Assembly: GCA_023898525.1 (NCBI GenBank)
Contig: CP060227.1
Location: 493,634-557,633, forward strand
Direction of reading: 5' to 3'
Source: Candidatus Nomurabacteria bacterium
GTDB lineage: Bacteria; Patescibacteriota; Minisyncoccia; Phycocordibacterales; UBA918
Length of the DNA stretch: 64,000 nucleotides
Made by a program: the position numbers and the translations under genes. Positions 1 to 64,000 of the stretch are shown here, piece by piece (the stretch's first letter is position 1; each line of letters opens with the position of its first letter). The notes beneath the pieces were generated by a model that was not told the DNA's origin, did no database searches, and saw only the letters and a list, made by a program, of their open reading frames with translations.

Positions 1-612
1 ATCACTGCTCCAAAAGTACCTAGAAAAGTAATAAACACTCGAGGCTTCAAACCGTGAGTGAAAAAGAGAGTGAAGCTCAATATAAAACCGGCAATGACTA
101 AGCTAGATAGAGCTGGCGAATAACCTGCCAAAAGAGCTGGTATTAAAACAAAAATTATCGCTATAATACTTATAGCCAGACTAAAGAGCGCCCTTACCCC
201 CTGTTTACCTGACAACCAAATGATTAGGGCGATAAAAATAAAAACTAGTACAACAAGCGGACCTTTTCTTTCTACGTCTTTGAAAGTAAAGTACTCCGAA
301 CCGTCTATGGAAACCAGCCGGTTAACATATATACTGTCTCCTTCTCGCAAAATCGCTAAATCGTTCTCGAGTCGCACTACTTCACCAACCCTCTCCCCTT
401 CTTTGAGCTGAATTCGGAGCTCCTGCACCGTTGTCGACGCTCCAGTACCCATGATATCTCTTTCATACTCAGCGGTTACCTCAAGTACTTCAGCTTTTAC
501 CGTCTCCTGAAATTCCTGATGAACTTCCTGAGCTTGTGCCACCGGCAGTATAAGTAAAAAAATAGCGCCTAAAATAACAAATTTTCTTATGCTTGCTAAG
601 AGGAATTCCATA
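1..612 (-). CDS. YibE/F-family-like polytopic membrane protein, 3' end cut by window edge
   Basis: The reverse complement has ATG at 612-610. The translation begins MEFLLASIRKFVILGAIFLL (signal/TM), continues with a ~100-aa soluble segment, then several TM helices running off position 1. The family call rests on architecture only. Confidence 0.4.
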
Positions 613-838
613 AGTGACTCAAAACAAAAAACGCGCCACATAAAACCCAATACCTGCACCCAAGACGAAAGTAAAAAATAGTGTAACCATCAAAGCTTCT
701 CTATCCATTCCTATAACTCTAACACACCCAATACCCGGAACAAGTCATGCTGTTGACACAACAGTATAATGTGTTATTCTTTAACAGACCTGAGTTTATC
801 GAGGTCATATTTCAACTTTCAACAAAGAAGGAAACGTA

Positions 839-970
839 ATGAAAAAGCAGACAGGTCTTACCATCATTCAAACAATGATAATTGTGGCCATTTTTGGAAT
901 TTTCGGAGCAGTCGGGCTAGGCGCTTGGGAGCAAAGTCAAAAAGAAAATTCTGAGATGACAAAAGGAAGA
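839..970 (+). CDS. 43-aa prepilin-like hydrophobic peptide (MKKQTGLTIIQTMIIVAIFGIFGAVGLGAW...)
   Basis: An AAGGAAAC RBS lies 6 nt before ATG 839. The N-terminus resembles the type IV prepilin leader/G-hydrophobic segment, but has Q where the canonical E5 would be. It is below the 60-aa cutoff of the ORF track. Confidence 0.3.
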
Positions 971-989
971 TAATCCACTCCCACCGACA

Positions 990-1032
990 ATGAACAACCA
1001 CTCGTAACACAAGTTAGTTACCGAGTGGTTTA
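990..1032 (+). terminator. Rho-independent terminator (AACCACTCG...CGAGTGGTT + T run)
   Basis: A 9-bp stem is followed by TATTTTTT directly after the small ORF stop. Confidence 0.5.
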
Positions 1033-1089
1033 TTTTTTGAAAACACTCGACTTTTTGGTTAAAAATAGGTATAAATGTATGCACTTCTT

Positions 1090-1114
1090 GGGGCGCGGGC
1101 TGCGCCCGCGCCCC
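1090..1114. other. Perfect all-GC hairpin GGGGCGCGGGC-TGC-GCCCGCGCCCC 12 nt upstream of tRNA-His
   Basis: An 11-bp G/C-only stem in a ~40% GC context. No T run follows it. Confidence 0.5.
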
Positions 1115-1126
1115 AAGACAAACAAT

Positions 1127-1201
1127 GGCGACTATCGTATAACGGCTATTACTCCGGTTTGTGGTACCGGTTATCCGGGTTCGATTCCCGGTAGTCGCCC
1201 A
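1127..1201 (+). tRNA. tRNA-His (anticodon GTG) with encoded G-1
   Basis: Manual fold: G-1 then acceptor GCGACTA/TAGTCGC, anticodon stem CCGGT/ACCGG with loop TTGTGGT, T arm CCGGG-TTCGATT-CCCGG, C73 then CA. Confidence 0.75.
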
Positions 1202-1346
1202 TTTTAAGAAACTAGATATAGCAACATATTTTTAAGATATTTTTTAGTGCCTATTGAGTTTAATGGAACAAAAACTCCAAGTAACTTCCCTCTTACAAAC
1301 AATGTTATCAATATCAGACACCGTTCAATTACAGAGGAGTGTTACA

Positions 1347-1991
1347 ATGCACGTCAATATCAAAATTAAGACACTTCCTAAACAATTCATTTTTTGCCGT
1401 CACGCTGAATCAATCGGTAACGCCAGAGGTTTGGACGACAACTCCACAAAAGACACAGCGAATCATCAATTTGGTCTGTCTCCAAAAGGACAGCGTCAAG
1501 TTGAACAGGTTAGAGACTTTTTGAGGCACAGATTTTCAAACGGTTTTTCTGAGTACTACGTTTCTTCATTCTTACGTACCCAGATAACATTTCAAGGTGT
1601 TTGGGGAAAAGACATATCACCTTACGAAGACCCAAGATTGGATGAATGGTGGAAAGGCATCTTCCATAGTCTTACCAAAGAAGAAATTGCAGAACATTAC
1701 CCTGTTGAATCAGCCACTCTAAAAAGAGAAGGTTGGTACCATTACAGACCGCCACAAGGTGAATCTGGTAAGGATGTGGAAATGAGGATTTTGTCATACT
1801 TAAACTCACTCAATCCAACAGAAAGTGTTTTTATCAGCGGACACGGACGTTGGTTTTGCTTTTTCAAAAGATTACTTCTGAAACTTCCGAGAGAGAGAAT
1901 GAATCTTGAAGCACCGAAAAACGGCTCAGTGATTTCATTGACTAAAAATGGCAGTAAATACGAGTCTAATGTTCTATTTACACCTAAGTAA
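1347..1991 (+). CDS. Histidine phosphatase superfamily (phosphoglycerate mutase-like) protein
   Basis: The RHAES catalytic motif sits near the start (FIFCRHAESIGNARG). The AGAGGAG RBS lies 8 nt before ATG 1347; the ORF track start at 1254 is probably too far upstream. Confidence 0.6.
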   Translation: MHVNIKIKTLPKQFIFCRHAESIGNARGLDDNSTKDTANHQFGLSPKGQRQVEQVRDFLRHRFSNGFSEYYVSSFLRTQITFQGVWGKDISPYEDPRLDEWWKGIFHSLTKEEIAEHYPVESATLKREGWYHYRPPQGESGKDVEMRILSYLNSLNPTESVFISGHGRWFCFFKRLLLKLPRERMNLEAPKNGSVISLTKNGSKYESNVLFTPK

Positions 1992-2004
1992 GAGAAATTG
2001 TTTT

Positions 2005-2035
2005 ATCGCCTGAGAAATCAGGCGATTCTTTTTAT
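2005..2035 (+). terminator. Rho-independent terminator (ATCGCCTGA-GAAA-TCAGGCGAT + TTCTTTTTATTT)
   Basis: A 9-bp stem and T-rich tail lie 14 nt after the stop at 1991. Confidence 0.6.
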
Positions 2036-2086
2036 TTAAATACTACTCCACCCTCTCCCTAACCACCCCTTTTTTCCAACCAACAC

Positions 2087-2485
2087 CTACATCATATTAG
2101 AATATTTTGGAAAATTGTCTTTAATTATTCTTTCCCATTTGTCTGTTTCATTTCCTTTACCGGTTAGAAAACTCTTGTGGTATACGAGTAAAAAGATAAC
2201 TTCAGCCTTATCTGGGTCAACAAAAGCGATAGCACGACAACAAGAGCTTTTGTACGAAACATTGGTGCCGGCTATTTTGAAATAAAATTTACAAATCTTA
2301 TTCCCGTCCTTCTCATGGATAGTTTCAACCTGATCAGTCTGCATCATGACGTCAAAATTCTCTGCCATATCCAAAATAGCCATTTCCGTTATATCCCACT
2401 GTTTTTTAGAATATTTCTTATTAAACTTTTTTATATAATGACTAATCGCGTAGTCATCAAAATAAGAAGAATACCTAGTAGACAT
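2087..2485 (-). CDS. RelE/ParE-superfamily-like putative toxin (132 aa)
   Basis: The C-terminal pattern CRAIAFVDPDKAEVIFLLVYHKS resembles the RelE/ParE/HigB core (YRxIYxVdd..v.iL.IGHRkd). It overlaps the upstream antitoxin-like gene by 11 nt. The call is by pattern only. Confidence 0.4.
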   Translation of the reverse strand: MSTRYSSYFDDYAISHYIKKFNKKYSKKQWDITEMAILDMAENFDVMMQTDQVETIHEKDGNKICKFYFKIAGTNVSYKSSCCRAIAFVDPDKAEVIFLLVYHKSFLTGKGNETDKWERIIKDNFPKYSNMM

Positions 2486-3170
2486 CTTTCTGGTCTAACT
2501 GAGTAATCAAAGGATAAGACACTGTCTCCCCTTCAAAAGCAATCTTGTATGGTAATTGCTTGTGAGTGAAATCCACGATTTCTTGAGTATTCGCATCTTT
2601 CCATTTTTGCCAAACCTTGGCTACCAAGCTCAACTCTTTATCATTCAATTCATCCAAATCCGTACCAGCCGAACCTCTACCCTCAGTTATCACATACATG
2701 TCCCTGCCACTTTTTTGCTCATGGGTAACTTTAATCGAGCCATCCTCTTCCATTTCTTCAACCGCTTGAAAAAAATCACTAGGAACAGGACCAAACTCCA
2801 TTTTCTTATACTCCATTCCACTCATGCTTTCTAAGTGATTATAAAACCAAGCAAAATCAGTCAAATATAGAAGCTTTGCCAACTTTGTCTTCTTTAGCTC
2901 CACCTTACTTTTATTTGCTTCTCGGAGAAAAGCCAGAATCATTTGTTTGTACTTCTTATAGTTGGGTGCCTCCGCTCGTATAAGTTCATCCACTGTAATA
3001 CCAAAAACACGAACCAGTCGCTCAGCCTCAGACAAACTAAGCTCTTTAGTCCCCTTTTCTACCGCCACGTATGACGGACGTGAGATATTAATCTTCTCCG
3101 CCATAAGAGACTGCGAAATACCTCTCGACTCCCTAAGAGACTTTATAAAATCCCCATAAATATTGCTCAT
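2475..3170 (-). CDS. XRE-family HTH fused to a Panacea (DUF4065) domain; PanA-like antitoxin/regulator
   Basis: The N-terminus is SLRESRGISQSLMAEKINISRPSYVAVEKG (Cro/C1 HTH). The C-terminus is TKLAKLLYLTDFAWFYNHL...EFGPVPSDF, typical of DUF4065/Panacea. Confidence 0.6.
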   Translation of the reverse strand: MSNIYGDFIKSLRESRGISQSLMAEKINISRPSYVAVEKGTKELSLSEAERLVRVFGITVDELIRAEAPNYKKYKQMILAFLREANKSKVELKKTKLAKLLYLTDFAWFYNHLESMSGMEYKKMEFGPVPSDFFQAVEEMEEDGSIKVTHEQKSGRDMYVITEGRGSAGTDLDELNDKELSLVAKVWQKWKDANTQEIVDFTHKQLPYKIAFEGETVSYPLITQLDQKDVY

Positions 3171-3292
3171 ACAAAAAAATATTATCTTTCTTACTATTCA
3201 GTGTACTACACTATGCAAAATATTCAACATATGTTGTAAACATTCTCGACATTTTGAACGTGGTTAAATGTCTTTAAGAGCTCATTCGTTAA

Positions 3293-3357
3293 AAAATGGG
3301 GACTGAAAATGTGAAAATGGGGACTGTCCCCCATTTTCTTCTGTCCCCCATTTTCTT
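3293..3357. promoter_or_regulatory. Direct and inverted repeats AAAATGGGGACTG x2, GTCCCCCATTTTCTT x2, forming the palindrome AAAATGGGGA-CTG-TCCCCCATTTT
   Basis: It lies between the end of the metal permease gene and the start of the HTH-Panacea gene (both minus). It could serve as terminator of the ABC operon and/or operator of the HTH gene. Confidence 0.4.
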
Positions 3358-3371
3358 AACATATTAATCTG

Positions 3372-4223
3372 TTACACACCCTTAGAAGTCAAGCGGTTTC
3401 CCATCTTTGTTTTACCAATATGATAAAACAATACACCCAGAAAGATTAGACCCTGCATAAAGACAATCGCTCCACCGGTTGAAATGTCAAAATAATAACT
3501 AGCATATGCTCCCACCACCGAACTAAGCACACTGACCAAGACCGCGATTTGCACCATTGAATTAAATTTTCGAGTGAGCAAAAAAGCCGTTGAACCCGGT
3601 GTAATCAACATCGCAATCACCAGAATAATACCGACCGTCTGCAGCGAACCAGTAATAGTAACCGCCAACAACACCAAAAAAGCATAATTAACAAAACGCA
3701 TTGGCAATCCAACCGACTGAGCGTGTGTCGGATCAAAACAAAAAACCAGAAACGTGCGCCTAAAAGCCAATACCACAGCAGTCACAATTGCCAAGACACC
3801 GATCGTGTACCAAGCAGCTTGATCAGAAATACCAAGCACATACCCAAACAAGACGTGAGTTAAATCAACACTACTGGTCACCTTTGAAATCATAATTAGA
3901 CCAAGCGCAAATAAAGTGGTGAACACAATCCCCATCACCGCATCTTCTTTGATCTTCGTATTGGTCTTAATAAAGCCAATCAAAACCACCGCTAAAAGCG
4001 CAAAGACAAAAGCTCCAATACTAAACGGTATACCGATAAGATAAGCGATTACTACTCCCGGCAAAACCGCATGAGAAATCGCGTCACCCAAAAGGGACCA
4101 GCCTTTTAAGATCAAAAAACAAGACAAAACCGCACAAGTGGCGCCCACTACCATTGAAACCAAAACGGCTTTTACCATAAAAGCATACTGGAGTGGTTCG
4201 ATTATAAATTGAATTAGTTCCAT
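3372..4223 (-). CDS. Metal (Zn/Mn) ABC transporter permease, ABC-3 family
   Basis: An 8-9 TM protein with the ABC-3 signature region; third gene of a binding-protein/ATPase/permease operon. Confidence 0.8.
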   Translation of the reverse strand: MELIQFIIEPLQYAFMVKAVLVSMVVGATCAVLSCFLILKGWSLLGDAISHAVLPGVVIAYLIGIPFSIGAFVFALLAVVLIGFIKTNTKIKEDAVMGIVFTTLFALGLIMISKVTSSVDLTHVLFGYVLGISDQAAWYTIGVLAIVTAVVLAFRRTFLVFCFDPTHAQSVGLPMRFVNYAFLVLLAVTITGSLQTVGIILVIAMLITPGSTAFLLTRKFNSMVQIAVLVSVLSSVVGAYASYYFDISTGGAIVFMQGLIFLGVLFYHIGKTKMGNRLTSKGV

Positions 4224-4226
4224 AAG

Positions 4227-4991
4227 CTATTTTTCAAATTTAATGTGATGGATAAGACCGTCGAAGGTTTTGGTAATTAAATCTTTGGTGAAGACTTCTT
4301 TGGTTGGACCATAAGCCAACACAGTGTGCTTTATCAGCGCCACCCGATCACAGTTATCAGACAAGGACGTTAGCTCATGAGCGGCTAAGATAACAGTCTT
4401 CCCTTCTTCCTTAAGAGAGACCAGAAGCTCGGTCAAAGAGCGCTCGCTCACCGCATCAAGACCGGCAAACGGCTCGTCAAGTAAGAGAATATCAGCACCC
4501 TGAGCTAAAGCTCTGGCAACAAACGCTCGCTTCTTTTGCCCGCCGGAAAGCTCACCAATCTGTCGGTTGCGAAAATCTTGCATGTTTACCTTTCGCAAGG
4601 CTTCATCCACATGTTTTTTATCTACATCAGTCGGAGTCTTAAAAATGTTCTGCAGACCAATCCTCCCCATCATTACCACGTCATAAACTGAAACCGGGAA
4701 ATCCCAATCAACCAATTCTGCCTGCGGCACATAAGCAACATGACCGTGTTTTTGAGCTGTTTTTGGAGCATCACCACAAACCCTGACACTACCGGAGTCA
4801 GGAGTAACCAACCCCATAATCACCTTAAATAAAGTTGACTTCCCGGCGCCATTCATACCGATGACACCGGTAAAAGTACCATAAGGAATACTAATAGAAG
4901 CACTACTTAAAGCTTGATTGTCTCCATAGCGGACACTAACATCGCTAAGATCAATGGCGTTGTCTTTGTCGTTCATAAATTTATTTATCAC
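4227..4991 (-). CDS. Metal ABC transporter ATP-binding protein
   Basis: Walker A GMNGAGKST, signature LSGGQKKR, Walker B LLLDEP. Confidence 0.85.
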   Translation of the reverse strand: MINKFMNDKDNAIDLSDVSVRYGDNQALSSASISIPYGTFTGVIGMNGAGKSTLFKVIMGLVTPDSGSVRVCGDAPKTAQKHGHVAYVPQAELVDWDFPVSVYDVVMMGRIGLQNIFKTPTDVDKKHVDEALRKVNMQDFRNRQIGELSGGQKKRAFVARALAQGADILLLDEPFAGLDAVSERSLTELLVSLKEEGKTVILAAHELTSLSDNCDRVALIKHTVLAYGPTKEVFTKDLITKTFDGLIHHIKFEK

Positions 4992-5907
4992 TCAAGCCAC
5001 TAACAATTGTGTCGACCGTACTTTGCAAAAGAGTTAAGTAGGTAGGAGCCGGTCCATAAGCGGTAGATAGGGAGTCTACATACAACACCCCACCCATTCT
5101 GGCCCCGGTCGCTTGGACTACTTCTTCTTGGATTTTTGGTGAAACGGTACTTTCACAAAAAACAGCCGGTACGTGATTGGCTTTTACTTTATCAATGACA
5201 GCGGCCACTTGTTGTGGTGAACCAGCGGTATCACTATTGATTGGCCAGATGTAAATCTCTTGCAGGCCGTAGTCGTTGGTAAGGTAAGTAAAAGCACCTT
5301 CACAGGTCACTAGATAGCGGTTATTTTCAGGTAAGACCGACAATGAATCATTTAGAGTTTTATCAAGCGCCTCAAGCTTAGCCGAGTAAGCCGCTGCATT
5401 AGCGTTAAAATAATCCTCGTCGGCTGGCGAAAATTCTACTAAGGTTTTTCTAATATTTTCCACATATTTCAAACCCTGTTTTGGTGACATCCAAGCATGC
5501 GGGTTAGGCTTACCTTCGTATGCACCCTCAACAATCGACAGCGGTTCGACTCCCTCACTCACTATCACACTCGGTACATCGGGCATATTGGCCTTAAGTT
5601 TATTAGTCCACAACTCTAAGTTCATACCATTTTCCAGTAAAATATCCGCCCGTGAAGCTCTAACCAAATCACTTGGAGTTGGTTCATAACTATGAATATT
5701 TACACCAGGCTCAATCAGCGAAAGTGACTCTACCCGATCACCACCGATCTCATTAACCATGTCGGCGATAATGGTAAACGTGCTTAAAACTACAATCTTG
5801 TCTCCTTCTTGCTTAGGACTATTTTCTGCATTTTTTCCAACGATAAAAAGCACTCCGATTACAATAGCAATTATTGCCCCTGTTAAAAAAGCTTTGTTGT
5901 TAAACAT
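4981..5907 (-). CDS. Metal ABC transporter substrate-binding protein (ZnuA/TroA cluster-9 family)
   Basis: An N-terminal TM/signal followed by the ZnuA-like fold; it overlaps the ATPase gene by 11 nt. Confidence 0.75.
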   Translation of the reverse strand: MFNNKAFLTGAIIAIVIGVLFIVGKNAENSPKQEGDKIVVLSTFTIIADMVNEIGGDRVESLSLIEPGVNIHSYEPTPSDLVRASRADILLENGMNLELWTNKLKANMPDVPSVIVSEGVEPLSIVEGAYEGKPNPHAWMSPKQGLKYVENIRKTLVEFSPADEDYFNANAAAYSAKLEALDKTLNDSLSVLPENNRYLVTCEGAFTYLTNDYGLQEIYIWPINSDTAGSPQQVAAVIDKVKANHVPAVFCESTVSPKIQEEVVQATGARMGGVLYVDSLSTAYGPAPTYLTLLQSTVDTIVSGLSDK

Positions 5908-5942
5908 AATAAATATTAGAAATAAATTTGCTTATAATTTTT

Positions 5943-6371
5943 TTAAGACTCCCAATTTTTGATCTGTGGTATTTCTGATCCGTGCGGATCATTGGTTGGA
6001 TGGTTTAGTAACTTTGCAATTCTCTGAATTACATCATCACTGCAGGCGTGTTCCAATTTTTCAGCCTCTTCATGAATACGGTCACTGGGAACACCAAGAA
6101 TCTGTACCAAAAATACTTCAATGATGCGATGCTTGTAGGTTAGCTTGCGACCAATATCCAACCCTTTCGGTGTCAGTTTCACGGCTCCGTACGGCTTGGC
6201 GTCTACTAAACTATCTTTAACTAAACTCTTAAGCCTTTCTGAAACAGTTGACTTACTTAAGCCTAAACGCTCGGCAATCTGAGTAACCCCAATCTCCGTT
6301 TTCGATTCCTGCAGTATGTAGATAGCTCTAACATAATCTTCCCTGGCAGCATTGATTGGTTTAGGAGTCAT
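5943..6371 (-). CDS. DtxR/MntR-family metal-dependent transcriptional repressor
   Basis: The wHTH segment is TQIAERLGLSKSTVSERLKSL and the size is ~140 aa. It is the first gene of the metal-transport operon. Confidence 0.75.
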   Translation of the reverse strand: MTPKPINAAREDYVRAIYILQESKTEIGVTQIAERLGLSKSTVSERLKSLVKDSLVDAKPYGAVKLTPKGLDIGRKLTYKHRIIEVFLVQILGVPSDRIHEEAEKLEHACSDDVIQRIAKLLNHPTNDPHGSEIPQIKNWES

Positions 6372-6425
6372 GATTGTTCGTACCTACGAACAATACACCA
6401 GGTTGCTTTTTTTGGCAAGCTGGGA

Positions 6426-6482
6426 AGTGAATAAAAGTGAAAGCCCGCCGGCTACGCCGGCGGGCTTTCACTTTTATTCACC
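6426..6482. terminator. Bidirectional intrinsic terminator: near-perfect 27-bp-arm palindrome AGTGAATAAAAGTGAAAGCCCGCCGGC-TACG-GCCGGCGGGCTTTCACTTTTATTCAC
   Basis: A GC-rich core is flanked by T-rich arms directly downstream of the hsp20 stop. Confidence 0.65.
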
Positions 6483-6486
6483 TCCC

Positions 6487-6906
6487 CTACTTCACCTGCA
6501 CCTTAACTTTCTTGTCAGGAGTCTTTTCTCGCTTTGGCATAATCACCTTTAAAACTCCATCCTTGTATTCCGCCCCAACCTTCTCCTGTTCGACAGAATC
6601 AGGCAGTTGGACTACTCGCTCAAACGACCCGCGCCTAATTTCTTTGGCGTAGTGATTTTTTTCTTTCTTTTCCTGCATCTCTTCGCGACGACCGGCAATC
6701 CGCAAGTAATTATCCTCGACTTCAACATCTATATCTTCTGCTTTTAGTCCGGGTACATTCATTTCCGCCACAATATCATTTCCGTCTTCATAGACATCAA
6801 CCGCCATATCAAACCCCACCTGATTACCCCGCGCCGAAGTCAAAGGGTGCACATCTCTAAGTAAACGATCAAACTCATCAAATGGTTCCCATTTAATTAA
6901 TGACAT
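6487..6906 (-). CDS. Hsp20/alpha-crystallin family small heat-shock protein
   Basis: The alpha-crystallin domain pattern is AVDVYEDGNDIVAEMNVPGL...GAEYKDGVLKVIMPK. Confidence 0.85.
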   Translation of the reverse strand: MSLIKWEPFDEFDRLLRDVHPLTSARGNQVGFDMAVDVYEDGNDIVAEMNVPGLKAEDIDVEVEDNYLRIAGRREEMQEKKEKNHYAKEIRRGSFERVVQLPDSVEQEKVGAEYKDGVLKVIMPKREKTPDKKVKVQVK

Positions 6907-6978
6907 AAGATTTTAGATTAAAAACTGCTAACCGGTGACAATCTTGTCACACAAATATTTTACGCCTATCAAAATTTT

Positions 6979-7917
6979 CTACAATACCCCCAGATCTTTG
7001 AGGTTTTCTCTGATTTTCGCGCGAATTTGTACAAATTCCGGAACATCATAGTAGAAAAGAATTTTTTGATTTCGAATGGTCGTATTAGCCGGCTTCCCTT
7101 CCCTGACAAAATAAACAAAAGTTTCGGCCATATCTTCTTCCGGAGCATTTACAGAATATTCGCTTACAAACCGATTTTCGTTATCATCAAAATAATCTTT
7201 GTTTAAATAGTAAATTTCACTGGCCTTTGCCTCTTTAATTAGATCAACATGCGCGTAGTCCTGACGAGTCCAAAAGTTTGCTTTGAATTGATCAGTTAAT
7301 CTTGAATAATCGTATAATAGTAGGTGAGAATATTCGTGAATGAATAAATTGGAATATGATTTGGTTGACTGCTTACTTGAATCGTAACCATCGATGTTCA
7401 CTCCCATTATCCAATCGCGCGGACCATTTTTTGTAGTTGCCATTAGCTCGACATACCCCCCAAGGTCGCCGTGACTTCGGTCAAAGATTCGCCACTCACG
7501 AATCTTCCTATCAACAATTTCAGGTCCTACTACATCTACCAAAAGTTCAAAAAGTCGCTTATCAATTGATCGACTTGATCTGGTGCCATCAGCATAGAGA
7601 AGTCTCCCATCTTCTACAAAATAAATAGCCTCGTAAGGAAAATCATAAAATTTTGATTTGTATGGTTGACGATTGGTGACAACTTCTATTTCTCTATTAG
7701 AAACAACTTCTGTCTCCTGAACCTCTAGAGATTCTAGAGCTTCTAGCTTTTTTTGCAAACTCAAAACAACATTCAGCAGCTGCTCTATCTGAAGAAGTAG
7801 CTGTAGCTGTCTTTCTTGTTCAACCAAAGTAGTATTAGCCACCGCAGTTGCCGGTACACCCGCCGCTAAAAGAAGCGGTATCATTAGCAGTCCAGCAATA
7901 AATTTCTTAAGAATCAT
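6979..7917 (-). CDS. Secreted HExxH zinc-metallopeptidase-like protein
   Basis: An N-terminal signal peptide and a coiled-coil QLLLQIEQLL segment, then the FIHEYSHLL (HExxH) motif and a downstream EDMAETF candidate third ligand. Confidence 0.45.
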   Translation of the reverse strand: MILKKFIAGLLMIPLLLAAGVPATAVANTTLVEQERQLQLLLQIEQLLNVVLSLQKKLEALESLEVQETEVVSNREIEVVTNRQPYKSKFYDFPYEAIYFVEDGRLLYADGTRSSRSIDKRLFELLVDVVGPEIVDRKIREWRIFDRSHGDLGGYVELMATTKNGPRDWIMGVNIDGYDSSKQSTKSYSNLFIHEYSHLLLYDYSRLTDQFKANFWTRQDYAHVDLIKEAKASEIYYLNKDYFDDNENRFVSEYSVNAPEEDMAETFVYFVREGKPANTTIRNQKILFYYDVPEFVQIRAKIRENLKDLGVL

Positions 7918-7919
7918 CG

Positions 7920-8914
7920 CTACCTATTATACCTTGAACTAACTTCCATTCTCAATTTTTTTGTATTACCATGTGAAAGTAATCCAAGATAAGCTTGCAC
8001 AACCTCTTCTTTACCGTCTTTTATCGTTAGCTCACGAAACATTTTTCGTTTTGTCGACGTCCGTAACACACGGTGTCTGGGAAAGTGTACCCAACCCAAG
8101 AAATCAACTCCACTTGCCAGAGTCTCAATTGATATTTTATTTGGATGTAACTGTAGCGCCAATTTCTCTTCGAGAAATTGGCGCAGTCCCAAAAAAGCTC
8201 CACCAAATACTCCTTATCCCGTGACAACACCACAAAATCATCAGCATACCGAATATAATATTTGGCTTTGAGTTCGTGTTTCATAAACTGATCAAACTCA
8301 TTCATGTATACATTCACCAAAAGTTGGCTGGTCAAGTTGCCGAGTGGCAAACCTTTATTTGGCTGAATTTGAAAACTATTAATCACTTGCCCCAGCAACC
8401 AAAGAACGTCTTCATCTCTAATGTGCTTTTGTAAGATATCCAGTAGAATTTTATGATCAATGCTAGCAAAGAACTTTTTGATATCACACTTGAGTACCCA
8501 ACAGGTTTTGGTGTGATTTTTTGAAACTATGACGGAGAAGTTTTTGAAGCGCTGAATAGCTTCATGTGTTCCTTTACCAACTCGACAAGAATACGAATCA
8601 TAGATGAATTTTTTATCAAAGTAGGGATAGAGCTTTCGGTAGATAGCGTGGTGGAGCAAACGGTCACGGACACTCGCTTTGTGAATGTTGCGAGGTTTAG
8701 GGTCAGAGATATTGAATGCTTCATAAGTTCCGTGTTTGTATGTTTTGTTTTTTAAATCTCGGTGTAGATCAAAAATGCTATCCATCAAAGTGTACTGAAA
8801 AACTTGCACATCTTTACGCTTACGCTTTCTGTGCAAAAACTCTTCCCACGCGCCAAGAAGATTATCGAGAGAAATGATATTATGGTAGGTAATGTCAGGC
8901 GCAAACAAAAACAT
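7920..8914 (-). pseudogene. DGR reverse transcriptase, split by a frameshift at a T6 run (plus-strand A6 at 8191-8196)
   Basis: The motifs are FASIDH, LPLGNLTSQLL (DGR-specific GxxxSQ) and IRYADDFVVL (YxDD). The N-terminus has HGTYEAFNISDPKPRNIHKASVRDRLLHHAI. The C-terminal thumb (LHPNKISIETLASGVDFLGWVHFPRH) continues in the -1/+2 frame (track ORF 7920..8192). One extra T would fuse the two ORFs into a ~331-aa RT. Confidence 0.8.
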
Positions 8915-9302
8915 ACCTCAGTCTACCCCCCCCCGCGCGCGACAAATTCAACAACCTAGGTTGATTCCGGTCGTCTTGAAGTTGAAAGATACGTATCGTG
9001 TATGGCAGGAGTACCTTATATCTTTTCCTAAGCAAAACCGCTACACGCTCGGTAACAAGATTGACGACGTATTTTTACTCGCCATTGAGTACTGCTTCTT
9101 AGCTAGTTACGCCAGCAAAGACACAAAGCTGATTCACCTTGAACGCTGTATATCACGGGTCGATTTATTGAAATTGTTGCTTCAACTTGCCTGGGAAATA
9201 CGCGCTCTTGATACCAAGAAATACACGGTACTTGGTGAGCGGCTACAAGAAGTCGGTAGAATGCTTGGTGGCTGGAAGAAAGGCATTGAAAGTAAACGAT
9301 GA
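8892..9302 (+). CDS. avd: DGR accessory variability determinant (Avd), four-helix-bundle / 23S-rRNA-IVS protein family
   Basis: The C-terminus LQEVGRMLGGWKKG closely matches Bordetella phage bAvd IAEVGRILGSWIAR. The central GNKIDDVFLLAIEY..LL helices fit the family. It is divergent from the RT. The ATG at 8892 overlaps the RT start, and an alternative TTG start at 8961 is possible. Confidence 0.7.
   Translation: MSGANKNIPQSTPPRARQIQQPRLIPVVLKLKDTYRVWQEYLISFPKQNRYTLGNKIDDVFLLAIEYCFLASYASKDTKLIHLERCISRVDLLKLLLQLAWEIRALDTKKYTVLGERLQEVGRMLGGWKKGIESKR
8926..8934. repeat. Poly-C(9) tract followed by GCGCGCG in the divergent avd/RT 5' region
   Basis: The only long C/G homopolymer in the window. 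It sits 12 nt from the RT start codon, inside or just upstream of the avd 5' end. Confidence 0.6.
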
Positions 9303-9429
9303 AATGAAATTTATTCGTCCAGCAATTTCTTCTAGAAATGGAAGAAATTGGGACGTAAATTCGCAATATTCGCTTGCGCTCGTTTGCTCATTTAAAAAAC
9401 TCCCCACGTTAAGTGAGGAGAAAATGGTG

Positions 9430-9547
9430 TGTTGCTGTACCACCAACCGATGACGATTGTCGGCATTCCAGACGTTGTCGTTGTCGAAGCGGTTGACGTT
9501 AGCCTTGAGCTTGCCATCATCCACATTGACGTTGGCAACGAACAGAA
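9430..9547 (-). repeat. DGR template repeat (TR), 118 nt
   Basis: It is 102/118 identical to the VR. All 16 mismatches are plus-strand T in the TR (adenine in minus sense) against A/C/G in the VR. Minus-sense translation shows the typical AAC(Asn)-rich template VANVNVDDGKLKANVNRFDNDNVWNADNRHRLVVQQH. Confidence 0.9.
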
Positions 9548-9792
9548 ACGATATGTGAAATGCGCCATCTATACCACCAACCATTGATCATAAGTGAACA
9601 AGGTTTTGTATTTTACGCGGGACCTCAAAGTCCACCAGCGCACTTCACCAACAAACTATTTTTTAAAAGAAACTAACATGTCCACACTTTACGCAACCGT
9701 GATCACGCAAACTCCAAGATATGCTGTCTCACTCACAGACTTCCACAGCCGTAGCCGTAAAATAATATCTGTGGCTTCATAAGTATACAAAA

Positions 9793-9823
9793 GTCCCCTG
9801 AACACGCGAAGTGCCCAAGGGAC
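9793..9823 (-). other. GC-rich imperfect hairpin ~30 nt 3' of the target stop (candidate DGR target-recognition hairpin)
   Basis: GTCCCCTG...CAAGGGAC with one mismatch. Its position relative to the VR end is analogous to the BPP-1 hairpin/cruciform. Confidence 0.3.
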
Positions 9824-9850
9824 AAAGGGTCAAAGACCAAAGTGCAGAGG

Positions 9851-10438
9851 TCAAACAGTCTGTTGCTGAACCACCAACCGACGACGATCGTCGGCATTCC
9901 AGACGTTGCCGTCGTCGAAGCGGAAGACGCGAGCCTTGAGCAGGCCAACATCCACAAGGACGCGGGCAACGAACAGAACTCCGTTCACCTCAAACAAGAA
10001 GAACGTACCGTAGCCACCTTGCCGGAGTGAGTCGCGATGATTGCGACAGAACTCTACAATCTGCCCTTGCGACAGCGCAAGCTGGCGTGGATCGCCGAGC
10101 GACTCGAACAGCGTTTCGTATGTGCCGTTGCGAGTCATCTCGTGGACATCGACCGTGACCTCGTTCGTGTCTTCGCCGGAAACATCAGTACTCCAGTTCT
10201 TGAAGTCACTGTCGAGGTAGCCAGTGAAGACATCCTCAGCTTCTGCGAGCGTGACACTGCCCTGAGTAGGGGCGAGGGTGACGGTTTTGAGGCGACGAAG
10301 GTATTCACGCTTCTCTTCCAGAATCTGCTGCAAAACATCGGCAACAGATTCGGCGTCGCGCACTCCGTCAACCACCATCATGTTGATTTTTGTCTGCAAT
10401 TTAAACAGACGCTCAATCGTTTTGGTGTCATTACTCAT
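9851..10438 (-). CDS. DGR target protein (195 aa) with C-terminal variable region
   Basis: The ORF ends with the VR. It has no signal peptide and is unusually small for a DGR target. Its fold is not assignable from sequence here. Confidence 0.75.
   Translation of the reverse strand: MSNDTKTIERLFKLQTKINMMVVDGVRDAESVADVLQQILEEKREYLRRLKTVTLAPTQGSVTLAEAEDVFTGYLDSDFKNWSTDVSGEDTNEVTVDVHEMTRNGTYETLFESLGDPRQLALSQGQIVEFCRNHRDSLRQGGYGTFFLFEVNGVLFVARVLVDVGLLKARVFRFDDGNVWNADDRRRLVVQQQTV
9861..9978 (-). repeat. DGR variable repeat (VR) at the 3' end of the target gene
   Basis: See the TR entry. It encodes the C-terminal VARVLVDVGLLKARVFRFDDGNVWNADDRRRLVVQQQ of the target. Confidence 0.9.
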
Positions 10439-10622
10439 GACATTCTCCTTTCAATAAACCATTACTCATGGTCTGCCAGAGGGCCTAACTACCTTATGTA
10501 GGTTTACCATAGCTTGAAATCAACAAACTTTTGCTGACTTGAAGCTACGGTAAAAAATAAAGAACAATTTGTTAATTATAACATGGTTAACGTTTTTAGT
10601 CAAAATTACGTCCCTGAATTCT

Positions 10623-11642
10623 CACCCTAATTGCACAATCCTTTGCACCCTAATTGCACAGGTCAAGATGACATACATACTGCTTTTGTATGTCACACAA
10701 ACAAATAGGACCGGAAGACTGGCCGGTTATTTCACGTATGCTCAAAGCGGGATACTCAGGAGTGGAGATTGCGCACATTATCAACAAAGATCCAAGTGCG
10801 GTTAATAGACATATTAAAGCGTATGGTGGTCGGGATAGATACGATGCTCGCGAGGTTCGCAGAAAGAAAAAACAGGCACGTATCATTGCTATGGAAGGTA
10901 CTAGAATACTCAAAGGAGTATTATTACGAGAAGTGAAACGATTATTAAAACAACACTACTCACCGGAACAGATAGTCGGAGTACGTGATGACATCTCTGC
11001 GAGCACTATCTACCGATACATTAACGAACGAGCTCCACACCTTAAACAATTTCTTCGTTCTCAGAAAGGCAAGTATCGGCGCAAACGAGGCACCAAAATA
11101 CGTGAAAAAGTTCGTGAAAGAGCCAAGAAACGTCGTATTGATGAACGACCGCCCATTATTGAACGTCGCTCCCGTTTGGGAGATTGGGAGGGAGATACTA
11201 TGCTGGGAAGAGACAAACGAGTACGTATTGTCACCTTCGTTGATCGCAGAAGCGGGTATCTAATTGCGTATCTTCTGCCAAAATTAAATGCTACTTTACT
11301 CACTAAACTGGCGGTGGAAAAATTCAGGCGTATACCCAAAAACAAACGAAAGACCGCTACCTTTGATAACGGTACCGAGTTCAGTGACTGGGAACGGTTT
11401 GAGAAACAAACGAGTATGACTGTGTACTTTGCTTATCCATACCACTCTTGGGAGCGTGGTACCAATGAAAATACTAACGGGCTACTTCGACAATATTTTC
11501 CGAAAGACTTGGATTTCAACACCATTACTCCACAAGAACTTTCTGAAGCGGTTCGTCGTATAAATCATCGTCCTAGAAAGAGACATAATTTCAAGTCTCC
11601 ACATCAGATATTTTGGAAGTGATGGTCTGTGCAATTAGGGTG
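10623..11642 (+). mobile_element. IS30-family insertion sequence (~1 kb) with a duplicated left inverted repeat
   Basis: The left ends are CACCCTAATTGCACA at 10623-10637 and again at 10646-10661. The right end TGTGCAATTAGGGTG at 11627-11642 is their reverse complement. It encloses the transposase gene. No clean target-site duplication was found. Confidence 0.75.
10690..11622 (+). CDS. IS30-family DDE transposase (310 aa)
   Basis: An N-terminal HTH and the DWEGDTMLG...FDNGTEF...YFAYPYHSWERGTNENTNGLLRQYFPK...INHRPRK catalytic core, typical of IS30. Confidence 0.85.
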   Translation: MSHKQIGPEDWPVISRMLKAGYSGVEIAHIINKDPSAVNRHIKAYGGRDRYDAREVRRKKKQARIIAMEGTRILKGVLLREVKRLLKQHYSPEQIVGVRDDISASTIYRYINERAPHLKQFLRSQKGKYRRKRGTKIREKVRERAKKRRIDERPPIIERRSRLGDWEGDTMLGRDKRVRIVTFVDRRSGYLIAYLLPKLNATLLTKLAVEKFRRIPKNKRKTATFDNGTEFSDWERFEKQTSMTVYFAYPYHSWERGTNENTNGLLRQYFPKDLDFNTITPQELSEAVRRINHRPRKRHNFKSPHQIFWK

Positions 11643-11700
11643 GTGATTCAAGGTTCCGCTAGATTCTAGTCTGAAAAGCAACAACATCTAATTCCAGCAC

Positions 11701-11780
11701 GCTAGTGCTACTAAGCACTAGCTCTGGACACATAAAAAAAGAAGTATAGAAAAATTCTATACTTCTTTTTTTATGTGTCC
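11701..11780. repeat. Two palindromes 3' of tRNA-Leu: GCTAGTGCT-ACTA-AGCACTAGC (11701-11722) and a 26-bp-arm perfect palindrome GGACACATAAAAAAAGAAGTATAGAA-AAA-TTCTATACTTCTTTTTTTATGTGTCC (11726-11780)
   Basis: The right arm of the long palindrome overlaps the tRNA-Leu 3' acceptor strand. So a downstream inverted copy of the tRNA 3' end encloses an A/T-rich hairpin. Confidence 0.7.
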
Positions 11781-11859
11781 AGGACTGGAGTTGAACCAGC
11801 ACGGGGAAACCCCCACTACCCCCTCAAGGTAGCGCGTCTACCAATTTCGCCACCTGGAC
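11776..11859 (-). tRNA. tRNA-Leu (anticodon GAG), class II with long variable arm
   Basis: Reverse complement: GTCCAGG acceptor, anticodon stem CTACC/GGTAG with loop TTGAGGG, variable arm TGGGGGTTTCCCCGT, T loop TTCAACT, discriminator A. No CCA is encoded. Confidence 0.75.
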
Positions 11860-11885
11860 ATATTTTTAACGACCACCGGGAGTAT

Positions 11886-11910
11886 AAAAATAGAAATACT
11901 CTTGTGGTGG
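11886..11910 (-). repeat. tRNA-associated conserved motif, copy 1 (minus sense CCACCACAAGAGTATTTCTATTTTT)
   Basis: Near-identical motifs occur at 44765-44786 and 15136-15160, each next to a tRNA gene. Confidence 0.6.
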
Positions 11911-11980
11911 ACAATTGTCTTTATTTAACAAAGCCCCTGCATTATGCCTGAAAAGATAGTTCACTTCAAGCGAAGTGAGA

Positions 11981-12033
11981 CCACAATTACTGAAAAAACC
12001 AGACCGTACGGTCTGGTTTTTTCAGCAATTGTG
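11981..12033. terminator. Bidirectional terminator: near-perfect 26-bp-arm palindrome centred on AACCAGACCGTACGGTCTGGTT, flanked by A6/T6 runs
   Basis: It lies immediately downstream of the rplS stop (12042), with a single mismatch between the arms. Confidence 0.65.
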
Positions 12034-12041
12034 GTTTGAGC

Positions 12042-12680
12042 CTAACCTTTCTTTTCTTCCGCTGCCGCTTCGGCTTTTTCTGACTCATCAGCTGGAGTCT
12101 CTTCCGTTACTTCTGGAGTAGCTTCCTCGACTTTCTCCTCTACCGCTTCAGTTTCAGTTGGCTTAGCTTCCTCTTCAGCAGCTTTTGCTTCTTCCGCTGC
12201 TTTAGCCTCTGCCGCCTCCCTTTCTTCCTTTTCCTTTAGCTCAGCTTCTTCTAGTGCCTTGGCCTCTGCTGCTGCGCGAACCGCTGCTTCGGCCTCTGAT
12301 TCTGTCATTACCCCCATCATAGTAGTACGACGCATCTGACGACGAATCTCACGGGCCACCTTCTCACGAATATAATAAAGTTTTGAACGGCGAACCTTAG
12401 CTCGCTTTACAATCTCCAACTTATCAATAAGTGGAGAGTATAATGGGAAGATTTTCTCTACACCAACTCCACTAGCCACCTTACGCACGGTGAAAGTTGC
12501 TCCCGGCTCACTGCCGTGTTTGCGGGCTAGTACCAGACCCTCAAAAATCTGAATACGAGTTTTACCCTTTTCTTGAATCTTTTGGTGAACACGCACAGTA
12601 TCCCCGGCTCGGATACCAAGTTGGCTGCGTTCATCTATATTTACCGGTGAAATATTAACTCCTTTTACTGCTGTTTTCAT
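12042..12680 (-). CDS. rplS: 50S ribosomal protein L19 with ~90-aa Ala/Glu/Lys-rich C-terminal extension
   Basis: The L19 core is [54 protein letters not shown]. The tail is [34 protein letters not shown]. Confidence 0.85.
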
Positions 12681-12739
12681 ATAATAAATTAATTAGGTCT
12701 TTAGACCTTTAAGCGTGCCATAATCTACCACATACAATC

Positions 12740-13519
12740 CTACTCTGCAATATGTTCCGCCGCTATTTCAAATTCAGGCGGAATTGGTGCAATAAAGCGT
12801 TGTCTCTCTTCGTTTGGTAATACAATATCCAATATATGTGCATGCAACGCCAAACGATCCAGCTCTAAGTTATTTGATACCGTGATTTTCTTATCAGCAT
12901 ATAGCTTATCCCCGACAATTGGCCGGTCAATCGCCTTCAAGTGCACTCGCAGCTGGTGGGTGCGTCCGGTTTGCGGCATTAGTTTTAAATACGAAAAAGC
13001 CTCATCCTTGTATTCACCGACCCCAATTCGCTCAAAGTGAGTAATTGCCTCACGCAACACACCTTTAGCTCCGCGCTCGGCCGAACGCTTCTTAAAATCC
13101 TTGGCACTGCGCCCAATCGGTCGATTAATAGTTCCCCACTTATCATGAATCCGTCCGTAAACAAAGGCTCGGTACTCTTTCTTGGCCAATCGATCGTGAA
13201 ATTGGGCTTTTAGAAAAGCATGCGCTTTTTGCGTCTTCGCCAAAATCATTACCCCCGACGTCTCTCGGTCTAGGCGATGCACTATCCCCGAACGCTCAAG
13301 CTTGCTGCCGTCTGGTTTTAAGGTTTCCTCCCCCACCCCTTTGGCGCCAGGCACCTGGGACAAAAACCAATCTACCACCGTACCCTCTGGACCTGATTGC
13401 CAATCCTCGTGCACCAAAAGACCGTAGGGTTTATTAATCACCAACACTTCGTCATCTTCATAGATAATCTCCGGCACCAACTTAGTCTTAGCGACCGATT
13501 CTTCTTTCTCGCTTGGCAT
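12740..13519 (-). CDS. RluA-family pseudouridine synthase
   Basis: The catalytic HRLDRETSGVMILAKT motif. The likely start is the Met at 13519 (MPSEKEE), since the track ORF extends upstream into uppS. Confidence 0.7.
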   Translation of the reverse strand: MPSEKEESVAKTKLVPEIIYEDDEVLVINKPYGLLVHEDWQSGPEGTVVDWFLSQVPGAKGVGEETLKPDGSKLERSGIVHRLDRETSGVMILAKTQKAHAFLKAQFHDRLAKKEYRAFVYGRIHDKWGTINRPIGRSAKDFKKRSAERGAKGVLREAITHFERIGVGEYKDEAFSYLKLMPQTGRTHQLRVHLKAIDRPIVGDKLYADKKITVSNNLELDRLALHAHILDIVLPNEERQRFIAPIPPEFEIAAEHIAE

Positions 13520-14174
13520 ATTCTTCCAGAATACTGGTAAATTCGGTTTTTGTAAAAGCAGGCCAGTAAGTATCAATAAAGAAAAATTCACTGTAGACAG
13601 TCTGCCATGGCAAAAAGTTAGACAACCGCTTCTCCCCACTCGTGCGAATAATAATATCAGGGTCAGGCATACCGGCAGTCCAAAGCAACTGACTAAACTG
13701 TTCTTCATTTACTTCTTGACCAACCTTGACCGCTCGATTGACGGCTTCTATAATCTCCGCTCGACCACCATAAGAAAAAGCTACCCAGACAGTAGTACTG
13801 TATTTATCAGCTGTCTCTCTTTCAACCTCAGCAATACTAGCCTGAATATCTTCCGGCAAATCATCTCGCCTGCCAACCACTCTAACATTAAACTTTCTCT
13901 CATCTGCCTCTTTACGGATCTGTGCCAAAAGCTCACGAAACAGCATCAACAAATATTCAACTTCTTCCGGGCTTCGTTTCCAGTTTTCGGTTGAAAAGGC
14001 ATAAAAAACTGCGTGCGGTATTTTCATTTCTTTCAACCAATCAGTTACTTCCAAAAACTTCTCTCGACCGGCCAAGTGACCATTAAGCGTGCTTAGCCCT
14101 CGCTCCTTAGCAAACCGCCGATTGCCATCCATAATAAAACCGACACATTCAATCCTCTCCTTACTTTTCTCCAT
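13488..14174 (-). CDS. uppS: Undecaprenyl (isoprenyl) diphosphate synthase
   Basis: IMDGNRRFAKERGL and IIRTSGEKRLSNFLPWQTVYSEFFF motifs. The start is taken at MEKSKER. Confidence 0.85.
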   Translation of the reverse strand: MEKSKERIECVGFIMDGNRRFAKERGLSTLNGHLAGREKFLEVTDWLKEMKIPHAVFYAFSTENWKRSPEEVEYLLMLFRELLAQIRKEADERKFNVRVVGRRDDLPEDIQASIAEVERETADKYSTTVWVAFSYGGRAEIIEAVNRAVKVGQEVNEEQFSQLLWTAGMPDPDIIIRTSGEKRLSNFLPWQTVYSEFFFIDTYWPAFTKTEFTSILEEYAKRERRIGR

Positions 14175-14511
14175 ATGTTCGCAAAAGAATTTTAGAAAAT
14201 GGCAACAAAGCAACCCCTACACTTCCCCATAAAATGGGGAGCCATAGTGGTAACGACAACCAGTGTTGAGTCTGATAAACCCAAGCCCCCTGCGTAACAA
14301 CTATCGCCTCTGCAGAAAAACCACACACAGCAATTACTACAAACATGATTAAAGCAGATCGTGCAAAAGAAAATTGCCACCACAAATACAATACCGATAT
14401 TAATAATCCCGAAGTCACAAACAAAGTATTAGAAAAATGAAAAGTTACCAAGTAAATTTGAATAAACGCAACTATAATTGAAGCTGTTATAGCCTTTTTT
14501 TGTTCGAACAT
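14161..14511 (-). CDS. Small polytopic membrane protein, unknown function
   Basis: Four predicted TM helices and no recognisable motif. Confidence 0.4.
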   Translation of the reverse strand: MFEQKKAITASIIVAFIQIYLVTFHFSNTLFVTSGLLISVLYLWWQFSFARSALIMFVVIAVCGFSAEAIVVTQGAWVYQTQHWLSLPLWLPILWGSVGVALLPFSKILLRTYGEK

Positions 14512-14521
14512 AATTTATATT

Positions 14522-14794
14522 TTAATTTAACACCGAAAAGTCGTCATAAGTTACACGAGCCGTCCCCCACTCAATCGCTACCCCTTCCACCTTGGCCAAC
14601 AAAGACCCCTCATGAAGGTACTCCACCAACTCTTTCAAACTATCTGGCTCACCCTGCGCCACCACCATCACCGAACCATCAAACTGGTTTTTAACATACC
14701 CCACCAAACCCAACTCACCGGCGGCGTTTTGCACATAATCACGATACCGCACCCCCTGCACCTTACCAGTCACTGTACATCTGATTTCATTCAT
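14522..14794 (-). CDS. Acylphosphatase
   Basis: The VTGKVQGVRYR signature at the N-terminus; 90 aa. Confidence 0.8.
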   Translation of the reverse strand: MNEIRCTVTGKVQGVRYRDYVQNAAGELGLVGYVKNQFDGSVMVVAQGEPDSLKELVEYLHEGSLLAKVEGVAIEWGTARVTYDDFSVLN

Positions 14795-14910
14795 AATATA
14801 AGTATTGAGTATACAATCTTTGCTGCAGATATTGAAATTATTTCAAAAAAATGTAGTATATAGCCTACTGACATCATCATCAGTAAAGACCTCAAAACAG
14901 AAGTATATAT

Positions 14911-14983
14911 GCGCGATTAGCTCAGTTGGTAGAGCAGCTCGTTTACACCGAGAAGGTCGGGAGTTCAAGTCTCTCATCGCGCA
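14911..14983 (+). tRNA. tRNA-Val (anticodon TAC)
   Basis: GCGCGAT acceptor, D arm GCTC-AGTTGGTA-GAGC, anticodon loop TTTACAC, T arm GGGAG-TTCAAGT-CTCTC, discriminator A. Confidence 0.75.
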
Positions 14984-14984
14984 C

Positions 14985-15026
14985 AATATTAAATACCACC
15001 AGCTTCTGCTGGTGGTATTTAATATT
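14985..15026 (+). terminator. Palindromic terminator AATATTAAATACCACCAGC-TTCT-GCTGGTGGTATTTAATATT directly after tRNA-Val
   Basis: A perfect 19-bp-arm palindrome. Confidence 0.6.
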
Positions 15027-15135
15027 TGTCGCCAGAGACTTGAAGGCCGGAATGTAGCGAAGCGGAATGAGGCGGGGTCGCGAGCCCAAAAAATAATAAG
15101 TTAACGAGACATTGTTTTCTTATGAGGGACGAATT

Positions 15136-15206
15136 AGAAAAAAAGAAGTACCCTTGTGGCGAGTATATTTTTTGAGGACTTGTGACCAAGTCTCTCTTCG
15201 CGCACA
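15136..15206 (+). repeat. tRNA-associated motif copy 3 (AGAAAAAAAGAAGTACCCTTGTGG) plus a degenerate copy of the tRNA-Val 3' end (CCAAGTCTCTCTTCGCGCACA)
   Basis: Compare the tRNA-Val 3' end TTCAAGTCTCTCATCGCGCACA. In addition, 15027-15050 carries a partial inverse copy (CAGAGACTTGAA). Confidence 0.5.
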
Positions 15207-15444
15207 CACGATATTAGAAAACTATTCTATATATACCTGATTGATCATAACCACCTCGTCACCAATAATTAATAACTCGAACGGATAGTGGTCACTTGGT
15301 AATGAATAGTAATAAAATGGATCAATCTTTCCAGAGTACACATCGTAGAAAGTCTCGCGGTCAACAAATTTTTCTGGATTTTGAACACTTTCAGTCTGAT
15401 AGCTAATTAGGTGTATGATTGCATTGTCGGCAATTTTAAACTTT

Positions 15445-15843
15445 TTACCACTCCAGTCTGAGTTCCTGCAACTGAAGTATCGGTATCATTTCACCTGCTA
15501 CAAGAACATTTTTCTGTTTGTATTCCTCTCCTAAAAATAATTCATATCCATTTTCACCAAACTGGACGCTTGACACTGAAGCAATAAACACATTTCCGAA
15601 GGCAAAATCATTTTCACCCTCCACTGTTTCAACCTTTACTTCTTTATCCACTTCAATAACTTTAATCTTTTCTATATTAACTACTTTTTCAGGAGCGTAA
15701 GTGTAACCAATCCAACCACCAACAAATGGCATTGCCACAAACAAAGTCAATGCAAAATATTTTGAGAATTCTGTTACCCGAAACACCGGGTGTTTTTCTT
15801 TCGACATTTCTATGGCCTCAAAATTATTTTCTTCTTGGTTCAT
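15445..15843 (-). CDS. Hypothetical membrane-anchored protein
   Basis: A single N-terminal TM (FALTLFVAMPFVGGWIGY) and no motif. Confidence 0.35.
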   Translation of the reverse strand: MNQEENNFEAIEMSKEKHPVFRVTEFSKYFALTLFVAMPFVGGWIGYTYAPEKVVNIEKIKVIEVDKEVKVETVEGENDFAFGNVFIASVSSVQFGENGYELFLGEEYKQKNVLVAGEMIPILQLQELRLEW

Positions 15844-15990
15844 AGTAAAATTGTAACATTCGTTTCTAGGAAGATTCAGGCTAAAGAAACATTTTAGGTG
15901 CTAAAAATGCTAAAGTACGGCTCTATTAAAAGCTGAACTGTTAATTATCTAAAATGACTTTTAAAAAAACGTACCAAATGCCCAAGCTGT

Positions 15991-16248
15991 GTGTCTTTAA
16001 ATACCCGAAGGGATGGTATGCAAAGTGGTAGACAACGATACCGTTGTGGTGACTGCGGTTATAGATTTCAATATAAAAAACGAACCCAAAAACTAGGTAA
16101 CAAGCTCTGGCACGAATACACCAGAGATAAACAAACCTTGCTAGAGTTAAGTAATAAGTATCAAAAGAGTCATGTCACCATCAGAAAGTATCTTTACTCC
16201 GAAGATTCTAACATCGTCTCGTATCGCGCGCCAAACAAAGATAAATGA
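15991..16248 (+). CDS. IS1595/IS1-like transposase N-terminal zinc-ribbon/HTH fragment (likely IS remnant)
   Basis: The in-frame upstream KCPSC plus QRYRCGDCGYRFQ form a C4 zinc ribbon as in Zn_Tnp_IS1595. No ATG precedes the first CxxC, and no DDE domain follows. Confidence 0.45.
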   Translation: MSLNTRRDGMQSGRQRYRCGDCGYRFQYKKRTQKLGNKLWHEYTRDKQTLLELSNKYQKSHVTIRKYLYSEDSNIVSYRAPNKDK

Positions 16249-16467
16249 ACTACCTTGGCCTAAAGGCATGTGGTAGTTCATTTCTATTTTTCGCAAACTT
16301 TACTTTACGTAATTTTCTTTACTAGAAAAGTGCAAGGTACCAGGCAAAATTCGATCAACGATCCATTCAACCAGTTAGTAACCTAATAAACGCATTGTTT
16401 AAAGTGTTATTCTTAAAGCATTATAAATTTGTATTTTTTATATACATAAATATAGGTTCATATATAT

Positions 16468-18385
16468 ATGGTAAATAGTATTTGGTCAAAAGGTCACTCT
16501 CTAAAGCTTATTAAGTTTTTATTATTTTACACAATCATATTTGGCACGATTTTAGCCTATCTATTCACTTCCCCCAACAAAGCGTTGGCGGCCGTAGATG
16601 ACCCCGCTTCTTATACGATAATTTCGTACGATTATATACTTGCCCTTGGTATTATTGTTGCCAATAGCGTCCCAGATATTTACCACAATGATACAGTCAC
16701 TATCCACTACGGAACGGATAGCAACATGAGCATCGTCCCTCCACCTGAGGTTAGTAATATTTTGGCTAAGATATACCATATAACCGATAGTGGACAACGT
16801 GAAGATCAATATACTTTTTTTTGGTGAAAAGCACATCTTTTCATACGTGCCACCTCCTTATATATGGAAAAAGTCTGGTAGGTATGAAGTAGATATTTAT
16901 GAAATGGTAGATAACGCCCCTTTGATTAAATCATACCTAACCACCATGCAATTTAATGTAGTCATAGATGGTGGACCAGCTCCAACCTGCACCTTGACTG
17001 CCACCCCAAGCACGATAGACCCAAACCAAGGTGAGACGGCCTTACTAGAATGGAGTAGTAACTACGCTTCAACTACAGTAATTGATCAAGACATTGGATC
17101 AGTTGCTACTTCCGGCTCCTTAGTTGTCTCTCCAAATGCCACCACCACCTACACCGCCAACTTTACCGGACAAAACGGAACCAGTTCCTGCAGAGTAACA
17201 GTAAATGTACCAAATCCGGTAATCATCCCGCTTCATGAGCAAGCTGCCGCGCTAGCGCGGCAGCTGGTAAACCACACCGAAGCCTACCTCTGGGGTGGTA
17301 AGGGTTGGGATTATGATCTAGGAGAATTCACTACTCCCGAACGCATCCTATCCGGCTACACTTACTTCAATCCCGACACCGGGAATAAAGATACTGGTAT
17401 AGGGGTAGATTGTTCCGGACTAATAACTTGGGCCTTTAATCGTAGCTATAATGCCATAGCTGGATTTAATAGTAATTTTATAAAGTATGTAAACGCTGAC
17501 GGTCTGTACCGAGACTACCAGTCAAGTCCAATAAACGAAGCCGAGCTGCGGCCCGGCGATACTCTTATTTTTGACTGGGAAGGAGATGGGTACATGGATC
17601 ACGTAGCCATGTATGTAGGTGATAGTGGTGGGTATGATGTGGTTAATGCGGGAAACCCAGCTGTTGGAATAATAGGCCGCACAAACAACATTTACAAACT
17701 TACAGCTGGTTTTGAAGGTTATAGACGAATCCACCAAGCTGATGCTGAGCTTACTATCAAAACCGGCTCACCGGTTGACCTGGAAATCACCGACCCGGAT
17801 GGCAATACCCTATCCGCCGCCAGCACCATCCCTTCCGACGAAGAATACATCAGAGAAATTCCCGGTGAGATGTATTATCTAGAACTGGAGCAAGGTCACG
17901 ATGGTCACCCCGAAGACATAGTACTCTCACCGATCGCTAAAGATGGGGCTTATACTATCAAAGTTATTCCCGAAGCCGGAGCCGCCTCGGCAGCCACTTA
18001 CTCTTTGACTGTGGAATTAAATGGTGTAGAGACAATAGTGGCCAACAATGAGACACTTGATACTATACCGACTGAAGGCTTTACTCTAAAGTTAGCCACT
18101 GGAAAAATTCTCGGCCTTGATTCGACCGTTAAGGTTTTACTTAGTGACCTATACCAATCAGTTAGTGATCTGAACCTAAACTCAACACAACGCCAGAAAA
18201 ACCTCCTCTCAACGATTGACTCCGCCATAAACTGGTTTGACAAAAACCGACCCGATCAAATAATCCGCAAACTCACGAAGTTGCAAAATGATGTTGATAG
18301 ACACATCGCCAATGAACTGACAGCTGAAGAATTGGCAAATATCACTAAGCAAATCGATGACCTTCTGTTATTATTACAAGCATGA
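16468..18385 (+). CDS. Secreted NlpC/P60-domain cell-wall hydrolase with C-terminal beta-rich domain; split by a frameshift in a T8 run (16815-16822)
   Basis: The signal/TM is in the 16468..16827 piece. The catalytic GVDCSGLITWAF (Cys) and DHVAMYVGD (His) are in the 16790..18385 piece. Deleting one T fuses the frames. Confidence 0.7.
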
Positions 18386-18966
18386 GATACTTTTTGGTTA
18401 TTATTGTACTTCTGACCGCTGGAGCTGGTTATTACTGGTGGACATCAGCTACTACCACTACCAATGAAGATGAAACCGACATAGTGTCAGCTACTACCAC
18501 TACCCAAACCCAAAATCCCAACCCAAAAACAGTAACAAAACTGGACCACCAGATCTACACCAATGATACGTGGGGAATTACATTTAATTACCCAAATGAC
18601 TGGGAAATTAGAGAACCTGCTTTTTTCAGCAAAGTTAGTAAGCTTAATTTAAGTGTAGATCCAGAAATCGGTAGAAAATATCCCGAGACCATACTAATCA
18701 ATATCACACCTAAAGAATGGATAGAAAACGCCATAGATAAAATGAAAAAAGATGGTATTGTTTTTACAGACGATAAAGTTGCTGATCTTGACGCGCTTCG
18801 ATTTGAATCTGCCTACGAAGGCATGCCACAGATTGATTATCTAATCTTAATAAACAATACCTACTGGATTGACATCTCCGGTAAAAAGGGGTACGAGACC
18901 GAACTTAACCAAGTTCTAGACTCACTAACAATAACCCCTGTCGAAATACCTTCGACCGTAGAATAA
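18382..18966 (+). CDS. Hypothetical secreted protein with Thr-rich low-complexity linker
   Basis: An N-terminal TM and a TTTNEDETDIVSATTTTQTQNPNPK linker. The ATGA start overlaps the preceding gene. Confidence 0.4.
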   Translation: MRYFLVIIVLLTAGAGYYWWTSATTTTNEDETDIVSATTTTQTQNPNPKTVTKLDHQIYTNDTWGITFNYPNDWEIREPAFFSKVSKLNLSVDPEIGRKYPETILINITPKEWIENAIDKMKKDGIVFTDDKVADLDALRFESAYEGMPQIDYLILINNTYWIDISGKKGYETELNQVLDSLTITPVEIPSTVE

Positions 18967-19047
18967 ACCTCGTCTTCACACCACCTCTTTACTTTTTGCT
19001 TTTTTGCGGTACCCTACTCCTCATATCGTTTTTTGAGAGGTGCAGCA

Positions 19048-19326
19048 ATGTCACAAACAGAAAGCAGTATAGTAATAAAAATAGGTACAAACGTCGTAAA
19101 AATTAACCAAGTTGGTGGAGGGAGTTGTCTTAAAATTTTATTTTATGCTGTCATAAAAACAGAGTGGCATAGTTATTACCTACACGACACAGGCGAACTT
19201 TTACCTAGAGCAGCGACTGGTGACCGCCACAATCCGATATTAAGCGGTTTTTACACAAACAAAGACGCCATAGCTAGGATGCTAAAAGAACCTAAACTAA
19301 GAAAAAAGATTAGGGGCTTGTGCTAA
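19048..19326 (+). CDS. Hypothetical small protein
   Basis: A GAGAGGTG RBS before ATG 19048; no motif. Confidence 0.3.
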   Translation: MSQTESSIVIKIGTNVVKINQVGGGSCLKILFYAVIKTEWHSYYLHDTGELLPRAATGDRHNPILSGFYTNKDAIARMLKEPKLRKKIRGLC

Positions 19327-19460
19327 AAAAGCCGCTTTAATTCTCAACCTGAAAAGTCGTCTTATAGACGGCTTTTGCTTTGTTTACACCAAAAATATTT
19401 TTAAATATTTAGTATTCCCTCTTTGGATATTTTCTGCTATCCTGTGAAGCACCATCCATT

Positions 19461-19535
19461 GCCCCCATAGTTCAATGGATAGAACAGGAGACTTCTAAGC
19501 TCTTGATGTGGGTTCGATTCCTGCTGGGGGCACCC
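19461..19535 (+). tRNA. tRNA-Arg (anticodon TCT)
   Basis: GCCCCCA/TGGGGGC acceptor. The anticodon loop CTTCTAA is identical to the bacterial tRNA-Arg(UCU) loop. The T loop is TTCGATT. Confidence 0.7.
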
Positions 19536-19598
19536 AATAGTGAGACCTACTGAGAGGGGTTAATACCCCACTAACCTCAGTAAGTCTAGCGAAACAAT

Positions 19599-19626
19599 AA
19601 ACCACCCAATCGGGTGGTTTATTGTT
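19599..19626. terminator. Bidirectional terminator AAACCACCC-AATC-GGGTGGTTT + ATTGTTTAT between convergent genes
   Basis: A 9-bp stem and a T-rich tail. Confidence 0.6.
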
Positions 19627-20180
19627 TATGCAATCGAATCAAAATGTTCTCGAACTGTTTTGCCTTGATATGTCCAATAAATCGTCCCTTGTACTGCTTT
19701 CCAATCCTTCCCAAACTGTTTCTTAAGCACATCTTTTGCGGCTGTCGAAAGTGAGGTTTCCTTACCTTTGAATTTTATCTTCCCGTTAGGCAACACTGTA
19801 GCAACTATGTTCTTATAGATTTCTCCATCAACAAAAAGAAGTTTGGCTCCGTCTGGAATGCTCGCTTGGGCAAACTTACTCTTTGACTCTTCTTCCTGTC
19901 GCACCTTGCCTTTATGCTCACGAATAAAATCACACACCCTCTCAGGGTGCTCCTCAATAAACTCTCGTCTTCGATTTAATCTTTTATCTGAAAAATGTTT
20001 TAGTACTTCTTGTTCTAGCAGTTCAGCATTCTCTATTGCAAAACTTTCATAAATTTGGAAACGAGTCGGTACTCCAGTTTTATTTAAATCGTTTAAGCGT
20101 CGTTCCAGGTTATCTGTAATACCTACCTTACAAAGGCTTGGCATGGAAATATTGGTAATGACATAAAGAATCGATTTCAT
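19626..20180 (-). CDS. T5orf172 / GIY-YIG-like domain protein (184 aa)
   Basis: The N-terminal ILYVITN..VGITDNLERRLNDLNKTGVP..F pattern matches T5orf172 (PF10544). Confidence 0.5.
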   Translation of the reverse strand: MKSILYVITNISMPSLCKVGITDNLERRLNDLNKTGVPTRFQIYESFAIENAELLEQEVLKHFSDKRLNRRREFIEEHPERVCDFIREHKGKVRQEEESKSKFAQASIPDGAKLLFVDGEIYKNIVATVLPNGKIKFKGKETSLSTAAKDVLKKQFGKDWKAVQGTIYWTYQGKTVREHFDSIA

Positions 20181-20252
20181 TAGTCGAAGTATAGCAGTTG
20201 GCTAAGATTGTGGAAATTTTACAAAATCACACATCTAATTGATGTGGTTTTA

Positions 20253-21404
20253 TTATTTTTGAGCTAAGTCGTTGAAAGTATCTGTAAGTTGCTGAATCAA
20301 GGTTGAATATATGAGACTAAAATCTGACCCTTCTGCAATACCGAGTCTTTCACAAACTGTTTTCAGTATTTCCTCATAATCATTCTTGCTCTGTGCATGG
20401 AGCAAACTCACCCTTAAGTCATATAGAACAAACAGAGAAGAAACGGTGCTATGAATATCTTTTTCTGGATACCTCAAACTAAAGCACATCTCCAGTTTCT
20501 TAAGGGTACCCAAATCAGCGGGGTCACCACCGAGTGTCACAATTGACCTCTTTAAATTTGTTGCGTGCAATGACTCTATGACTATCTTATTGAGCAAATC
20601 AATCACATCTTTCATTTCCTTTACACTATGAAAGACGGGAGTGTTCAATTCTTCAATAGAAACGAGGGTCTCTTCTTTTAAATTTTCGAACTCAAGACCA
20701 AATTCTTTAGTAGCAGCTTCTAAAAATTCAGCTCTGGCATTAAGTAGTGCATCTTCTGGAGAATGTTCAGTAAACTTCACTTCAATTTGGCCGTCATAAA
20801 ATTCACTACCTATATCATGATCTGATTCAACATTTTCTGACCTTAAATAATACTGTTCATTTCTAGGTAATGAAGCAACATCTCCCAACCACATAATTAA
20901 CTTCCCATTTCGGTTAATACCAAAAGAGATGTAAAACTCATCGCTGCCATATATCGTCCCATATGTTTTTGATGCTAGTCGTACTCTATAGTTTGGGTTA
21001 TTTTGAAATTTGATAAGAGCTTCTTTATTGAAAAATACAGGTGTTAAAAATCCAACATCATGTGGTCTTTCAAGACCAGGCAAAAGAAAATAATCATCAG
21101 GATCGTACAGAAAATCTATGTCAGTAAATTTAAATTCTTCCTGAATCTTATTTCTTGCCTGAGTAAACTCAGCAAGACCTGCCTTTGTAGCTCTTTGGTG
21201 CAAGTGAATCACACACGCACTACCATGTTCAGGTAGGCACCTAAAACCGCAGCTGGGACAAACCAGATACGGGAAGTTTTCGAGGTGAAAGTGTACACCT
21301 GTAACTGTTTCATCAAAGACGTCGTAGTCTAAAATCATCCAGTCACCACATTTATCGCAATATATGTCTCTTCTTTCTTCAAGAAAAAATTCATTTATCT
21401 CCAT
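20253..21404 (-). CDS. Hypothetical 383-aa protein with N-terminal C4 zinc ribbon (CDKCG...CPSCG); unknown function
   Basis: No recognisable catalytic motif. It lies 13 nt downstream of hsdR in the same orientation. Confidence 0.4.
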   Translation of the reverse strand: MEINEFFLEERRDIYCDKCGDWMILDYDVFDETVTGVHFHLENFPYLVCPSCGFRCLPEHGSACVIHLHQRATKAGLAEFTQARNKIQEEFKFTDIDFLYDPDDYFLLPGLERPHDVGFLTPVFFNKEALIKFQNNPNYRVRLASKTYGTIYGSDEFYISFGINRNGKLIMWLGDVASLPRNEQYYLRSENVESDHDIGSEFYDGQIEVKFTEHSPEDALLNARAEFLEAATKEFGLEFENLKEETLVSIEELNTPVFHSVKEMKDVIDLLNKIVIESLHATNLKRSIVTLGGDPADLGTLKKLEMCFSLRYPEKDIHSTVSSLFVLYDLRVSLLHAQSKNDYEEILKTVCERLGIAEGSDFSLIYSTLIQQLTDTFNDLAQK

Positions 21405-21416
21405 CTCAATAAAAGT

Positions 21417-24218
21417 CTACCACTCAAAGATATCTACAATATCTACAATCGCACCTTTAATGCGGTCAATGATTCCTTGTCGTTTAAGTACACTTGGTGT
21501 CTCTGGTAAAAGAGCAATAATGTCATCTCCTAAAGGAGTCCTCTGTGTATAGATATACTCGCCGATAAGATCTTGGAAGGATTCGAGGTTTATATGCTCA
21601 TCTTCTGCAACTTTCCGCAAAGCACTTGAGCGTTCACTGTCCCAGAACTTAGCAAATTCAGCTTCAACATCTTCTGAACGGCCAATCTGGGGAAGGTTCT
21701 CTTTTATAAACTTTTGTATAAGTTCTTTCTTCTTACGAAGTTGAATATCACGATCAAAGATCTTAAGGATTTCATCAGTCTTCTTAGCTCTAAGTGTGTC
21801 TGACGTAACATCCTTAAGCCCAGCGATTAGCTTGATAATGTAGTCAAAATTTACAATATCAGTCGCAACAAGCTCCAATTCAAAATCAATCTGATCTAGT
21901 ACGGACTCAAGTTGTTTGCTGTCCTTATTCTTTCGCTCCTCGTATACATCAAGATACTTACTTTGGTAATCGTAGAATTCTTGTTCAGTTATACCTAAGT
22001 CAGCGAAATCAAATTCAGCAAAGGTCTCAAGCGATGATTTAATACGAAGCAAATCACGGAAACTCTGAACAAATGACGCTTTTTCTTCCTCACTTTGAAT
22101 TTTATCCACGTCCTCAACATTTGGCACTTTCTCACGAAGCTCTTCCAGCTTCGCGCCAAACTCTTTCTTCTGTTCTTCGTATGGTTTCTTAAATACCACT
22201 TCTTTAGCGTTTTCATCACCAAAAAGTGCCAACGCTTTATCAGTATTCTTTTTCAGATTACGAAACGAGACAATATTACCGTGTGGCTTATCTGAGTTGA
22301 GGAGACGATTTGTACGTGAATAAGCTTGAACCAAACCATGATAGCGAAGATTCTTGTCGACATACAAAGTGTTAAGCCGAGGGCTATCAAAACCTGTCAA
22401 AAACATGTTTACAACCAAAACCAAATCTACCTCTTTATCTTTGATGCGTTGTTGAAGGTTTTTGTAGTAATCATAGAAGGTGTCAGTTGAATAATTAGTA
22501 CCAAACTCGCTGTTATATTCTTTTATACATCGCTCAAGGAAGTCTCGAGAATGTTCATTTATAGGAGCGTCGGTATCAGTAAACACATCTGCATCAAGCA
22601 TGTCTGAACTTTCATCTTCATTTGCCTGATAGGTAAAGATGGTGGCAATTTTGAAATCCTCGGGCTTCTTGGCTTTAAATAAATTGTAGTATTTCTTCAA
22701 CACTTCAATACTCGGAGTAGCAAAAATAGCATTAAACTTACCATTCTTAGTCTTTCGCTTCCAATCTTGCAAAATATACTCAGTGATTTTTTGGAGACGG
22801 TCATCTGACTCCAAAATCTCTTTAGTGTTAATGCCCTCAACTTCCATATCAGCAAAGATGTCCGCATCGAGTGTATCCTGTTCCTTTTGAGTATATTTAC
22901 CGACATATTCAACAGCAAAGCCGAGTACATTACCGTCAGAAATGGCGTTTGTAATGATGTACTTATGTAAACACTCTTCAAATACATCCACCGTGGTCAC
23001 ACCACCAACATTATTGTCCGCAAAGATTGGTGTACCCGTAAAGCCAAATAGTTGTGCCTTCTTGAAGAAATTCTTAATGCGAGCGTGAGTTTGTCCAAAC
23101 TGACTTCGGTGACATTCATCAAAAATAATAATCACCTTTTCATCAGCCAAGTCTGCAAACTGATTAAGATACCCCTCCCGACCAATAGCGATGTCTAGCT
23201 TTTGTATAGTGGTAACTATTAGTTTACGTGTGGGATCTTTAAGTTGGTCAACGAGAGTACGAGTACTACTTGTCCCATCTACTGACCCAGCGGAGAAGGA
23301 GTTGAATTCTTTTGTAGTCTGAATATCTAAGTCCTTACGATCAACCACGAAAAGTACTTTCTTAACTTCAGGGATATCTGAGAGTATCTGACTAGCTTTA
23401 AATGATGTTAACGTCTTACCTGAACCAGTTGTATGCCAGATATAGCCATTTTTAGATGATTCCTTTACTCGATTCACAATACGTCGTACTGCAAAGTATT
23501 GATATGGTCGAAGAATAAGCGGAATGTGAAGTGACTCAGCAAGCACGATGTATTCTGCGATCATCTGCGACACCGCGCACTTCTCAAGAAATACTGAAGC
23601 AAAGTCTTCCAAACGAGTAATCTTTTGATTATTTTCATCTGTCCAATAAAACGTCTGCTCGAAAGACTGCTTTGGATTGTTTGAGAAATACTTAGTGTTT
23701 ACTCCGTTTGAAATGACAAAAATTTGAATGTATTCAAAGAGGCTGCCAGCATATGAATGCTTGTGATATCGCTGGATCTGATTGAAGGCCTCTTTCAATT
23801 CCATCCCTCGACGCTTTAGTTCGACCTGCACCAGTGGCAAACCATTTACAAGCAGTGTCACATCGTAACGATTTTTATATGAACCGACTTGGGTGATCTG
23901 CTGAGCAACTTGGTACTCATTCTTGCACCACTGCGCCATGTTAAAGAAACGTACGTAGAATGTACTCTCATCATCACGCTTAAGCGCAAAACGGTCACGC
24001 AGTGTTTTTGCTTTTTCAAAGCGATCTCCCTTATTGAGATGATTGAGAATTTGTGAGAACTCATTATCAGAGAAAGTAACACCGTTAAACTTACCTAACT
24101 GAGAACGCAAATTAGTAACCATTGCATCACTATCAACCAGAACGACAGACTCAAAACCCAACCCTTGAAGTTGTTTCAGGAGTGTTTTTTCTAGTTCTTG
24201 TTCGGATTGATGAGTCAT
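21417..24218 (-). CDS. hsdR: Type I restriction enzyme R subunit
   Basis: Walker A WHTTGSGKTLT, DEAH-box IIFDECHRSQ; 933 aa. Confidence 0.9.
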   Translation of the reverse strand: MTHQSEQELEKTLLKQLQGLGFESVVLVDSDAMVTNLRSQLGKFNGVTFSDNEFSQILNHLNKGDRFEKAKTLRDRFALKRDDESTFYVRFFNMAQWCKNEYQVAQQITQVGSYKNRYDVTLLVNGLPLVQVELKRRGMELKEAFNQIQRYHKHSYAGSLFEYIQIFVISNGVNTKYFSNNPKQSFEQTFYWTDENNQKITRLEDFASVFLEKCAVSQMIAEYIVLAESLHIPLILRPYQYFAVRRIVNRVKESSKNGYIWHTTGSGKTLTSFKASQILSDIPEVKKVLFVVDRKDLDIQTTKEFNSFSAGSVDGTSSTRTLVDQLKDPTRKLIVTTIQKLDIAIGREGYLNQFADLADEKVIIIFDECHRSQFGQTHARIKNFFKKAQLFGFTGTPIFADNNVGGVTTVDVFEECLHKYIITNAISDGNVLGFAVEYVGKYTQKEQDTLDADIFADMEVEGINTKEILESDDRLQKITEYILQDWKRKTKNGKFNAIFATPSIEVLKKYYNLFKAKKPEDFKIATIFTYQANEDESSDMLDADVFTDTDAPINEHSRDFLERCIKEYNSEFGTNYSTDTFYDYYKNLQQRIKDKEVDLVLVVNMFLTGFDSPRLNTLYVDKNLRYHGLVQAYSRTNRLLNSDKPHGNIVSFRNLKKNTDKALALFGDENAKEVVFKKPYEEQKKEFGAKLEELREKVPNVEDVDKIQSEEEKASFVQSFRDLLRIKSSLETFAEFDFADLGITEQEFYDYQSKYLDVYEERKNKDSKQLESVLDQIDFELELVATDIVNFDYIIKLIAGLKDVTSDTLRAKKTDEILKIFDRDIQLRKKKELIQKFIKENLPQIGRSEDVEAEFAKFWDSERSSALRKVAEDEHINLESFQDLIGEYIYTQRTPLGDDIIALLPETPSVLKRQGIIDRIKGAIVDIVDIFEW

Positions 24219-24247
24219 AGACCTCTATATAACCTAATAATTAGAAA

Positions 24248-25390
24248 TTACACAAACATTTTCTGGAGAAGGCCTCTTTTCCAAGTCTCTGCTTTCTCGA
24301 TCTGCTTTGACTTAAATTCAATTAGTTCGTCAACAGATTTTAGGAAATTGCTAATTTCAAGCTGCTCATCCTTTGAAGTTGGCACTGTAACTTTAATTTC
24401 TTTAAGGTGCTTAAACTTTAGATTCCAAGTATCTGAAGTAAGACCCTGCGAATAACGGTAGAAATCAAACACCACTCTCGGTATCTTGAATAAATAGCCA
24501 AAAAAATTAGGATCGCCAGTCTTAGGAGCGACAACTGTATATGCTGGACTCACAATTCCTTCAAAGGCAGACACACCGGATGCCCCTTGCCACATCCTCA
24601 TTGTGTTATATGCAATATCATTTTTGCGGACTACTTTGTAATTTGATTTGTTACCACTAGAATTATTTTTCTTAACTGAATCATCGTATTTAGTTACGCC
24701 GTTTTTCATTGTGATCGAAAGCAAATCATAATTTTTATTACCCGCTCTTTCAGTTCTTTCTTCTATGATTTTACCAAGTCTTACTGTTTGCCAATCAGGA
24801 AAATTCTTTCCATTTTTATCTTTAAAACGTACTTCCTGTGTGAAGATTTTTAGCATAACTCCCTGCTTAAATTCTTCAAGTTTCTCCCTCTGGTATTTCA
24901 TTTTTTCAATAAGTGAATCGGCATTATTAAGAAAAACTTGAATCTTTTTTTGTTCACCTACAGAGGGTAGGAAGACCTTTATTTTTCCAATGGTACTTCT
25001 TGATAAACTTGGTACGCCAGATGCCTCGTTGTACTTCTTCCAATAGATATTCTGAAAAAGTCTATAAACGAATTTGGGGGTGACTTCTTTGAAGTCACTA
25101 GTATAAAAGAGAGTATCAACAGTCCAAAAACGACCGCTAAAATAAACTGGCTTATCAATAGTACCCTTGCGACCAATGAACACTGACTCACCATCATGAA
25201 GAGCTTCATCAACATAAGTCATAACCCCACCGGTACCAAAAACTGGCACATTACCTGCTTTGAGATGTTTATAATCTCTACCACTACATACTGTGAGTAT
25301 TTGAGCAATTCGTTTTTCTTGCCATGAGTCAGAAAATTGTGAAAATCGCAGTTCGGGCACTTTTTTCTGTTTTGTAGAAGATTCAGACAT
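24248..25390 (-). CDS. hsdS: Type I R-M specificity subunit (two target-recognition domains)
   Basis: 380 aa. Its TRD1 is homologous to the N-terminus of the second hsdS at 52674..53843. Confidence 0.8.
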   Translation of the reverse strand: MSESSTKQKKVPELRFSQFSDSWQEKRIAQILTVCSGRDYKHLKAGNVPVFGTGGVMTYVDEALHDGESVFIGRKGTIDKPVYFSGRFWTVDTLFYTSDFKEVTPKFVYRLFQNIYWKKYNEASGVPSLSRSTIGKIKVFLPSVGEQKKIQVFLNNADSLIEKMKYQREKLEEFKQGVMLKIFTQEVRFKDKNGKNFPDWQTVRLGKIIEERTERAGNKNYDLLSITMKNGVTKYDDSVKKNNSSGNKSNYKVVRKNDIAYNTMRMWQGASGVSAFEGIVSPAYTVVAPKTGDPNFFGYLFKIPRVVFDFYRYSQGLTSDTWNLKFKHLKEIKVTVPTSKDEQLEISNFLKSVDELIEFKSKQIEKAETWKRGLLQKMFV

Positions 25391-25392
25391 GA

Positions 25393-26961
25393 TTAAAACG
25401 GTATTTTTATTCCAAGTTCTTTACACGTTTCACTTATGACTTTCTCTAACTTAGTTTCGTTTATTTTCAAGTTCTTAAGCTCTGTTGCGACGGCATCCAC
25501 ATTAATTGAAACCTCCTCTTCGAATGTGTCTACATAGCGAGGAATGTTTAAGTTGAAGTCATTTTCTCTAATTTCTTCTAATGAGGCATTGTGTGAGTAT
25601 TTATCAATCTCCTTTCGGTGACGGTAGGTATCAAAAATTTTTTCAATATGTTCATCATCCAAGAAGTTTTGATTTTTACCCTTACGAGAATCTCTTGAAG
25701 CTTCAATAAAGAGAATCGTATCGTCTTCTTTTCTACACTTCTTAAATATGAGAATCGTTGCTGGAATGCCAGTACCATAGAAAAGATTTGCTGGTAGTCC
25801 GATAACAGCATCGAGATAATTGAGTTTTTCAATAATGTACTTACGAATATGACCTTCGGCTCCCGAGCGAAATAGTGCACCGTGTGGCAAAACAACAGTC
25901 ATCGTACCGTTATCAGATAGATGATGGAGCATGTGAGTAACAAACGCGTAGTCCGCAGCTCCTTTTGGGGCAAGTCTTCCGTATTGAGAAAATCGATCGT
26001 CTGCAGCAAGGGTCGGGTCAGTATCACCCTTCCACTTTGCCCCAAAAGGAGGATTGGCCACTACTGCTTCGGCCCTAAGATCTGGAAGTTTATCGTCCGT
26101 GAGAGTATTGCCGTTCTCAATATCAAATTTTGAATAGTGTACTCCATGCAAGATCATGTTCATGCGAGCAAGGTTATACGTAGTTGTGTTGTACTCCTGT
26201 CCATAGTAATGAGCAATTTCAGCATATTCTCCAAGGCGCAGAAGAAGTGAGCCAGAACCACACGTAGGGTCATAAACTGAGCGAAGTTTTTTCTTACCAT
26301 CAGTCACAATCATTGCCATGAGTCGTGAAACTTGAGCAGGAGTATAGAACTCACCCGCTTTCTTCCCAGCCCCCGCCGCAAACTGAGAAATGAGATACTC
26401 ATACGCATCACCCAGCACGTCGCTCTTTGCGTCTTCCAATCTAAAATCAATCTTTGAGAGATGTGAGAGAATCGCAACTACTCTCTCGTTTTTGATCTTT
26501 TCTGATGACCCGAGTCTTACTGAGGCAAGGTCTACATCTGCAAACAGACCTTTGAAGTCATCTTCGCTATCAGTACCAGAAGAAGTCTGCTCAATTGAGT
26601 TAAGTACTCCCTTAAGGTCTTCGAGTATGAACTTGTCGTCACCTCGTTCACCGTTGCCTTTCTTAACAACTTCCGCAAAAAGTTGATTTGGCAACAGGAA
26701 GAACCCAAGTTTTTCGAGTGAGTGTGTTTTGACCGCTTCAATGTACTCTTTATCTTTCTTTATATCTAAACCAGCAAAAGTGCGCTTGTCAGCTTTCAAA
26801 AGTTCCTCGTTAGCATATTTCTCAAGCTTTTCAGAAAGATATTTATAGAAAATGAAGCCAAGAATGTAATTCCTGTACTCATCAGCATTCATGCTACTTC
26901 TTAGCGTATCTGCCACCGCCCACAGTTGTTTCTCTAGAAGTCTTTTTTGTTCGTCTGACAT
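25393..26961 (-). CDS. hsdM: Type I R-M N6-adenine DNA methyltransferase subunit
   Basis: The NPPFG motif (VVANPPFGAKWKG) and an AdoMet motif in its N-terminal half. Confidence 0.9.
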   Translation of the reverse strand: MSDEQKRLLEKQLWAVADTLRSSMNADEYRNYILGFIFYKYLSEKLEKYANEELLKADKRTFAGLDIKKDKEYIEAVKTHSLEKLGFFLLPNQLFAEVVKKGNGERGDDKFILEDLKGVLNSIEQTSSGTDSEDDFKGLFADVDLASVRLGSSEKIKNERVVAILSHLSKIDFRLEDAKSDVLGDAYEYLISQFAAGAGKKAGEFYTPAQVSRLMAMIVTDGKKKLRSVYDPTCGSGSLLLRLGEYAEIAHYYGQEYNTTTYNLARMNMILHGVHYSKFDIENGNTLTDDKLPDLRAEAVVANPPFGAKWKGDTDPTLAADDRFSQYGRLAPKGAADYAFVTHMLHHLSDNGTMTVVLPHGALFRSGAEGHIRKYIIEKLNYLDAVIGLPANLFYGTGIPATILIFKKCRKEDDTILFIEASRDSRKGKNQNFLDDEHIEKIFDTYRHRKEIDKYSHNASLEEIRENDFNLNIPRYVDTFEEEVSINVDAVATELKNLKINETKLEKVISETCKELGIKIPF

Positions 26962-26968
26962 AAGCGGT

Positions 26969-27181
26969 TTATTTTAAAAGCTGATTAATACTTACTCCTA
27001 AAGCGTTGGCAATTTTTTCTACTGTATGAACCCTAGGGTCCGGTGTTATACCACGTTCGATCTTCGAAATCGTGTGGTAATCAAGACCAGTATCTCTCAC
27101 TAAATCGCTCTTTGAGCGACCTGATTTTTTCAATAACTCTTTAATATTTGCTCCAATTTTTGAATCAAGCTTCTCGTTCAT
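26969..27181 (-). CDS. Small XRE-family HTH protein
   Basis: LKKSGRSKSDLVRDTGLDYHTISKIERG. The start is taken at MNEKLDSK. Confidence 0.55.
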   Translation of the reverse strand: MNEKLDSKIGANIKELLKKSGRSKSDLVRDTGLDYHTISKIERGITPDPRVHTVEKIANALGVSINQLLK

Positions 27182-27257
27182 GTAAAAGTTTTGCTTAGCA
27201 TAATTATACCAATAGTGAGAGTAGTAAATTCGCATTGATGTGAACAAGAAAGTCATA

Positions 27258-28655
27258 TTATTTGCCTAAACTTATAGTTTTGTTTGCCAGCAGAAGTCTG
27301 GTTTTCAGACAGGATAATAGCTCTCGTTTTTCATGAGCTTGCCCTTCCCTCAGAATGTACTTAGCGTAGTTTCGTACCTCAATATCTTTCACTTTCACCT
27401 TCGTCTCTTTCTCACCAAGTAATCCAGCTTGAAACTTTTTATGTCGTTCAATCTCATCTTTAATTTTTTTGCGCATTCCGATTTCATCAAACGCTATCTT
27501 GTCCATCAGTCCAGCTAGTTGCTCGATCAAATCTTCTTCGTTTATGTACCCACATGTACAGTTTTTATCGTTATGCTTCGTGCACCCGTAATACACGTAC
27601 CGGTGTACGTTTCCGTTCTTTTGAGTTTTGTATTTCTCATCAGCAGTGATACCTGAGCCACATAGACCGCAACTCAGTAACTTGGTGAAGGCAAACTCTT
27701 TTGTCTGCCATCCGTCTGACCTGCTGTTTTGTACTTTGATCTTTTCCTGCACCTGATCGAAGAGCGCTTTGCTAATGATTGGTTCATGTATGCCCTTATA
27801 CCACTCACCACTGCCTTTCGGATATTCGAACGTTCCATAGTAGAAATGGTTTCGGAGAATCATATATAGATTGCCGAGGTATATCGGTTTGCCTGTTCTT
27901 GTCGTGAACTTCACTTCGTCACGAAGCCAGAAGTAAAGTTGTCTACCTGTTAGGTTCTCGTACGCGATCTTCTCAAACATCTTCTTTACAATCGGTGCTC
28001 TCTTGGGGTCTATGTCCTTGTGACACTTTTTGTCAGTGCGATTACTATTCAAATATCCCGTCGGTGCAATACATGGATAAAGACCCATCTCACACCGTGC
28101 TCGCATACCTCGCTTTACGTTCTGAACTTTGTTGTCATTTTCTAGTTTGGCTTGTGATCCAAGAATCATCAGTAGAAACTTTTCATTTGGGTTGTTGGTG
28201 AACTTCTGGCCGTACGTTCGTATCTCGTGCAGTGTTCCCGAGTCCATGAGATCCACTATTCGTCCGAGATCTCCTGCATTCCTTGAAATTCGATCAGGTG
28301 CCCATGTCAGTATGGCGTTGAACTTACCGCTATGGATATCTGCTACAAGCTCGTTGAACACTGGTCTCGTGCCAGCTTCTTTAGCGGAATGTGACTCCTT
28401 CCTGATTTCAGCCACCTCCAGATTATCTCGCTCCGCCATCTGCAGCATTTCTTTGATCTGAGAGTCGATAGAAAGCACTTGCATCTCCTCAGACTCCGTC
28501 GACTTACGTGCGTACAAGCAGTATTTTAGTGTTACTGGCGCTACTATTTTGCTCGACACGAACCCCTCTGGTGCTTCTGTTCTGCTCATTACCAACACTA
28601 ATGACGCAACCCCTCTAGGAAGTCTAGAGGGGTTGGTAGTTGGTAAGTTGATCAC
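27258..28655 (-). CDS. Large serine recombinase, paralog 1
   Basis: The catalytic-domain YARKSTESEE (nucleophile Ser), LSIDSQ, ILTWAPDRISRNAGDLG, and a C-terminal recombinase domain with a Cys-rich zinc ribbon. Confidence 0.85.
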   Translation of the reverse strand: MINLPTTNPSRLPRGVASLVLVMSRTEAPEGFVSSKIVAPVTLKYCLYARKSTESEEMQVLSIDSQIKEMLQMAERDNLEVAEIRKESHSAKEAGTRPVFNELVADIHSGKFNAILTWAPDRISRNAGDLGRIVDLMDSGTLHEIRTYGQKFTNNPNEKFLLMILGSQAKLENDNKVQNVKRGMRARCEMGLYPCIAPTGYLNSNRTDKKCHKDIDPKRAPIVKKMFEKIAYENLTGRQLYFWLRDEVKFTTRTGKPIYLGNLYMILRNHFYYGTFEYPKGSGEWYKGIHEPIISKALFDQVQEKIKVQNSRSDGWQTKEFAFTKLLSCGLCGSGITADEKYKTQKNGNVHRYVYYGCTKHNDKNCTCGYINEEDLIEQLAGLMDKIAFDEIGMRKKIKDEIERHKKFQAGLLGEKETKVKVKDIEVRNYAKYILREGQAHEKRELLSCLKTRLLLANKTISLGK

Positions 28656-29200
28656 TGAAAATCCTTCGCGACACCAGTCACATTCATACGGTAGTTCAAC
28701 ATTTCCTTGCTAATACCGTATTTTCTAGTCGCCTGAACATCCGTGAGTTTTTGTTTCTTTATATAAATACAAGCTTCTCGTGGAAGAAGTAGACAACCAG
28801 ACAACCACCCCGCTTCATCTTCTTCATCCTGATTGTACGAAGCATACAGCAACCCATCGATAACATAATTCTTTCCGCCCTCATGCCCCAAAATCAAATG
28901 AGACAGTTCATGAGCCAAGTTACTAGCCTGTCTTGCTTTCGAATGTGTCGGATTTAAAACGATCACCGCAAGATCATTCGACCTTATCGTCATAGCAGAC
29001 CAGCTGTCGGGATCATCTTCTGTCAAAGTCTTGCAACATTCTTTACTCACACCATTAATGTCTTCTGGCAACCAAATCCTAATGCCATGCAGCTCTGCCA
29101 GTACCCACATGTCTAGCGGGGAATAGGCCTGATGTCCTTGTCTCTTCCTTATGTTAAGCGCGGTTTTCTCCGCCCATGCTTTGAAACCACGTTTATACAT
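28652..29200 (-). CDS. ImmA/IrrE-family HExxH metallopeptidase
   Basis: HELSHLILGHEG. It lies directly downstream of an XRE HTH gene, matching the ImmR/ImmA or CapH/CapP pairing. Confidence 0.75.
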   Translation of the reverse strand: MYKRGFKAWAEKTALNIRKRQGHQAYSPLDMWVLAELHGIRIWLPEDINGVSKECCKTLTEDDPDSWSAMTIRSNDLAVIVLNPTHSKARQASNLAHELSHLILGHEGGKNYVIDGLLYASYNQDEEDEAGWLSGCLLLPREACIYIKKQKLTDVQATRKYGISKEMLNYRMNVTGVAKDFQ

Positions 29201-29209
29201 ACCGGGACC

Positions 29210-29584
29210 TTATTCACTCCCAATAGGCTGGAGTTTCGCCATCTCTTTTTGGGCAGCAATAATTACTTCTGCTAGAGCTTTAGCAGTAGTAGGTTTAACT
29301 TCTTTGTTTTTTCTAAAGTGGATTGCTGCCATTGGCGCTTCGTGCTTGGTCGCCTCACGAGTTTCGCCCTGCAGAAAAGCTCCTGCGTCAATCTCAAGCC
29401 ACGCACAGACTTTTTGGAAAGTATCTATGTCGGCCATATATCCTCGTTCGATACGTGACAAGGTCGCCGGACTAATCCCAATGTCCTTGGCCACAACACG
29501 AACACCCCGCCCGGCTCTCTTGGCGAAAACTTTTTCGCCAAGTTTTTCAAACCTGCGGGAGGTGTCTTTATTTGATTGTTTCAT
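29210..29584 (-). CDS. XRE-family HTH repressor-like protein
   Basis: AKDIGISPATLSRIERG. Confidence 0.75.
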   Translation of the reverse strand: MKQSNKDTSRRFEKLGEKVFAKRAGRGVRVVAKDIGISPATLSRIERGYMADIDTFQKVCAWLEIDAGAFLQGETREATKHEAPMAAIHFRKNKEVKPTTAKALAEVIIAAQKEMAKLQPIGSE

Positions 29585-29600
29585 ACATAATACAAAAATG

Positions 29601-29630
29601 TTTGACAGATAAGACGCTCATGCCTTATAC
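29601..29630 (+). promoter_or_regulatory. Sigma-70-like promoter TTGACA-17-TTATACT reading rightwards into the Ubl operon
   Basis: -35 TTGACA at 29601-29606 and -10 TTATAC(T) at 29624-29630. It lies in the divergent intergenic region next to the XRE gene start. Confidence 0.5.
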
Positions 29631-29720
29631 TGTGTCTTACATGTGAAACAGTACCGCGATTCCCTCTTGGGGTCAAGCGCACTGGCCACATGATTTAACC
29701 AATAAGCTTCTATTTATTAT

Positions 29721-29981
29721 ATGGAAACTTCAACAAAAGAGCACGCACAGCGTGGTCATAAAACAAAGCTCGTAACCGTCACCGTGGATGGTGTAGAGCA
29801 CAAAATTAAACGAGGAAAGTACACGGGTAAGGAGCTCAAGCAAGCATTTGGTATCGAGCCGAACCGTGAGCTGCTTGAAATCAAAGGTAAGAAGTTGGTA
29901 CCGATTGGTGATTGCGACGAGACCAATGTCTCAGGACATGAGGTGTTCGTGACACACGTATGTACCGGAACATCATCGTAA
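29721..29981 (+). CDS. Ubiquitin-like (beta-grasp, ThiS/MoaD-like) protein, 86 aa
   Basis: VTVTVDGVEHKIKRGKYTGKELKQAFGIEPNRELLEIKGKKLVPIGDCDETNVSGHEVFV resembles ThiS/MoaD. There is no C-terminal GG. It is the first gene of the Ubl-E2-JAB-E1 operon. Confidence 0.5.
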   Translation: METSTKEHAQRGHKTKLVTVTVDGVEHKIKRGKYTGKELKQAFGIEPNRELLEIKGKKLVPIGDCDETNVSGHEVFVTHVCTGTSS

Positions 29982-30319
29982 GCCGTATGGAGTTTGATCA
30001 AGAACAACTAAACGAGTTGGGTCACCAGTGTGAGCGAGTCGAAGTACTCGCTGACGGTCCTCATCATTTTATACTGCTCACCAATTTGGAATTGATTTCC
30101 GATGGGAAGGTAGTGGTGATGGATGCGTTACTGTGCCCATTCGCTCACACTGGTTATGCAACTCGTCTGTTCTTGGCAGAACCTTTGAGTCACAAACAGA
30201 AGAACTGGACAATCCATCAGCTTCTAGGGAGAAATTGGCATACATGGTCATGGAAAGGTGTCGAGGCCAACCAACGTTTGTCACAGATATTAGCGAGCCA
30301 TTTAACCGCTCTCATATGA
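29960..30319 (+). CDS. E2-like (UBC-fold) candidate, 119 aa
   Basis: The candidate catalytic Cys is in MDALLCPFAHTGY, and GPHHF sits in the position of an HPN-like motif. Its stop overlaps the JAB start (ATGA). The assignment is by operon position and size. Confidence 0.35.
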   Translation: MYRNIIVSRMEFDQEQLNELGHQCERVEVLADGPHHFILLTNLELISDGKVVVMDALLCPFAHTGYATRLFLAEPLSHKQKNWTIHQLLGRNWHTWSWKGVEANQRLSQILASHLTALI

Positions 30320-30843
30320 AGGTCGTCTACAAAATAAATGCTGATCTAATAGCAACAATTAAGGAAGACCTATCGCGGTTTCACCCGTATGCGTTTGAGC
30401 GTATAGGGTTCATCTCTAATTCTTGTGCGTACACGAGTGATGACACGCTCACCATTTATGCGCTAGGTTATACGCCGATACCCGATGATTGCTACATCCC
30501 TGACTACACGGTAGGAGTGAGGTTCGGTAAAGATGCAATTCAAAAGGCACTTGAACTCGCCTTCAATGAAGGAGGTCAGAACGTATCAGTCTTTCATGTC
30601 CACGAACACATGGGGTCAAATGTGCCTTGGTTCAGCCAGACTGATCTATTGAGTGCTGACGAATTTGTCCCAGACATATTCAACACCGCACCCGCAATGC
30701 CTCATGGCATTCTGGTACTCAACGAACGACATGCTTCAGGAAAAGTTTGGACTACCAAAGCAGAATCGCAGCCAATAGAAACCGTTATTAGTGTTGGTTC
30801 GCCAACAAAATACTCTAATTACCATGAACGAACGTTATTCTAG
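30316..30843 (+). CDS. JAB/MPN (JAMM) family metallopeptidase, deubiquitinase-like
   Basis: HVHEHMGSNVPWFSQTD approximates the JAMM HxHx7-8SxxD motif. Confidence 0.55.
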   Translation: MKVVYKINADLIATIKEDLSRFHPYAFERIGFISNSCAYTSDDTLTIYALGYTPIPDDCYIPDYTVGVRFGKDAIQKALELAFNEGGQNVSVFHVHEHMGSNVPWFSQTDLLSADEFVPDIFNTAPAMPHGILVLNERHASGKVWTTKAESQPIETVISVGSPTKYSNYHERTLF

Positions 30844-31651
30844 ACAAAGCTTCTTAGGTGAGGACAGCGACTCACTTTTCGCCCGCTTGAACGTCGCTAT
30901 TGTTGGTCTTGGCGGCGGCGGTTCACATGTGGCACAACAACTAGTTCATTTGGGTGTGAAAAATTTCATCCTAGTTGATCACGATTCGATTGAGGAAAGC
31001 AATCTGAATCGGTTAGTTGGCGGTACAGCGGAAGATGTACGAGCAGAGAGAAATAAGGTGGATATTCTTGCTCGAGTGATACGTAGCGTCAATGAAGATG
31101 CCGATGTCTCAGTTCAATCGCAAAAATGGCAAAACGCTGCTAACCTATTGCGCGAGTGTGACTGCATATTCGGTTGCGTTGATTCGCTAGACGAGAGGCG
31201 ACAGCTCGAAAATTTTGCTCGTCGCTTTATGATCCCTTACATTGACATCGGTATTGATGTAAGTAATACAGATGGACGTACTTACATAACTGGTCAGGTT
31301 GCAAAATCGATCCCATCGAAACCTTGTCTTTGGTGCCTCAACATATTGAACGAACAAAATGTAAACAAAGAAGTGCAAGAGTACGGTGCTGCTGGGGGAC
31401 AACCTCAAGTGGTGTGGGCGAACGGTATTGTTGCGTCGGCTGCAGTGGGAATGTTTGTCGAACTGTTTACACCTTGGAACCCTGATCAAAACCAAGTGCT
31501 TTGCCTAGACTACGATGGTAATAAACACACATTGGAAGTGAGTAACCGCATGCTCTTTCCAAGTGTGCAAGAGGGTATTTGCGAGCACTACCCAAAGGAA
31601 TTAGTGGGTGACCCTTTCTTTAAAATTAATAAGATTGTGAACCATGGATGA
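30824..31651 (+). CDS. ThiF/MoeB/HesA-family E1-like activating enzyme
   Basis: RYSRQ motif, Rossmann VAIVGLGGGGSH, catalytic-cysteine region CDCIFGCVD, CxxC zinc site KPCLWC. Confidence 0.8.
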   Translation: MNERYSRQSFLGEDSDSLFARLNVAIVGLGGGGSHVAQQLVHLGVKNFILVDHDSIEESNLNRLVGGTAEDVRAERNKVDILARVIRSVNEDADVSVQSQKWQNAANLLRECDCIFGCVDSLDERRQLENFARRFMIPYIDIGIDVSNTDGRTYITGQVAKSIPSKPCLWCLNILNEQNVNKEVQEYGAAGGQPQVVWANGIVASAAVGMFVELFTPWNPDQNQVLCLDYDGNKHTLEVSNRMLFPSVQEGICEHYPKELVGDPFFKINKIVNHG

Positions 31652-31904
31652 TTTAGCATTTAAGTACCCGAGAAGAATTCTGCAAGCACTACTGGTTGGT
31701 GCGATGGTGATTGCTATTGGCTGGGGTGTTATTACTTGGAACTCGCAAAATGCGATCAATCTCTGGACTAAGGAAGTAACGTTTATTACTCAACCGATCT
31801 TTAACTACTTCACAAACAAGATGGAACGTAGGGTGGAACGAGCTATGGAGCCGGTGACGGAGCAGCTCGAAGCGTCTGGTAACTCCGCTTCGCAAGACCA
31901 GTAA
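31644..31904 (+). CDS. Small two-TM membrane protein (MDDLAFKYP...) ending the Ubl operon; paralog of 48499..48729
   Basis: It overlaps the E1 stop (ATGGATGA). It is ~45% identical over 70 aa to the small ORF at 48499..48729. Confidence 0.5.
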   Translation: MDDLAFKYPRRILQALLVGAMVIAIGWGVITWNSQNAINLWTKEVTFITQPIFNYFTNKMERRVERAMEPVTEQLEASGNSASQDQ

Positions 31905-31924
31905 ACTAAGCTAAAGTGCTGACT

Positions 31925-32140
31925 AATAGCCCTATTTGAGCTATTATGTCCGTTACAACCAAATACGGTAGACCTAACCCATTGGCAACCCCAATGGTAT
32001 GGTCGAAAATCCCAAAGCACATAAAGAACCCGTCATCAGGGCTCGTGCTTTGGGTTATAGGGGGAAACTCCTATAGGAGCTTCGGCTCTCCTGGTGGCGG
32101 GCTTTTTGTACCTCACCAATTTATAAACCCAAAGCACAAT
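31925..32140 (+). ncRNA. Conserved ~200-nt noncoding element, copy A (candidate structured RNA / regulatory leader)
   Basis: It shares TATTTGAGCTATTATGTYCGTTACAA and ACCTAACCC with 60600-60790. It has co-varying stems CCCAAAGCAC/GTGCTTTGGG (copy A) against CCGTCCAAAGT/ACTTTGGACGG (copy B), and ends ...GGGCTTTTTG. Confidence 0.45.
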
Positions 32141-32144
32141 TTAT

Positions 32145-32492
32145 ATGGAATCATTTAAACTATCGTCTTCAGAAAACGAAGACAAGAACGAGGAAGGAAG
32201 TTCATCTGTAGCGAAGGTACTTCTCAGCCTCATTATTATGGGAGCAGGAGGTTGGTTCTTCTTCGGCGGAGGACTCGAACAACAAGCAGCTAATGACCTC
32301 GACAAAATCGAAGACCAGGTCGCTGCTGATTCAGTCCGACAATACAACCTCGCTAAGCAAGGTGGTGACGCAATTGAAATCTGCGTACAAGCAGGAATGG
32401 TCACAGCTGCGTATCTCCAAGCCGAAGACCAACCAAACTACCTAAAGTGGAAAGACATCGAGAAAGCAGACTGTGCTAGAGCAGGGATGTAA
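32145..32492 (+). CDS. Small membrane-anchored protein with acidic N-terminus
   Basis: One TM (VAKVLLSLIIMGAGGWFFFGGG); no motif. Confidence 0.35.
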   Translation: MESFKLSSSENEDKNEEGSSSVAKVLLSLIIMGAGGWFFFGGGLEQQAANDLDKIEDQVAADSVRQYNLAKQGGDAIEICVQAGMVTAAYLQAEDQPNYLKWKDIEKADCARAGM

Positions 32493-32497
32493 AAAAT

Positions 32498-32527
32498 AAA
32501 CCACTGACGGGCAGTGGTTTATTTTTA
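32498..32527. terminator. Bidirectional terminator AAACCACTG-ACGG-GCAGTGGTTT flanked by A6/T5
   Basis: It lies between convergent genes. Confidence 0.65.
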
Positions 32528-32965
32528 TCTTTCCCAATCATCAGGATGACCCCCATTTTCAATGAACTCTCGATATCGTTCAAGACGAGCAATAGTTGGA
32601 ATGGAAGCAATAGTGATTGGTGGTGTCATCTCTTCCAAGCGGTACGGCGAAGTAGTCTTCTTCGGATGATAGTCATCGTGACAGTTACTCAACTGAAACT
32701 TAATCGCTGGAAAGTAGCCTTCACTGATACTACGCATAAGCTGGTTGTGCGCCAAGTCATTTACATAACTCTTGCCGTCACTGATTGCCTTATCCGCCTG
32801 TACCGCAAAATCTTCATCCTCCTTCACCCAGCGATAGTACGTCTCACGGCTCAAGCCAGCCTTCTTGCAAGCAAAGCTCACGTTACCCGATTCACACAGA
32901 GACTGGAGTACTTTCTCTTGCTGTTTCAGAATCCGCTCCTGTATCCGCTTCTCGCGCTTGTCCAT
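32525..32965 (-). CDS. Phage terminase small subunit-like HTH protein (degenerate copy)
   Basis: FACKKAGLSRETYYRWVKEDEDF resembles the TerS HTH, and the gene at 62675..63070 is homologous in layout. Confidence 0.45.
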   Translation of the reverse strand: MDKREKRIQERILKQQEKVLQSLCESGNVSFACKKAGLSRETYYRWVKEDEDFAVQADKAISDGKSYVNDLAHNQLMRSISEGYFPAIKFQLSNCHDDYHPKKTTSPYRLEEMTPPITIASIPTIARLERYREFIENGGHPDDWER

Positions 32966-33707
32966 TACCAGTAAGTTTTAGCCAGCGAACAACGATAGTC
33001 TCGCAGTATTCTGGGTCCATCTCGACCGTAATACACTTACGCTTCGTATGCTCGCAGGCAATCAAGGTTGAGCCACTGCCACCAAACGGGTCATAGACGG
33101 TGTCACCAACCTTCGTGCTGTTAAGAATCAGTCTGCGGAGTAATCCGACTGGTTTCATCGTCGGGTGGAGCTTGCTTTGCGACGGTTTCGGGTAGAACGC
33201 AACTGACTTGTCTTTGCCACGCTTGAAGTCGTGCGTACCTTTCCAACCGTAGAGAATGAGTTCGTGTTGCGGTAGGTAGTCGAGTCGTCCCACGATTGCT
33301 CGATCCTTCACCCAGACGATAAGTTGGGCAATTTTCATGCCTGCCTCAAGACAGGCCTGACGGAGAGCGAAGATCATCTTGTCGGAGTTGAAGATGTAGA
33401 TGCTGTTTTTCTTGGACAGCTTTGAGAGTGCTGGAGAAAGCCAGCTCTTAGTGAATTCAACGTACTGTTGGTCGGACATAAATCCGTCATTGGAGATGTC
33501 TTTATCCTTGGCAATCTTGCCAATGCCACGCTTGCTTTCAGCGTAATCGACACCGTACGGCGGGTCAGTTAGAAGGAGGTCGATGTTCCCGTAGACAGAG
33601 AGGTCTACCTTGGAGGAATCACCGCAGATGAGAACGTGCTCACCAAGACAGATGATGTCCCCTGTCTTAATTGATCTTGGTAGCTTTGGTACCGGTGAAT
33701 TTTTCAT
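32892..33707 (-). CDS. DNA methyltransferase (N6-adenine/N4-cytosine, DPPY family)
   Basis: DIICLGEHVLICGDS and LLLTDPPYGVDYA. Confidence 0.8.
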   Translation of the reverse strand: MKNSPVPKLPRSIKTGDIICLGEHVLICGDSSKVDLSVYGNIDLLLTDPPYGVDYAESKRGIGKIAKDKDISNDGFMSDQQYVEFTKSWLSPALSKLSKKNSIYIFNSDKMIFALRQACLEAGMKIAQLIVWVKDRAIVGRLDYLPQHELILYGWKGTHDFKRGKDKSVAFYPKPSQSKLHPTMKPVGLLRRLILNSTKVGDTVYDPFGGSGSTLIACEHTKRKCITVEMDPEYCETIVVRWLKLTGNGQAREADTGADSETARESTPVSV

Positions 33708-34941
33708 AGCGGTTGATGATTACCTGAACAAAGACGGGGTTGAGCTCGACCAGAAACGCATTGCGCTTCATTTGCTCACACGCAAGGAGGGTTGAACCTG
33801 AGCCACCACAGAGATCGAGCACGTTATCGCCGATCTTGGTGCAACGGTTGAGTGGTCGCTCATGCAAAGACAGAGGTTTCTGCGTTGGGTGATCGTAGGA
33901 TTGTCCTGCGTCACGCTTAGCGAGCCAGATATCAATCATGTCAGTGACATCATCGATGGTAGCGTTACCGATGCCGATATCTTTATTCAGAATCTCGGCG
34001 AGTTTGGTGTGCTTTTTAGAGAGGTATGGCTTACCAACCGTGCCGTAAAGGGCTGGTTCGTAGATTTTCGAGAACGCTACTTGTGGCGTTGGGTTGATAC
34101 CGTTCTTGATCCAGAGGGCGGTGCGTTTGTATGCGATACCTACCTCAACGAAGAGGTTTTGAAGCATGCCGACATACGCTGAATCGCAGTACCAGATGTG
34201 GTGCGAGTCCTTAGCTGAAACGTCCACCGCATTTTGCATCAGTGTGCGTACGAAGGTGCGGTACTCAGCGTCTGTCTTCTTATCATCAACGACACCACCG
34301 TAGCTTTTCTTGCCCCCGATGCCTTTGTCGTACGAGAGTCCGATGTTGTATGGAATATCTACATACGACATGTCGATTGTGGTCTCACCAACAAGCTTCT
34401 TCACTGTCTCGGGGTTCGTGCTGTCACCACAGATAAGATAGTGGGTACCGAGCTTGAAGAAGTCACCAGACTTAATGTCAGTCGTCTCGGCTTTCTTGAG
34501 CTCTTTCTCAGGATTAAACTCATCGTCATCAATCTCCAGCACATCGTCCCAGATGTCAGAGAGGTCTCCGTCATCGAAGCCGATGTCCAAGAGGAACTCA
34601 GTGTCAAAATCCTTCAACAGTTCGTAGTCCCACGAGCCTGTGTTCTTATTGGAGCGTAGGAGATACTCTTCAAATTCCTTCTTGGTAAGGGTGCGGTTTG
34701 GTACTCGCACGTCAATTTCTTCTTGCCCGCGACCGAGTAGTTGCATCACCTTCAATCTGGCGTGTCCTGCCACGATAGTGTTATCAGTGTTGATCGCAGG
34801 AATCTCCGCTAGAGAGAACTTGGTAATGCTCGCTTCAAGGTCTTTACGCTGTTTGTCCGACAAGGTGCGAGGGTTCTTGTCGTACGGCACGAGATCATCG
34901 ACTTTGCGTGTCTCTGTGTGCCAAGTAATTTTATTACTCAT
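33667..34941 (-). CDS. ParB-like nuclease domain fused to a DNA methyltransferase
   Basis: N-terminal ParB/Srx fold (DLVPYDKNPRTLSD), then HYLICGDS and DIPYNIG methyltransferase motifs. Confidence 0.8.
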   Translation of the reverse strand: MSNKITWHTETRKVDDLVPYDKNPRTLSDKQRKDLEASITKFSLAEIPAINTDNTIVAGHARLKVMQLLGRGQEEIDVRVPNRTLTKKEFEEYLLRSNKNTGSWDYELLKDFDTEFLLDIGFDDGDLSDIWDDVLEIDDDEFNPEKELKKAETTDIKSGDFFKLGTHYLICGDSTNPETVKKLVGETTIDMSYVDIPYNIGLSYDKGIGGKKSYGGVVDDKKTDAEYRTFVRTLMQNAVDVSAKDSHHIWYCDSAYVGMLQNLFVEVGIAYKRTALWIKNGINPTPQVAFSKIYEPALYGTVGKPYLSKKHTKLAEILNKDIGIGNATIDDVTDMIDIWLAKRDAGQSYDHPTQKPLSLHERPLNRCTKIGDNVLDLCGGSGSTLLACEQMKRNAFLVELNPVFVQVIINRYEKFTGTKATKIN

Positions 34942-35009
34942 AGTAGATTGCGAGGGTGTTTTATATTAATGGTCCCTCTACCATCTACTGCTGAGATTTC
35001 AGCGACTAG

Positions 35010-35726
35010 TTAGTCATTGCGATATATTTCGTCTTCAAAGTCCATTGCACCAGAATGTCGCAGTTCACCACTGCCTCGTAACTCCTTTTCAGGAAGAAGC
35101 GTGAACTTGGGCTGGTAGCCAGTCTCGTTGGTATATCGTTCAAATGGTTCTTCGTTGATACCAAACGCCTGACGTAGACCCATTGATAAGTCACTCTTTC
35201 GTTTTTCTACTGCGTTTGGTGAAGTAACACCGCAAACATTCATCAAATGCTGTTTCGTGGCAGGTATGTTTGGCTCACGTCCAAGCAAGGCAGACATCAT
35301 CCGAAGCAAAGCCCAACGGCGATCTGGTTTTTTCCATTCAGTGTTAGCCTGAGCGAAGCCGAGATCCTCATGTGAATATTTTCCGATGATTGTGTCTCCG
35401 TATTTCACCTCTACATCTTCGTTGTTTTTGAAGCTGATACTGAGTTCCTGCCACTTAGCGTTTTCTGGTAATTTAACCTTCGCCTCAGTGAACAAGACCT
35501 CTTTCTTGGTTTTAGCCTTCATTGAACTTGCTGACACGGGAGCTGATTCCGTTGATATCTCAGTCTCTGTCTCAGCGCCGTATACTTCCTGATAAATAAC
35601 TTGAAGCTCAGCAATGAAGCGGAGTGTTGGTTTTATTGGTTCTATTGCTTGTCGCACCTGATCCTCAAGAGCCTTGCGTTGCAGGAGAGCCTGACGGAGC
35701 GAAGTAAGTGTGTTTTTTGTGTACAT
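35010..35726 (-). CDS. Hypothetical protein (238 aa)
   Basis: No motif recognised. Confidence 0.35.
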   Translation of the reverse strand: MYTKNTLTSLRQALLQRKALEDQVRQAIEPIKPTLRFIAELQVIYQEVYGAETETEISTESAPVSASSMKAKTKKEVLFTEAKVKLPENAKWQELSISFKNNEDVEVKYGDTIIGKYSHEDLGFAQANTEWKKPDRRWALLRMMSALLGREPNIPATKQHLMNVCGVTSPNAVEKRKSDLSMGLRQAFGINEEPFERYTNETGYQPKFTLLPEKELRGSGELRHSGAMDFEDEIYRND

Positions 35727-35883
35727 ATACTCTAATTATACAACCGACTTTTACAGCGATAATATCCTTGTTTTAAGCCATATCCGTATTTTCAAACCGT
35801 TCTGAAAATGCTCTTAAAATAGCTGTTTGGGTGTCAGATTTGTAACATGTGGCTTTACTGAGCCATCGGCATATAATCACTTT

Positions 35884-37233
35884 ATGAATTATCAAATCGC
35901 CGCTCCGTCTGAGAAGCCCATCGTGCTCAAATACTGTATCTACGCTCGCAAATCCATGGAGCAAGAGGAACGCCAAGCGTTGTCTATCGACTCTCAGCTC
36001 AAGGAGATGAAGGAAATCGTTGACCGAGAGAAGCTCGATGTCGTAGCAATAAAAACCGAGTCGCACTCAGCCAAGCACTCAGGACAACGTGAGGTCTTCA
36101 TGGAAATGGTCACAGAACTCAAAGCTGGCAAGTACAACGCCATCCTTACCTGGAACCCAGACCGCCTCAGTCGTAATGCTGGTGACCTCGGCTTGCTGGT
36201 AGACATGATGGACAATGGCAAGTTGTTGGAGATTCGTACCTTCAATCAAGTCTTCTCCAACTCACCAAACGAAAAGTTCCTCCTCATGATTCTCTGCTCA
36301 CAAGCCAAGCTGGAGAACGATCAGAAAGGTATCAACGTGAAGAGGGGTCTGCGAGCTGCAGCTGCTAAAGGTCTCTGGCCCTGTGCCTATCCGCCACTCG
36401 GATACAGCAAGTCACGCATGAAGGGTGAAGAAGGAGTTGTGCATTTAAATAAGAAAGACGCTCCATTCATCAAGGAAGCGTTTCGGAAAGTAGCGTACGA
36501 GGGCTATTCAACCTACGCCATTGAACGCTGGCTCAAGGAAACTGGCATGACCACTTCCTCTGGCAAACCCCTGAATTACAGCCTCGTTCAAGCCATGCTC
36601 CACAACTCTTTCTACTACGGCTATTTTGAATTTCCGAAGAAGAGTGGACAGATATACAAAGGTGCACATAAGCCCGCCATTACCAAGAAGCTTTTCAATG
36701 ATGCACAGGAAGCAATTGCTCAGAAGGAGCGGAAGAAACGCTACCGTAAATCTAAGACTGCGCCGTTTGGTTTTCTTCACTTGATACGCTGTGGTACTTG
36801 TAGCTCGGGTATCACTGCCGAAGAGAAGTACAAAACTCTTAAAAGCACTGGTGAAGAAGCTGTCTACCGTTACTACGTCTGTTGCCGAAATCGTAACCGT
36901 GACTGTCGTGAGAAATATATTAGCGAGACTCAATTACTGGAAGAACTGTATAAAATTCTTGATGTCGTCGAGCTTGATGAAATTGGTATGCGAGAAATGC
37001 TCGAGTCTGAGATTGAGAAGTGGTACAAGGTGCGGGCATTTGTTCAAGGCAAACCCGTTGAAGAACGCACTGATGAGCAGAAGGAATACGACCTCCGTAA
37101 ATACGCCAAGATTATCTTTGAAGAGGGTCGTAACGATGAACAGCGTGAGATCTTGAAGTATGTAAAAGGCAGGCTGATTTTGAGGAACAAGCGAATATAT
37201 CTCGATACCGTTCCAGAAGAGGCAAAATCCTAA
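35884..37233 (+). CDS. Large serine recombinase, paralog 2
   Basis: YARKSMEQEE, LSIDSQ, ILTWNPDRLSRNAGDLG; ~60-70% identical to the other three copies. Confidence 0.85.
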   Translation: MNYQIAAPSEKPIVLKYCIYARKSMEQEERQALSIDSQLKEMKEIVDREKLDVVAIKTESHSAKHSGQREVFMEMVTELKAGKYNAILTWNPDRLSRNAGDLGLLVDMMDNGKLLEIRTFNQVFSNSPNEKFLLMILCSQAKLENDQKGINVKRGLRAAAAKGLWPCAYPPLGYSKSRMKGEEGVVHLNKKDAPFIKEAFRKVAYEGYSTYAIERWLKETGMTTSSGKPLNYSLVQAMLHNSFYYGYFEFPKKSGQIYKGAHKPAITKKLFNDAQEAIAQKERKKRYRKSKTAPFGFLHLIRCGTCSSGITAEEKYKTLKSTGEEAVYRYYVCCRNRNRDCREKYISETQLLEELYKILDVVELDEIGMREMLESEIEKWYKVRAFVQGKPVEERTDEQKEYDLRKYAKIIFEEGRNDEQREILKYVKGRLILRNKRIYLDTVPEEAKS

Positions 37234-37341
37234 TAAATAAGTCCCTACTGATAGGGGTCAGAAAATAGCGACATCAGTCGCTCGGAAACCCTTGTGGGGC
37301 TTGCTGGGTGAAAATCCGCAACGCCAAGGGGGCACACAGGC

Positions 37342-37384
37342 AAAACAAACAAACGACTCTTTTAAAAGAGTCGTTTGTTTGTTT
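37342..37384. terminator. Perfect palindromic terminator AAACAAACAAACGACTCTTTT-AA-AAGAGTCGTTTGTTTGTTT
   Basis: It lies 110 nt after the recombinase stop. Confidence 0.6.
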
Positions 37385-37477
37385 TAGAAACTGAACTGCT
37401 TCAGTTTCGTGCCTGTGTGCCGGGCGGAGACATGTTTTCTTCTCCTTCCCAGAGAAGAAAACAGTCGAGCCGGGGTC

Positions 37478-37660
37478 GAGAGTACTTAGCAAAATAAGAG
37501 CGTCAGCGAATTATTATGCTTAGTAACTCGTGACCACAGAAAAAATAACAATGGGTGCACAGAATCTGTAAGATTCGCGAACACTTAGCAAAATCTGCAC
37601 GGAGTGCAAGATTATACTTAGTGATTCGTGTCCCCCAGAGAAAGCAAACGGTTTTGCCTT
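37478..37660. repeat. Two ~85-nt tandem units (ACTTAGCAAAAT...ATTATRCTTAGTRAYTCGTG) in a 530-nt ORF-poor intergenic region
   Basis: The ACTTAGCAAA motif also occurs at 60566-60577, upstream of recombinase paralog 4. Confidence 0.5.
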
Positions 37661-37770
37661 CGTCATGAATCGAAGGGATATTGGATGTGTGACAACACGA
37701 CAATATCCCAGGCTCGAAGAGGATTCCTGCTGGGGACACCGAAAGAATCAGGAATCCCATTCACCCCCAA

Positions 37771-38244
37771 CTACGAACCAGTATCTTCAACTACATCTGC
37801 CCTAGTCCCTTGATTACTTGGTGTCTCTTGGGTTTGAATATCCGAGTCTGAGACCGACGTGTCGTTAGTTACTTCACCAGTAGCTTCACCCTCTTTATCA
37901 AACAATGGCAGTTCATTATGACCATACTTATTAATCATATCTAAGCGTACCGTGTCGTATATCTCTTGCCGTTGGTTAAAGTTATTTATTGCCGCTTCGA
38001 CAAATTCACTTTTATAATTAATCGGCGCACCGCCAGAACCATCAGTATCTTCTACAGACACATTACTGTACTGCATATAGGTGCTAACACTCCACCAGAC
38101 CCCAGAAATCACGACTAATGTAGAAATCACAAGTCCAATCAACCACTCTCTTTCCGGGTGCATGATTTGATTGTCGGAGAATTCTTTTTTATGTGGATGG
38201 ATGACATGGTCTACCATCTTTAATATCTCTTTTTTCTCGATCAT
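37771..38244 (-). CDS. Hypothetical membrane protein, last gene of the pilMNO-like operon
   Basis: One TM; position analogous to pilP. Confidence 0.3.
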   Translation of the reverse strand: MIEKKEILKMVDHVIHPHKKEFSDNQIMHPEREWLIGLVISTLVVISGVWWSVSTYMQYSNVSVEDTDGSGGAPINYKSEFVEAAINNFNQRQEIYDTVRLDMINKYGHNELPLFDKEGEATGEVTNDTSVSDSDIQTQETPSNQGTRADVVEDTGS

Positions 38245-38765
38245 GGTGTCTGCATTGTTATTAATATAGTCGCCTCACCTTCCCAAGTATCTCCAGCTAT
38301 TGATTTTAATGACAAAGATTCGAGATACGAATGGTAATGTATATTTTCCAGTATTCTTACAAAGTCTTTCACCGCATCTTTTTCACCCACGTAAACAAAA
38401 ACAACCTTGAAAAACTTCAAACCTTTTTCCTTATCAGCAATAGTATCATCAATGGATTCTGTCCTTAAGGTTAGACCTAGCGTCGGAGCCAGTGCTTCCA
38501 TTTCATCTAGAAAGGTAATTGAATCATTGGCATCTCGGAGAAACTTTGTTGACAACTCAGTCCGCTGTGCTTCTGTCTCCTGCATTGTTCGTGTAATATT
38601 TAAATGAGTATAGTCTTTCTTATTATTACTTTTTAAAAGAGCCACGTTATTATCTAAACGAACTCCTTGAGCATTAATCTCAAAAAACAAAAAGCCACAA
38701 ATAGCTGACGTTAGAACAAACGATATCAATGAAATAATAAATGTGCTTTTGGTGTTATTACTCAT
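38241..38765 (-). CDS. pilO: PilO-like type IV pilus assembly protein
   Basis: A single N-terminal TM plus a periplasmic domain; operon position after pilN. Confidence 0.5.
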   Translation of the reverse strand: MSNNTKSTFIISLISFVLTSAICGFLFFEINAQGVRLDNNVALLKSNNKKDYTHLNITRTMQETEAQRTELSTKFLRDANDSITFLDEMEALAPTLGLTLRTESIDDTIADKEKGLKFFKVVFVYVGEKDAVKDFVRILENIHYHSYLESLSLKSIAGDTWEGEATILITMQTP

Positions 38766-38768
38766 AGG

Positions 38769-39311
38769 CTATTTATTATCAGTATTAAGATTAACTGATA
38801 AGGTAAAACCAATATCCTTATCTTTCGCTAAATCAGAAATCGGTAACTTTACATCCTTCACTTCAGGCAGAGCTGAAAGGTTGTCACGAAACTCGACCAA
38901 AGCTTCTCTGGTATCAGCTATCCCTTTTACCTCTACAGACTCTACAGCCATGCCCGCACGAAGAAACTCATAATCGTTGATAATAATCATTGAGCCTTGT
39001 AGGTCATCAATGGCTGCCATCAAAGAAGAAAATTGTTCTAACTGCTGTAGCTCGACCAACAAGGCCGATTGTCTCTTGGCCATTGTTAAAGCCGAAGCCG
39101 AAAGATCATAATCAGCCACCTTGGCGGCCACCTCCTTAGCGGATGAGGCATAAGTACCAACCTGAGAAGTAACCAAAACATAGACCGGTAGTAGTGAAAT
39201 CGCTACCAAAAGACCCGCCACACTCACCGCAAATAACCAAACCGAAATAACCCTAACCCAGTATTCCTTGGTTATTTGTTTTTTAGCGGTTGGTGGTATT
39301 AGATTAATCAT
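38769..39311 (-). CDS. pilN: PilN-like type IV pilus assembly protein
   Basis: N-terminal MINLIPP motif, a TM, a coiled coil. Confidence 0.6.
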   Translation of the reverse strand: MINLIPPTAKKQITKEYWVRVISVWLFAVSVAGLLVAISLLPVYVLVTSQVGTYASSAKEVAAKVADYDLSASALTMAKRQSALLVELQQLEQFSSLMAAIDDLQGSMIIINDYEFLRAGMAVESVEVKGIADTREALVEFRDNLSALPEVKDVKLPISDLAKDKDIGFTLSVNLNTDNK

Positions 39312-39316
39312 AAATA

Positions 39317-40411
39317 CTAAACAGAGCTCTTTATAGCCAAACCAATAGCAGTGGCATAACCATATGAATAACGTTTTTCAATTGGCGGTATCATCACTGA
39401 AGTATCAAAAGCATTTTGCCAAACATTACCTCGCACACACTTAGCCCCCAACATCTCAGTTAGGTACTCCGGTAGCCCACGCAAATTACCACTCCCTCCA
39501 CAAATAATTACCTTTTTAATTCGTCGCTCATCTCTATTACTACCACGCTGGTGCCAATACTGCATACGAAGCGCTATCTCGTCTTTTATGACAGAAATGG
39601 TAGAAATTAATGCATCATAGACTTTTGTATCGTCGGTTTCAGTAATCAAGCCAATGGTATTTTTAATTTTCGTCAATTCATCCTCCGGTACGTCTCCCAG
39701 GGTTTTCCTAAGCATTTGTGACAATTGCTTGCCACCCAAATCAATCGTGGATGTATACAGTAGAGACTGCCCACCCACAATTCCGACTCCGGTTCTGGTC
39801 TTACCAAAGTCCAAAAGCATAACAACATCATCGTTATCATTAGAAACCACCGCCCGCGCCATAGCTTGCGCCTCAACCTCAAAAGAAAGCGGGGTTAGCC
39901 CTGCCTCCCTACAAACATCATAATATTTTAAAATAGTCTCACGTTGATAGGCGGCCACTACAACCTTGACCATGTTTTGATTGGTGTACGATGGGATTAT
40001 TTCATAATCAAAAATAGCGTCTCTAGCAGGTATCGGTACATTCTCTTCCAATCTAAACTCTAAAACATTACGAATTTCTTTCGGTGGAACATTACGCTTG
40101 ATCTCTGTTTCAAAAATATACGCTCTTTCCTCTGGTAGTGATACCCTAATGTAGTCAGCCTTAGTGGTAGCTTTGAATTCTTTCAGCGCATTAACCATAC
40201 CTTTTGGATCTAGGATCTCGCCTCTTTCCAAAACATCTTTCGGGATTTTAATGTCACCCCACTCCTTTAGGACCCGCAACCGGTCGGACCGCAGTGACGG
40301 ATGAAAAGACACATACTTCATAGAAGTGTCGGAAATATCTACCCCAACACTAGGCATCACCATGAAGCTCGGCGGTGGGACTATTTTCGTCAGTGAACTC
40401 AAGACATTCAT
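39317..40411 (-). CDS. pilM: PilM type IV pilus assembly ATPase-like (actin fold)
   Basis: ~360 aa, with actin/FtsA-like phosphate motifs (VGVDISDTSMKY, DLGGKQL). Confidence 0.7.
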   Translation of the reverse strand: MNVLSSLTKIVPPPSFMVMPSVGVDISDTSMKYVSFHPSLRSDRLRVLKEWGDIKIPKDVLERGEILDPKGMVNALKEFKATTKADYIRVSLPEERAYIFETEIKRNVPPKEIRNVLEFRLEENVPIPARDAIFDYEIIPSYTNQNMVKVVVAAYQRETILKYYDVCREAGLTPLSFEVEAQAMARAVVSNDNDDVVMLLDFGKTRTGVGIVGGQSLLYTSTIDLGGKQLSQMLRKTLGDVPEDELTKIKNTIGLITETDDTKVYDALISTISVIKDEIALRMQYWHQRGSNRDERRIKKVIICGGSGNLRGLPEYLTEMLGAKCVRGNVWQNAFDTSVMIPPIEKRYSYGYATAIGLAIKSSV

Positions 40412-40456
40412 ATTATCTATTATACGCTGTCTCTACCACCAAAAACGTCACCTTCT

Positions 40457-41065
40457 TCACATAGTGAGTAAAAAATAAATAATGATGGAAACAAAAGTGA
40501 TAATGGTAATTGGTTTGATATTTTTGCGAGCCATCCGAACCGCATCTTCACCGTAATGATATGTCAAATAACCTGCAATACTGTAGCGAACAGAACGTCC
40601 CACAAACACTCCTGATAAAAATAAGAGTAGGTTACCTTTAATAGCTCCAGCCGCCAAAGCAGTCAAAGTAAAAGGAACAGGCGTAATAGCTCCCACCAAC
40701 CCAAGAATAAAGGTACTGTTCTTAAATTCCTCACTTATTACATAAAATTCAGCTACTGATTTGTCGGACAAAAAGCCAAGTATGATATCAATAAAGAAAT
40801 TGGCTGTTATGTAGGCGACTAGGCCACCGATAATAGAGGCGGCTAGAGTTACTACAACAGCTGTCACCACCTTAGAGCGATGGAGTAATATATATGCGAT
40901 CAGAAAAGGATCGGTTATTAAGGGAATCAAAAGCATTGACTCCACAAAAGATATGATAGCCAAAACCCACAGACCATAGCGTGAACTAAGTAGTCCTTTT
41001 GATTTTTGTGTCACCTCTCTTAGGTCCTTATCTTTAGTAGTTTTAATTTCTACGTTCTCTGGCAT
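40457..41065 (-). CDS. DedA/YqaA-family membrane protein
   Basis: The FVESMLLIPLITDPFL motif in TM1-2. Confidence 0.55.
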   Translation of the reverse strand: MPENVEIKTTKDKDLREVTQKSKGLLSSRYGLWVLAIISFVESMLLIPLITDPFLIAYILLHRSKVVTAVVVTLAASIIGGLVAYITANFFIDIILGFLSDKSVAEFYVISEEFKNSTFILGLVGAITPVPFTLTALAAGAIKGNLLLFLSGVFVGRSVRYSIAGYLTYHYGEDAVRMARKNIKPITIITFVSIIIYFLLTM

Positions 41066-41070
41066 GAAAG

Positions 41071-41409
41071 TTATCTTACTTCAGCACCCGCCTCAACCGG
41101 CGCCTGCGGTACCAATAAAGTAAATGTTTCTGCAGTACCGGTAGCCAAAATCATACCATGACTCATCAGGCCTTTTATTTCGCGCGGTTTAAGGTTGGTA
41201 ACAAAAGGACACTGCACACCAACCAATTGCTCAGGTTCTTCGAAATAACTCCTTATACCAGATATAATTTGCCTAGGCTCCGTTTCACCAAAATCTACCA
41301 TTAGTTTGAGTAGTCGATCAGCTTCCGGAACAATCTCTACCGACTTAATAGTGCCAATCTTTATCTCCAGCTTGGCAAAATCTTCAAATTCAATTTGCTC
41401 CATAATCAA
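41071..41409 (-). CDS. tRNA-binding domain protein (CsaA/Trbp111-like, OB fold)
   Basis: KLMVDFGETEPRQIISGIRSYF...NLKPREIKGLMSHGMIL. Confidence 0.7.
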   Translation of the reverse strand: MIMEQIEFEDFAKLEIKIGTIKSVEIVPEADRLLKLMVDFGETEPRQIISGIRSYFEEPEQLVGVQCPFVTNLKPREIKGLMSHGMILATGTAETFTLLVPQAPVEAGAEVR

Positions 41410-41787
41410 TTATCGGTGACTTAAATAATTATCTAATATCAAGGTGGCGGCGGCTGCATCAGTCATATCATTGCGCCCTTGAATCCTTAGCGCCGCCTGT
41501 GTGGTGTACTGCTCAGGTTCAAGGTGGATTGGTAACCCAGTTTCAAGAGTAAGGCTGGTGATAAATTCCTCAACTGCTTCGTGTACAGCATTAGGTTTTC
41601 CTTCTTTATCCAACGAATAGCCAATCACAATCTCTGCTACCTGTTTCTCTTCAATAAGAGCCACTACTTTTGTTAGTAATTCTTGATCATTCCCATAAAC
41701 CGCATGCGGGAATGCCATCTTGCCTGATTCGTCGGTAATTGATACTCCGACTCGCTTTTGACCAAAATCTATACCTAAAAGTCTCAT
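41410..41787 (-). CDS. ruvX: Holliday-junction resolvase-like YqgF/RuvX
   Basis: RLLGIDFGQKRVGVS at the N-terminus. Confidence 0.8.
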   Translation of the reverse strand: MRLLGIDFGQKRVGVSITDESGKMAFPHAVYGNDQELLTKVVALIEEKQVAEIVIGYSLDKEGKPNAVHEAVEEFITSLTLETGLPIHLEPEQYTTQAALRIQGRNDMTDAAAATLILDNYLSHR

Positions 41788-41821
41788 GTTTTTTAGCATA
41801 ACACAAATTTTAAAAAGTTAG

Positions 41822-41858
41822 AAAAGTCCCGCGCGAGCTTCGCTCGCGCGGGACTTTT
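41822..41858. terminator. GC-rich palindromic terminator AAAAGTCCCGCGCGAGC-TTCG-GCTCGCGCGGGACTTTT
   Basis: It lies immediately 3' of the minus-strand glucose-6-phosphate isomerase gene (its stop is at 41878). Confidence 0.65.
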
Positions 41859-41877
41859 CAACTAGCCAACTGACACT

Positions 41878-43191
41878 CTAGGAATCCTCCAATATCCTCT
41901 TAGTCTCAACCTTATACGACTCAACATTAGGCTGATCAAAGGCATTAACATTGAACAATTGACCTAGGTACATCACTTCCAGCATCTTAAACTGCATAAA
42001 AGCACCGATCTCATACTCGTTTATCCCTTCTAGTTTTATTTCCATAAACGGTAGATCATTTTGGGTGTAAGCAATTTTTACCCCCTCTAGAATTGCTTCC
42101 ACGATTTCATCAGTAGTCTTACCGTTTATCATGGTAGCAATTTCACCAAACATACGATCGGCTGGTACAGATAATTGTTTGTCGGTATTTTGATTGTAGA
42201 CAAACGTAGTTACCTTGTCTTTGGGACCACCTAGATACAACTGTCCAACTGAATGCAGATCAGTCGAACCGATTGAGACCGTAGGAGTCAATCCAGTATT
42301 TACCTTTTCTCCGGCCAAGTTAAATTCTTTACCGATACTTTCTCCCAAGAGCTGGCGATACCATTTACCCAACGACTCAAGCTCACTGTTGAAGAGAAAA
42401 GTATCATGAATAGACTTACCGTCATCGTGCGCCAAAGATAAGAAAGCAGCACTTAAAAGAGCTGGGTTTTCAACCATTTCTGAACTAATACATTTAGCTC
42501 GCATGTCAGCCGCCCCCCGCCTTAAGGCTCTTATGTCTAAACCAGCTGCCAAAAGCGGAAAAAGCCCAACCGCTGATAGAACAGAGTACCGCCCACCAAC
42601 CATCTTAGGTATCGCCAGTTTGGCAAGACCAGCTTTTCCCGCCCCTTGCCACAACAAAGAACCCTCGTCGGTAATTACTACCGTTCGCTCCTCAGCATCA
42701 GTGAATTTTTTATTTAGAGCGCTTAGGATTATTTCTGTATTGGCCATTGTCTCAGTAGTACCGCCAGACTTACTAATACTAACAACCAAAAATTCTTCCA
42801 CTTCTTTAATAGTCGGAATTAATTCCTCAACGTAAAAACGAAGCATAGTGGAATTATTGGTATCAACAAAAATCATCTTGGGATGATTTGCTGACAACAC
42901 ATCACCATAACCGACTAAAGCATCGTAAACAGCCTTAGTACCCAAGTTAGATCCGCCAATCCCAGTCACAAAAATATATCGAAGTTTAGGCGAAACTTTT
43001 TGTGCCACCAACTCTTCTACCACAGACAGTAGCTCATCATCAACCGGTAGGTTGATTGAAGCCTCAGCTGCTTCGTAGTTATTATCAGCTGCCACTTGCC
43101 CCAACCCCTGAACGTAGTTTGTTAATTGTCTGGCCCGGTCTTCTACTACCGAAGATGAGTACGTGGTTGAATTCTTTAACTCGAGTTTCAT
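41878..43191 (-). CDS. pgi: Glucose-6-phosphate isomerase (short bacterial/archaeal type)
   Basis: FVTGIGGSNLG and SKSGGTTE motifs. Confidence 0.8.
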   Translation of the reverse strand: MKLELKNSTTYSSSVVEDRARQLTNYVQGLGQVAADNNYEAAEASINLPVDDELLSVVEELVAQKVSPKLRYIFVTGIGGSNLGTKAVYDALVGYGDVLSANHPKMIFVDTNNSTMLRFYVEELIPTIKEVEEFLVVSISKSGGTTETMANTEIILSALNKKFTDAEERTVVITDEGSLLWQGAGKAGLAKLAIPKMVGGRYSVLSAVGLFPLLAAGLDIRALRRGAADMRAKCISSEMVENPALLSAAFLSLAHDDGKSIHDTFLFNSELESLGKWYRQLLGESIGKEFNLAGEKVNTGLTPTVSIGSTDLHSVGQLYLGGPKDKVTTFVYNQNTDKQLSVPADRMFGEIATMINGKTTDEIVEAILEGVKIAYTQNDLPFMEIKLEGINEYEIGAFMQFKMLEVMYLGQLFNVNAFDQPNVESYKVETKRILEDS

Positions 43192-43247
43192 AGCTGCTTA
43201 TATTTTATAAAATTTCAAAATTAATAATCTATTCTCAGTATTATAGC

Positions 43248-44507
43248 CTATAAACGACCCCTAGCTTTTTCAGCTTCAATAATCCGATTGATCGCCAACT
43301 TATAACTATGCGTACGAAGAGAATAAAGATCGTCCTCACTAGCCCGCAAAACACAAGCAAAAGCCTCAACAATTCTCGACTCCAACTCTGAGTGTACACG
43401 TTCAATCAACCAATAATCGTTACTGCTGTTTTGAGCCCATTCAAAATAACTCACCATCACCCCGCCGGCGTTAGCTATAATATCGGGAATTACAACTATA
43501 CGCTTTTGCTCCTGCAAGATTTTATCGGCTTCCGTTGTAATCGGATCATTGGCCATTTCCAAAATGGTTTTGGCCTTGATTTTTTCTACGTTATCTTTAG
43601 TAATCTGATGTGAAATTGCCGCCGGTACTAAAACATCAACATCAAGCTCCAAAAGCTCAGCATTGGTTATTTCCTTGGCAGATATATCTGTCGGTAATTT
43701 TCTGTGCTGACTGTCACCTAATATTGCCTTGATATCCAAACCAGCTGGATCATATATAGCCCGCCTGGTATCGCTGACCGCCACTACTTTGGCTCCCCAA
43801 CCATGCAGTATTTCTGCTAAATATGAACCGACATTACCAAAGCCCTGAATCGCGACTGTCGTTCCTTGAATCTTTTGGCCAATATGCTCCAGATAAGTAC
43901 GGAGCACAAAGGCTCCACCAAGCGAAGTGGCTTCAGTGCGGCCTTTTGAACCACCGAGTGACAAGGGCTTACCGGTAATAATTCCCGGCACAAATCGACC
44001 GCTAATCTTTGCGTACTCATCCACCATATAACCCATTATTTCAGCATTGGTATTCACGTCCGGCGCGGGCACATCCACTCGATCACCAATGAAGGGGTGG
44101 ATTTCACGAATAAAAGAACGTGACAATCTCTCAAGCTCACCCTTTGACAACACCTTCGGATCAACCTCAACTCCACCCTTAGCTCCGCCAAACGGAATAT
44201 TAACGAGTGCACATTTAAGCGCCATTAAAAACGCTAGATTTTTTACTTCCTCAAGTTCGACTTCCGGATGAAAACGAAGACCTCCCTTACCTGGTCCACG
44301 CGCATCGCTGTACAAGACCCGATAAGCATTGAAGGTTTTAGTTTCACCGGAATCCATCTTGACCGGCACCGTGAAGGTTACAATCCGCTTGGGTCGATCA
44401 AGTAAACAAATCTCTGACTCAGAGTATTCATCTTCAGACAAGATGCTCACGAGCCTGTGCCGACAATCTATACAAATATTCTTGTCTTCCCCTATTTGAT
44501 TAACCAT
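43248..44507 (-). CDS. gdhA: NAD(P)-dependent glutamate dehydrogenase
   Basis: The NIPFGGAKGG active-site motif and GFGNVG Rossmann motif. The start is taken at MVNQIGED. Confidence 0.85.
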   Translation of the reverse strand: MVNQIGEDKNICIDCRHRLVSILSEDEYSESEICLLDRPKRIVTFTVPVKMDSGETKTFNAYRVLYSDARGPGKGGLRFHPEVELEEVKNLAFLMALKCALVNIPFGGAKGGVEVDPKVLSKGELERLSRSFIREIHPFIGDRVDVPAPDVNTNAEIMGYMVDEYAKISGRFVPGIITGKPLSLGGSKGRTEATSLGGAFVLRTYLEHIGQKIQGTTVAIQGFGNVGSYLAEILHGWGAKVVAVSDTRRAIYDPAGLDIKAILGDSQHRKLPTDISAKEITNAELLELDVDVLVPAAISHQITKDNVEKIKAKTILEMANDPITTEADKILQEQKRIVVIPDIIANAGGVMVSYFEWAQNSSNDYWLIERVHSELESRIVEAFACVLRASEDDLYSLRTHSYKLAINRIIEAEKARGRL

Positions 44508-44764
44508 ATTATTAGTGTAATTAAAAATTTTAAATATATACCACACTCAACAAACACTTCTTCTAATCCACCAAATTTAGCCTATGTTTAAATATTTTAG
44601 TATATACGCAAATATTGTATCAATCATACATAATAATTTCAAATTCCCCTATCCACTTTCTTTTTTAAATTCCAATTATCAGCCACTTAACAGCAACAGC
44701 CGAAACGTATTCACGTTTCGGCTGACCGATTTGTGGACTTATTTTTAAGAAGCGTAGCGACTAT

Positions 44765-44807
44765 GAAAATAGAAATGCCCTTGTGGTGCTCCCGCCAGGA
44801 ATCGAAC
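44765..44807 (-). repeat. tRNA-associated motif copy 2 (minus sense CCACAAGGGCATTTCTATTTTC) fused to a 22-nt exact copy of the tRNA-Arg 3' end ending ...GGGAGCACCA
   Basis: 44786-44807 equals 44974-44995. Confidence 0.65.
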
Positions 44808-44925
44808 ATTACATGTTCAGTACCCGTTGTGGATATTTTAGTCGCTTCTCTCCTAAAATATCTCACAACAGCTTCGATTCGTGCTACGGCTTTTTATTCC
44901 GCTATCGCTTCATAAAAACCCTGCA

Positions 44926-44987
44926 CCTGGCGGGAGCACAAGAAAAACCGGCTAAACGCCGGCCTTTCTTACTGTGCTCCCGCCAGG
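44926..44987 (-). terminator. Extended hairpin CCTGGCGGGAGCAC...GTGCTCCCGCCAGG enclosing intrinsic terminator GGCCGGCGTTTAGCCGG+TTTTTTCTT, 3' of tRNA-Arg
   Basis: The right arm of the hairpin is the tRNA acceptor/T-stem 3' strand itself. Confidence 0.6.
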
Positions 44988-45046
44988 AATCGAACCTGGA
45001 GCACTGGTACCGCAAACCAATATTTTATCCATTAAACTACGGGAGC
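44975..45046 (-). tRNA. tRNA-Arg, anticodon read as GCG by manual folding
   Basis: Reverse complement: GCTCCCG acceptor, D arm GTTT-AATGGATA-AAAT, anticodon stem TTGGT/ACCAG with loop TTGCGGT, T arm CCAGG-TTCGATT-CCTGG, discriminator A; 72 nt. Confidence 0.6.
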
Positions 45047-45116
45047 TTCATTTTGAAGAATGTTTTTATTGACAAGCAACAAAACTGTTTTACTTCTTCA
45101 ACACGAAGAGTATACC

Positions 45117-45587
45117 CTAAAATCCAAATCTTTCCAGTATTTTTACAAATAAAGGCTCCTCAAGTAATTCTTCCTTTAGTCGACCTCTTAAAATAGATTC
45201 AATGTCATCAATATATTCTTCAGGGATTGGTATAACTAGAAGTGGCATAAAATGATGGTCTGTTAAAACCAGTAGTTGCGGACCGTTAGGGTCTTCTTCA
45301 TCAATATGAAAAGATTTGAGTGAAGAATAAGGATAGAGCTCATCATTTACCCTAATTCCTCGCACTGTTACCGCGAAAGGAATGATCGATGGCTTGCGCG
45401 CTGCCAACACCAAAAGCGCCACACCAGACACAGCCATCAGCAAAGCAAATAGGGTATTACTAAAAACCAAAGCAGAAATAACAACCGCCACAATTACAAT
45501 AATCAGTGAAAAATACCAATCACTCCCCTTTTCTACATGATGGTGTTCTGGGGCTTCCCAAGTGATAGCGCGAGCTGATGGTTCCAT
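45117..45587 (-). CDS. Hypothetical membrane protein with two TM helices followed by a soluble PH-like domain
   Basis: No catalytic motif. Confidence 0.35.
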   Translation of the reverse strand: MEPSARAITWEAPEHHHVEKGSDWYFSLIIVIVAVVISALVFSNTLFALLMAVSGVALLVLAARKPSIIPFAVTVRGIRVNDELYPYSSLKSFHIDEEDPNGPQLLVLTDHHFMPLLVIPIPEEYIDDIESILRGRLKEELLEEPLFVKILERFGF

Positions 45588-45827
45588 TGCAAAAATTATA
45601 GCACAAGGCAGTGTACATTTTGCAGGTTATTTGGTAGTATCTGTTGCTAACGGGCGTAAATAACCCCGTAGGAAGTAACTACAATCGAATATAAATGGAG
45701 GGATGGCTATTAAATCTAAACTGCTTTAGATTTAATCCGATCGTTCGCTAGAACGAATTACCGATGCTTTAGCGAGGTGATAGGGAGTGGTCAATGAATA
45801 ACAAATTGTAGAGGTAAAATTTAATAC

Positions 45828-45916
45828 GGAGAGATGGCTGAGTGGTTGAAGGCAGCGGTCTTGAAAACCGCCATACGTTTACGCGTATCGAGGGTTCGAA
45901 TCCCTCTCTCTCCGCC
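45828..45916 (+). tRNA. tRNA-Ser (anticodon TGA), class II
   Basis: GGAGAGA acceptor, anticodon stem GCGGT/ACCGC with loop CTTGAAA, long variable arm, T arm GAGGG-TTCGAAT-CCCTC, discriminator G, then CC. Confidence 0.75.
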
Positions 45917-45923
45917 GTTTAGA

Positions 45924-45950
45924 GCTAGCACGAGACACCTTATTTTAAGC
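45924..45950 (+). repeat. Direct repeat 1 of 2 (GCTAGCACGA-N6-TTATTTTAAGC) flanking the beta-lactamase gene; partner at 47083-47110
   Basis: The partner copy forms a 12-bp-stem terminator hairpin (GGCTAGCACGA...TCGTGCTAGCC + GTTTTT at 47082-47130). Confidence 0.55.
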
Positions 45951-46066
45951 CGTATTTCCGACTTTAAATTTGACAGTGTTTGAGGTGTTCAAAACTGTCT
46001 GTATTTCAGACATTCATAATTTTGAAAATAGCAACTCGTGTGTTTTTTGTTATAATTACTATTATT

Positions 46067-47020
46067 ATGAATACAAAACATGTCAGTATTGTAGTTTTAG
46101 TAGTGATTGCGTTAGGTTTATTTTATTATTTCTCACAAACCAACAACTCATCAAATTCTGAAACAACAACATCTGTAGAAAAACGAGACCAAGAAGACCT
46201 AATTAAAGGCATAACAAACATAGAAGATGTGTTGGGTGAGAATGCTCGAGTAGGCTTGTCGGTCGTAAATAGTGATGCGGATATAATTTTGCAGCATCGA
46301 GGTGATGAAAGGTTCCCTATGACGAGCACCTTTAAAACACTTGCGTGTGGTGTCGTGCTACAGAAGGTAGATGCTGGCGAAGAGTCACTCGATAGAGAGA
46401 TGTTAATAGGTGAAGAAGATATGGTTCCGTATGCCCCTGTCACGGAAAATCATGTTGGTGGTTTATTGACGCTGGGTGAGCTTTGTGAAGCAGCAATTAC
46501 AACAAGTGACAATGTGGCGGGTAACAAAATTTTGGAAACATTGGGTGGTCCTGAAGGATTTACGGCACTTTTGCGTAGTGTTGGAGATATTCAGACCCGT
46601 TTGGATCGTTGGGAAGTTGAGCTTAATGAGGCGGCTCCCGATGACCCTAGAGATACAACTACTCCAAACCAGATGAGTGAAACTCTACATACGTTTCTAA
46701 CAGGAAACACACTGTCTGATGAGTCGAAAAAACAATTGTCTGACTGGCTCTATGCACAGGCGGTAGCAGATTCATTGTTTCGTTCACGACTACCCTCAGG
46801 ATGGCAGATCGCAGATAAGTCCGGTGGCGGTGGATTTGGATCACGATCAATTGCTGCTATGCTCAAATTACCAGAAGGAGAAGCTTTCTTTGTTTCACTG
46901 TACATAACTAACACCGAGAAAGAAATGGCTGATCTTAATGTGGTGGTGGCTGATATTGGTGAAATGTTATTTGAATTCTTTTCAGGTAGTGAAGACTTAA
47001 CTGAGGCAGATGCGAAATAA
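46067..47020 (+). CDS. Class A (Ambler) serine beta-lactamase with N-terminal membrane anchor
   Basis: All four class A boxes are present: STFK, SDN, the omega-loop RWEVELNEAAPDDPRDTTTP, and KSG. The track ORF starts at 45980, but MNTKHVSIVVLVV at 46067 looks like the real start. Confidence 0.85.
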   Translation: MNTKHVSIVVLVVIALGLFYYFSQTNNSSNSETTTSVEKRDQEDLIKGITNIEDVLGENARVGLSVVNSDADIILQHRGDERFPMTSTFKTLACGVVLQKVDAGEESLDREMLIGEEDMVPYAPVTENHVGGLLTLGELCEAAITTSDNVAGNKILETLGGPEGFTALLRSVGDIQTRLDRWEVELNEAAPDDPRDTTTPNQMSETLHTFLTGNTLSDESKKQLSDWLYAQAVADSLFRSRLPSGWQIADKSGGGGFGSRSIAAMLKLPEGEAFFVSLYITNTEKEMADLNVVVADIGEMLFEFFSGSEDLTEADAK

Positions 47021-47143
47021 TCTGTCCAAAAGGTATACAGCTCGTGTAACGAGAGAAATTCCCTTACTCTCCGCCAGACTCGGCTAGCACGACTCGCTTT
47101 AATTTTAAGCGTCTCGTGCTAGCCGTTTTTCGTTATATGGTTT

Positions 47144-48502
47144 ATGTATATGACAAACATAAATCATGGGTCAATGGAAGTGGCGACCTTAGATAAACAA
47201 CTTCCGCAAATTAAATATTGTCTTTATGCTCGAAAGTCTATGGAAGACGAAGATAGACAGGCACTGTCTATAGACTCTCAGTTAAAAGAAATGAGAAAGA
47301 TTGCTGAGCGTGAAAATCTATTCATTTCAGCCGTTCGTACAGAAGCTCATTCAGCAAAGCTGTCAGGTCAAAGACCAGTCTTCAACAAAATCATTGAGGA
47401 AATAAGAAACGAGAGATTTAATGCAATCCTAACGTGGAATGCGGACAGGTTAAGCAGGAATGCTGGCGACTTGGGAGTTCTAGTTGATTTAATGGACCAA
47501 AATCAACTAACTGAGATACGGACATATAATCAAACATTTAGTAACTCACCAAATGAGAAGTTTCTTCTTATGATTTTGTGTTCACAAGCCAAACTTGAGA
47601 ATGACAACAAAAGTATAAATGTAAAACGAGGACTACGAATGAAGGTAGAAATGGGGTTATGGCCATGTATCGCACCCACAGGGTACTTAAATGATATGGT
47701 CCGTGGGCACGAAGGAAGAGTTATCGTTGATCCAGCACGGGCACACATCATTAGAAAAATGTTTGAACTAGTAGCTGAAGGCTGGACACAAAGACAGTTA
47801 CGGTTTTGGTTAAAAGATGAACTAGATTTCACCACCAGAACTGGCAAACATCTAAGTATGGGTAGTATTCAAAAGATTTTGAGTACGCCTTTTTATTATG
47901 GCGAGTTTGAATACCCTAAAGGTAGCGGTAAGTGGTACAAAGGTATTCACAAACCAATTATCACAAAAGAGTTATTCGATATAGTTAAAGCTCAAAATCA
48001 AGCCCGCAGAAAACAGAATTACATTTTCAGGAAAAATATTGCTTTCACCAAACTGATGAAGTGTGGTTTATGCGGTGGCAACGTAACTGCTGAGGAGAAA
48101 TTCAAAGCACTTAAAGACGGAACTATCGCAAGATACGTTTATTATGGCTGCACTCGATCGAAAGATGTGAACTGCAAAATTAAATACATCCGAGAAGAAA
48201 AGTTAATCGAAAAATTACGTGAGCTAATCGACAAAATATCTTTGGATGATTTAGGTCTTAGGGGTCAGTTTGAACAAGAGGTTGAGCGCATACATAAATT
48301 CAACTGTGATGTTATGGGAAAACCACCAGTTTACTCTGATGAGGAGCAGAGAGAAGTAGACATTAAGAAATACGTGAAGTATTTGCTCGCCTACGGAGAT
48401 ATAGATGAAAAAAGACATATTTTAATTAGTCTTAAAAACAAACTGATCTTGAAAGATGGCGAGGTGTATTTAGAAACTATTGATGATACTGAGGAAATTT
48501 AA
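47144..48502 (+). CDS. Large serine recombinase, paralog 3
   Basis: YARKSMEDED, LSIDSQ, ILTWNADRLSRNAGDLG. Confidence 0.85.
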   Translation: MYMTNINHGSMEVATLDKQLPQIKYCLYARKSMEDEDRQALSIDSQLKEMRKIAERENLFISAVRTEAHSAKLSGQRPVFNKIIEEIRNERFNAILTWNADRLSRNAGDLGVLVDLMDQNQLTEIRTYNQTFSNSPNEKFLLMILCSQAKLENDNKSINVKRGLRMKVEMGLWPCIAPTGYLNDMVRGHEGRVIVDPARAHIIRKMFELVAEGWTQRQLRFWLKDELDFTTRTGKHLSMGSIQKILSTPFYYGEFEYPKGSGKWYKGIHKPIITKELFDIVKAQNQARRKQNYIFRKNIAFTKLMKCGLCGGNVTAEEKFKALKDGTIARYVYYGCTRSKDVNCKIKYIREEKLIEKLRELIDKISLDDLGLRGQFEQEVERIHKFNCDVMGKPPVYSDEEQREVDIKKYVKYLLAYGDIDEKRHILISLKNKLILKDGEVYLETIDDTEEI

Positions 48503-48729
48503 TCGCCAACATTGAAGGCGACTTCAAGTACGATAGTGACCAATCGCTCCATACGCTCAGTATAGAAGTTGAAAATTGGTTCGGTGATAAAAGTTATTGC
48601 CCAAGTCCAAAAATTCAAAAAATTATCAAAATTCCATGTCACCAGACCATAGAGTATAGAAACACTAAAAAAGCCAATCACAAGCCATTTTAGGACTTTC
48701 TGGGGCCACCTGAATGATAAATCGTCCAT
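48499..48729 (-). CDS. Small two-TM membrane protein (MDDLSFRWP...), paralog of 31644..31904
   Basis: Last gene of the type I R-M operon. Confidence 0.5.
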   Translation of the reverse strand: MDDLSFRWPQKVLKWLVIGFFSVSILYGLVTWNFDNFLNFWTWAITFITEPIFNFYTERMERLVTIVLEVAFNVGD

Positions 48730-48766
48730 TTAGGCATTTTATGCTTCTGGGTACGATTAGCAACTG

Positions 48767-49510
48767 TTAGAGAATATGCACTCCGAAAGCTTCGAGTTTA
48801 TCTTTCTTTTTCTCCCACTTGGGATATTTCTCGTCTAAAAATGCGAAGAACTTCTTATCGTGATTTTTGTATCGCATATGACAAAGTTCATGAACAATAA
48901 CGTAGTCAATACAGTCTTTTGATACGTGTATTAGTTTGGGATTAAGAATGATTTTGTCTTTGTTCACAAAACTACCCCAACGACGCTTCATGTCCCGAGT
49001 AGTCAAGGCTGGAGTATGTTTGTAATCAAAACGCTCAAGCATCTCGTTAAATCTTTCTTCGAAAACACTTTGTCGTTTTTGATCAAACCAAAGCTTAACA
49101 AGTTTTTGAGTATGGACACCGTCACTTAATGCCTTAGTGGTGGAAACCATTAGTACTCCTCGCAGAAGAGAAACAGAATCTATCTCTCCCTTTCGAACAA
49201 TTAACTTATGCTGTCTGCCAAGGTAGTGGAAACTTTCGCCAGAAACATACTCTTTGGTATACGTTTTACGTTGGTACTTACCAAAGAAGTTCAGTTGTTT
49301 CTGTAGCCAAAACCATTTCTTTTTCAAGAATTGCTCAATTCTTTCATCATCAGCTTCATGTGGACACTTAACACAAATCCGCATATCCGGAGTAACGGTT
49401 AGGCTGAGGGTTTTTCTATCTTGTTTAATGAGGTCGTAGCAGTAGACGAATGAGCCAAAAATAAATTCTTTTTGCTGTTTAGGAGAAGATTTCATGGTTA
49501 TTCTCAGCAA
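48767..49510 (-). CDS. YgjP/DUF45 (M48-like, HExxH) metal-dependent hydrolase commonly linked to type I R-M operons
   Basis: VHELCHM motif. It overlaps the hsdR stop by 32 nt. Confidence 0.65.
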   Translation of the reverse strand: MLRITMKSSPKQQKEFIFGSFVYCYDLIKQDRKTLSLTVTPDMRICVKCPHEADDERIEQFLKKKWFWLQKQLNFFGKYQRKTYTKEYVSGESFHYLGRQHKLIVRKGEIDSVSLLRGVLMVSTTKALSDGVHTQKLVKLWFDQKRQSVFEERFNEMLERFDYKHTPALTTRDMKRRWGSFVNKDKIILNPKLIHVSKDCIDYVIVHELCHMRYKNHDKKFFAFLDEKYPKWEKKKDKLEAFGVHIL

Positions 49511-52500
49511 GCATAAGTGTATTGTTTATGATGGTTCGAATATCATCATTGGTAAGATCAATCTGCTTTTCAGTCTTTACTGTGTCGTAGAGGTAATCAT
49601 CAACCTTATTCATGATTTTTCTTTTCACATCTAAGTTTTTGTACCAATCAACAATAGCTTCTGCTTTAACGATATTGAAAATATCGAGGACTATTGTAAC
49701 GAATTCTTCTTCTGAAAGTTTAAAGTTGCCAAATGATTCTCTTAAGTTTCGATAAAACACATCTGAACCACTAACAGACTCAATCGCGGTTGGTAGACTG
49801 TCATCCTTTTTATTAACAACATCATCGCTAATTAGCTTCAATTGCTTAAGAGCAGCGATGTCAGCCATTTTGCCCTCATGCATTTTCTTTAAGATGTCTG
49901 ATATTTTCTTTGAGAATCGCTCGTAGAATTCAGGATCAGAATCCATCTTTTCAGTAATGTTCTTTTGAGTCTGTGCCGCAATCGCTTCTGCCTTAGATTT
50001 ATCTGATCCTAGTGTTTCGATTGCTTCCTCAAACTTTTCGCGATCAGTAATATTGATTTGTTTAGTTAAAAGCTCGACACTTTGGGCATCTACGTACTTA
50101 TCAAGAATCCCAACCAGTGATTGTTTGTATTCCGCCAAATCAACTCGGTCTGCATACTTCAAACTAGCAGTCTTTCGAAGCTCCATAAACTTCTTAAGTT
50201 CACGAGTGTACATATCGAGATTATCAAACTCATGAACAAAGTCTTGAAGCACAAAACACTCATTTAGATTTTTGATGAAAGCATTGAGAGTTTTGTAGAA
50301 AGTCTCTCGGGTCGGGGCATCATCCAGTAACTGTAAAAACTCTTCATCGTCAGATGAGCCTTTAATAGTTTTAAAGATGTCTTGAAGAAGACTGTAACTT
50401 TCTTCCAACTCCTCAACCTTCTTACTCACATCAACCATGGTGCCTTTCACGTCTTCTTCATCGTAGTTACCAAACAGCTTCATCGCTGTATCAATGTTCT
50501 TGGCATTTTCAGAGTAGTCGATGATATACCCTGCTGTCTTAGGCAACTTCTTATTTTCATGCAATCGGTTTACACGAGCAATTGCTTGTAAAAGGTTATG
50601 GTCACGCAAGTCTTTTGCTAAGTAGAGCACTGTATTTCGAGGGGCATCAAAGCCGGTCAAAAGCTTATCTACAACGATGATGATTTCGATTCCATCATCA
50701 TTGTATTTAAAGCTATCAATCACATCTTTTTCATACTTCGCTACACTACTGTGATTCTTTCGTACACTATCAAGGTACTTTACCACCTCAGCCTTATGGG
50801 TGTTTGCTTCGTCACCATCATCATGCTCGTCTGAAATAACTACTGCAGTACGAATTTTCGCCCTGTCTTGGAAGAACTTCTGAAACAAAACAGCCGAATA
50901 CTTTGAAGGAGCAACCAACTGTGCTTTAAGACCAGTATCTTGGAAATGTTCCGTGAAGTGCTTTTCAATGTCATACCCAATTTCAACAATACGCTGAGGA
51001 TTGTCTTTAATAACTTTAGTACTTATGTATTTCTGAATCTCTCTTTTTTGCTTTTCGTTTAAGTCTTCAGTAATTCGATCTACCTGTCTATCAATTTGCT
51101 CAGCATTCTGTTCCATTGGCACATAACGCCCCTCATAGATAAGCGGAAGAATGATGTTATCAGCCAGAGCATCATCAATCGTGTATTTGTCGATATATCC
51201 ACCAAACTTTTTCCAACTAGCCTTCTCTGACTTCATGAGTGGGGTACCAGTAAAGCCGATGTAACACGCATTTGGAATAATGCGATTCATCTCAAGATTG
51301 GCGATACCGCTTTGACTACGGTGTGCTTCGTCAATCAAGACGAAAATATTTTGATCGTCATCAATAAAGCCAGCCTTTTTCTTAGCTGCTGAATCAAACT
51401 TATCGATCACCGTTGTAATTACACCGAGGTTTTTATCCTTGATGAGATCAAGCAGGTTTTGTCCGCTGGTAGCCTGAATAACCTCTTTCTTGAGATTACA
51501 GTTTTTAAAGGTATCTCGAATTTGTTTATCCAAGTCTTTTCGGTCAGTCACAATTAGAACCCGAGGGTTGCTAATCTCAGGATTTTCAATCAGCGCCTTC
51601 ACGAACATGACCATTGTCAGTGACTTTCCTGACCCTTGTGTATGCCACACCAAACCACCTTTTCGACGAGTAATACCTGTATCAGTAGTCTCAGTTTCTT
51701 TAATGTGGTTCAACATTTTGCTGATAGCAAAATACTGCTGGTAGCGAGAAAGTTTTTTAACACCTGCATCAAAAAGAATGTAGTTCTTTGTGAGATCAAG
51801 TAAACGCGCAGGTTCAAAAAGCGACAAAATACCTCGATCTTGCTCAGTCGGTAACCGATTCAGTTTTTGCTTATGGCCAGTAGTGTATCCATTCAAATCA
51901 GTCAGTACTTGTTTGTATATTTCTGCATCTACTGGTGTTGCAATCAGCTTTTTAATCTTTGCGTCTAGTTCTTTTGGTGTTGTACCTTTTTCTTTCCAGA
52001 CAGCATAAAACTTATTTGGTGTACCAGTCGTACCGTATTGCAATTCTTTGCCATTTGTCCCTACAAGCAACTGGGTAAAGGTATACAGTTTTGGGCAAAA
52101 CTCAGGTCCCTGATTACGATTCATCTGATTAATCGCTTCAACTACGGGAACACTAGACTTTTTATTCTCAATAACTGCAAATGGGATACCATTTACGAAA
52201 CAAACGATATCAGGGCGAATGTTTTGCTTACCACTGGCCACATATTCAGCTGTGATATGGAAGGAGTTGTTTTCAGGATGTTCAAAATCAATAAAACGAA
52301 AGTTCTTTGAGACCGTCTTACCACCCGCACTCACCTTAATAGTCTTACCGCCCGAAGTTGGCATGATGATGTTGTAGATTTTTTGTGAAGTATCAATCAG
52401 GCCCTCGTACTGGATATGTTCAAGCTCTTCAATCGTGTCTCGAACGTCTTTCTCACTAAACTTGTATGATTTACCATCAACCTCATATCCGTTGATATCC

Positions 52501-52667
52501 ATCAATTTACGTTCAGCAATATCTGCCAGTATGAAATTGCTGGTGTCGCCACCACGTTCCTTGAGCACATCCTCAGCAGAAATGTATTGGTAGCCCATAG
52601 CAATCAGTAACTCAAGGGTGGTGAGTTGAGACTGTCGGGCTTCGTCAAAGTGTACTTTTTCTAACAT
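49479..52667 (-). CDS. hsdR: Type I restriction enzyme R subunit (second system)
   Basis: WHTQGSGKSLT, VLIDEAHRSQ; 1062 aa. Confidence 0.9.
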   Translation of the reverse strand: MLEKVHFDEARQSQLTTLELLIAMGYQYISAEDVLKERGGDTSNFILADIAERKLMDINGYEVDGKSYKFSEKDVRDTIEELEHIQYEGLIDTSQKIYNIIMPTSGGKTIKVSAGGKTVSKNFRFIDFEHPENNSFHITAEYVASGKQNIRPDIVCFVNGIPFAVIENKKSSVPVVEAINQMNRNQGPEFCPKLYTFTQLLVGTNGKELQYGTTGTPNKFYAVWKEKGTTPKELDAKIKKLIATPVDAEIYKQVLTDLNGYTTGHKQKLNRLPTEQDRGILSLFEPARLLDLTKNYILFDAGVKKLSRYQQYFAISKMLNHIKETETTDTGITRRKGGLVWHTQGSGKSLTMVMFVKALIENPEISNPRVLIVTDRKDLDKQIRDTFKNCNLKKEVIQATSGQNLLDLIKDKNLGVITTVIDKFDSAAKKKAGFIDDDQNIFVLIDEAHRSQSGIANLEMNRIIPNACYIGFTGTPLMKSEKASWKKFGGYIDKYTIDDALADNIILPLIYEGRYVPMEQNAEQIDRQVDRITEDLNEKQKREIQKYISTKVIKDNPQRIVEIGYDIEKHFTEHFQDTGLKAQLVAPSKYSAVLFQKFFQDRAKIRTAVVISDEHDDGDEANTHKAEVVKYLDSVRKNHSSVAKYEKDVIDSFKYNDDGIEIIIVVDKLLTGFDAPRNTVLYLAKDLRDHNLLQAIARVNRLHENKKLPKTAGYIIDYSENAKNIDTAMKLFGNYDEEDVKGTMVDVSKKVEELEESYSLLQDIFKTIKGSSDDEEFLQLLDDAPTRETFYKTLNAFIKNLNECFVLQDFVHEFDNLDMYTRELKKFMELRKTASLKYADRVDLAEYKQSLVGILDKYVDAQSVELLTKQINITDREKFEEAIETLGSDKSKAEAIAAQTQKNITEKMDSDPEFYERFSKKISDILKKMHEGKMADIAALKQLKLISDDVVNKKDDSLPTAIESVSGSDVFYRNLRESFGNFKLSEEEFVTIVLDIFNIVKAEAIVDWYKNLDVKRKIMNKVDDYLYDTVKTEKQIDLTNDDIRTIINNTLMLAENNHEIFS

Positions 52668-52673
52668 AGTAAT

Positions 52674-53843
52674 TTATTTAGTGGCTGATAATGATTTAAC
52701 TGTTCTAATATTCCCGTGAACCAGGTTTTCTAGTAAGTATTTTCTCTGTTCTCTTACAAGTTTTAATTTGTCTTTTAAGTTCTCTAGTTCAAGTTCGCAA
52801 GTTTCAAATATCTCAGCAATTTTGATTTGATCGTCAGTATTCTCTGGAAGACTTACCTTTGTCTGCAAGAATTGGTTTTTTGACAAATTATATCTACTGA
52901 CTCCCTGAGCTATTCTAAACATATGTTTCCTAAATGACTTACCCCTAAACAAAAAACGAGCAAAACGTGGCTCTAAAATATTTTGTTTTGGTCTAAACCC
53001 AAAACAAAAGCTGTTTAGCAAGACTTTATTTTTACTTTCATCTAAGAAAACTGAGGACATACCTACATCCTGTGGTGTTTCTGATGATGTGGTGAATATC
53101 AAATCACCATACTCTAAGTAATTCTGCTTCTCTCCTTTTTGGATAGAAACTAAACCATATTGATCAGGATGAATCTTTGAGTTTGAAAAAACATTCATGT
53201 ATGTGACATATGGTGTGCCAAAACCGAAGTCGTCTTTTGATTTTCCTGTAAGTCCAGTAAAGGTTACTCCTAATTGGGAGATGGTATAAGTTTTCCATTC
53301 GCTTTTTGAACCTGGTACTTTAATTCGTTCATTCAATACTTCTTCTAGTAGACCTTTCTTTGTTTGTTCCTTTTTACGAATAGTTCTTTGTAGTTCATTA
53401 ATATAGCAATCCCATGTAGTAAGGATTGAAACAATTTTCTCTTGTTCTGCAGTTGGAGGGAAATCAAAAGGTATTTTTTCAATAGTCGTTTTAGATAAAC
53501 TTGGTACGCCAGAAGCTTCGTTGTATTTAAGCCAATTAATTTTCTGAAAAACGTAGTTGATGTATTTAGCAGTAGTGTCCTTGAAGTTGTAGGTATAGAA
53601 AAGCGTATCTACTGTCCAAAATTTTCCATTGTAGTAAAACGGTTTGTTAATAGTTCCTTTTCTGCCAATAAAAACTGTCTCGCCTTCGTGCAACGGGGTA
53701 TCTACGTGACGCATTAAACCACCTGTTCCAAACACTGGAATATCTCCGTCTTTGAGATGCTTATGGTCTTTGCCACTTCCTATTTTCAGCACGTCGCCAA
53801 GCTTTTTTCGAGACCATCCTTTAACTAAAGTTTCTTTTTTCAT
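52674..53843 (-). CDS. hsdS: Type I R-M specificity subunit, full length (second system)
   Basis: Two TRDs. Its N-terminus is homologous to the hsdS at 24248..25390. Confidence 0.8.
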   Translation of the reverse strand: MKKETLVKGWSRKKLGDVLKIGSGKDHKHLKDGDIPVFGTGGLMRHVDTPLHEGETVFIGRKGTINKPFYYNGKFWTVDTLFYTYNFKDTTAKYINYVFQKINWLKYNEASGVPSLSKTTIEKIPFDFPPTAEQEKIVSILTTWDCYINELQRTIRKKEQTKKGLLEEVLNERIKVPGSKSEWKTYTISQLGVTFTGLTGKSKDDFGFGTPYVTYMNVFSNSKIHPDQYGLVSIQKGEKQNYLEYGDLIFTTSSETPQDVGMSSVFLDESKNKVLLNSFCFGFRPKQNILEPRFARFLFRGKSFRKHMFRIAQGVSRYNLSKNQFLQTKVSLPENTDDQIKIAEIFETCELELENLKDKLKLVREQRKYLLENLVHGNIRTVKSLSATK

Positions 53844-53844
53844 A

Positions 53845-54282
53845 TTACTTTTGAATTTTCTCTAAGTCAGCTGGCATATACCGCACCACGTTACCTTGCT
53901 TATCGACTGAAAAGACATGAAGCAAGAGCTTCTTGGCAATTTGATATGGAATACGTTTGATAGCCTTGTCGGCTGATTTTTTAGGCAGAGCAATACCGTA
54001 GTAGTAGCGTGTAGAACCAGAAGTGTTCATGCGAGTAATGATCTGGCCAAGTGAGTAAATAAAAGCCACCTCTTCACTTGAAGAATTATTTGAACCCTTA
54101 CACTCAATAAGGTAATAGCGTGAGTATCGTGTGTGGACCGCTTTAATATCGACTCCTTTCTCTCGTAGGGTAGCCACCTTAACTAACCGCCAATGATGTT
54201 TCGACAGCCATTCAATCACTCTTGTTTGCACAAAGTCTTCGGTGATGTCTCGTGAGGTATCTTTTTTCTTAGCATTACTCAT
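53845..54282 (-). CDS. Small PD-(D/E)xK nuclease-fold protein (Mrr/NERD-like)
   Basis: GVDIKAV...YYLIECKG fits D...ExK. Confidence 0.45.
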   Translation of the reverse strand: MSNAKKKDTSRDITEDFVQTRVIEWLSKHHWRLVKVATLREKGVDIKAVHTRYSRYYLIECKGSNNSSSEEVAFIYSLGQIITRMNTSGSTRYYYGIALPKKSADKAIKRIPYQIAKKLLLHVFSVDKQGNVVRYMPADLEKIQK

Positions 54283-54284
54283 AT

Positions 54285-55178
54285 TTAATTGTCGATAGCT
54301 ATTACTTGGGAAGGCACATTGTCACCGTTTTCCTTAGGTGCCATGATGACCTGCTTGTAGTGATTGCAGGCAGCGTTCAAATATTCCTGTAACTCGTCTA
54401 GATTAACAAGTCCGTTTTTTATATCGTCTGGATGTATGGCTATGATGAGTCTTTCACAAACATTAATTTGCTTATTAGCTTCAATGTAACTATCAATAAT
54501 CTCCTTGGCTGTCGTCATCTTAGTCAGCGACGCATTACGCCCATGGCCAGAATTTACTAGAGGAATTGTCACATATTTATTTCTACCCGATTCATTGCCA
54601 ATAAAATCCCAAACTGAAGCAAGCGAAGTAATCAGGTCATCAATACTTGCCTTAACACGATTGTTTTCTAGTTTGTGTGAGTTTGCTAGTAAATAAAATC
54701 TCTTATTGTTATTTTCCACCTCAACTGTCGTACCAATTGGATTTTCAGTATTTTGAGAAACTTTATCTTTTATATCAGCCTCTAAATGCTCGTGCCTCCC
54801 ACCGTAGTAGTCACAAATTAACTTGTTTTGTAGACTATTTGCCTTTGCAACGTTCCCGCCTAAAGTCAGGTCAAAGTGATCATTTATTGGTACTATCAAA
54901 GCACCTTTATTTTTAAATGCGTCTCCAACTTTAACTTCAATAAAATTATCTTTTTTGCGAATCCTGCTTGAAAAAGAAGTTTTCGGTTTATTCTTTAAAA
55001 TTGCAATAATAAAAATTAGCACCATTATTGGTAATGCAAACCACGGTTCTTTGAAAAGATGATCAACAACCCCGCTGGTCATGTAGCTACTCATCTCAAC
55101 GGCCAACCAAAATAAACCTAAGCCAGTTACTGTGTCAGCTACAATCAGTTTCCATTTTTTGATCCAGCGTAAAATCAT
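54285..55178 (-). CDS. thsA: Thoeris type II ThsA-like effector: N-terminal TM helices + C-terminal Macro domain
   Basis: ALIVPINDHFDLTLGGNVAKA aligns with the macro motif AIVNAAN-x6-GGGV, and SGHGRNAS with the second macro glycine-rich loop. Two N-terminal TM helices. Confidence 0.55.
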   Translation of the reverse strand: MILRWIKKWKLIVADTVTGLGLFWLAVEMSSYMTSGVVDHLFKEPWFALPIMVLIFIIAILKNKPKTSFSSRIRKKDNFIEVKVGDAFKNKGALIVPINDHFDLTLGGNVAKANSLQNKLICDYYGGRHEHLEADIKDKVSQNTENPIGTTVEVENNNKRFYLLANSHKLENNRVKASIDDLITSLASVWDFIGNESGRNKYVTIPLVNSGHGRNASLTKMTTAKEIIDSYIEANKQINVCERLIIAIHPDDIKNGLVNLDELQEYLNAACNHYKQVIMAPKENGDNVPSQVIAIDN

Positions 55179-55678
55179 AGTCCCAGATTTGTATATATCG
55201 AATTACCGTAATGGTATGCACCTGTCTTACCTTGTGCTCGATATGACTTGTGATCTTCTGGCCATTCGCGAATGGCTTTTGCCACAATTGATTTATTGAA
55301 ACTTACGTGCACCGCAAGTTCCCCAGTCAAAATGGCAGGACACAAATCATCCTTATCTCTTTTACCGTTTAGATTGACAACTACTATAGGAATGTCTTTT
55401 TTGATTGCTTGTTCGATTTCCCAGCGAACAAATTTGTATAGATATTTTGTGTTGTTACCCACCAAAAGTAGAAAGACACGGGTATTGGAAAGACGTTCCC
55501 GCAACTTTGCCTTAATTGTCTCCTCAGAAGAATAGGGCATTAGGTTGTTTAGATCATGTGCGTCATAAAAACCAAATGCACTGCCGTCTGTCTTTCGCCA
55601 AGCCTGCATTAGTCGGTAGTAACGAATATCGTTATCAGCATCAAACGCAACGTATGCTTTGTTAGTATAGGTGCTCAT
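55175..55678 (-). CDS. thsB: Thoeris ThsB-like TIR-like domain protein (DUF1863 type)
   Basis: KAYVAFDADND...RVFLLLVGNNTKYLYKFVRWEIEQAIKKDIPIVVVNLNG matches the MTH538 TIR-like pattern. It overlaps thsA by 4 nt. Confidence 0.6.
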   Translation of the reverse strand: MSTYTNKAYVAFDADNDIRYYRLMQAWRKTDGSAFGFYDAHDLNNLMPYSSEETIKAKLRERLSNTRVFLLLVGNNTKYLYKFVRWEIEQAIKKDIPIVVVNLNGKRDKDDLCPAILTGELAVHVSFNKSIVAKAIREWPEDHKSYRAQGKTGAYHYGNSIYTNLGL

Positions 55679-55679
55679 A

Positions 55680-57017
55680 TTATTTGCTATTTTTAGTTGC
55701 TATATCTTTAACATCTTTCACGCTCTCAATAACTTCATTTTTCATCTTTTTATAGAACCCTTCCACATGAAAGCGTTCTGAAACACGGTCAATTATTGTT
55801 TCGCCCCGACCAAGATGCTCTGCGGGATTATGTTCAATAGCTTCGAGAAGTATTTGAGCCAATTTGTCCTTATTTGCAGTGTCTAACTGATATGATTTGT
55901 CTCCCGTATTAAACAATAGATACATCTCTACGACTCTAAGTTTGTGATTATATTCTTCAAATAAGCGTTTACGTTGAGAGATATTTCTTTGCCCGTACCA
56001 TGCGATCCAGATTAAAGGAATTGAAATAATGGTCTTTACGTAGATCAGCTCAAGTGCAGAGGGAGTGACACCTTCAGCAGTGAGACTATTGAGAACTATT
56101 TCTGCAGTCTTCTCATTCACAAAAATGAGAGACACACCTACAAGAGGTAATATGAACATCGCATAGTTCATAACTGAGCCAACGTGACGACCTAAAATAT
56201 TATGAAAAAATATAAGGACATTTTCGATGTGTGCACCTTTAATGAATTCTTTTCGCTTGAACTTTGAATATTCAGATTTAGATTCTGTGTAAGCGTTTAG
56301 TAAAGTTCTGGTGGTTGCATCAGATAGAAGAGAGTTTACATCTTCACGCTTAGTATCAATGTCAGTCCTCAGATCTTTAAGATACTTTCTTGTTTCTTCT
56401 ATTTCTGGAGTTACTTCGGTGTCAATTTTTTTCTTAAAAAGCTCCGCTTTCTTAATGTTAGCTTCAAGATTTTGAATTTCACTATTCTCACCCTCAGGAG
56501 CATCAAACAACTCTTCGTATTTTTCGGTGATTTCTGTGTATATTCTTTTTGTCTCTTCTTCAATGCCGTCAGTCTCTGTGAGTTTTGTATAGAAATCACG
56601 AATTTCCTTTGCTTTACCTGAGGTTCCATCACCGCCTAGCAAATCAACATAAAAATCTGTGATTTTTTGTTGAGAATCCTTTATATCAGTTTGTATTGAA
56701 TCTGGGTTTGAAATCAGTTCAGCGTGATAGGCCTTAATAGCATCAACTTGTGTTTGTAGTGCATTAACAACAGAAGTATCTGCGATAGATCCGTTGGGAA
56801 AGATTTTTGTGTACGCATTATTAATATCCTGAATTTTTTGTTCTATGGCAGGCAAAACTGCTTCAGACCCATTATCTCCTTCAAAAAACTTTTTGTAGAG
56901 TTCATTGATTGATCCTATTTCTTCAAGCGATGCCTTGATCAGATCCCACAGTTCTTCCTTAGTTGGAGATTTTGCGCTTGGGTCTATTTGCGAAAGTAGT
57001 TCGTTAAGCTTGCTCAT
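55680..57017 (-). CDS. Hypothetical 445-aa protein: long N-terminal coiled coil plus 3-4 C-terminal TM helices, embedded between hsdM and Thoeris
   Basis: No catalytic motif. TM segments include YAMFILPLVGVSLIFV and IISIPLIWIAWYG. Confidence 0.4.
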   Translation of the reverse strand: MSKLNELLSQIDPSAKSPTKEELWDLIKASLEEIGSINELYKKFFEGDNGSEAVLPAIEQKIQDINNAYTKIFPNGSIADTSVVNALQTQVDAIKAYHAELISNPDSIQTDIKDSQQKITDFYVDLLGGDGTSGKAKEIRDFYTKLTETDGIEEETKRIYTEITEKYEELFDAPEGENSEIQNLEANIKKAELFKKKIDTEVTPEIEETRKYLKDLRTDIDTKREDVNSLLSDATTRTLLNAYTESKSEYSKFKRKEFIKGAHIENVLIFFHNILGRHVGSVMNYAMFILPLVGVSLIFVNEKTAEIVLNSLTAEGVTPSALELIYVKTIISIPLIWIAWYGQRNISQRKRLFEEYNHKLRVVEMYLLFNTGDKSYQLDTANKDKLAQILLEAIEHNPAEHLGRGETIIDRVSERFHVEGFYKKMKNEVIESVKDVKDIATKNSK

Positions 57018-57020
57018 AAA

Positions 57021-58529
57021 TTATTTGATACCTAATTCTTTTAAATAAACTTCCATCTGTTTTTCCAGCTTCTTTAGCTCAGGTTCAAGCTTTGCCAGCT
57101 CTTTCAAGTTCGCTTCAATGTCTACAGGCTCCTCTTCCTCAAAGGTATCTACATACCGTGTGATGTTCAGGTTAAAATCATTCTCCTCAACCTCAGCCAA
57201 GTCAACCTTGCGAGCAAACTTTTCTACATCTTTCCGCTTCACGAATGTATCGTAAATTTTATTGATGTGGTCTTCGGTAAATATGTTTTGAGCTTTGCCA
57301 GCTTTAAACTCTTTCGATGCTTCAATAAAGAAGATGTCTTTCTTCATTTCGTTAGCGCCACCTTTCTCACGTGAGCGGTCGATTACTAAGACTGCAACTG
57401 GAATACCCGTGGTTTGGAATAGTCCAGCAGGTAAACCAATTACCGCATCAATGATGTTTTCTTTAATTAGTTGCTCACGAATTTTTCCCTCTGCACCGCT
57501 TCGGAAGAGAACACCATGAGGAACAATCACTGCTACACGACCAGTCTTAGGTTTAGCGGTTTCGATCATGTGGGTAATGAATGCAAAATCCCCCTTGTCT
57601 TTAGGTGGTACTCCTCGCCAGAAGCGATTGTACGCATCAGACTCTGCATGCTCTGCACCCCACTTCTTCAGGGAGAATGGTGGGTTTGCTACAACTACAT
57701 CGAAGTGCATGAGTTGGTCATTTTCAACTAAGAGCGGGTTATTTAGTGTGTCGCCCCATTCAATACGGGCTGAGTCTTTACCATGCAAAAACATGTTCAT
57801 ACGAGCAAGCTGATAGGTAGCACCAGTAGATTCTTGCCCATAGAGCGCATAGTTCTTTGAACCTTTCTTTTCTACTTCTTCACCAGCTAAAAGCAGAAGG
57901 CCGCCCGAACCACAAGCAGGGTCGGCTATACGGTCACCTTCTTTAGGTTGCGCTAGCATGGCTACTAACTGAGCTACGGACCTCGTCGTGAAAAATTCAC
58001 CCGCCTTTTTTCCAGCAGCTGCACCGAAGCGCTCAATCATGTACATGTATGAGTTTCCAATGATGTCATCTCCAACATCAGACAGGTCGATTTTTGCGAA
58101 ATCTTGAATCAAGTTGCGAAGCATCTTATTTCGCTGTGGTAGTTTGCCAAGCAGTGCTTCTGAATTGAAATCAACACTAAACACACCTTCGAGCTTATCG
58201 CTGTTAGCGTCTTCAATACGATGGAGGGCTTTGTTTATCTCATCGCCGATATTATCTTCTTCAATTTTGCTGTAGATGTAGTCAAAAGATGATTTGGGAG
58301 GTAGGTAGAAACGGTCGAGTTTCATTTTCTCCTCAATACGCTTTTCGTCATCGCCAAATCGCTCTTTGTACTCTTGGTACTTCTTTTTGTTTTGATCACT
58401 CAAATACTTAAAAAACAACATCGGCAACGCATAGTCCTTATACGTTTCAGCCGCCAATTGACTGCGGGAAGAATCAGCCGCTGACCAGAGTACTTTATTG
58501 AGTTCTTCTTGTGTGAATTTTTTAGTCAT
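57021..58529 (-). CDS. hsdM: Type I R-M N6-adenine methyltransferase subunit (second system)
   Basis: VVANPPFSLKKWG. Confidence 0.9.
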   Translation of the reverse strand: MTKKFTQEELNKVLWSAADSSRSQLAAETYKDYALPMLFFKYLSDQNKKKYQEYKERFGDDEKRIEEKMKLDRFYLPPKSSFDYIYSKIEEDNIGDEINKALHRIEDANSDKLEGVFSVDFNSEALLGKLPQRNKMLRNLIQDFAKIDLSDVGDDIIGNSYMYMIERFGAAAGKKAGEFFTTRSVAQLVAMLAQPKEGDRIADPACGSGGLLLLAGEEVEKKGSKNYALYGQESTGATYQLARMNMFLHGKDSARIEWGDTLNNPLLVENDQLMHFDVVVANPPFSLKKWGAEHAESDAYNRFWRGVPPKDKGDFAFITHMIETAKPKTGRVAVIVPHGVLFRSGAEGKIREQLIKENIIDAVIGLPAGLFQTTGIPVAVLVIDRSREKGGANEMKKDIFFIEASKEFKAGKAQNIFTEDHINKIYDTFVKRKDVEKFARKVDLAEVEENDFNLNITRYVDTFEEEEPVDIEANLKELAKLEPELKKLEKQMEVYLKELGIK

Positions 58530-59106
58530 GTTGTTTTGTAAGGTTAGTAAATGTTGCTTCGACGATTTGTTGTTTTAAATACTGGCGACGATCGACAATT
58601 GATTGTTGGGCTTGAATGTTTTCATGCAGTGCTACGATTGCTTTTTGCTTCTCTAGCTCTGGCACTGGAATTTTTATGTGTATGAGTTCCCGCCGGGGTA
58701 AGGCCCCAATGTATGAACCAGTGACGATATTAGCCAGTGAGTCTTGTCCCTCTTTTGAATTGAGGTAGTGAGATAGAAACTCTGGAAGCACCTTGCTCGT
58801 ACTTATTCGAATAATGTGTACAGATGCCGATGCAATAACATTCTGAGCATCAGACATGAAGACAGCTGCACGAAAGGCACCAGCCTTCATACCTCGTGCC
58901 ACAATTAGAACATCATTTTTTTGGAGGTACCTGTCGTCAGGAGGGAGGTCAAGCGATATCTTGGTCAATGAACTCACATCCGAGACTGGGACACCTTGTA
59001 CCAAGTCACGAGCCTGAAATACCAGTGTATTGCCGTTGCGCGTTTCTTCAATAGCTCCGCGAAAAGCGTAGCCTGGAGTTACTTGGGCAATATCTGACAA
59101 TTTCAT
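58522..59106 (-). CDS. hsdS: Half-size type I R-M specificity subunit (single TRD)
   Basis: 194 aa. Its C-terminal conserved helix (ELEKQKAIV) is typical of HsdS. Confidence 0.65.
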   Translation of the reverse strand: MKLSDIAQVTPGYAFRGAIEETRNGNTLVFQARDLVQGVPVSDVSSLTKISLDLPPDDRYLQKNDVLIVARGMKAGAFRAAVFMSDAQNVIASASVHIIRISTSKVLPEFLSHYLNSKEGQDSLANIVTGSYIGALPRRELIHIKIPVPELEKQKAIVALHENIQAQQSIVDRRQYLKQQIVEATFTNLTKQHD

Positions 59107-59153
59107 ATGCAGTAGTATATGTTACTGCGTAATATTTGTAAAGTACCCTACCT

Positions 59154-60488
59154 CTAGTTAGGCTGACTTTGTAATTTAACAACCTTGTTATTCATGGTTA
59201 TTTTCGAGTTAAAGCATGAAAGTATCTCTCGCTTTTCCTCGATAGTACCGTCTTTGAGTAAGAACTTTATGTAGCTTTTCGCATCTATCTCACTTGCATC
59301 AGTACTTGTCTTCTCACCCAAAAGGGTCTGATTGAATTTCTTGTACCGAGCAACCTCAGCTTTAATTCGCTTGATCACTTCGCCCTCGCTGAACGAAGCG
59401 ACATCGACAAGCTTTTGAAGTTGTTTGATGAGATCAGTCTCATTTAAGTAACCACACTTACAGTGCTTGTCCCGTGCTTTGGTGCAGGTGTAATAGACAT
59501 GAGCGTTAATCTTGCCGTTCTTAAGCTTTTTGTATTTCTCATCAGCACTAATACCAGATCCGCACAAACCACAAATCATCAGCTTGGTGAAAGCGAACTC
59601 TTTTTCTTGGCGAGTCTTTAATTCGTTTCCTTTCAGTTGTTCTTGGACTAGGTCAAATAATTCTTTCGTGATGAGTGGTTCATGTCGCCCTTGATACCAG
59701 TTGCCACTGTTGCGAGGATATTCAAAGACACCGTAGTAAAAGTGATTCTCAAGAATTCGGTAAATATTGCCGAGACTTAAATGCTTTTTACTAGGTAGAG
59801 CACGGAAGTTTAATTCAAACCGAAGCCAGTTATAGACCTTGCGACCAGACCACTTTTCATACGCGACCTTCTCAAATACCTTTTTAATCACAGGTGCACG
59901 TTCTGGGTCGATAAGTGTCTCGCATTTACGATCCATTCGTTTTTCTTTCACGTACCCTGTCGGTGCTGGAGCTGGCCACAACCCCATCTCCACCCGAGCC
60001 TTAAGGCCACGCTTCACATTAATACTCTTGTTATCGTTCTCCAGCTTGGCTTGGGAACACAGAATCATGAGGAGAAACTTTTCACTTGGATTATTGGTGA
60101 ATGTCTGTCCATGTGTGCGTATCTCAACGAGTAGTTTTTGGTCCATGAGGTCAACCAACTCACCGAGGTCACCAGCATTACGACTGAGTCGGTCAGGGTG
60201 CCACACAATAATCCCATTAAATTTCTCTCTTCGTATATCTTCTAGTATTTCTCTGTATACAGGTCGCTGGCCAGATGCTTTGGCGGAATGAGCTTCACGG
60301 CGAACTTCTACTATATCGAGACCTTCTTTCTCAGCCATCTGCATCATTTCGTTCACTTGTGATTCAATAGAAAGTGCTTGGCGCTCATCTTGCTCGGTAC
60401 TTTTGCGAGCGTATAAAACATAACGCACCGCTATAGGTGGCGGTGCGATTGAGTGGCTCATTCGAGCGGATATCTGTTGTGTTTCCAT
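59154..60488 (-). CDS. Large serine recombinase, paralog 4
   Basis: YARKSTEQDE, LSIESQ, IIVWHPDRLSRNAGDLG. Confidence 0.85.
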   Translation of the reverse strand: METQQISARMSHSIAPPPIAVRYVLYARKSTEQDERQALSIESQVNEMMQMAEKEGLDIVEVRREAHSAKASGQRPVYREILEDIRREKFNGIIVWHPDRLSRNAGDLGELVDLMDQKLLVEIRTHGQTFTNNPSEKFLLMILCSQAKLENDNKSINVKRGLKARVEMGLWPAPAPTGYVKEKRMDRKCETLIDPERAPVIKKVFEKVAYEKWSGRKVYNWLRFELNFRALPSKKHLSLGNIYRILENHFYYGVFEYPRNSGNWYQGRHEPLITKELFDLVQEQLKGNELKTRQEKEFAFTKLMICGLCGSGISADEKYKKLKNGKINAHVYYTCTKARDKHCKCGYLNETDLIKQLQKLVDVASFSEGEVIKRIKAEVARYKKFNQTLLGEKTSTDASEIDAKSYIKFLLKDGTIEEKREILSCFNSKITMNNKVVKLQSQPN

Positions 60489-60599
60489 ATTTAATTAATG
60501 ACAGATCCGCACGAGATGCATAGCTATGCAGACTAAAAGAAGCGTCACATACTCGTTGCACACACTTAGCAAACAGTCTGATCAGCGATACTATAGGTG

Positions 60600-60790
60600 C
60601 GTAGTAGCTATATTTGAGCTATTATGTTCGTTACAAACCCGACCTAACCCGCAGGCATTCGCAGGCGGTATGGTCATCAAATACCGTCCAAAGTAAAAAA
60701 CTCCTAATCAGAGCTACTTTGGACGGTCATATCGGGAAACTGGTATGGGCATTGCCTTACGGGGCGTGTCGGCCTGGTTAGGAGCTTTTT
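60600..60790 (+). ncRNA. Conserved ~200-nt noncoding element, copy B
   Basis: See copy A at 31925-32140. Confidence 0.45.
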
Positions 60791-61253
60791 GCTTTCTGAT
60801 CTTTACAAACAAAACCGTCCAAACAATATGAATACAAATCAAACTGACTCTGTTAAAAAACAGGGTCTAACAAAGAAGGTCTTTTTAGTAATCGGGGGTG
60901 TCTTTATCTTCTTCATTTTCATCAGTTCGATCTTTACCGAAGTCGAGCCTGATGTGCCAAAGCAACCGGCTAACATGGAAGCTATTAGAGCTGAGCTTAA
61001 TGCATATGCAACAGAATATCTTTTTGAAGAGAGTGAACCTGATCGCTGGGTGGATGTAGTCGCTAATGAGGGTGAGAACGGGATTCTTATTCGAGTATCT
61101 ACTAATCCAGAAGTACCGACAAACGAAGTGGCAGCACAAACATACTGCGACAAGATTGGTGAAATCCTAAGCGCACACGCACCTGACCATAAAGATGATG
61201 CCGATGTGTTTATCTATCAGTATGGCGAGATTGTAAAAGCGTGTACATATTAA
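60789..61253 (+). CDS. Hypothetical membrane-anchored protein (154 aa)
   Basis: One TM (VFLVIGGVFIFFIFISSIF); no motif. Confidence 0.35.
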   Translation: MLSDLYKQNRPNNMNTNQTDSVKKQGLTKKVFLVIGGVFIFFIFISSIFTEVEPDVPKQPANMEAIRAELNAYATEYLFEESEPDRWVDVVANEGENGILIRVSTNPEVPTNEVAAQTYCDKIGEILSAHAPDHKDDADVFIYQYGEIVKACTY

Positions 61254-61254
61254 A

Positions 61255-62694
61255 TTAGCCAAACAAGATTGAGTTTTTCTTCCGTGGTTTCCAGTTCACC
61301 ATCGTTTCAATGGTAACCAATGAAAAAGCATCAGCTAAATCATCGTGTTTTTCTGATCCAAAATTAATAAGCTCTTGAATTAGCTTTTCTGCCTTACCAA
61401 AGGGAAAGCGTATTCTTCCTGCACTCAGCGCAGGAGCGGTCAGGCTGATTCGCTCTTGTTTTGTGCCTATTGGTGTCACTCCGATAACATCAACGTCATC
61501 TTCTTTTGATTGTTGCACGACAGCATCCTGATAGCCGACATTCTCAATATAGAACTTAACGGGTAGTCCATATTTTGTTCGTAACTTATATTCGAGTGCT
61601 TTGATTTCTCTACAGGTCTCTGGGAAACGCATGCGGGCGTGTACTATCTCAGGTAGAACATAAAGGCATTTTTCATCATTCTTAGTGCAGGCCAATACAG
61701 GAATCATAGCCGTGTAGTCAGCTGATGTTTTCTGCGAGATCGCAAGGTCGGCGCCGACGAAAATAGCATGTTGATCGACATCTCTCGGTATCTCATGATA
61801 ATGGGATATCCAAAGCGGGTCGATTATCTGATCGCCCGAAGGAATAATCTTCAATAAATATTCACGCTCCCACGCTTGTTGGTTAATTGTTTTTCTGCGA
61901 AGTTTTTCAATAGATTCAGGAGTGGGGTACTTCTCAGGCCATATACAATTACCGAATGTGTCGAGAAAGGGATATGATTTGAAATATCCATCAATCTCGC
62001 CTGATTCAATCCCTTCCCGCAAACGAACCATGAGTGAATCATCATGTACTAAGTTACCAACGAGCACTACTTTCGTATCATCATCACCAGCGGGAATGAT
62101 TTCGCTGGTAAACCAATTGAATGTTTTGTCTCGACTGTCTTGCGTCTTTGTTGATGCCAAGTCTTCGATGTCGTCACAAATAATCAAGTCGGGGCGATAA
62201 CTCTTATGTCGCAATCCGCGCATACTTTGATCAACAGATAGAACAGTGATACGAGCATCGTATTTAGGAATTACAATTGAAGACATTCGCCACTCGTCAT
62301 CTGGTTCCTCGAAAGGTCCAAGATCCTGTTTGAGTAGCTCGTTCCGCTCAAGTTCAGTTTTAATGTGTTGCAAAAGTTGCTTCGCTTGTTGTTGAGTGCG
62401 AGAAACAATCAGCACGTACTTCTTTTTCTGAACACCAAGAATAGCCCATAGAGGGTACGAGAGCGAAAAGATCGTAGATTTAGCAGAGCCTCGAAACGCT
62501 ACCACTACCGTGAGGGGGAGGTCAGTTCGTTCAGTCAACTCAAACATCTCTGAATGAAATGACCCGCTTACATGCTTTACATAGTCATGTAGATACACGG
62601 GCATAAATAAACGGTGGCTTTGCTTGGTCACTTCACGCCGTACCTGCGGATCATTGATTATTCTTTGCAGCAACTCAGGTTTCAGATTGTCCAT
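61255..62694 (-). CDS. Phage terminase large subunit
   Basis: Walker A region VAFRGSAKST, Walker B LIICDDIED, C-terminal nuclease-like domain; 479 aa. Confidence 0.7.
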   Translation of the reverse strand: MDNLKPELLQRIINDPQVRREVTKQSHRLFMPVYLHDYVKHVSGSFHSEMFELTERTDLPLTVVVAFRGSAKSTIFSLSYPLWAILGVQKKKYVLIVSRTQQQAKQLLQHIKTELERNELLKQDLGPFEEPDDEWRMSSIVIPKYDARITVLSVDQSMRGLRHKSYRPDLIICDDIEDLASTKTQDSRDKTFNWFTSEIIPAGDDDTKVVLVGNLVHDDSLMVRLREGIESGEIDGYFKSYPFLDTFGNCIWPEKYPTPESIEKLRRKTINQQAWEREYLLKIIPSGDQIIDPLWISHYHEIPRDVDQHAIFVGADLAISQKTSADYTAMIPVLACTKNDEKCLYVLPEIVHARMRFPETCREIKALEYKLRTKYGLPVKFYIENVGYQDAVVQQSKEDDVDVIGVTPIGTKQERISLTAPALSAGRIRFPFGKAEKLIQELINFGSEKHDDLADAFSLVTIETMVNWKPRKKNSILFG

Positions 62695-63070
62695 AATTTT
62701 GCTTTCCGTTAACCATTTTTAACGCCTGTTCAATAGTGCTCTTTTGTTCTTCAGAGAGTTCTTTATCTGCCACCTCAGTGTTTTTTACTGACTTAGTTGA
62801 AAAACGTTGGTGATTATTTGTTAGCCAAAGACGAATCGCTGAAATCTTCTTTTCTTTAATGAGTTGCAACAACTGGTTTTCACTTAAGTCATTTATATGT
62901 TCAATACCGTCTATTGAAGCGGCATCGAACTTTTCCTTAAACTCAGGGTCATCTTTTAACCACTTATAGATAGTGTTTCGTGAGATACCTACTTTCTCAC
63001 AAGCGACAGTAACGATTGGTATCTTACGCATCTCTTCTAGGAATAGATCACTGTGACTGTCTTTTTTCAT
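62675..63070 (-). CDS. Phage terminase small subunit-like HTH protein
   Basis: VACEKVGISRNTIYKWLKDDPEF; immediately upstream of terL. Confidence 0.55.
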   Translation of the reverse strand: MKKDSHSDLFLEEMRKIPIVTVACEKVGISRNTIYKWLKDDPEFKEKFDAASIDGIEHINDLSENQLLQLIKEKKISAIRLWLTNNHQRFSTKSVKNTEVADKELSEEQKSTIEQALKMVNGKQNYGQSET

Positions 63071-64000
63071 ACCCTTTCAACCCTCGCCTTAATGCCAGTA
63101 AGTTTTTCAAAGCGGTTGATGATAAGGTCGCAAAAGACGGGTTCAAGCTCACAACCGAAAACCCGCCTATCTAGTTGTTCGGCCGCAATGAGTGTACTGC
63201 CAGAACCAAGAAACGAATCTAAGATGATATCGTTGGGTTTTGTGCAACGTAGTATTGCTTTTTGATGTAGTTCGGGCGGCTTACTGGTGGCATGATTATA
63301 TTGCTGAGCAGGCAAACGTCTTACTGCCCAAATATCTGTAAACTGTTCCAGCAAATCATTGCCTGTGGTCGCTTCTTTGTTCATCACCTCATTCAGATCT
63401 GTTCGCATTTCAGCAAGGTACGGCTTACCTCGTGTTCCATATGTGCAAGGCTCATATACTTTATTGAAGGCTACTTGTGGCACAGGGTTTTGTACATTCT
63501 TGAGCCACAAGCAGACTCGTTTATTACTCACACCGAGCTTGCGATACACACTCTGAATTAGTCCGATATAGATTTGGTCTGACCACATAAACACATGTGC
63601 ATCATTTGCAGTGACAGATAAAGCCGCTTCAAGACTACTGGTAATGAAGTTTTCATATTCTTCATAAGTGCGTTTGTCGTGAACTTTTGCACCGTAGTTG
63701 CTCTTTCCACCAAGTCCAGAGCTATAGTTGTATCCCACATTGTAGGGCGGATCTGACGCTATCATGCTAGCTCTCTCATCGCCGTATAGTTTTTGTAAGG
63801 TGCCAAGTTGAGTGCAGTCACCACAAATTATTTTGTGTTTGCCTAAATGAATGATGTCACCTAGTTGGGTAGTTGGCGTTTTAATTTTCTTCAGCTCTTT
63901 CTCAACATCAAACGTATCGTTAGTAATTTCTTTTTTATCGTCCCAAAAACTAGCCAGCTCAACGGTCTCAAAACCCGCTTCGGTGAGTAAGTCAATGTCG
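63067..64000 (-). CDS. DNA methyltransferase (DPPY family), 5' end beyond window
   Basis: ASDPPYNVGYNY, and upstream in frame HKIICGDC. It is homologous to 32892..33707 and 33667..34941. Confidence 0.8.
   Translation of the reverse strand, partial: DIDLLTEAGFETVELASFWDDKKEITNDTFDVEKELKKIKTPTTQLGDIIHLGKHKIICGDCTQLGTLQKLYGDERASMIASDPPYNVGYNYSSGLGGKSNYGAKVHDKRTYEEYENFITSSLEAALSVTANDAHVFMWSDQIYIGLIQSVYRKLGVSNKRVCLWLKNVQNPVPQVAFNKVYEPCTYGTRGKPYLAEMRTDLNEVMNKEATTGNDLLEQFTDIWAVRRLPAQQYNHATSKPPELHQKAILRCTKPNDIILDSFLGSGSTLIAAEQLDRRVFGCELEPVFCDLIINRFEKLTGIKARVERV

Follow-up and report, generated by a model that had tools for sequence, protein, structure and literature searches.

A Coiled-Coil Protein with Two Transmembrane Helices from Type I Restriction-Modification Operons of Patescibacteria, a Candidate Accessory Anti-Phage Effector

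The gene that we call X, found in a 64,000-nucleotide stretch of a Candidatus Nomurabacteria genome (hereafter the window, at its full length), encodes a 445-aa protein; in our classification, the family is new but the functional kind is a known one. The explanation that we tentatively prefer, while holding it to be somewhat short of probable, is that X codes for a membrane protein combining sensor and effector in one self-contained chain, and that it works as an accessory anti-phage gene, through abortive infection (Abi) or exclusion, providing a second layer of defence co-expressed with type I restriction-modification (R-M). It is solely by its architecture and context that X qualifies as a candidate effector. 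The genomic surroundings speak strongly for an accessory role related to defence, because X lies inside or adjoins a type I R-M operon at 25 of the 35 other informative loci, as it does in the window. The initial annotation had already seen in X a candidate novel defence component, a view that gains from this R-M context and from a prophage-borne sister branch, and that loses its link to Thoeris.

Gene X and Its Operon in the Window

Positions 55680–57017 hold an exact ATG-to-stop ORF of the 445 aa claimed by the initial annotation, which did not give the strand; the ORF is on the minus strand. Its product matches one hypothetical protein, from a Candidatus Nomurabacteria MAG (P0001), at 100% identity and has 78 full-length homologues, with identities down to 34%; X is thus a genuine gene. 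The relatives are mostly named "hypothetical protein" in their sources, with one "coiled-coil domain-containing protein" among the few exceptions, and two of them bear the automatic JGI names Lpp and RodZ. One long relative (P0029) has a terminase-like N-terminus fused to X. The surrounding genes are, in the direction of transcription:

58522–59106, minus strand: half-size hsdS with one target-recognition domain (Pfam Methylase_S), upstream of hsdM
57021–58529, minus strand: hsdM, type I methyltransferase (Pfam N6_Mtase, 1.5e-100, and HsdM_N; PADLOC MTase_I)
55680–57017, minus strand: X, a coiled-coil protein with two transmembrane (TM) helices, member of the "EEYNHK" superfamily
54285–55678, minus strand: type II Thoeris pair between X and hsdS, with ThsB (TIR) at 55175–55678 and ThsA (TM+Macro) at 54285–55178
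52674–53843, minus strand: full-length hsdS (Pfam Methylase_S, 1.2e-30), elsewhere mostly right after X
49479–52667, minus strand: hsdR, type I restriction/translocase subunit (1062-aa ORF)
48767–49510, minus strand: YgjP-like (DUF45) metallopeptidase (Pfam YgjP-like, 2.6e-50), the usual operon-final gene

The R-M/Thoeris island in which X had been placed is, according to Pfam and PADLOC, a type I R-M operon that includes a type II Thoeris pair (PADLOC ThsB, 1.5e-70, and ThsA, 1.1e-37; Pfam ThsB_TIR and ThsA_Macro). Three nucleotides separate the hsdM stop codon from the start of X and a single one the end of X from the start of thsB, with which X shares one transcription unit, and three unrelated genes lie between X and hsdS in the window. 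Several features of this operon recur elsewhere. The half-size hsdS is kept in many X-bearing operons, and tblastn matches to hsdS were found upstream of hsdM in L001, L004, L006, L010, L011, L015, L018, L020, L032, L040, L042, and L046. The window hsdR shares 46–74% identity with those of other X loci, of which the L004 and L005 homologues carry HSDR_N, ResIII, SWI2_SNF2, and T1R_D3 domains, and a YgjP-like gene is present 3′ of hsdR at many X loci.

Genomic Context of X in Other Genomes

We examined 38 other distinct X loci (L001–L022 and L029–L052), 35 of them informative. X almost always occupies the slot between hsdM and hsdS, frequently in such a way that the stop codon of one gene overlaps the start codon of the next; in L001, L004, and L008, X adjoins or overlaps hsdS and is set apart from its neighbours by gaps or overlaps of 2–17 nt. 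Many Patescibacteria possess an hsdM-X-hsdS-hsdR operon in which X is translationally coupled, and most X loci, like the window, include hsdR. Alternative orders were found in L022 (hsdM-hsdS-X-…-hsdR) and L039 (X-hsdR-hsdM). At 10 of the 35 informative loci X stands alone, which argues that it is able to work alone, and some relatives are surrounded by housekeeping genes, without any defence gene nearby. Other occupants of the gap between hsdM and hsdS are RhuM, Bro-N/DinD-like, and SLFN_AlbA_2 genes, which are classic R-M accessory genes; the gap being a general insertion hotspot, the association of X with it may be partly positional rather than functional.

The HsdM lineages linked to X range from 25% to 84% identity to the window HsdM, and the identities of X and HsdM show only a weak co-variation (Mantel r 0.22; Spearman 0.10, not significant). 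Because divergent HsdM lineages recur and the two sets of identities barely co-vary, X has re-associated with differing type I systems rather than simply been co-inherited with them.

The initial annotation had suggested checking the co-occurrence of X with hsdM or Thoeris. The former is borne out by the proportion of informative loci given above. For the latter, tblastn searches with the window ThsA and ThsB (E < 1e-4) returned zero matches, thsA and thsB being absent from all 38 other X loci. The partner of X is type I R-M, not Thoeris, and because of this absence we judge the Thoeris pair beside X to be an independent insertion and no partner of X.

Domain Architecture of X

The following regions were delineated in the protein:

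56238–57017, minus strand (residues 1–260): N-terminal all-helical domain, predicted cytoplasmic, acidic and variable
56268–56345, minus strand (residues 225–250): pre-membrane helix LLSDATTRTLLNAYTESKSEY, 55% mean pairwise identity
56112–56180, minus strand (residues ~280–302): TM helix 1, with a conserved F-I-x-P-L
56058–56111, minus strand (residues 303–320): short and variable inter-TM loop, predicted extracellular
55989–56057, minus strand (residues ~321–343): TM helix 2, with a conserved P-L-x-W-I-x-W-Y/F-G-Q
55905–55988, minus strand (residues 344–371): post-membrane helix RNISQRKRLFEEYNHKLRVVEMYLLFNT, predicted cytoplasmic
55683–55904, minus strand (residues 372–445): C-terminal helical region, predicted cytoplasmic, with the motif NPAxxLGxxET.xD

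In the AF2 model, the N-terminal ~260 residues are helical throughout (helices 19–44, 53–71, 82–102, 107–126, 134–146, 151–170, and 179–248). Because the hydrophobicity of this domain has a period of 3.5–3.6 residues in the family average, it can be described as heptad-rich or coiled-coil-like, in agreement with the ~230 heptad-rich residues reported previously. The domain contains 36 K/R versus 53 D/E in X, its mean pairwise identity within the X family is 35–37%, and in distant relatives it is swapped for other coiled-coil N-termini; we take it to be the sensor/regulatory part of the protein. The pre-membrane helix can be aligned across the superfamily, its counterpart in distant relatives being LLPxAxxAGLAxxYxxAK.

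Where three or four TM helices had been counted, we found only two, both in the single sequence and in the family average (the Kyte-Doolittle peak of TM1 is 2.15 in X alone and 2.44 in the average, which elsewhere does not exceed 0.16). Nor are they C-terminal, as had been assumed: ~100 residues, predicted to be cytoplasmic and including the best-conserved part of the protein, come after them. TM1 has an invariant F, P, and L and TM2 an invariant P and W, and both helices carry mid-helix prolines. The loop between them has 18% identity and varies in length among relatives. Its net charge is −2 versus +4 after TM2, and by the positive-inside rule X is thus predicted to have both termini in the cytoplasm and the loop outside.

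The post-membrane helix is the most conserved segment of X (78% mean pairwise identity) and, in the AF2 model, an unbroken continuation of TM2. It is nearly invariant and strongly charged (…QRKRLFEEYNHKLRVVQMY), and the chain ends after it in a small helical domain. The best-conserved element of the family, RxxSQRKRLFEEYNHKLRVVQMY, is located here, after TM2; its EEYNHK core corresponds to residues 354–359 (positions 55941–55958 of the window); of 212 relatives, 173 have this core and 195 a variant of the motif. In the C-terminal region, the N, P, G, T, and D of the motif are almost invariant, and identity amounts to 45% over residues 372–412 and falls to 18% in the tail. The model of the C-terminal module has a pLDDT of 84.7 and a pTM of 0.69.

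Searches against Known Families and Folds

The initial annotation had recognized neither an enzymatic motif nor a family match, and indeed none rises above noise in Pfam, NCBIfam, PADLOC, and PHROGs, in which X gave coiled-coil noise and one weak PHROG match. Pfam searches with 46 family members, with 10 distant members, and with isolated C-terminal modules (E ≤ 10) gave no genuine match, and Pfam predicted no nucleotide-binding domain in X. In particular, a clear housekeeping membrane family, which the initial annotation had named as the finding that would speak against its proposal, did not emerge: none reaches its curated cut-off in Pfam or NCBIfam, and the weak matches to EzrA, ZapB, and DUF948, which are coiled-coil cytoskeletal/division families, are far below theirs. 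Among PDB sequences, a profile search turned up nothing but syntaxin and designed coiled coils. Foldseek, which had also been suggested as a check, gave no significant fold match in PDB or BFVD, the best E-values being 0.78 for the full-length model (PDB) and 0.32 (PDB) and 0.084 (BFVD) for the confident C-terminal model. Nor does X significantly resemble any known pore former or defence effector in sequence or fold.

Within PADLOC, X matches DruC only (E 0.0016), across the DruC coiled coil, and among 77 superfamily members the matches are to SMC-like coiled-coil proteins (LmuB and JetC); in PADLOC 2.0, which includes the CBASS/Pycsar TM effectors, ZorA, LeoBC, and DruC, there is no significant match outside coiled coils. 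LeoBC (Eleos) was matched by two distant members with E-values of 1e-5 and 4e-4, and we set this aside as noise, since only 3 of the 77 members matched it, amid many matches to SMC-like coiled coils. X is not a type I R-M core subunit, as it contains no N6_Mtase, Methylase_S, or HSDR_N/ResIII domain, and blastp found no similarity between 316 relatives and the window Hsd proteins. A Rosetta-stone search of the same number of relatives found no X–HsdM or X–HsdS fusion. Moreover, tblastn searches of plasmid and phage collections with X, and a scan of IMG/VR with a profile of the EEYNHK branch, returned no match. These two results count against the explanation that we prefer, as do the housekeeping surroundings of some relatives, the coiled-coil nature of the PADLOC matches, the dissimilarity of X to known pore formers and defence effectors, and the insertion-hotspot character of the hsdM–hsdS gap.

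A Wider Superfamily with a Mobile-Element Branch

X belongs to an unannotated superfamily of 736 representative clusters (at 50% identity), for which Pfam, NCBIfam, and PADLOC yielded no model. We defined it by a pre-membrane LLxxAT/LLPxAxxAGLA helix, by TM helices with F-I-x-P-L and P-L-x-W, and by a post-TM2 R-L-x-E-E-Y-x-H-K helix ~70–95 residues before the C-terminus, all of which X has. Among the relatives with the motif (195 of 212), the tail that follows it is 71–93 aa long (10th–90th percentile).

A sister branch, whose homology to the X branch is supported by hhalign (94% probability, E 8.8e-8), is prophage cargo and was detected by profile scan in 52 IMG/VR viral contigs. One of its members, WP_001583354 (E. 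coli/Klebsiella), sits in the P2 gpA-gpQ hotspot and has been found there in 13 sequenced E. coli strains. According to Rousset et al. 2022 (PMC9122126), this hotspot serves as a defence-gene reservoir, and they list the protein once among its cargo, as "hypothetical" (Table S5A); our literature search found it in no paper's main text. Other superfamily members adjoin AAA_15/PIN/HepT clusters or integrases. The only genuine relatives of X in the libraries are two PHROGs without functional annotation, phrog_30912 and phrog_34659, which are matched by superfamily members with E-values down to 4.6e-13 and by X itself with 0.003.

Proposed Function and Alternative Explanations

According to our preferred explanation, the conserved module made of the two TM helices and the post-membrane helix would oligomerise into a pore or channel, or otherwise perturb the membrane, and the variable N-terminal domain would keep it closed until a phage-derived cue, which may be the failure or inhibition of R-M; phage propagation would then be halted because the membrane depolarises or DNA can no longer enter. 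An identity of 78% after TM2 versus 35–37% in the N-terminal domain is what one would expect if a conserved effector were combined with a diversifying sensor. Transmembrane proteins do act as Abi effectors (Rousset et al. 2022, PMC9122126), and accessory effectors of type I R-M are on record, namely PrrC (PMC12707154) and Ronin (bioRxiv 10.1101/2023.04.06.535777). These two analogies are all that a literature search on membrane proteins within type I R-M operons brought up.

Several other explanations must be weighed against this one. X might be a strict guard of the PrrC/Ronin type, bound to HsdM/HsdS in an inactive state and freed when an anti-restriction protein, such as an Ocr/ArdA-like DNA mimic or an Stp-like peptide, strikes the R-M complex, the membrane then being depolarised. 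Such a guard would account for the fixed slot of X between hsdM and hsdS, with codons that overlap or almost touch, and for the repetition of this link, which is seen in three or more divergent type I lineages and also where the gene order differs (L022 and L039), the order in L022 being similar to that of the prr locus. The presence of hsdR makes the R-M system complete, like that of PrrC, and Ronin offers the precedent of a small TM effector neutralised by HsdMS and triggered by ArdA/Ocr. However, the weak co-variation of X and HsdM is not what a tight interface leads one to expect, R-M neighbours are absent from 10 of the 35 loci of the same subfamily and from most of the wider superfamily, three unrelated genes part X from hsdS in the window, and no fusion with HsdM or HsdS was found among the 316 relatives, so that we regard a strict guard as unlikely, though deserving attention. 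We are just as doubtful about a joint reading in which X would represent a new class of restriction guard, a large sensor-pore docked on the methyltransferase core, and the superfamily, including WP_001583354, would consist of single-gene membrane Abi effectors; the two-TM channel would then open when anti-restriction proteins disable R-M, with EEYNHK as its gating helix.

A role outside defence, either as a coiled-coil envelope/division protein or as a selfish addiction/maintenance module that lies in variable regions by chance, would fit the relatives found amid housekeeping genes, the failure of all defence models to match, and the weak similarities to EzrA, ZapB, and DUF948. We find it rather improbable, given that X and its relatives are distributed patchily, in association with mobile elements and R-M operons, that curated housekeeping families are unmatched and the coiled-coil matches far under their cut-offs, and that a fast-evolving N-terminus contrasts with an invariant, effector-like core. 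Still less credit can be given to X being a non-toxic membrane tether or scaffold that holds type I R-M at the point of DNA entry: the two large domains predicted to be cytoplasmic on a two-TM anchor, the co-translation of X with HsdM and HsdS, and the long helix 179–248 as a possible spacer would suit it, but a plain anchor leaves the near-invariant EEYNHK helix and the mid-helix prolines unaccounted for, stand-alone and prophage-borne relatives have no R-M to anchor, and X and HsdM hardly co-vary. Finally, the single nucleotide between X and thsB and their shared transcription unit could suggest a third Thoeris component, such as an additional membrane effector for, or a regulator of, ThsA/ThsB, all the more as systems combining TIR with a separate TM protein exist, for example in the P2-like phage AC1 (PMC9122126). 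This idea is largely refuted by the absence of ThsA/ThsB from the 38 other X loci, and we consider it extremely improbable: the window ThsA has a TM+Macro effector architecture of its own, and X, with no predicted nucleotide-binding domain, matches neither ThsA nor ThsB in Pfam and PADLOC.

If X is indeed an accessory anti-phage effector, a sizeable superfamily would join the anti-phage repertoire, and type I R-M operons would harbour a third, structurally unrelated effector wired into them, after PrrC and Ronin, lending weight to the view that restriction systems routinely have suicide or exclusion modules as guards. It would also give insight into the immunity of CPR/Patescibacteria, whose defence biology is, to our knowledge, poorly known and not open to study in culture, and which, as far as we know, mostly lack CRISPR. 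Should the new guard class prove real, Patescibacteria would gain their first system of this kind, within a widespread and previously unrecognised superfamily. A homologue in the P2 hotspot of sequenced E. coli strains makes the idea open to direct testing, and the invariant EEYNHK helix is an obvious target for mutagenesis.

Comparison with Known Systems

SLATT and other two-TM effectors (CBASS/Pycsar/TIR) resemble X in having a two-TM hairpin followed by a conserved cytoplasmic helix. Their expected action is membrane permeabilisation driven by oligomerisation, which may apply to X as well. Two SLATT-annotated viral proteins are among the best BFVD fold matches, at non-significant levels (E 0.24 and 0.6, TM about 0.3). 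The Pfam models SLATT_1–5, SLATT_fungal, and DUF4231 match neither X nor 46 family members, nor five C-terminal modules at E ≤ 10, a threshold at which HMMER filters may still mask very weak matches. Unlike SLATT/CBASS-type effectors, X has no nucleotide-signal synthase linked to it in other genomes and no PADLOC effector match. The phrog_30912 and phrog_34659 proteins and WP_001583354 share with X the two TM helices and an (E/D)(E/D)Y-x-[HF]-K module and are prophage-borne, but they form a separate subfamily (RLAEDYxFKAS versus RLFEEYNHKLR in the X branch), with other N-terminal domains and without linkage to type I R-M; being equally uncharacterised, they supply context rather than function.

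PrrC is the textbook effector backing up restriction (PMC12707154). It is soluble and acts as an ATPase and tRNA nuclease, whereas X is a membrane protein with two TM helices; the PrrC/RloC family combines an N-terminal ABC-type ATPase with a C-terminal anticodon-nuclease domain, neither of which was found in X with Pfam, NCBIfam, or PADLOC. The two proteins have no sequence or fold similarity, and latency through R-M binding is putative for X. Nevertheless, PrrC (EcoprrI locus; RloC) is, like X, an optional accessory gene inside a complete hsdM/hsdS/hsdR operon, with relatives elsewhere too. In Ronin (RonA plus an HsdMS decoy), the binding of an anti-restriction protein is proposed to free RonA from HsdMS, leading to inner-membrane disruption without lysis (Silas et al. 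2023, bioRxiv 10.1101/2023.04.06.535777). RonA has 61 aa and one TM helix, compared with the 445 aa, two TM helices, and large cytoplasmic domain of X, to which it is not homologous, and Ronin usually comes without hsdR, whereas X is found in complete R-M operons. Like X, however, Ronin places a gene for a membrane-targeted effector in close linkage with hsdM and hsdS.

Gene and Architecture of X

The open reading frame that the initial annotation had placed at 55680-57017 holds: on the minus strand it has an ATG start and encodes 445 residues. Among 5.8 billion proteins searched, its product (hereafter X) had 78 relatives, nearly all full-length (390-475 aa) and 34-100% identical to it; a hypothetical protein from a Candidatus Nomurabacteria MAG gave the 100% match, and the named sources are Pacebacteria and other Patescibacteria. 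X is a real gene. Its G+C content is 36% (vs. 41% for the window), and that of the 48-57 kb stretch is 36-39% (vs. about 42% in the flanks).

The heptad-rich N-terminus described initially corresponds to about 260 residues that are all-helical in the AF2 model (pLDDT 71), with a hydrophobic period of 3.5-3.6 residues, and the stated lack of an enzymatic motif agrees with the lack of any enzymatic family match for X in Pfam and NCBIfam. In place of the 3-4 TM helices claimed, both single-sequence and family-averaged hydropathy gave exactly two hydrophobic segments (residues ~280-302 and ~321-343); a TM region is present, but it is not C-terminal, as a conserved, predicted cytoplasmic tail of ~100 residues comes after TM2. 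Charges of 0 ahead of TM1, -2 between the two helices and +4 beyond TM2 argue for a cytoplasmic location of both termini.

The few invariant columns in an alignment of 46 family members are clustered: F-I-x-P-L in TM1, P-L-x-W in TM2 and, directly after TM2, W-I-x-W-Y/F-G-Q-R-N-I-S-Q-R-K-R-L-F-E-E-Y-N-H-K-L-R-V-V-Q-M-Y. The EEYNHK motif occupies residues 354-359 in protein numbering (the alignment lacks Met1, and its numbers are one lower). Mean pairwise identity reaches 78% in the post-TM2 helix, 54-55% in TM2 and the pre-membrane "LLSDAT…Y" helix, 45% in TM1 and residues 372-412, 35-37% in the N-terminal domain, and 18% in the linker, loop and tail. In the AF2 model, TM2 and the EEYNHK helix form a single continuous helix of ~50 residues, and the C-terminal module modelled alone folds confidently (pLDDT 84.7, pTM 0.69).

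The Window Operon and Its Borders

X lies within the following gene series.

Genes of the window operon
58522-59106, minus strand: half-size hsdS, one target-recognition domain, 5' of hsdM
57021-58529, minus strand: hsdM
55680-57017, minus strand: X
55175-55678, minus strand: thsB (TIR; PADLOC 1.5e-70)
54285-55178, minus strand: thsA (TM+Macro; PADLOC 1.1e-37)
53845-54282, minus strand: 145-aa gene between thsA and hsdS
52674-53843, minus strand: full-length hsdS
49479-52667, minus strand: hsdR
48767-49510, minus strand: YgjP-like peptidase

Given junctions that are gaps of 1-6 nt or small overlaps, co-transcription and translational coupling of these genes are almost certain. The type II Thoeris pair, which is complete, is nested between X and hsdS, with junctions of 1-4 nt (gaps or overlaps); one defence system is here nested and co-transcribed inside another, Thoeris within a type I restriction-modification (R-M) operon. 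The co-occurrence with Thoeris that had been proposed for checking failed to appear, tblastn finding ThsA and ThsB in 0/38 other X loci, so that the window Thoeris is an independent insertion into this genome. It has a TM effector of its own, ThsA (TM+Macro). The 145-aa ORF matched nothing in Pfam, PADLOC, NCBIfam, PHROGs or PDB sequences and was absent by tblastn from the other X loci; a PD-(D/E)xK-like pattern seen by eye (…GVDIKA…LIECKG…) suggests a small putative nuclease-fold protein.

The whole R-M/X/Thoeris island is flanked by two convergent large serine recombinases (47144-48502, plus strand; 59154-60488, minus strand), which are 53% identical and contain the sole long inverted repeat found. 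With its lower G+C (36-39% vs. about 42%), the island could be a cassette that is mobile or invertible. Just past the recombinase lie phage-like genes (61255-63765, minus strand): a terminase large subunit (Terminase_6C), a small-terminase-like HTH protein and an N6_N4 DNA methylase. In a collected 585-aa JGI relative, P0029, the N-terminus of a homologous terminase is joined to X from about residue 39; either terminase and X are neighbours in a second genome too, or this chimera is an assembly/deletion artefact. A beta-lactamase family ORF with an N-terminal hydrophobic segment (45980-47020, plus strand; Beta-lactamase2, 3.2e-36) also adjoins the island, in a genome that by the 100% match of X is probably one of Candidatus Nomurabacteria.

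X Loci in Other Genomes

By combining an exact homologue look-up with scans of GTDB species genomes and JGI metagenomes, and annotating the loci by tblastn with the window proteins, we obtained 35 informative loci and 3 fragments after duplicate removal. Here the hsdM co-occurrence that had been proposed for checking did appear: 25 of the 35 informative loci have X inside a type I R-M operon or as its direct neighbour, most commonly in the order halfS-hsdM-X-hsdS-hsdR-YgjP. Its junctions are a 6-nt gap and a 17-nt overlap in locus L001, a 4-nt overlap and a 2-nt gap in L004, and a 4-nt overlap on each side in L008. Other arrangements are X-hsdR-hsdM (L039) and hsdM-HepT-MNT::hsdS-X-…-hsdR on a Polaribacter chromosome (L022), an order similar to that of the prr locus. 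Two specificity genes are a consistent trait of this R-M lineage, a half-size hsdS upstream of hsdM and a full-length one downstream, the former being also found in L001, L004, L006, L010, L011, L015, L018, L020, L032, L040, L042 and L046.

The HsdM partners of X fall into groups at 63-84%, 38-47% and 25-28% identity to the window HsdM, and L008 has an HsdR of a different type (EcoEI_R_C). In the 16 loci where X and HsdM are both complete, identity among the X proteins hardly tracks that among the HsdM proteins (Mantel r 0.22, p about 0.04; Spearman 0.10, not significant), mean X identity being 41-43% for HsdM pairs >70% and <50% identical alike. X has thus been reshuffled among type I systems, yet repeatedly into the same position.

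Extra genes in the hsdM-hsdS gap usually sit between hsdM and X (L006, 3577-5930; L010, 7109-7978; L013, 2572-3615; L015, 3852-4667; L020, 6670-7506; L041, 1762-6496). In related operons they encode RhuM (1.8e-105), Bro-N/DinD-like, SLFN_AlbA_2 and HigA/ImmA-like proteins, which are classic R-M accessory genes, and in this CPR type I lineage the stretch from hsdM to hsdS acts like an accessory-gene insertion hotspot. In L008, a Hachiman-like pair (HamA and a helicase, 8614-12074) directly follows the X-bearing operon, a further case of defence systems stacked around X. The ten stand-alone loci, without R-M, include a small Rep-encoding element (L002), a locus with adjoining radical-SAM, GIY-YIG, methyltransferase and PIF1-type helicase genes (L007), and one amid housekeeping genes (L009).

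The EEYNHK Superfamily

When 1.84 billion representatives were searched exhaustively with a profile, 736 superfamily proteins were detected at E<=1e-3, of which 249 reached E<=1e-10. Many have in common with X only the module that starts at the pre-membrane helix and runs to the C-terminus (LLPxAGAAGLAxxYxxAK … TM1 … TM2 … RRLYEEYNHKQRVMQLY … KPS/NPA), fused to N-terminal coiled-coil regions of very different lengths in proteins of 230-585 aa. EEYNHK is literal in 173 of the 212 collected proteins and present as a close variant in 195/212, 71-93 residues from the C-terminus (10th-90th percentiles). A second profile search added 338 proteins, from genera including Escherichia, Enterobacter, Morganella, Yersinia, Acinetobacter, Chromobacterium, Xanthomonas and Rhodanobacter; those with a source name were called "hypothetical", bar two automatic JGI names, and none had an informative precomputed Pfam domain (two had a single Pfam accession each). 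This enterobacterial-type sister branch bears the motif RFRLAEDYxFKAS, and profile-profile comparison by hhalign establishes its homology with the window family (94.4% probability, E 8.8e-8, 226 columns across both TM helices and the motif).

With a distant member as query, tblastn hit 12 plasmids and one temperate Providencia phage, PSTCR8lys, which carries a sister-branch gene, and the sister-branch profile matched 52 IMG/VR viral contigs; this subfamily is common prophage cargo. One relative, WP_001583354 (463 aa; L023, 6623-8014, Klebsiella plasmid NZ_CP083056.1), lies in a P2-like prophage, with the replication endonuclease gpA and DinI on one side and the portal gpQ on the other. This interval is a hotspot of anti-phage systems, among whose cargo the protein is listed as "hypothetical" (Rousset et al. 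2022, Table S5A; PMC9122126). Its gene occurs in 13/5,426 complete E. coli genomes. Elsewhere, members adjoin an AAA_15/PIN/MNT-HepT/DUF4276 cluster or a set of tyrosine integrases, and two lie amid housekeeping genes.

X itself gave nothing above noise in Pfam, NCBIfam, PADLOC or PHROGs, and Pfam gave no real match for the 46 members, 10 distant members or isolated C-terminal modules (the latter at E<=10). In the libraries, true relatives were limited to two PHROGs of unknown function, phrog_30912 and phrog_34659. Distant members matched them at E 4.6e-13 and 5.9e-11, and X at 0.003, exactly over its residues 329-443. PADLOC matches among 77 members were to SMC-like coiled-coil proteins; LeoBC, appearing amid these in only 3/77, was rejected as a relative. 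A PDB sequence profile search returned only coiled-coil noise, and Foldseek found no significant fold in PDB (best E 0.78, full model; 0.32, C-terminal model) or BFVD (best E 0.084), where two SLATT-annotated viral proteins (E 0.24 and 0.6) offer only a hint.

Possible Role and Comparison with Known Systems

X combines a fast-evolving helical domain, predicted to face the cytoplasm, with a slow-evolving module of two TM helices and a post-membrane helix; its family is patchily distributed and tied to mobile elements, and one superfamily branch was repeatedly recruited to type I R-M operons. This two-speed architecture, the mobile-element link and the R-M recruitment fit an accessory anti-phage membrane effector. 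The context thus supports the defence component proposed initially, with type I R-M as its partner and not Thoeris. Beyond architecture and context, we infer the steps of the mechanism: the variable N-terminus would serve as a sensor or latch, and the membrane-acting part would be the conserved module, which might form an oligomeric pore or channel, or block DNA entry.

At a little short of an even chance, we favour an X that itself senses infection and merely shares the operon, in view of its weak co-variation with HsdM and of the relatives found stand-alone or in prophages. In a guard version, which we consider rather unlikely, X would be kept in check by the HsdM/HsdS core and set free by the attack of an anti-restriction protein, on the model of PrrC (PMC12707154) and Ronin. 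The strict position of X, its translational coupling and its repeated re-association accord with this version. A non-defence role is less probable still, a passive R-M tether is very doubtful, and a part for X in Thoeris is scarcely credible given the loci lacking ThsA and ThsB.

The finding is genuine and worth follow-up. The family is large and unannotated, and its E. coli relative makes it experimentally tractable. No sequence- or fold-based test placed X in a known system; it resembles the PrrC/Ronin class in placement, and 2TM Abi effectors such as SLATT in architecture. With only two PHROGs and P2-hotspot cargo as true relatives, we class X as a new protein family whose functional kind is already known.
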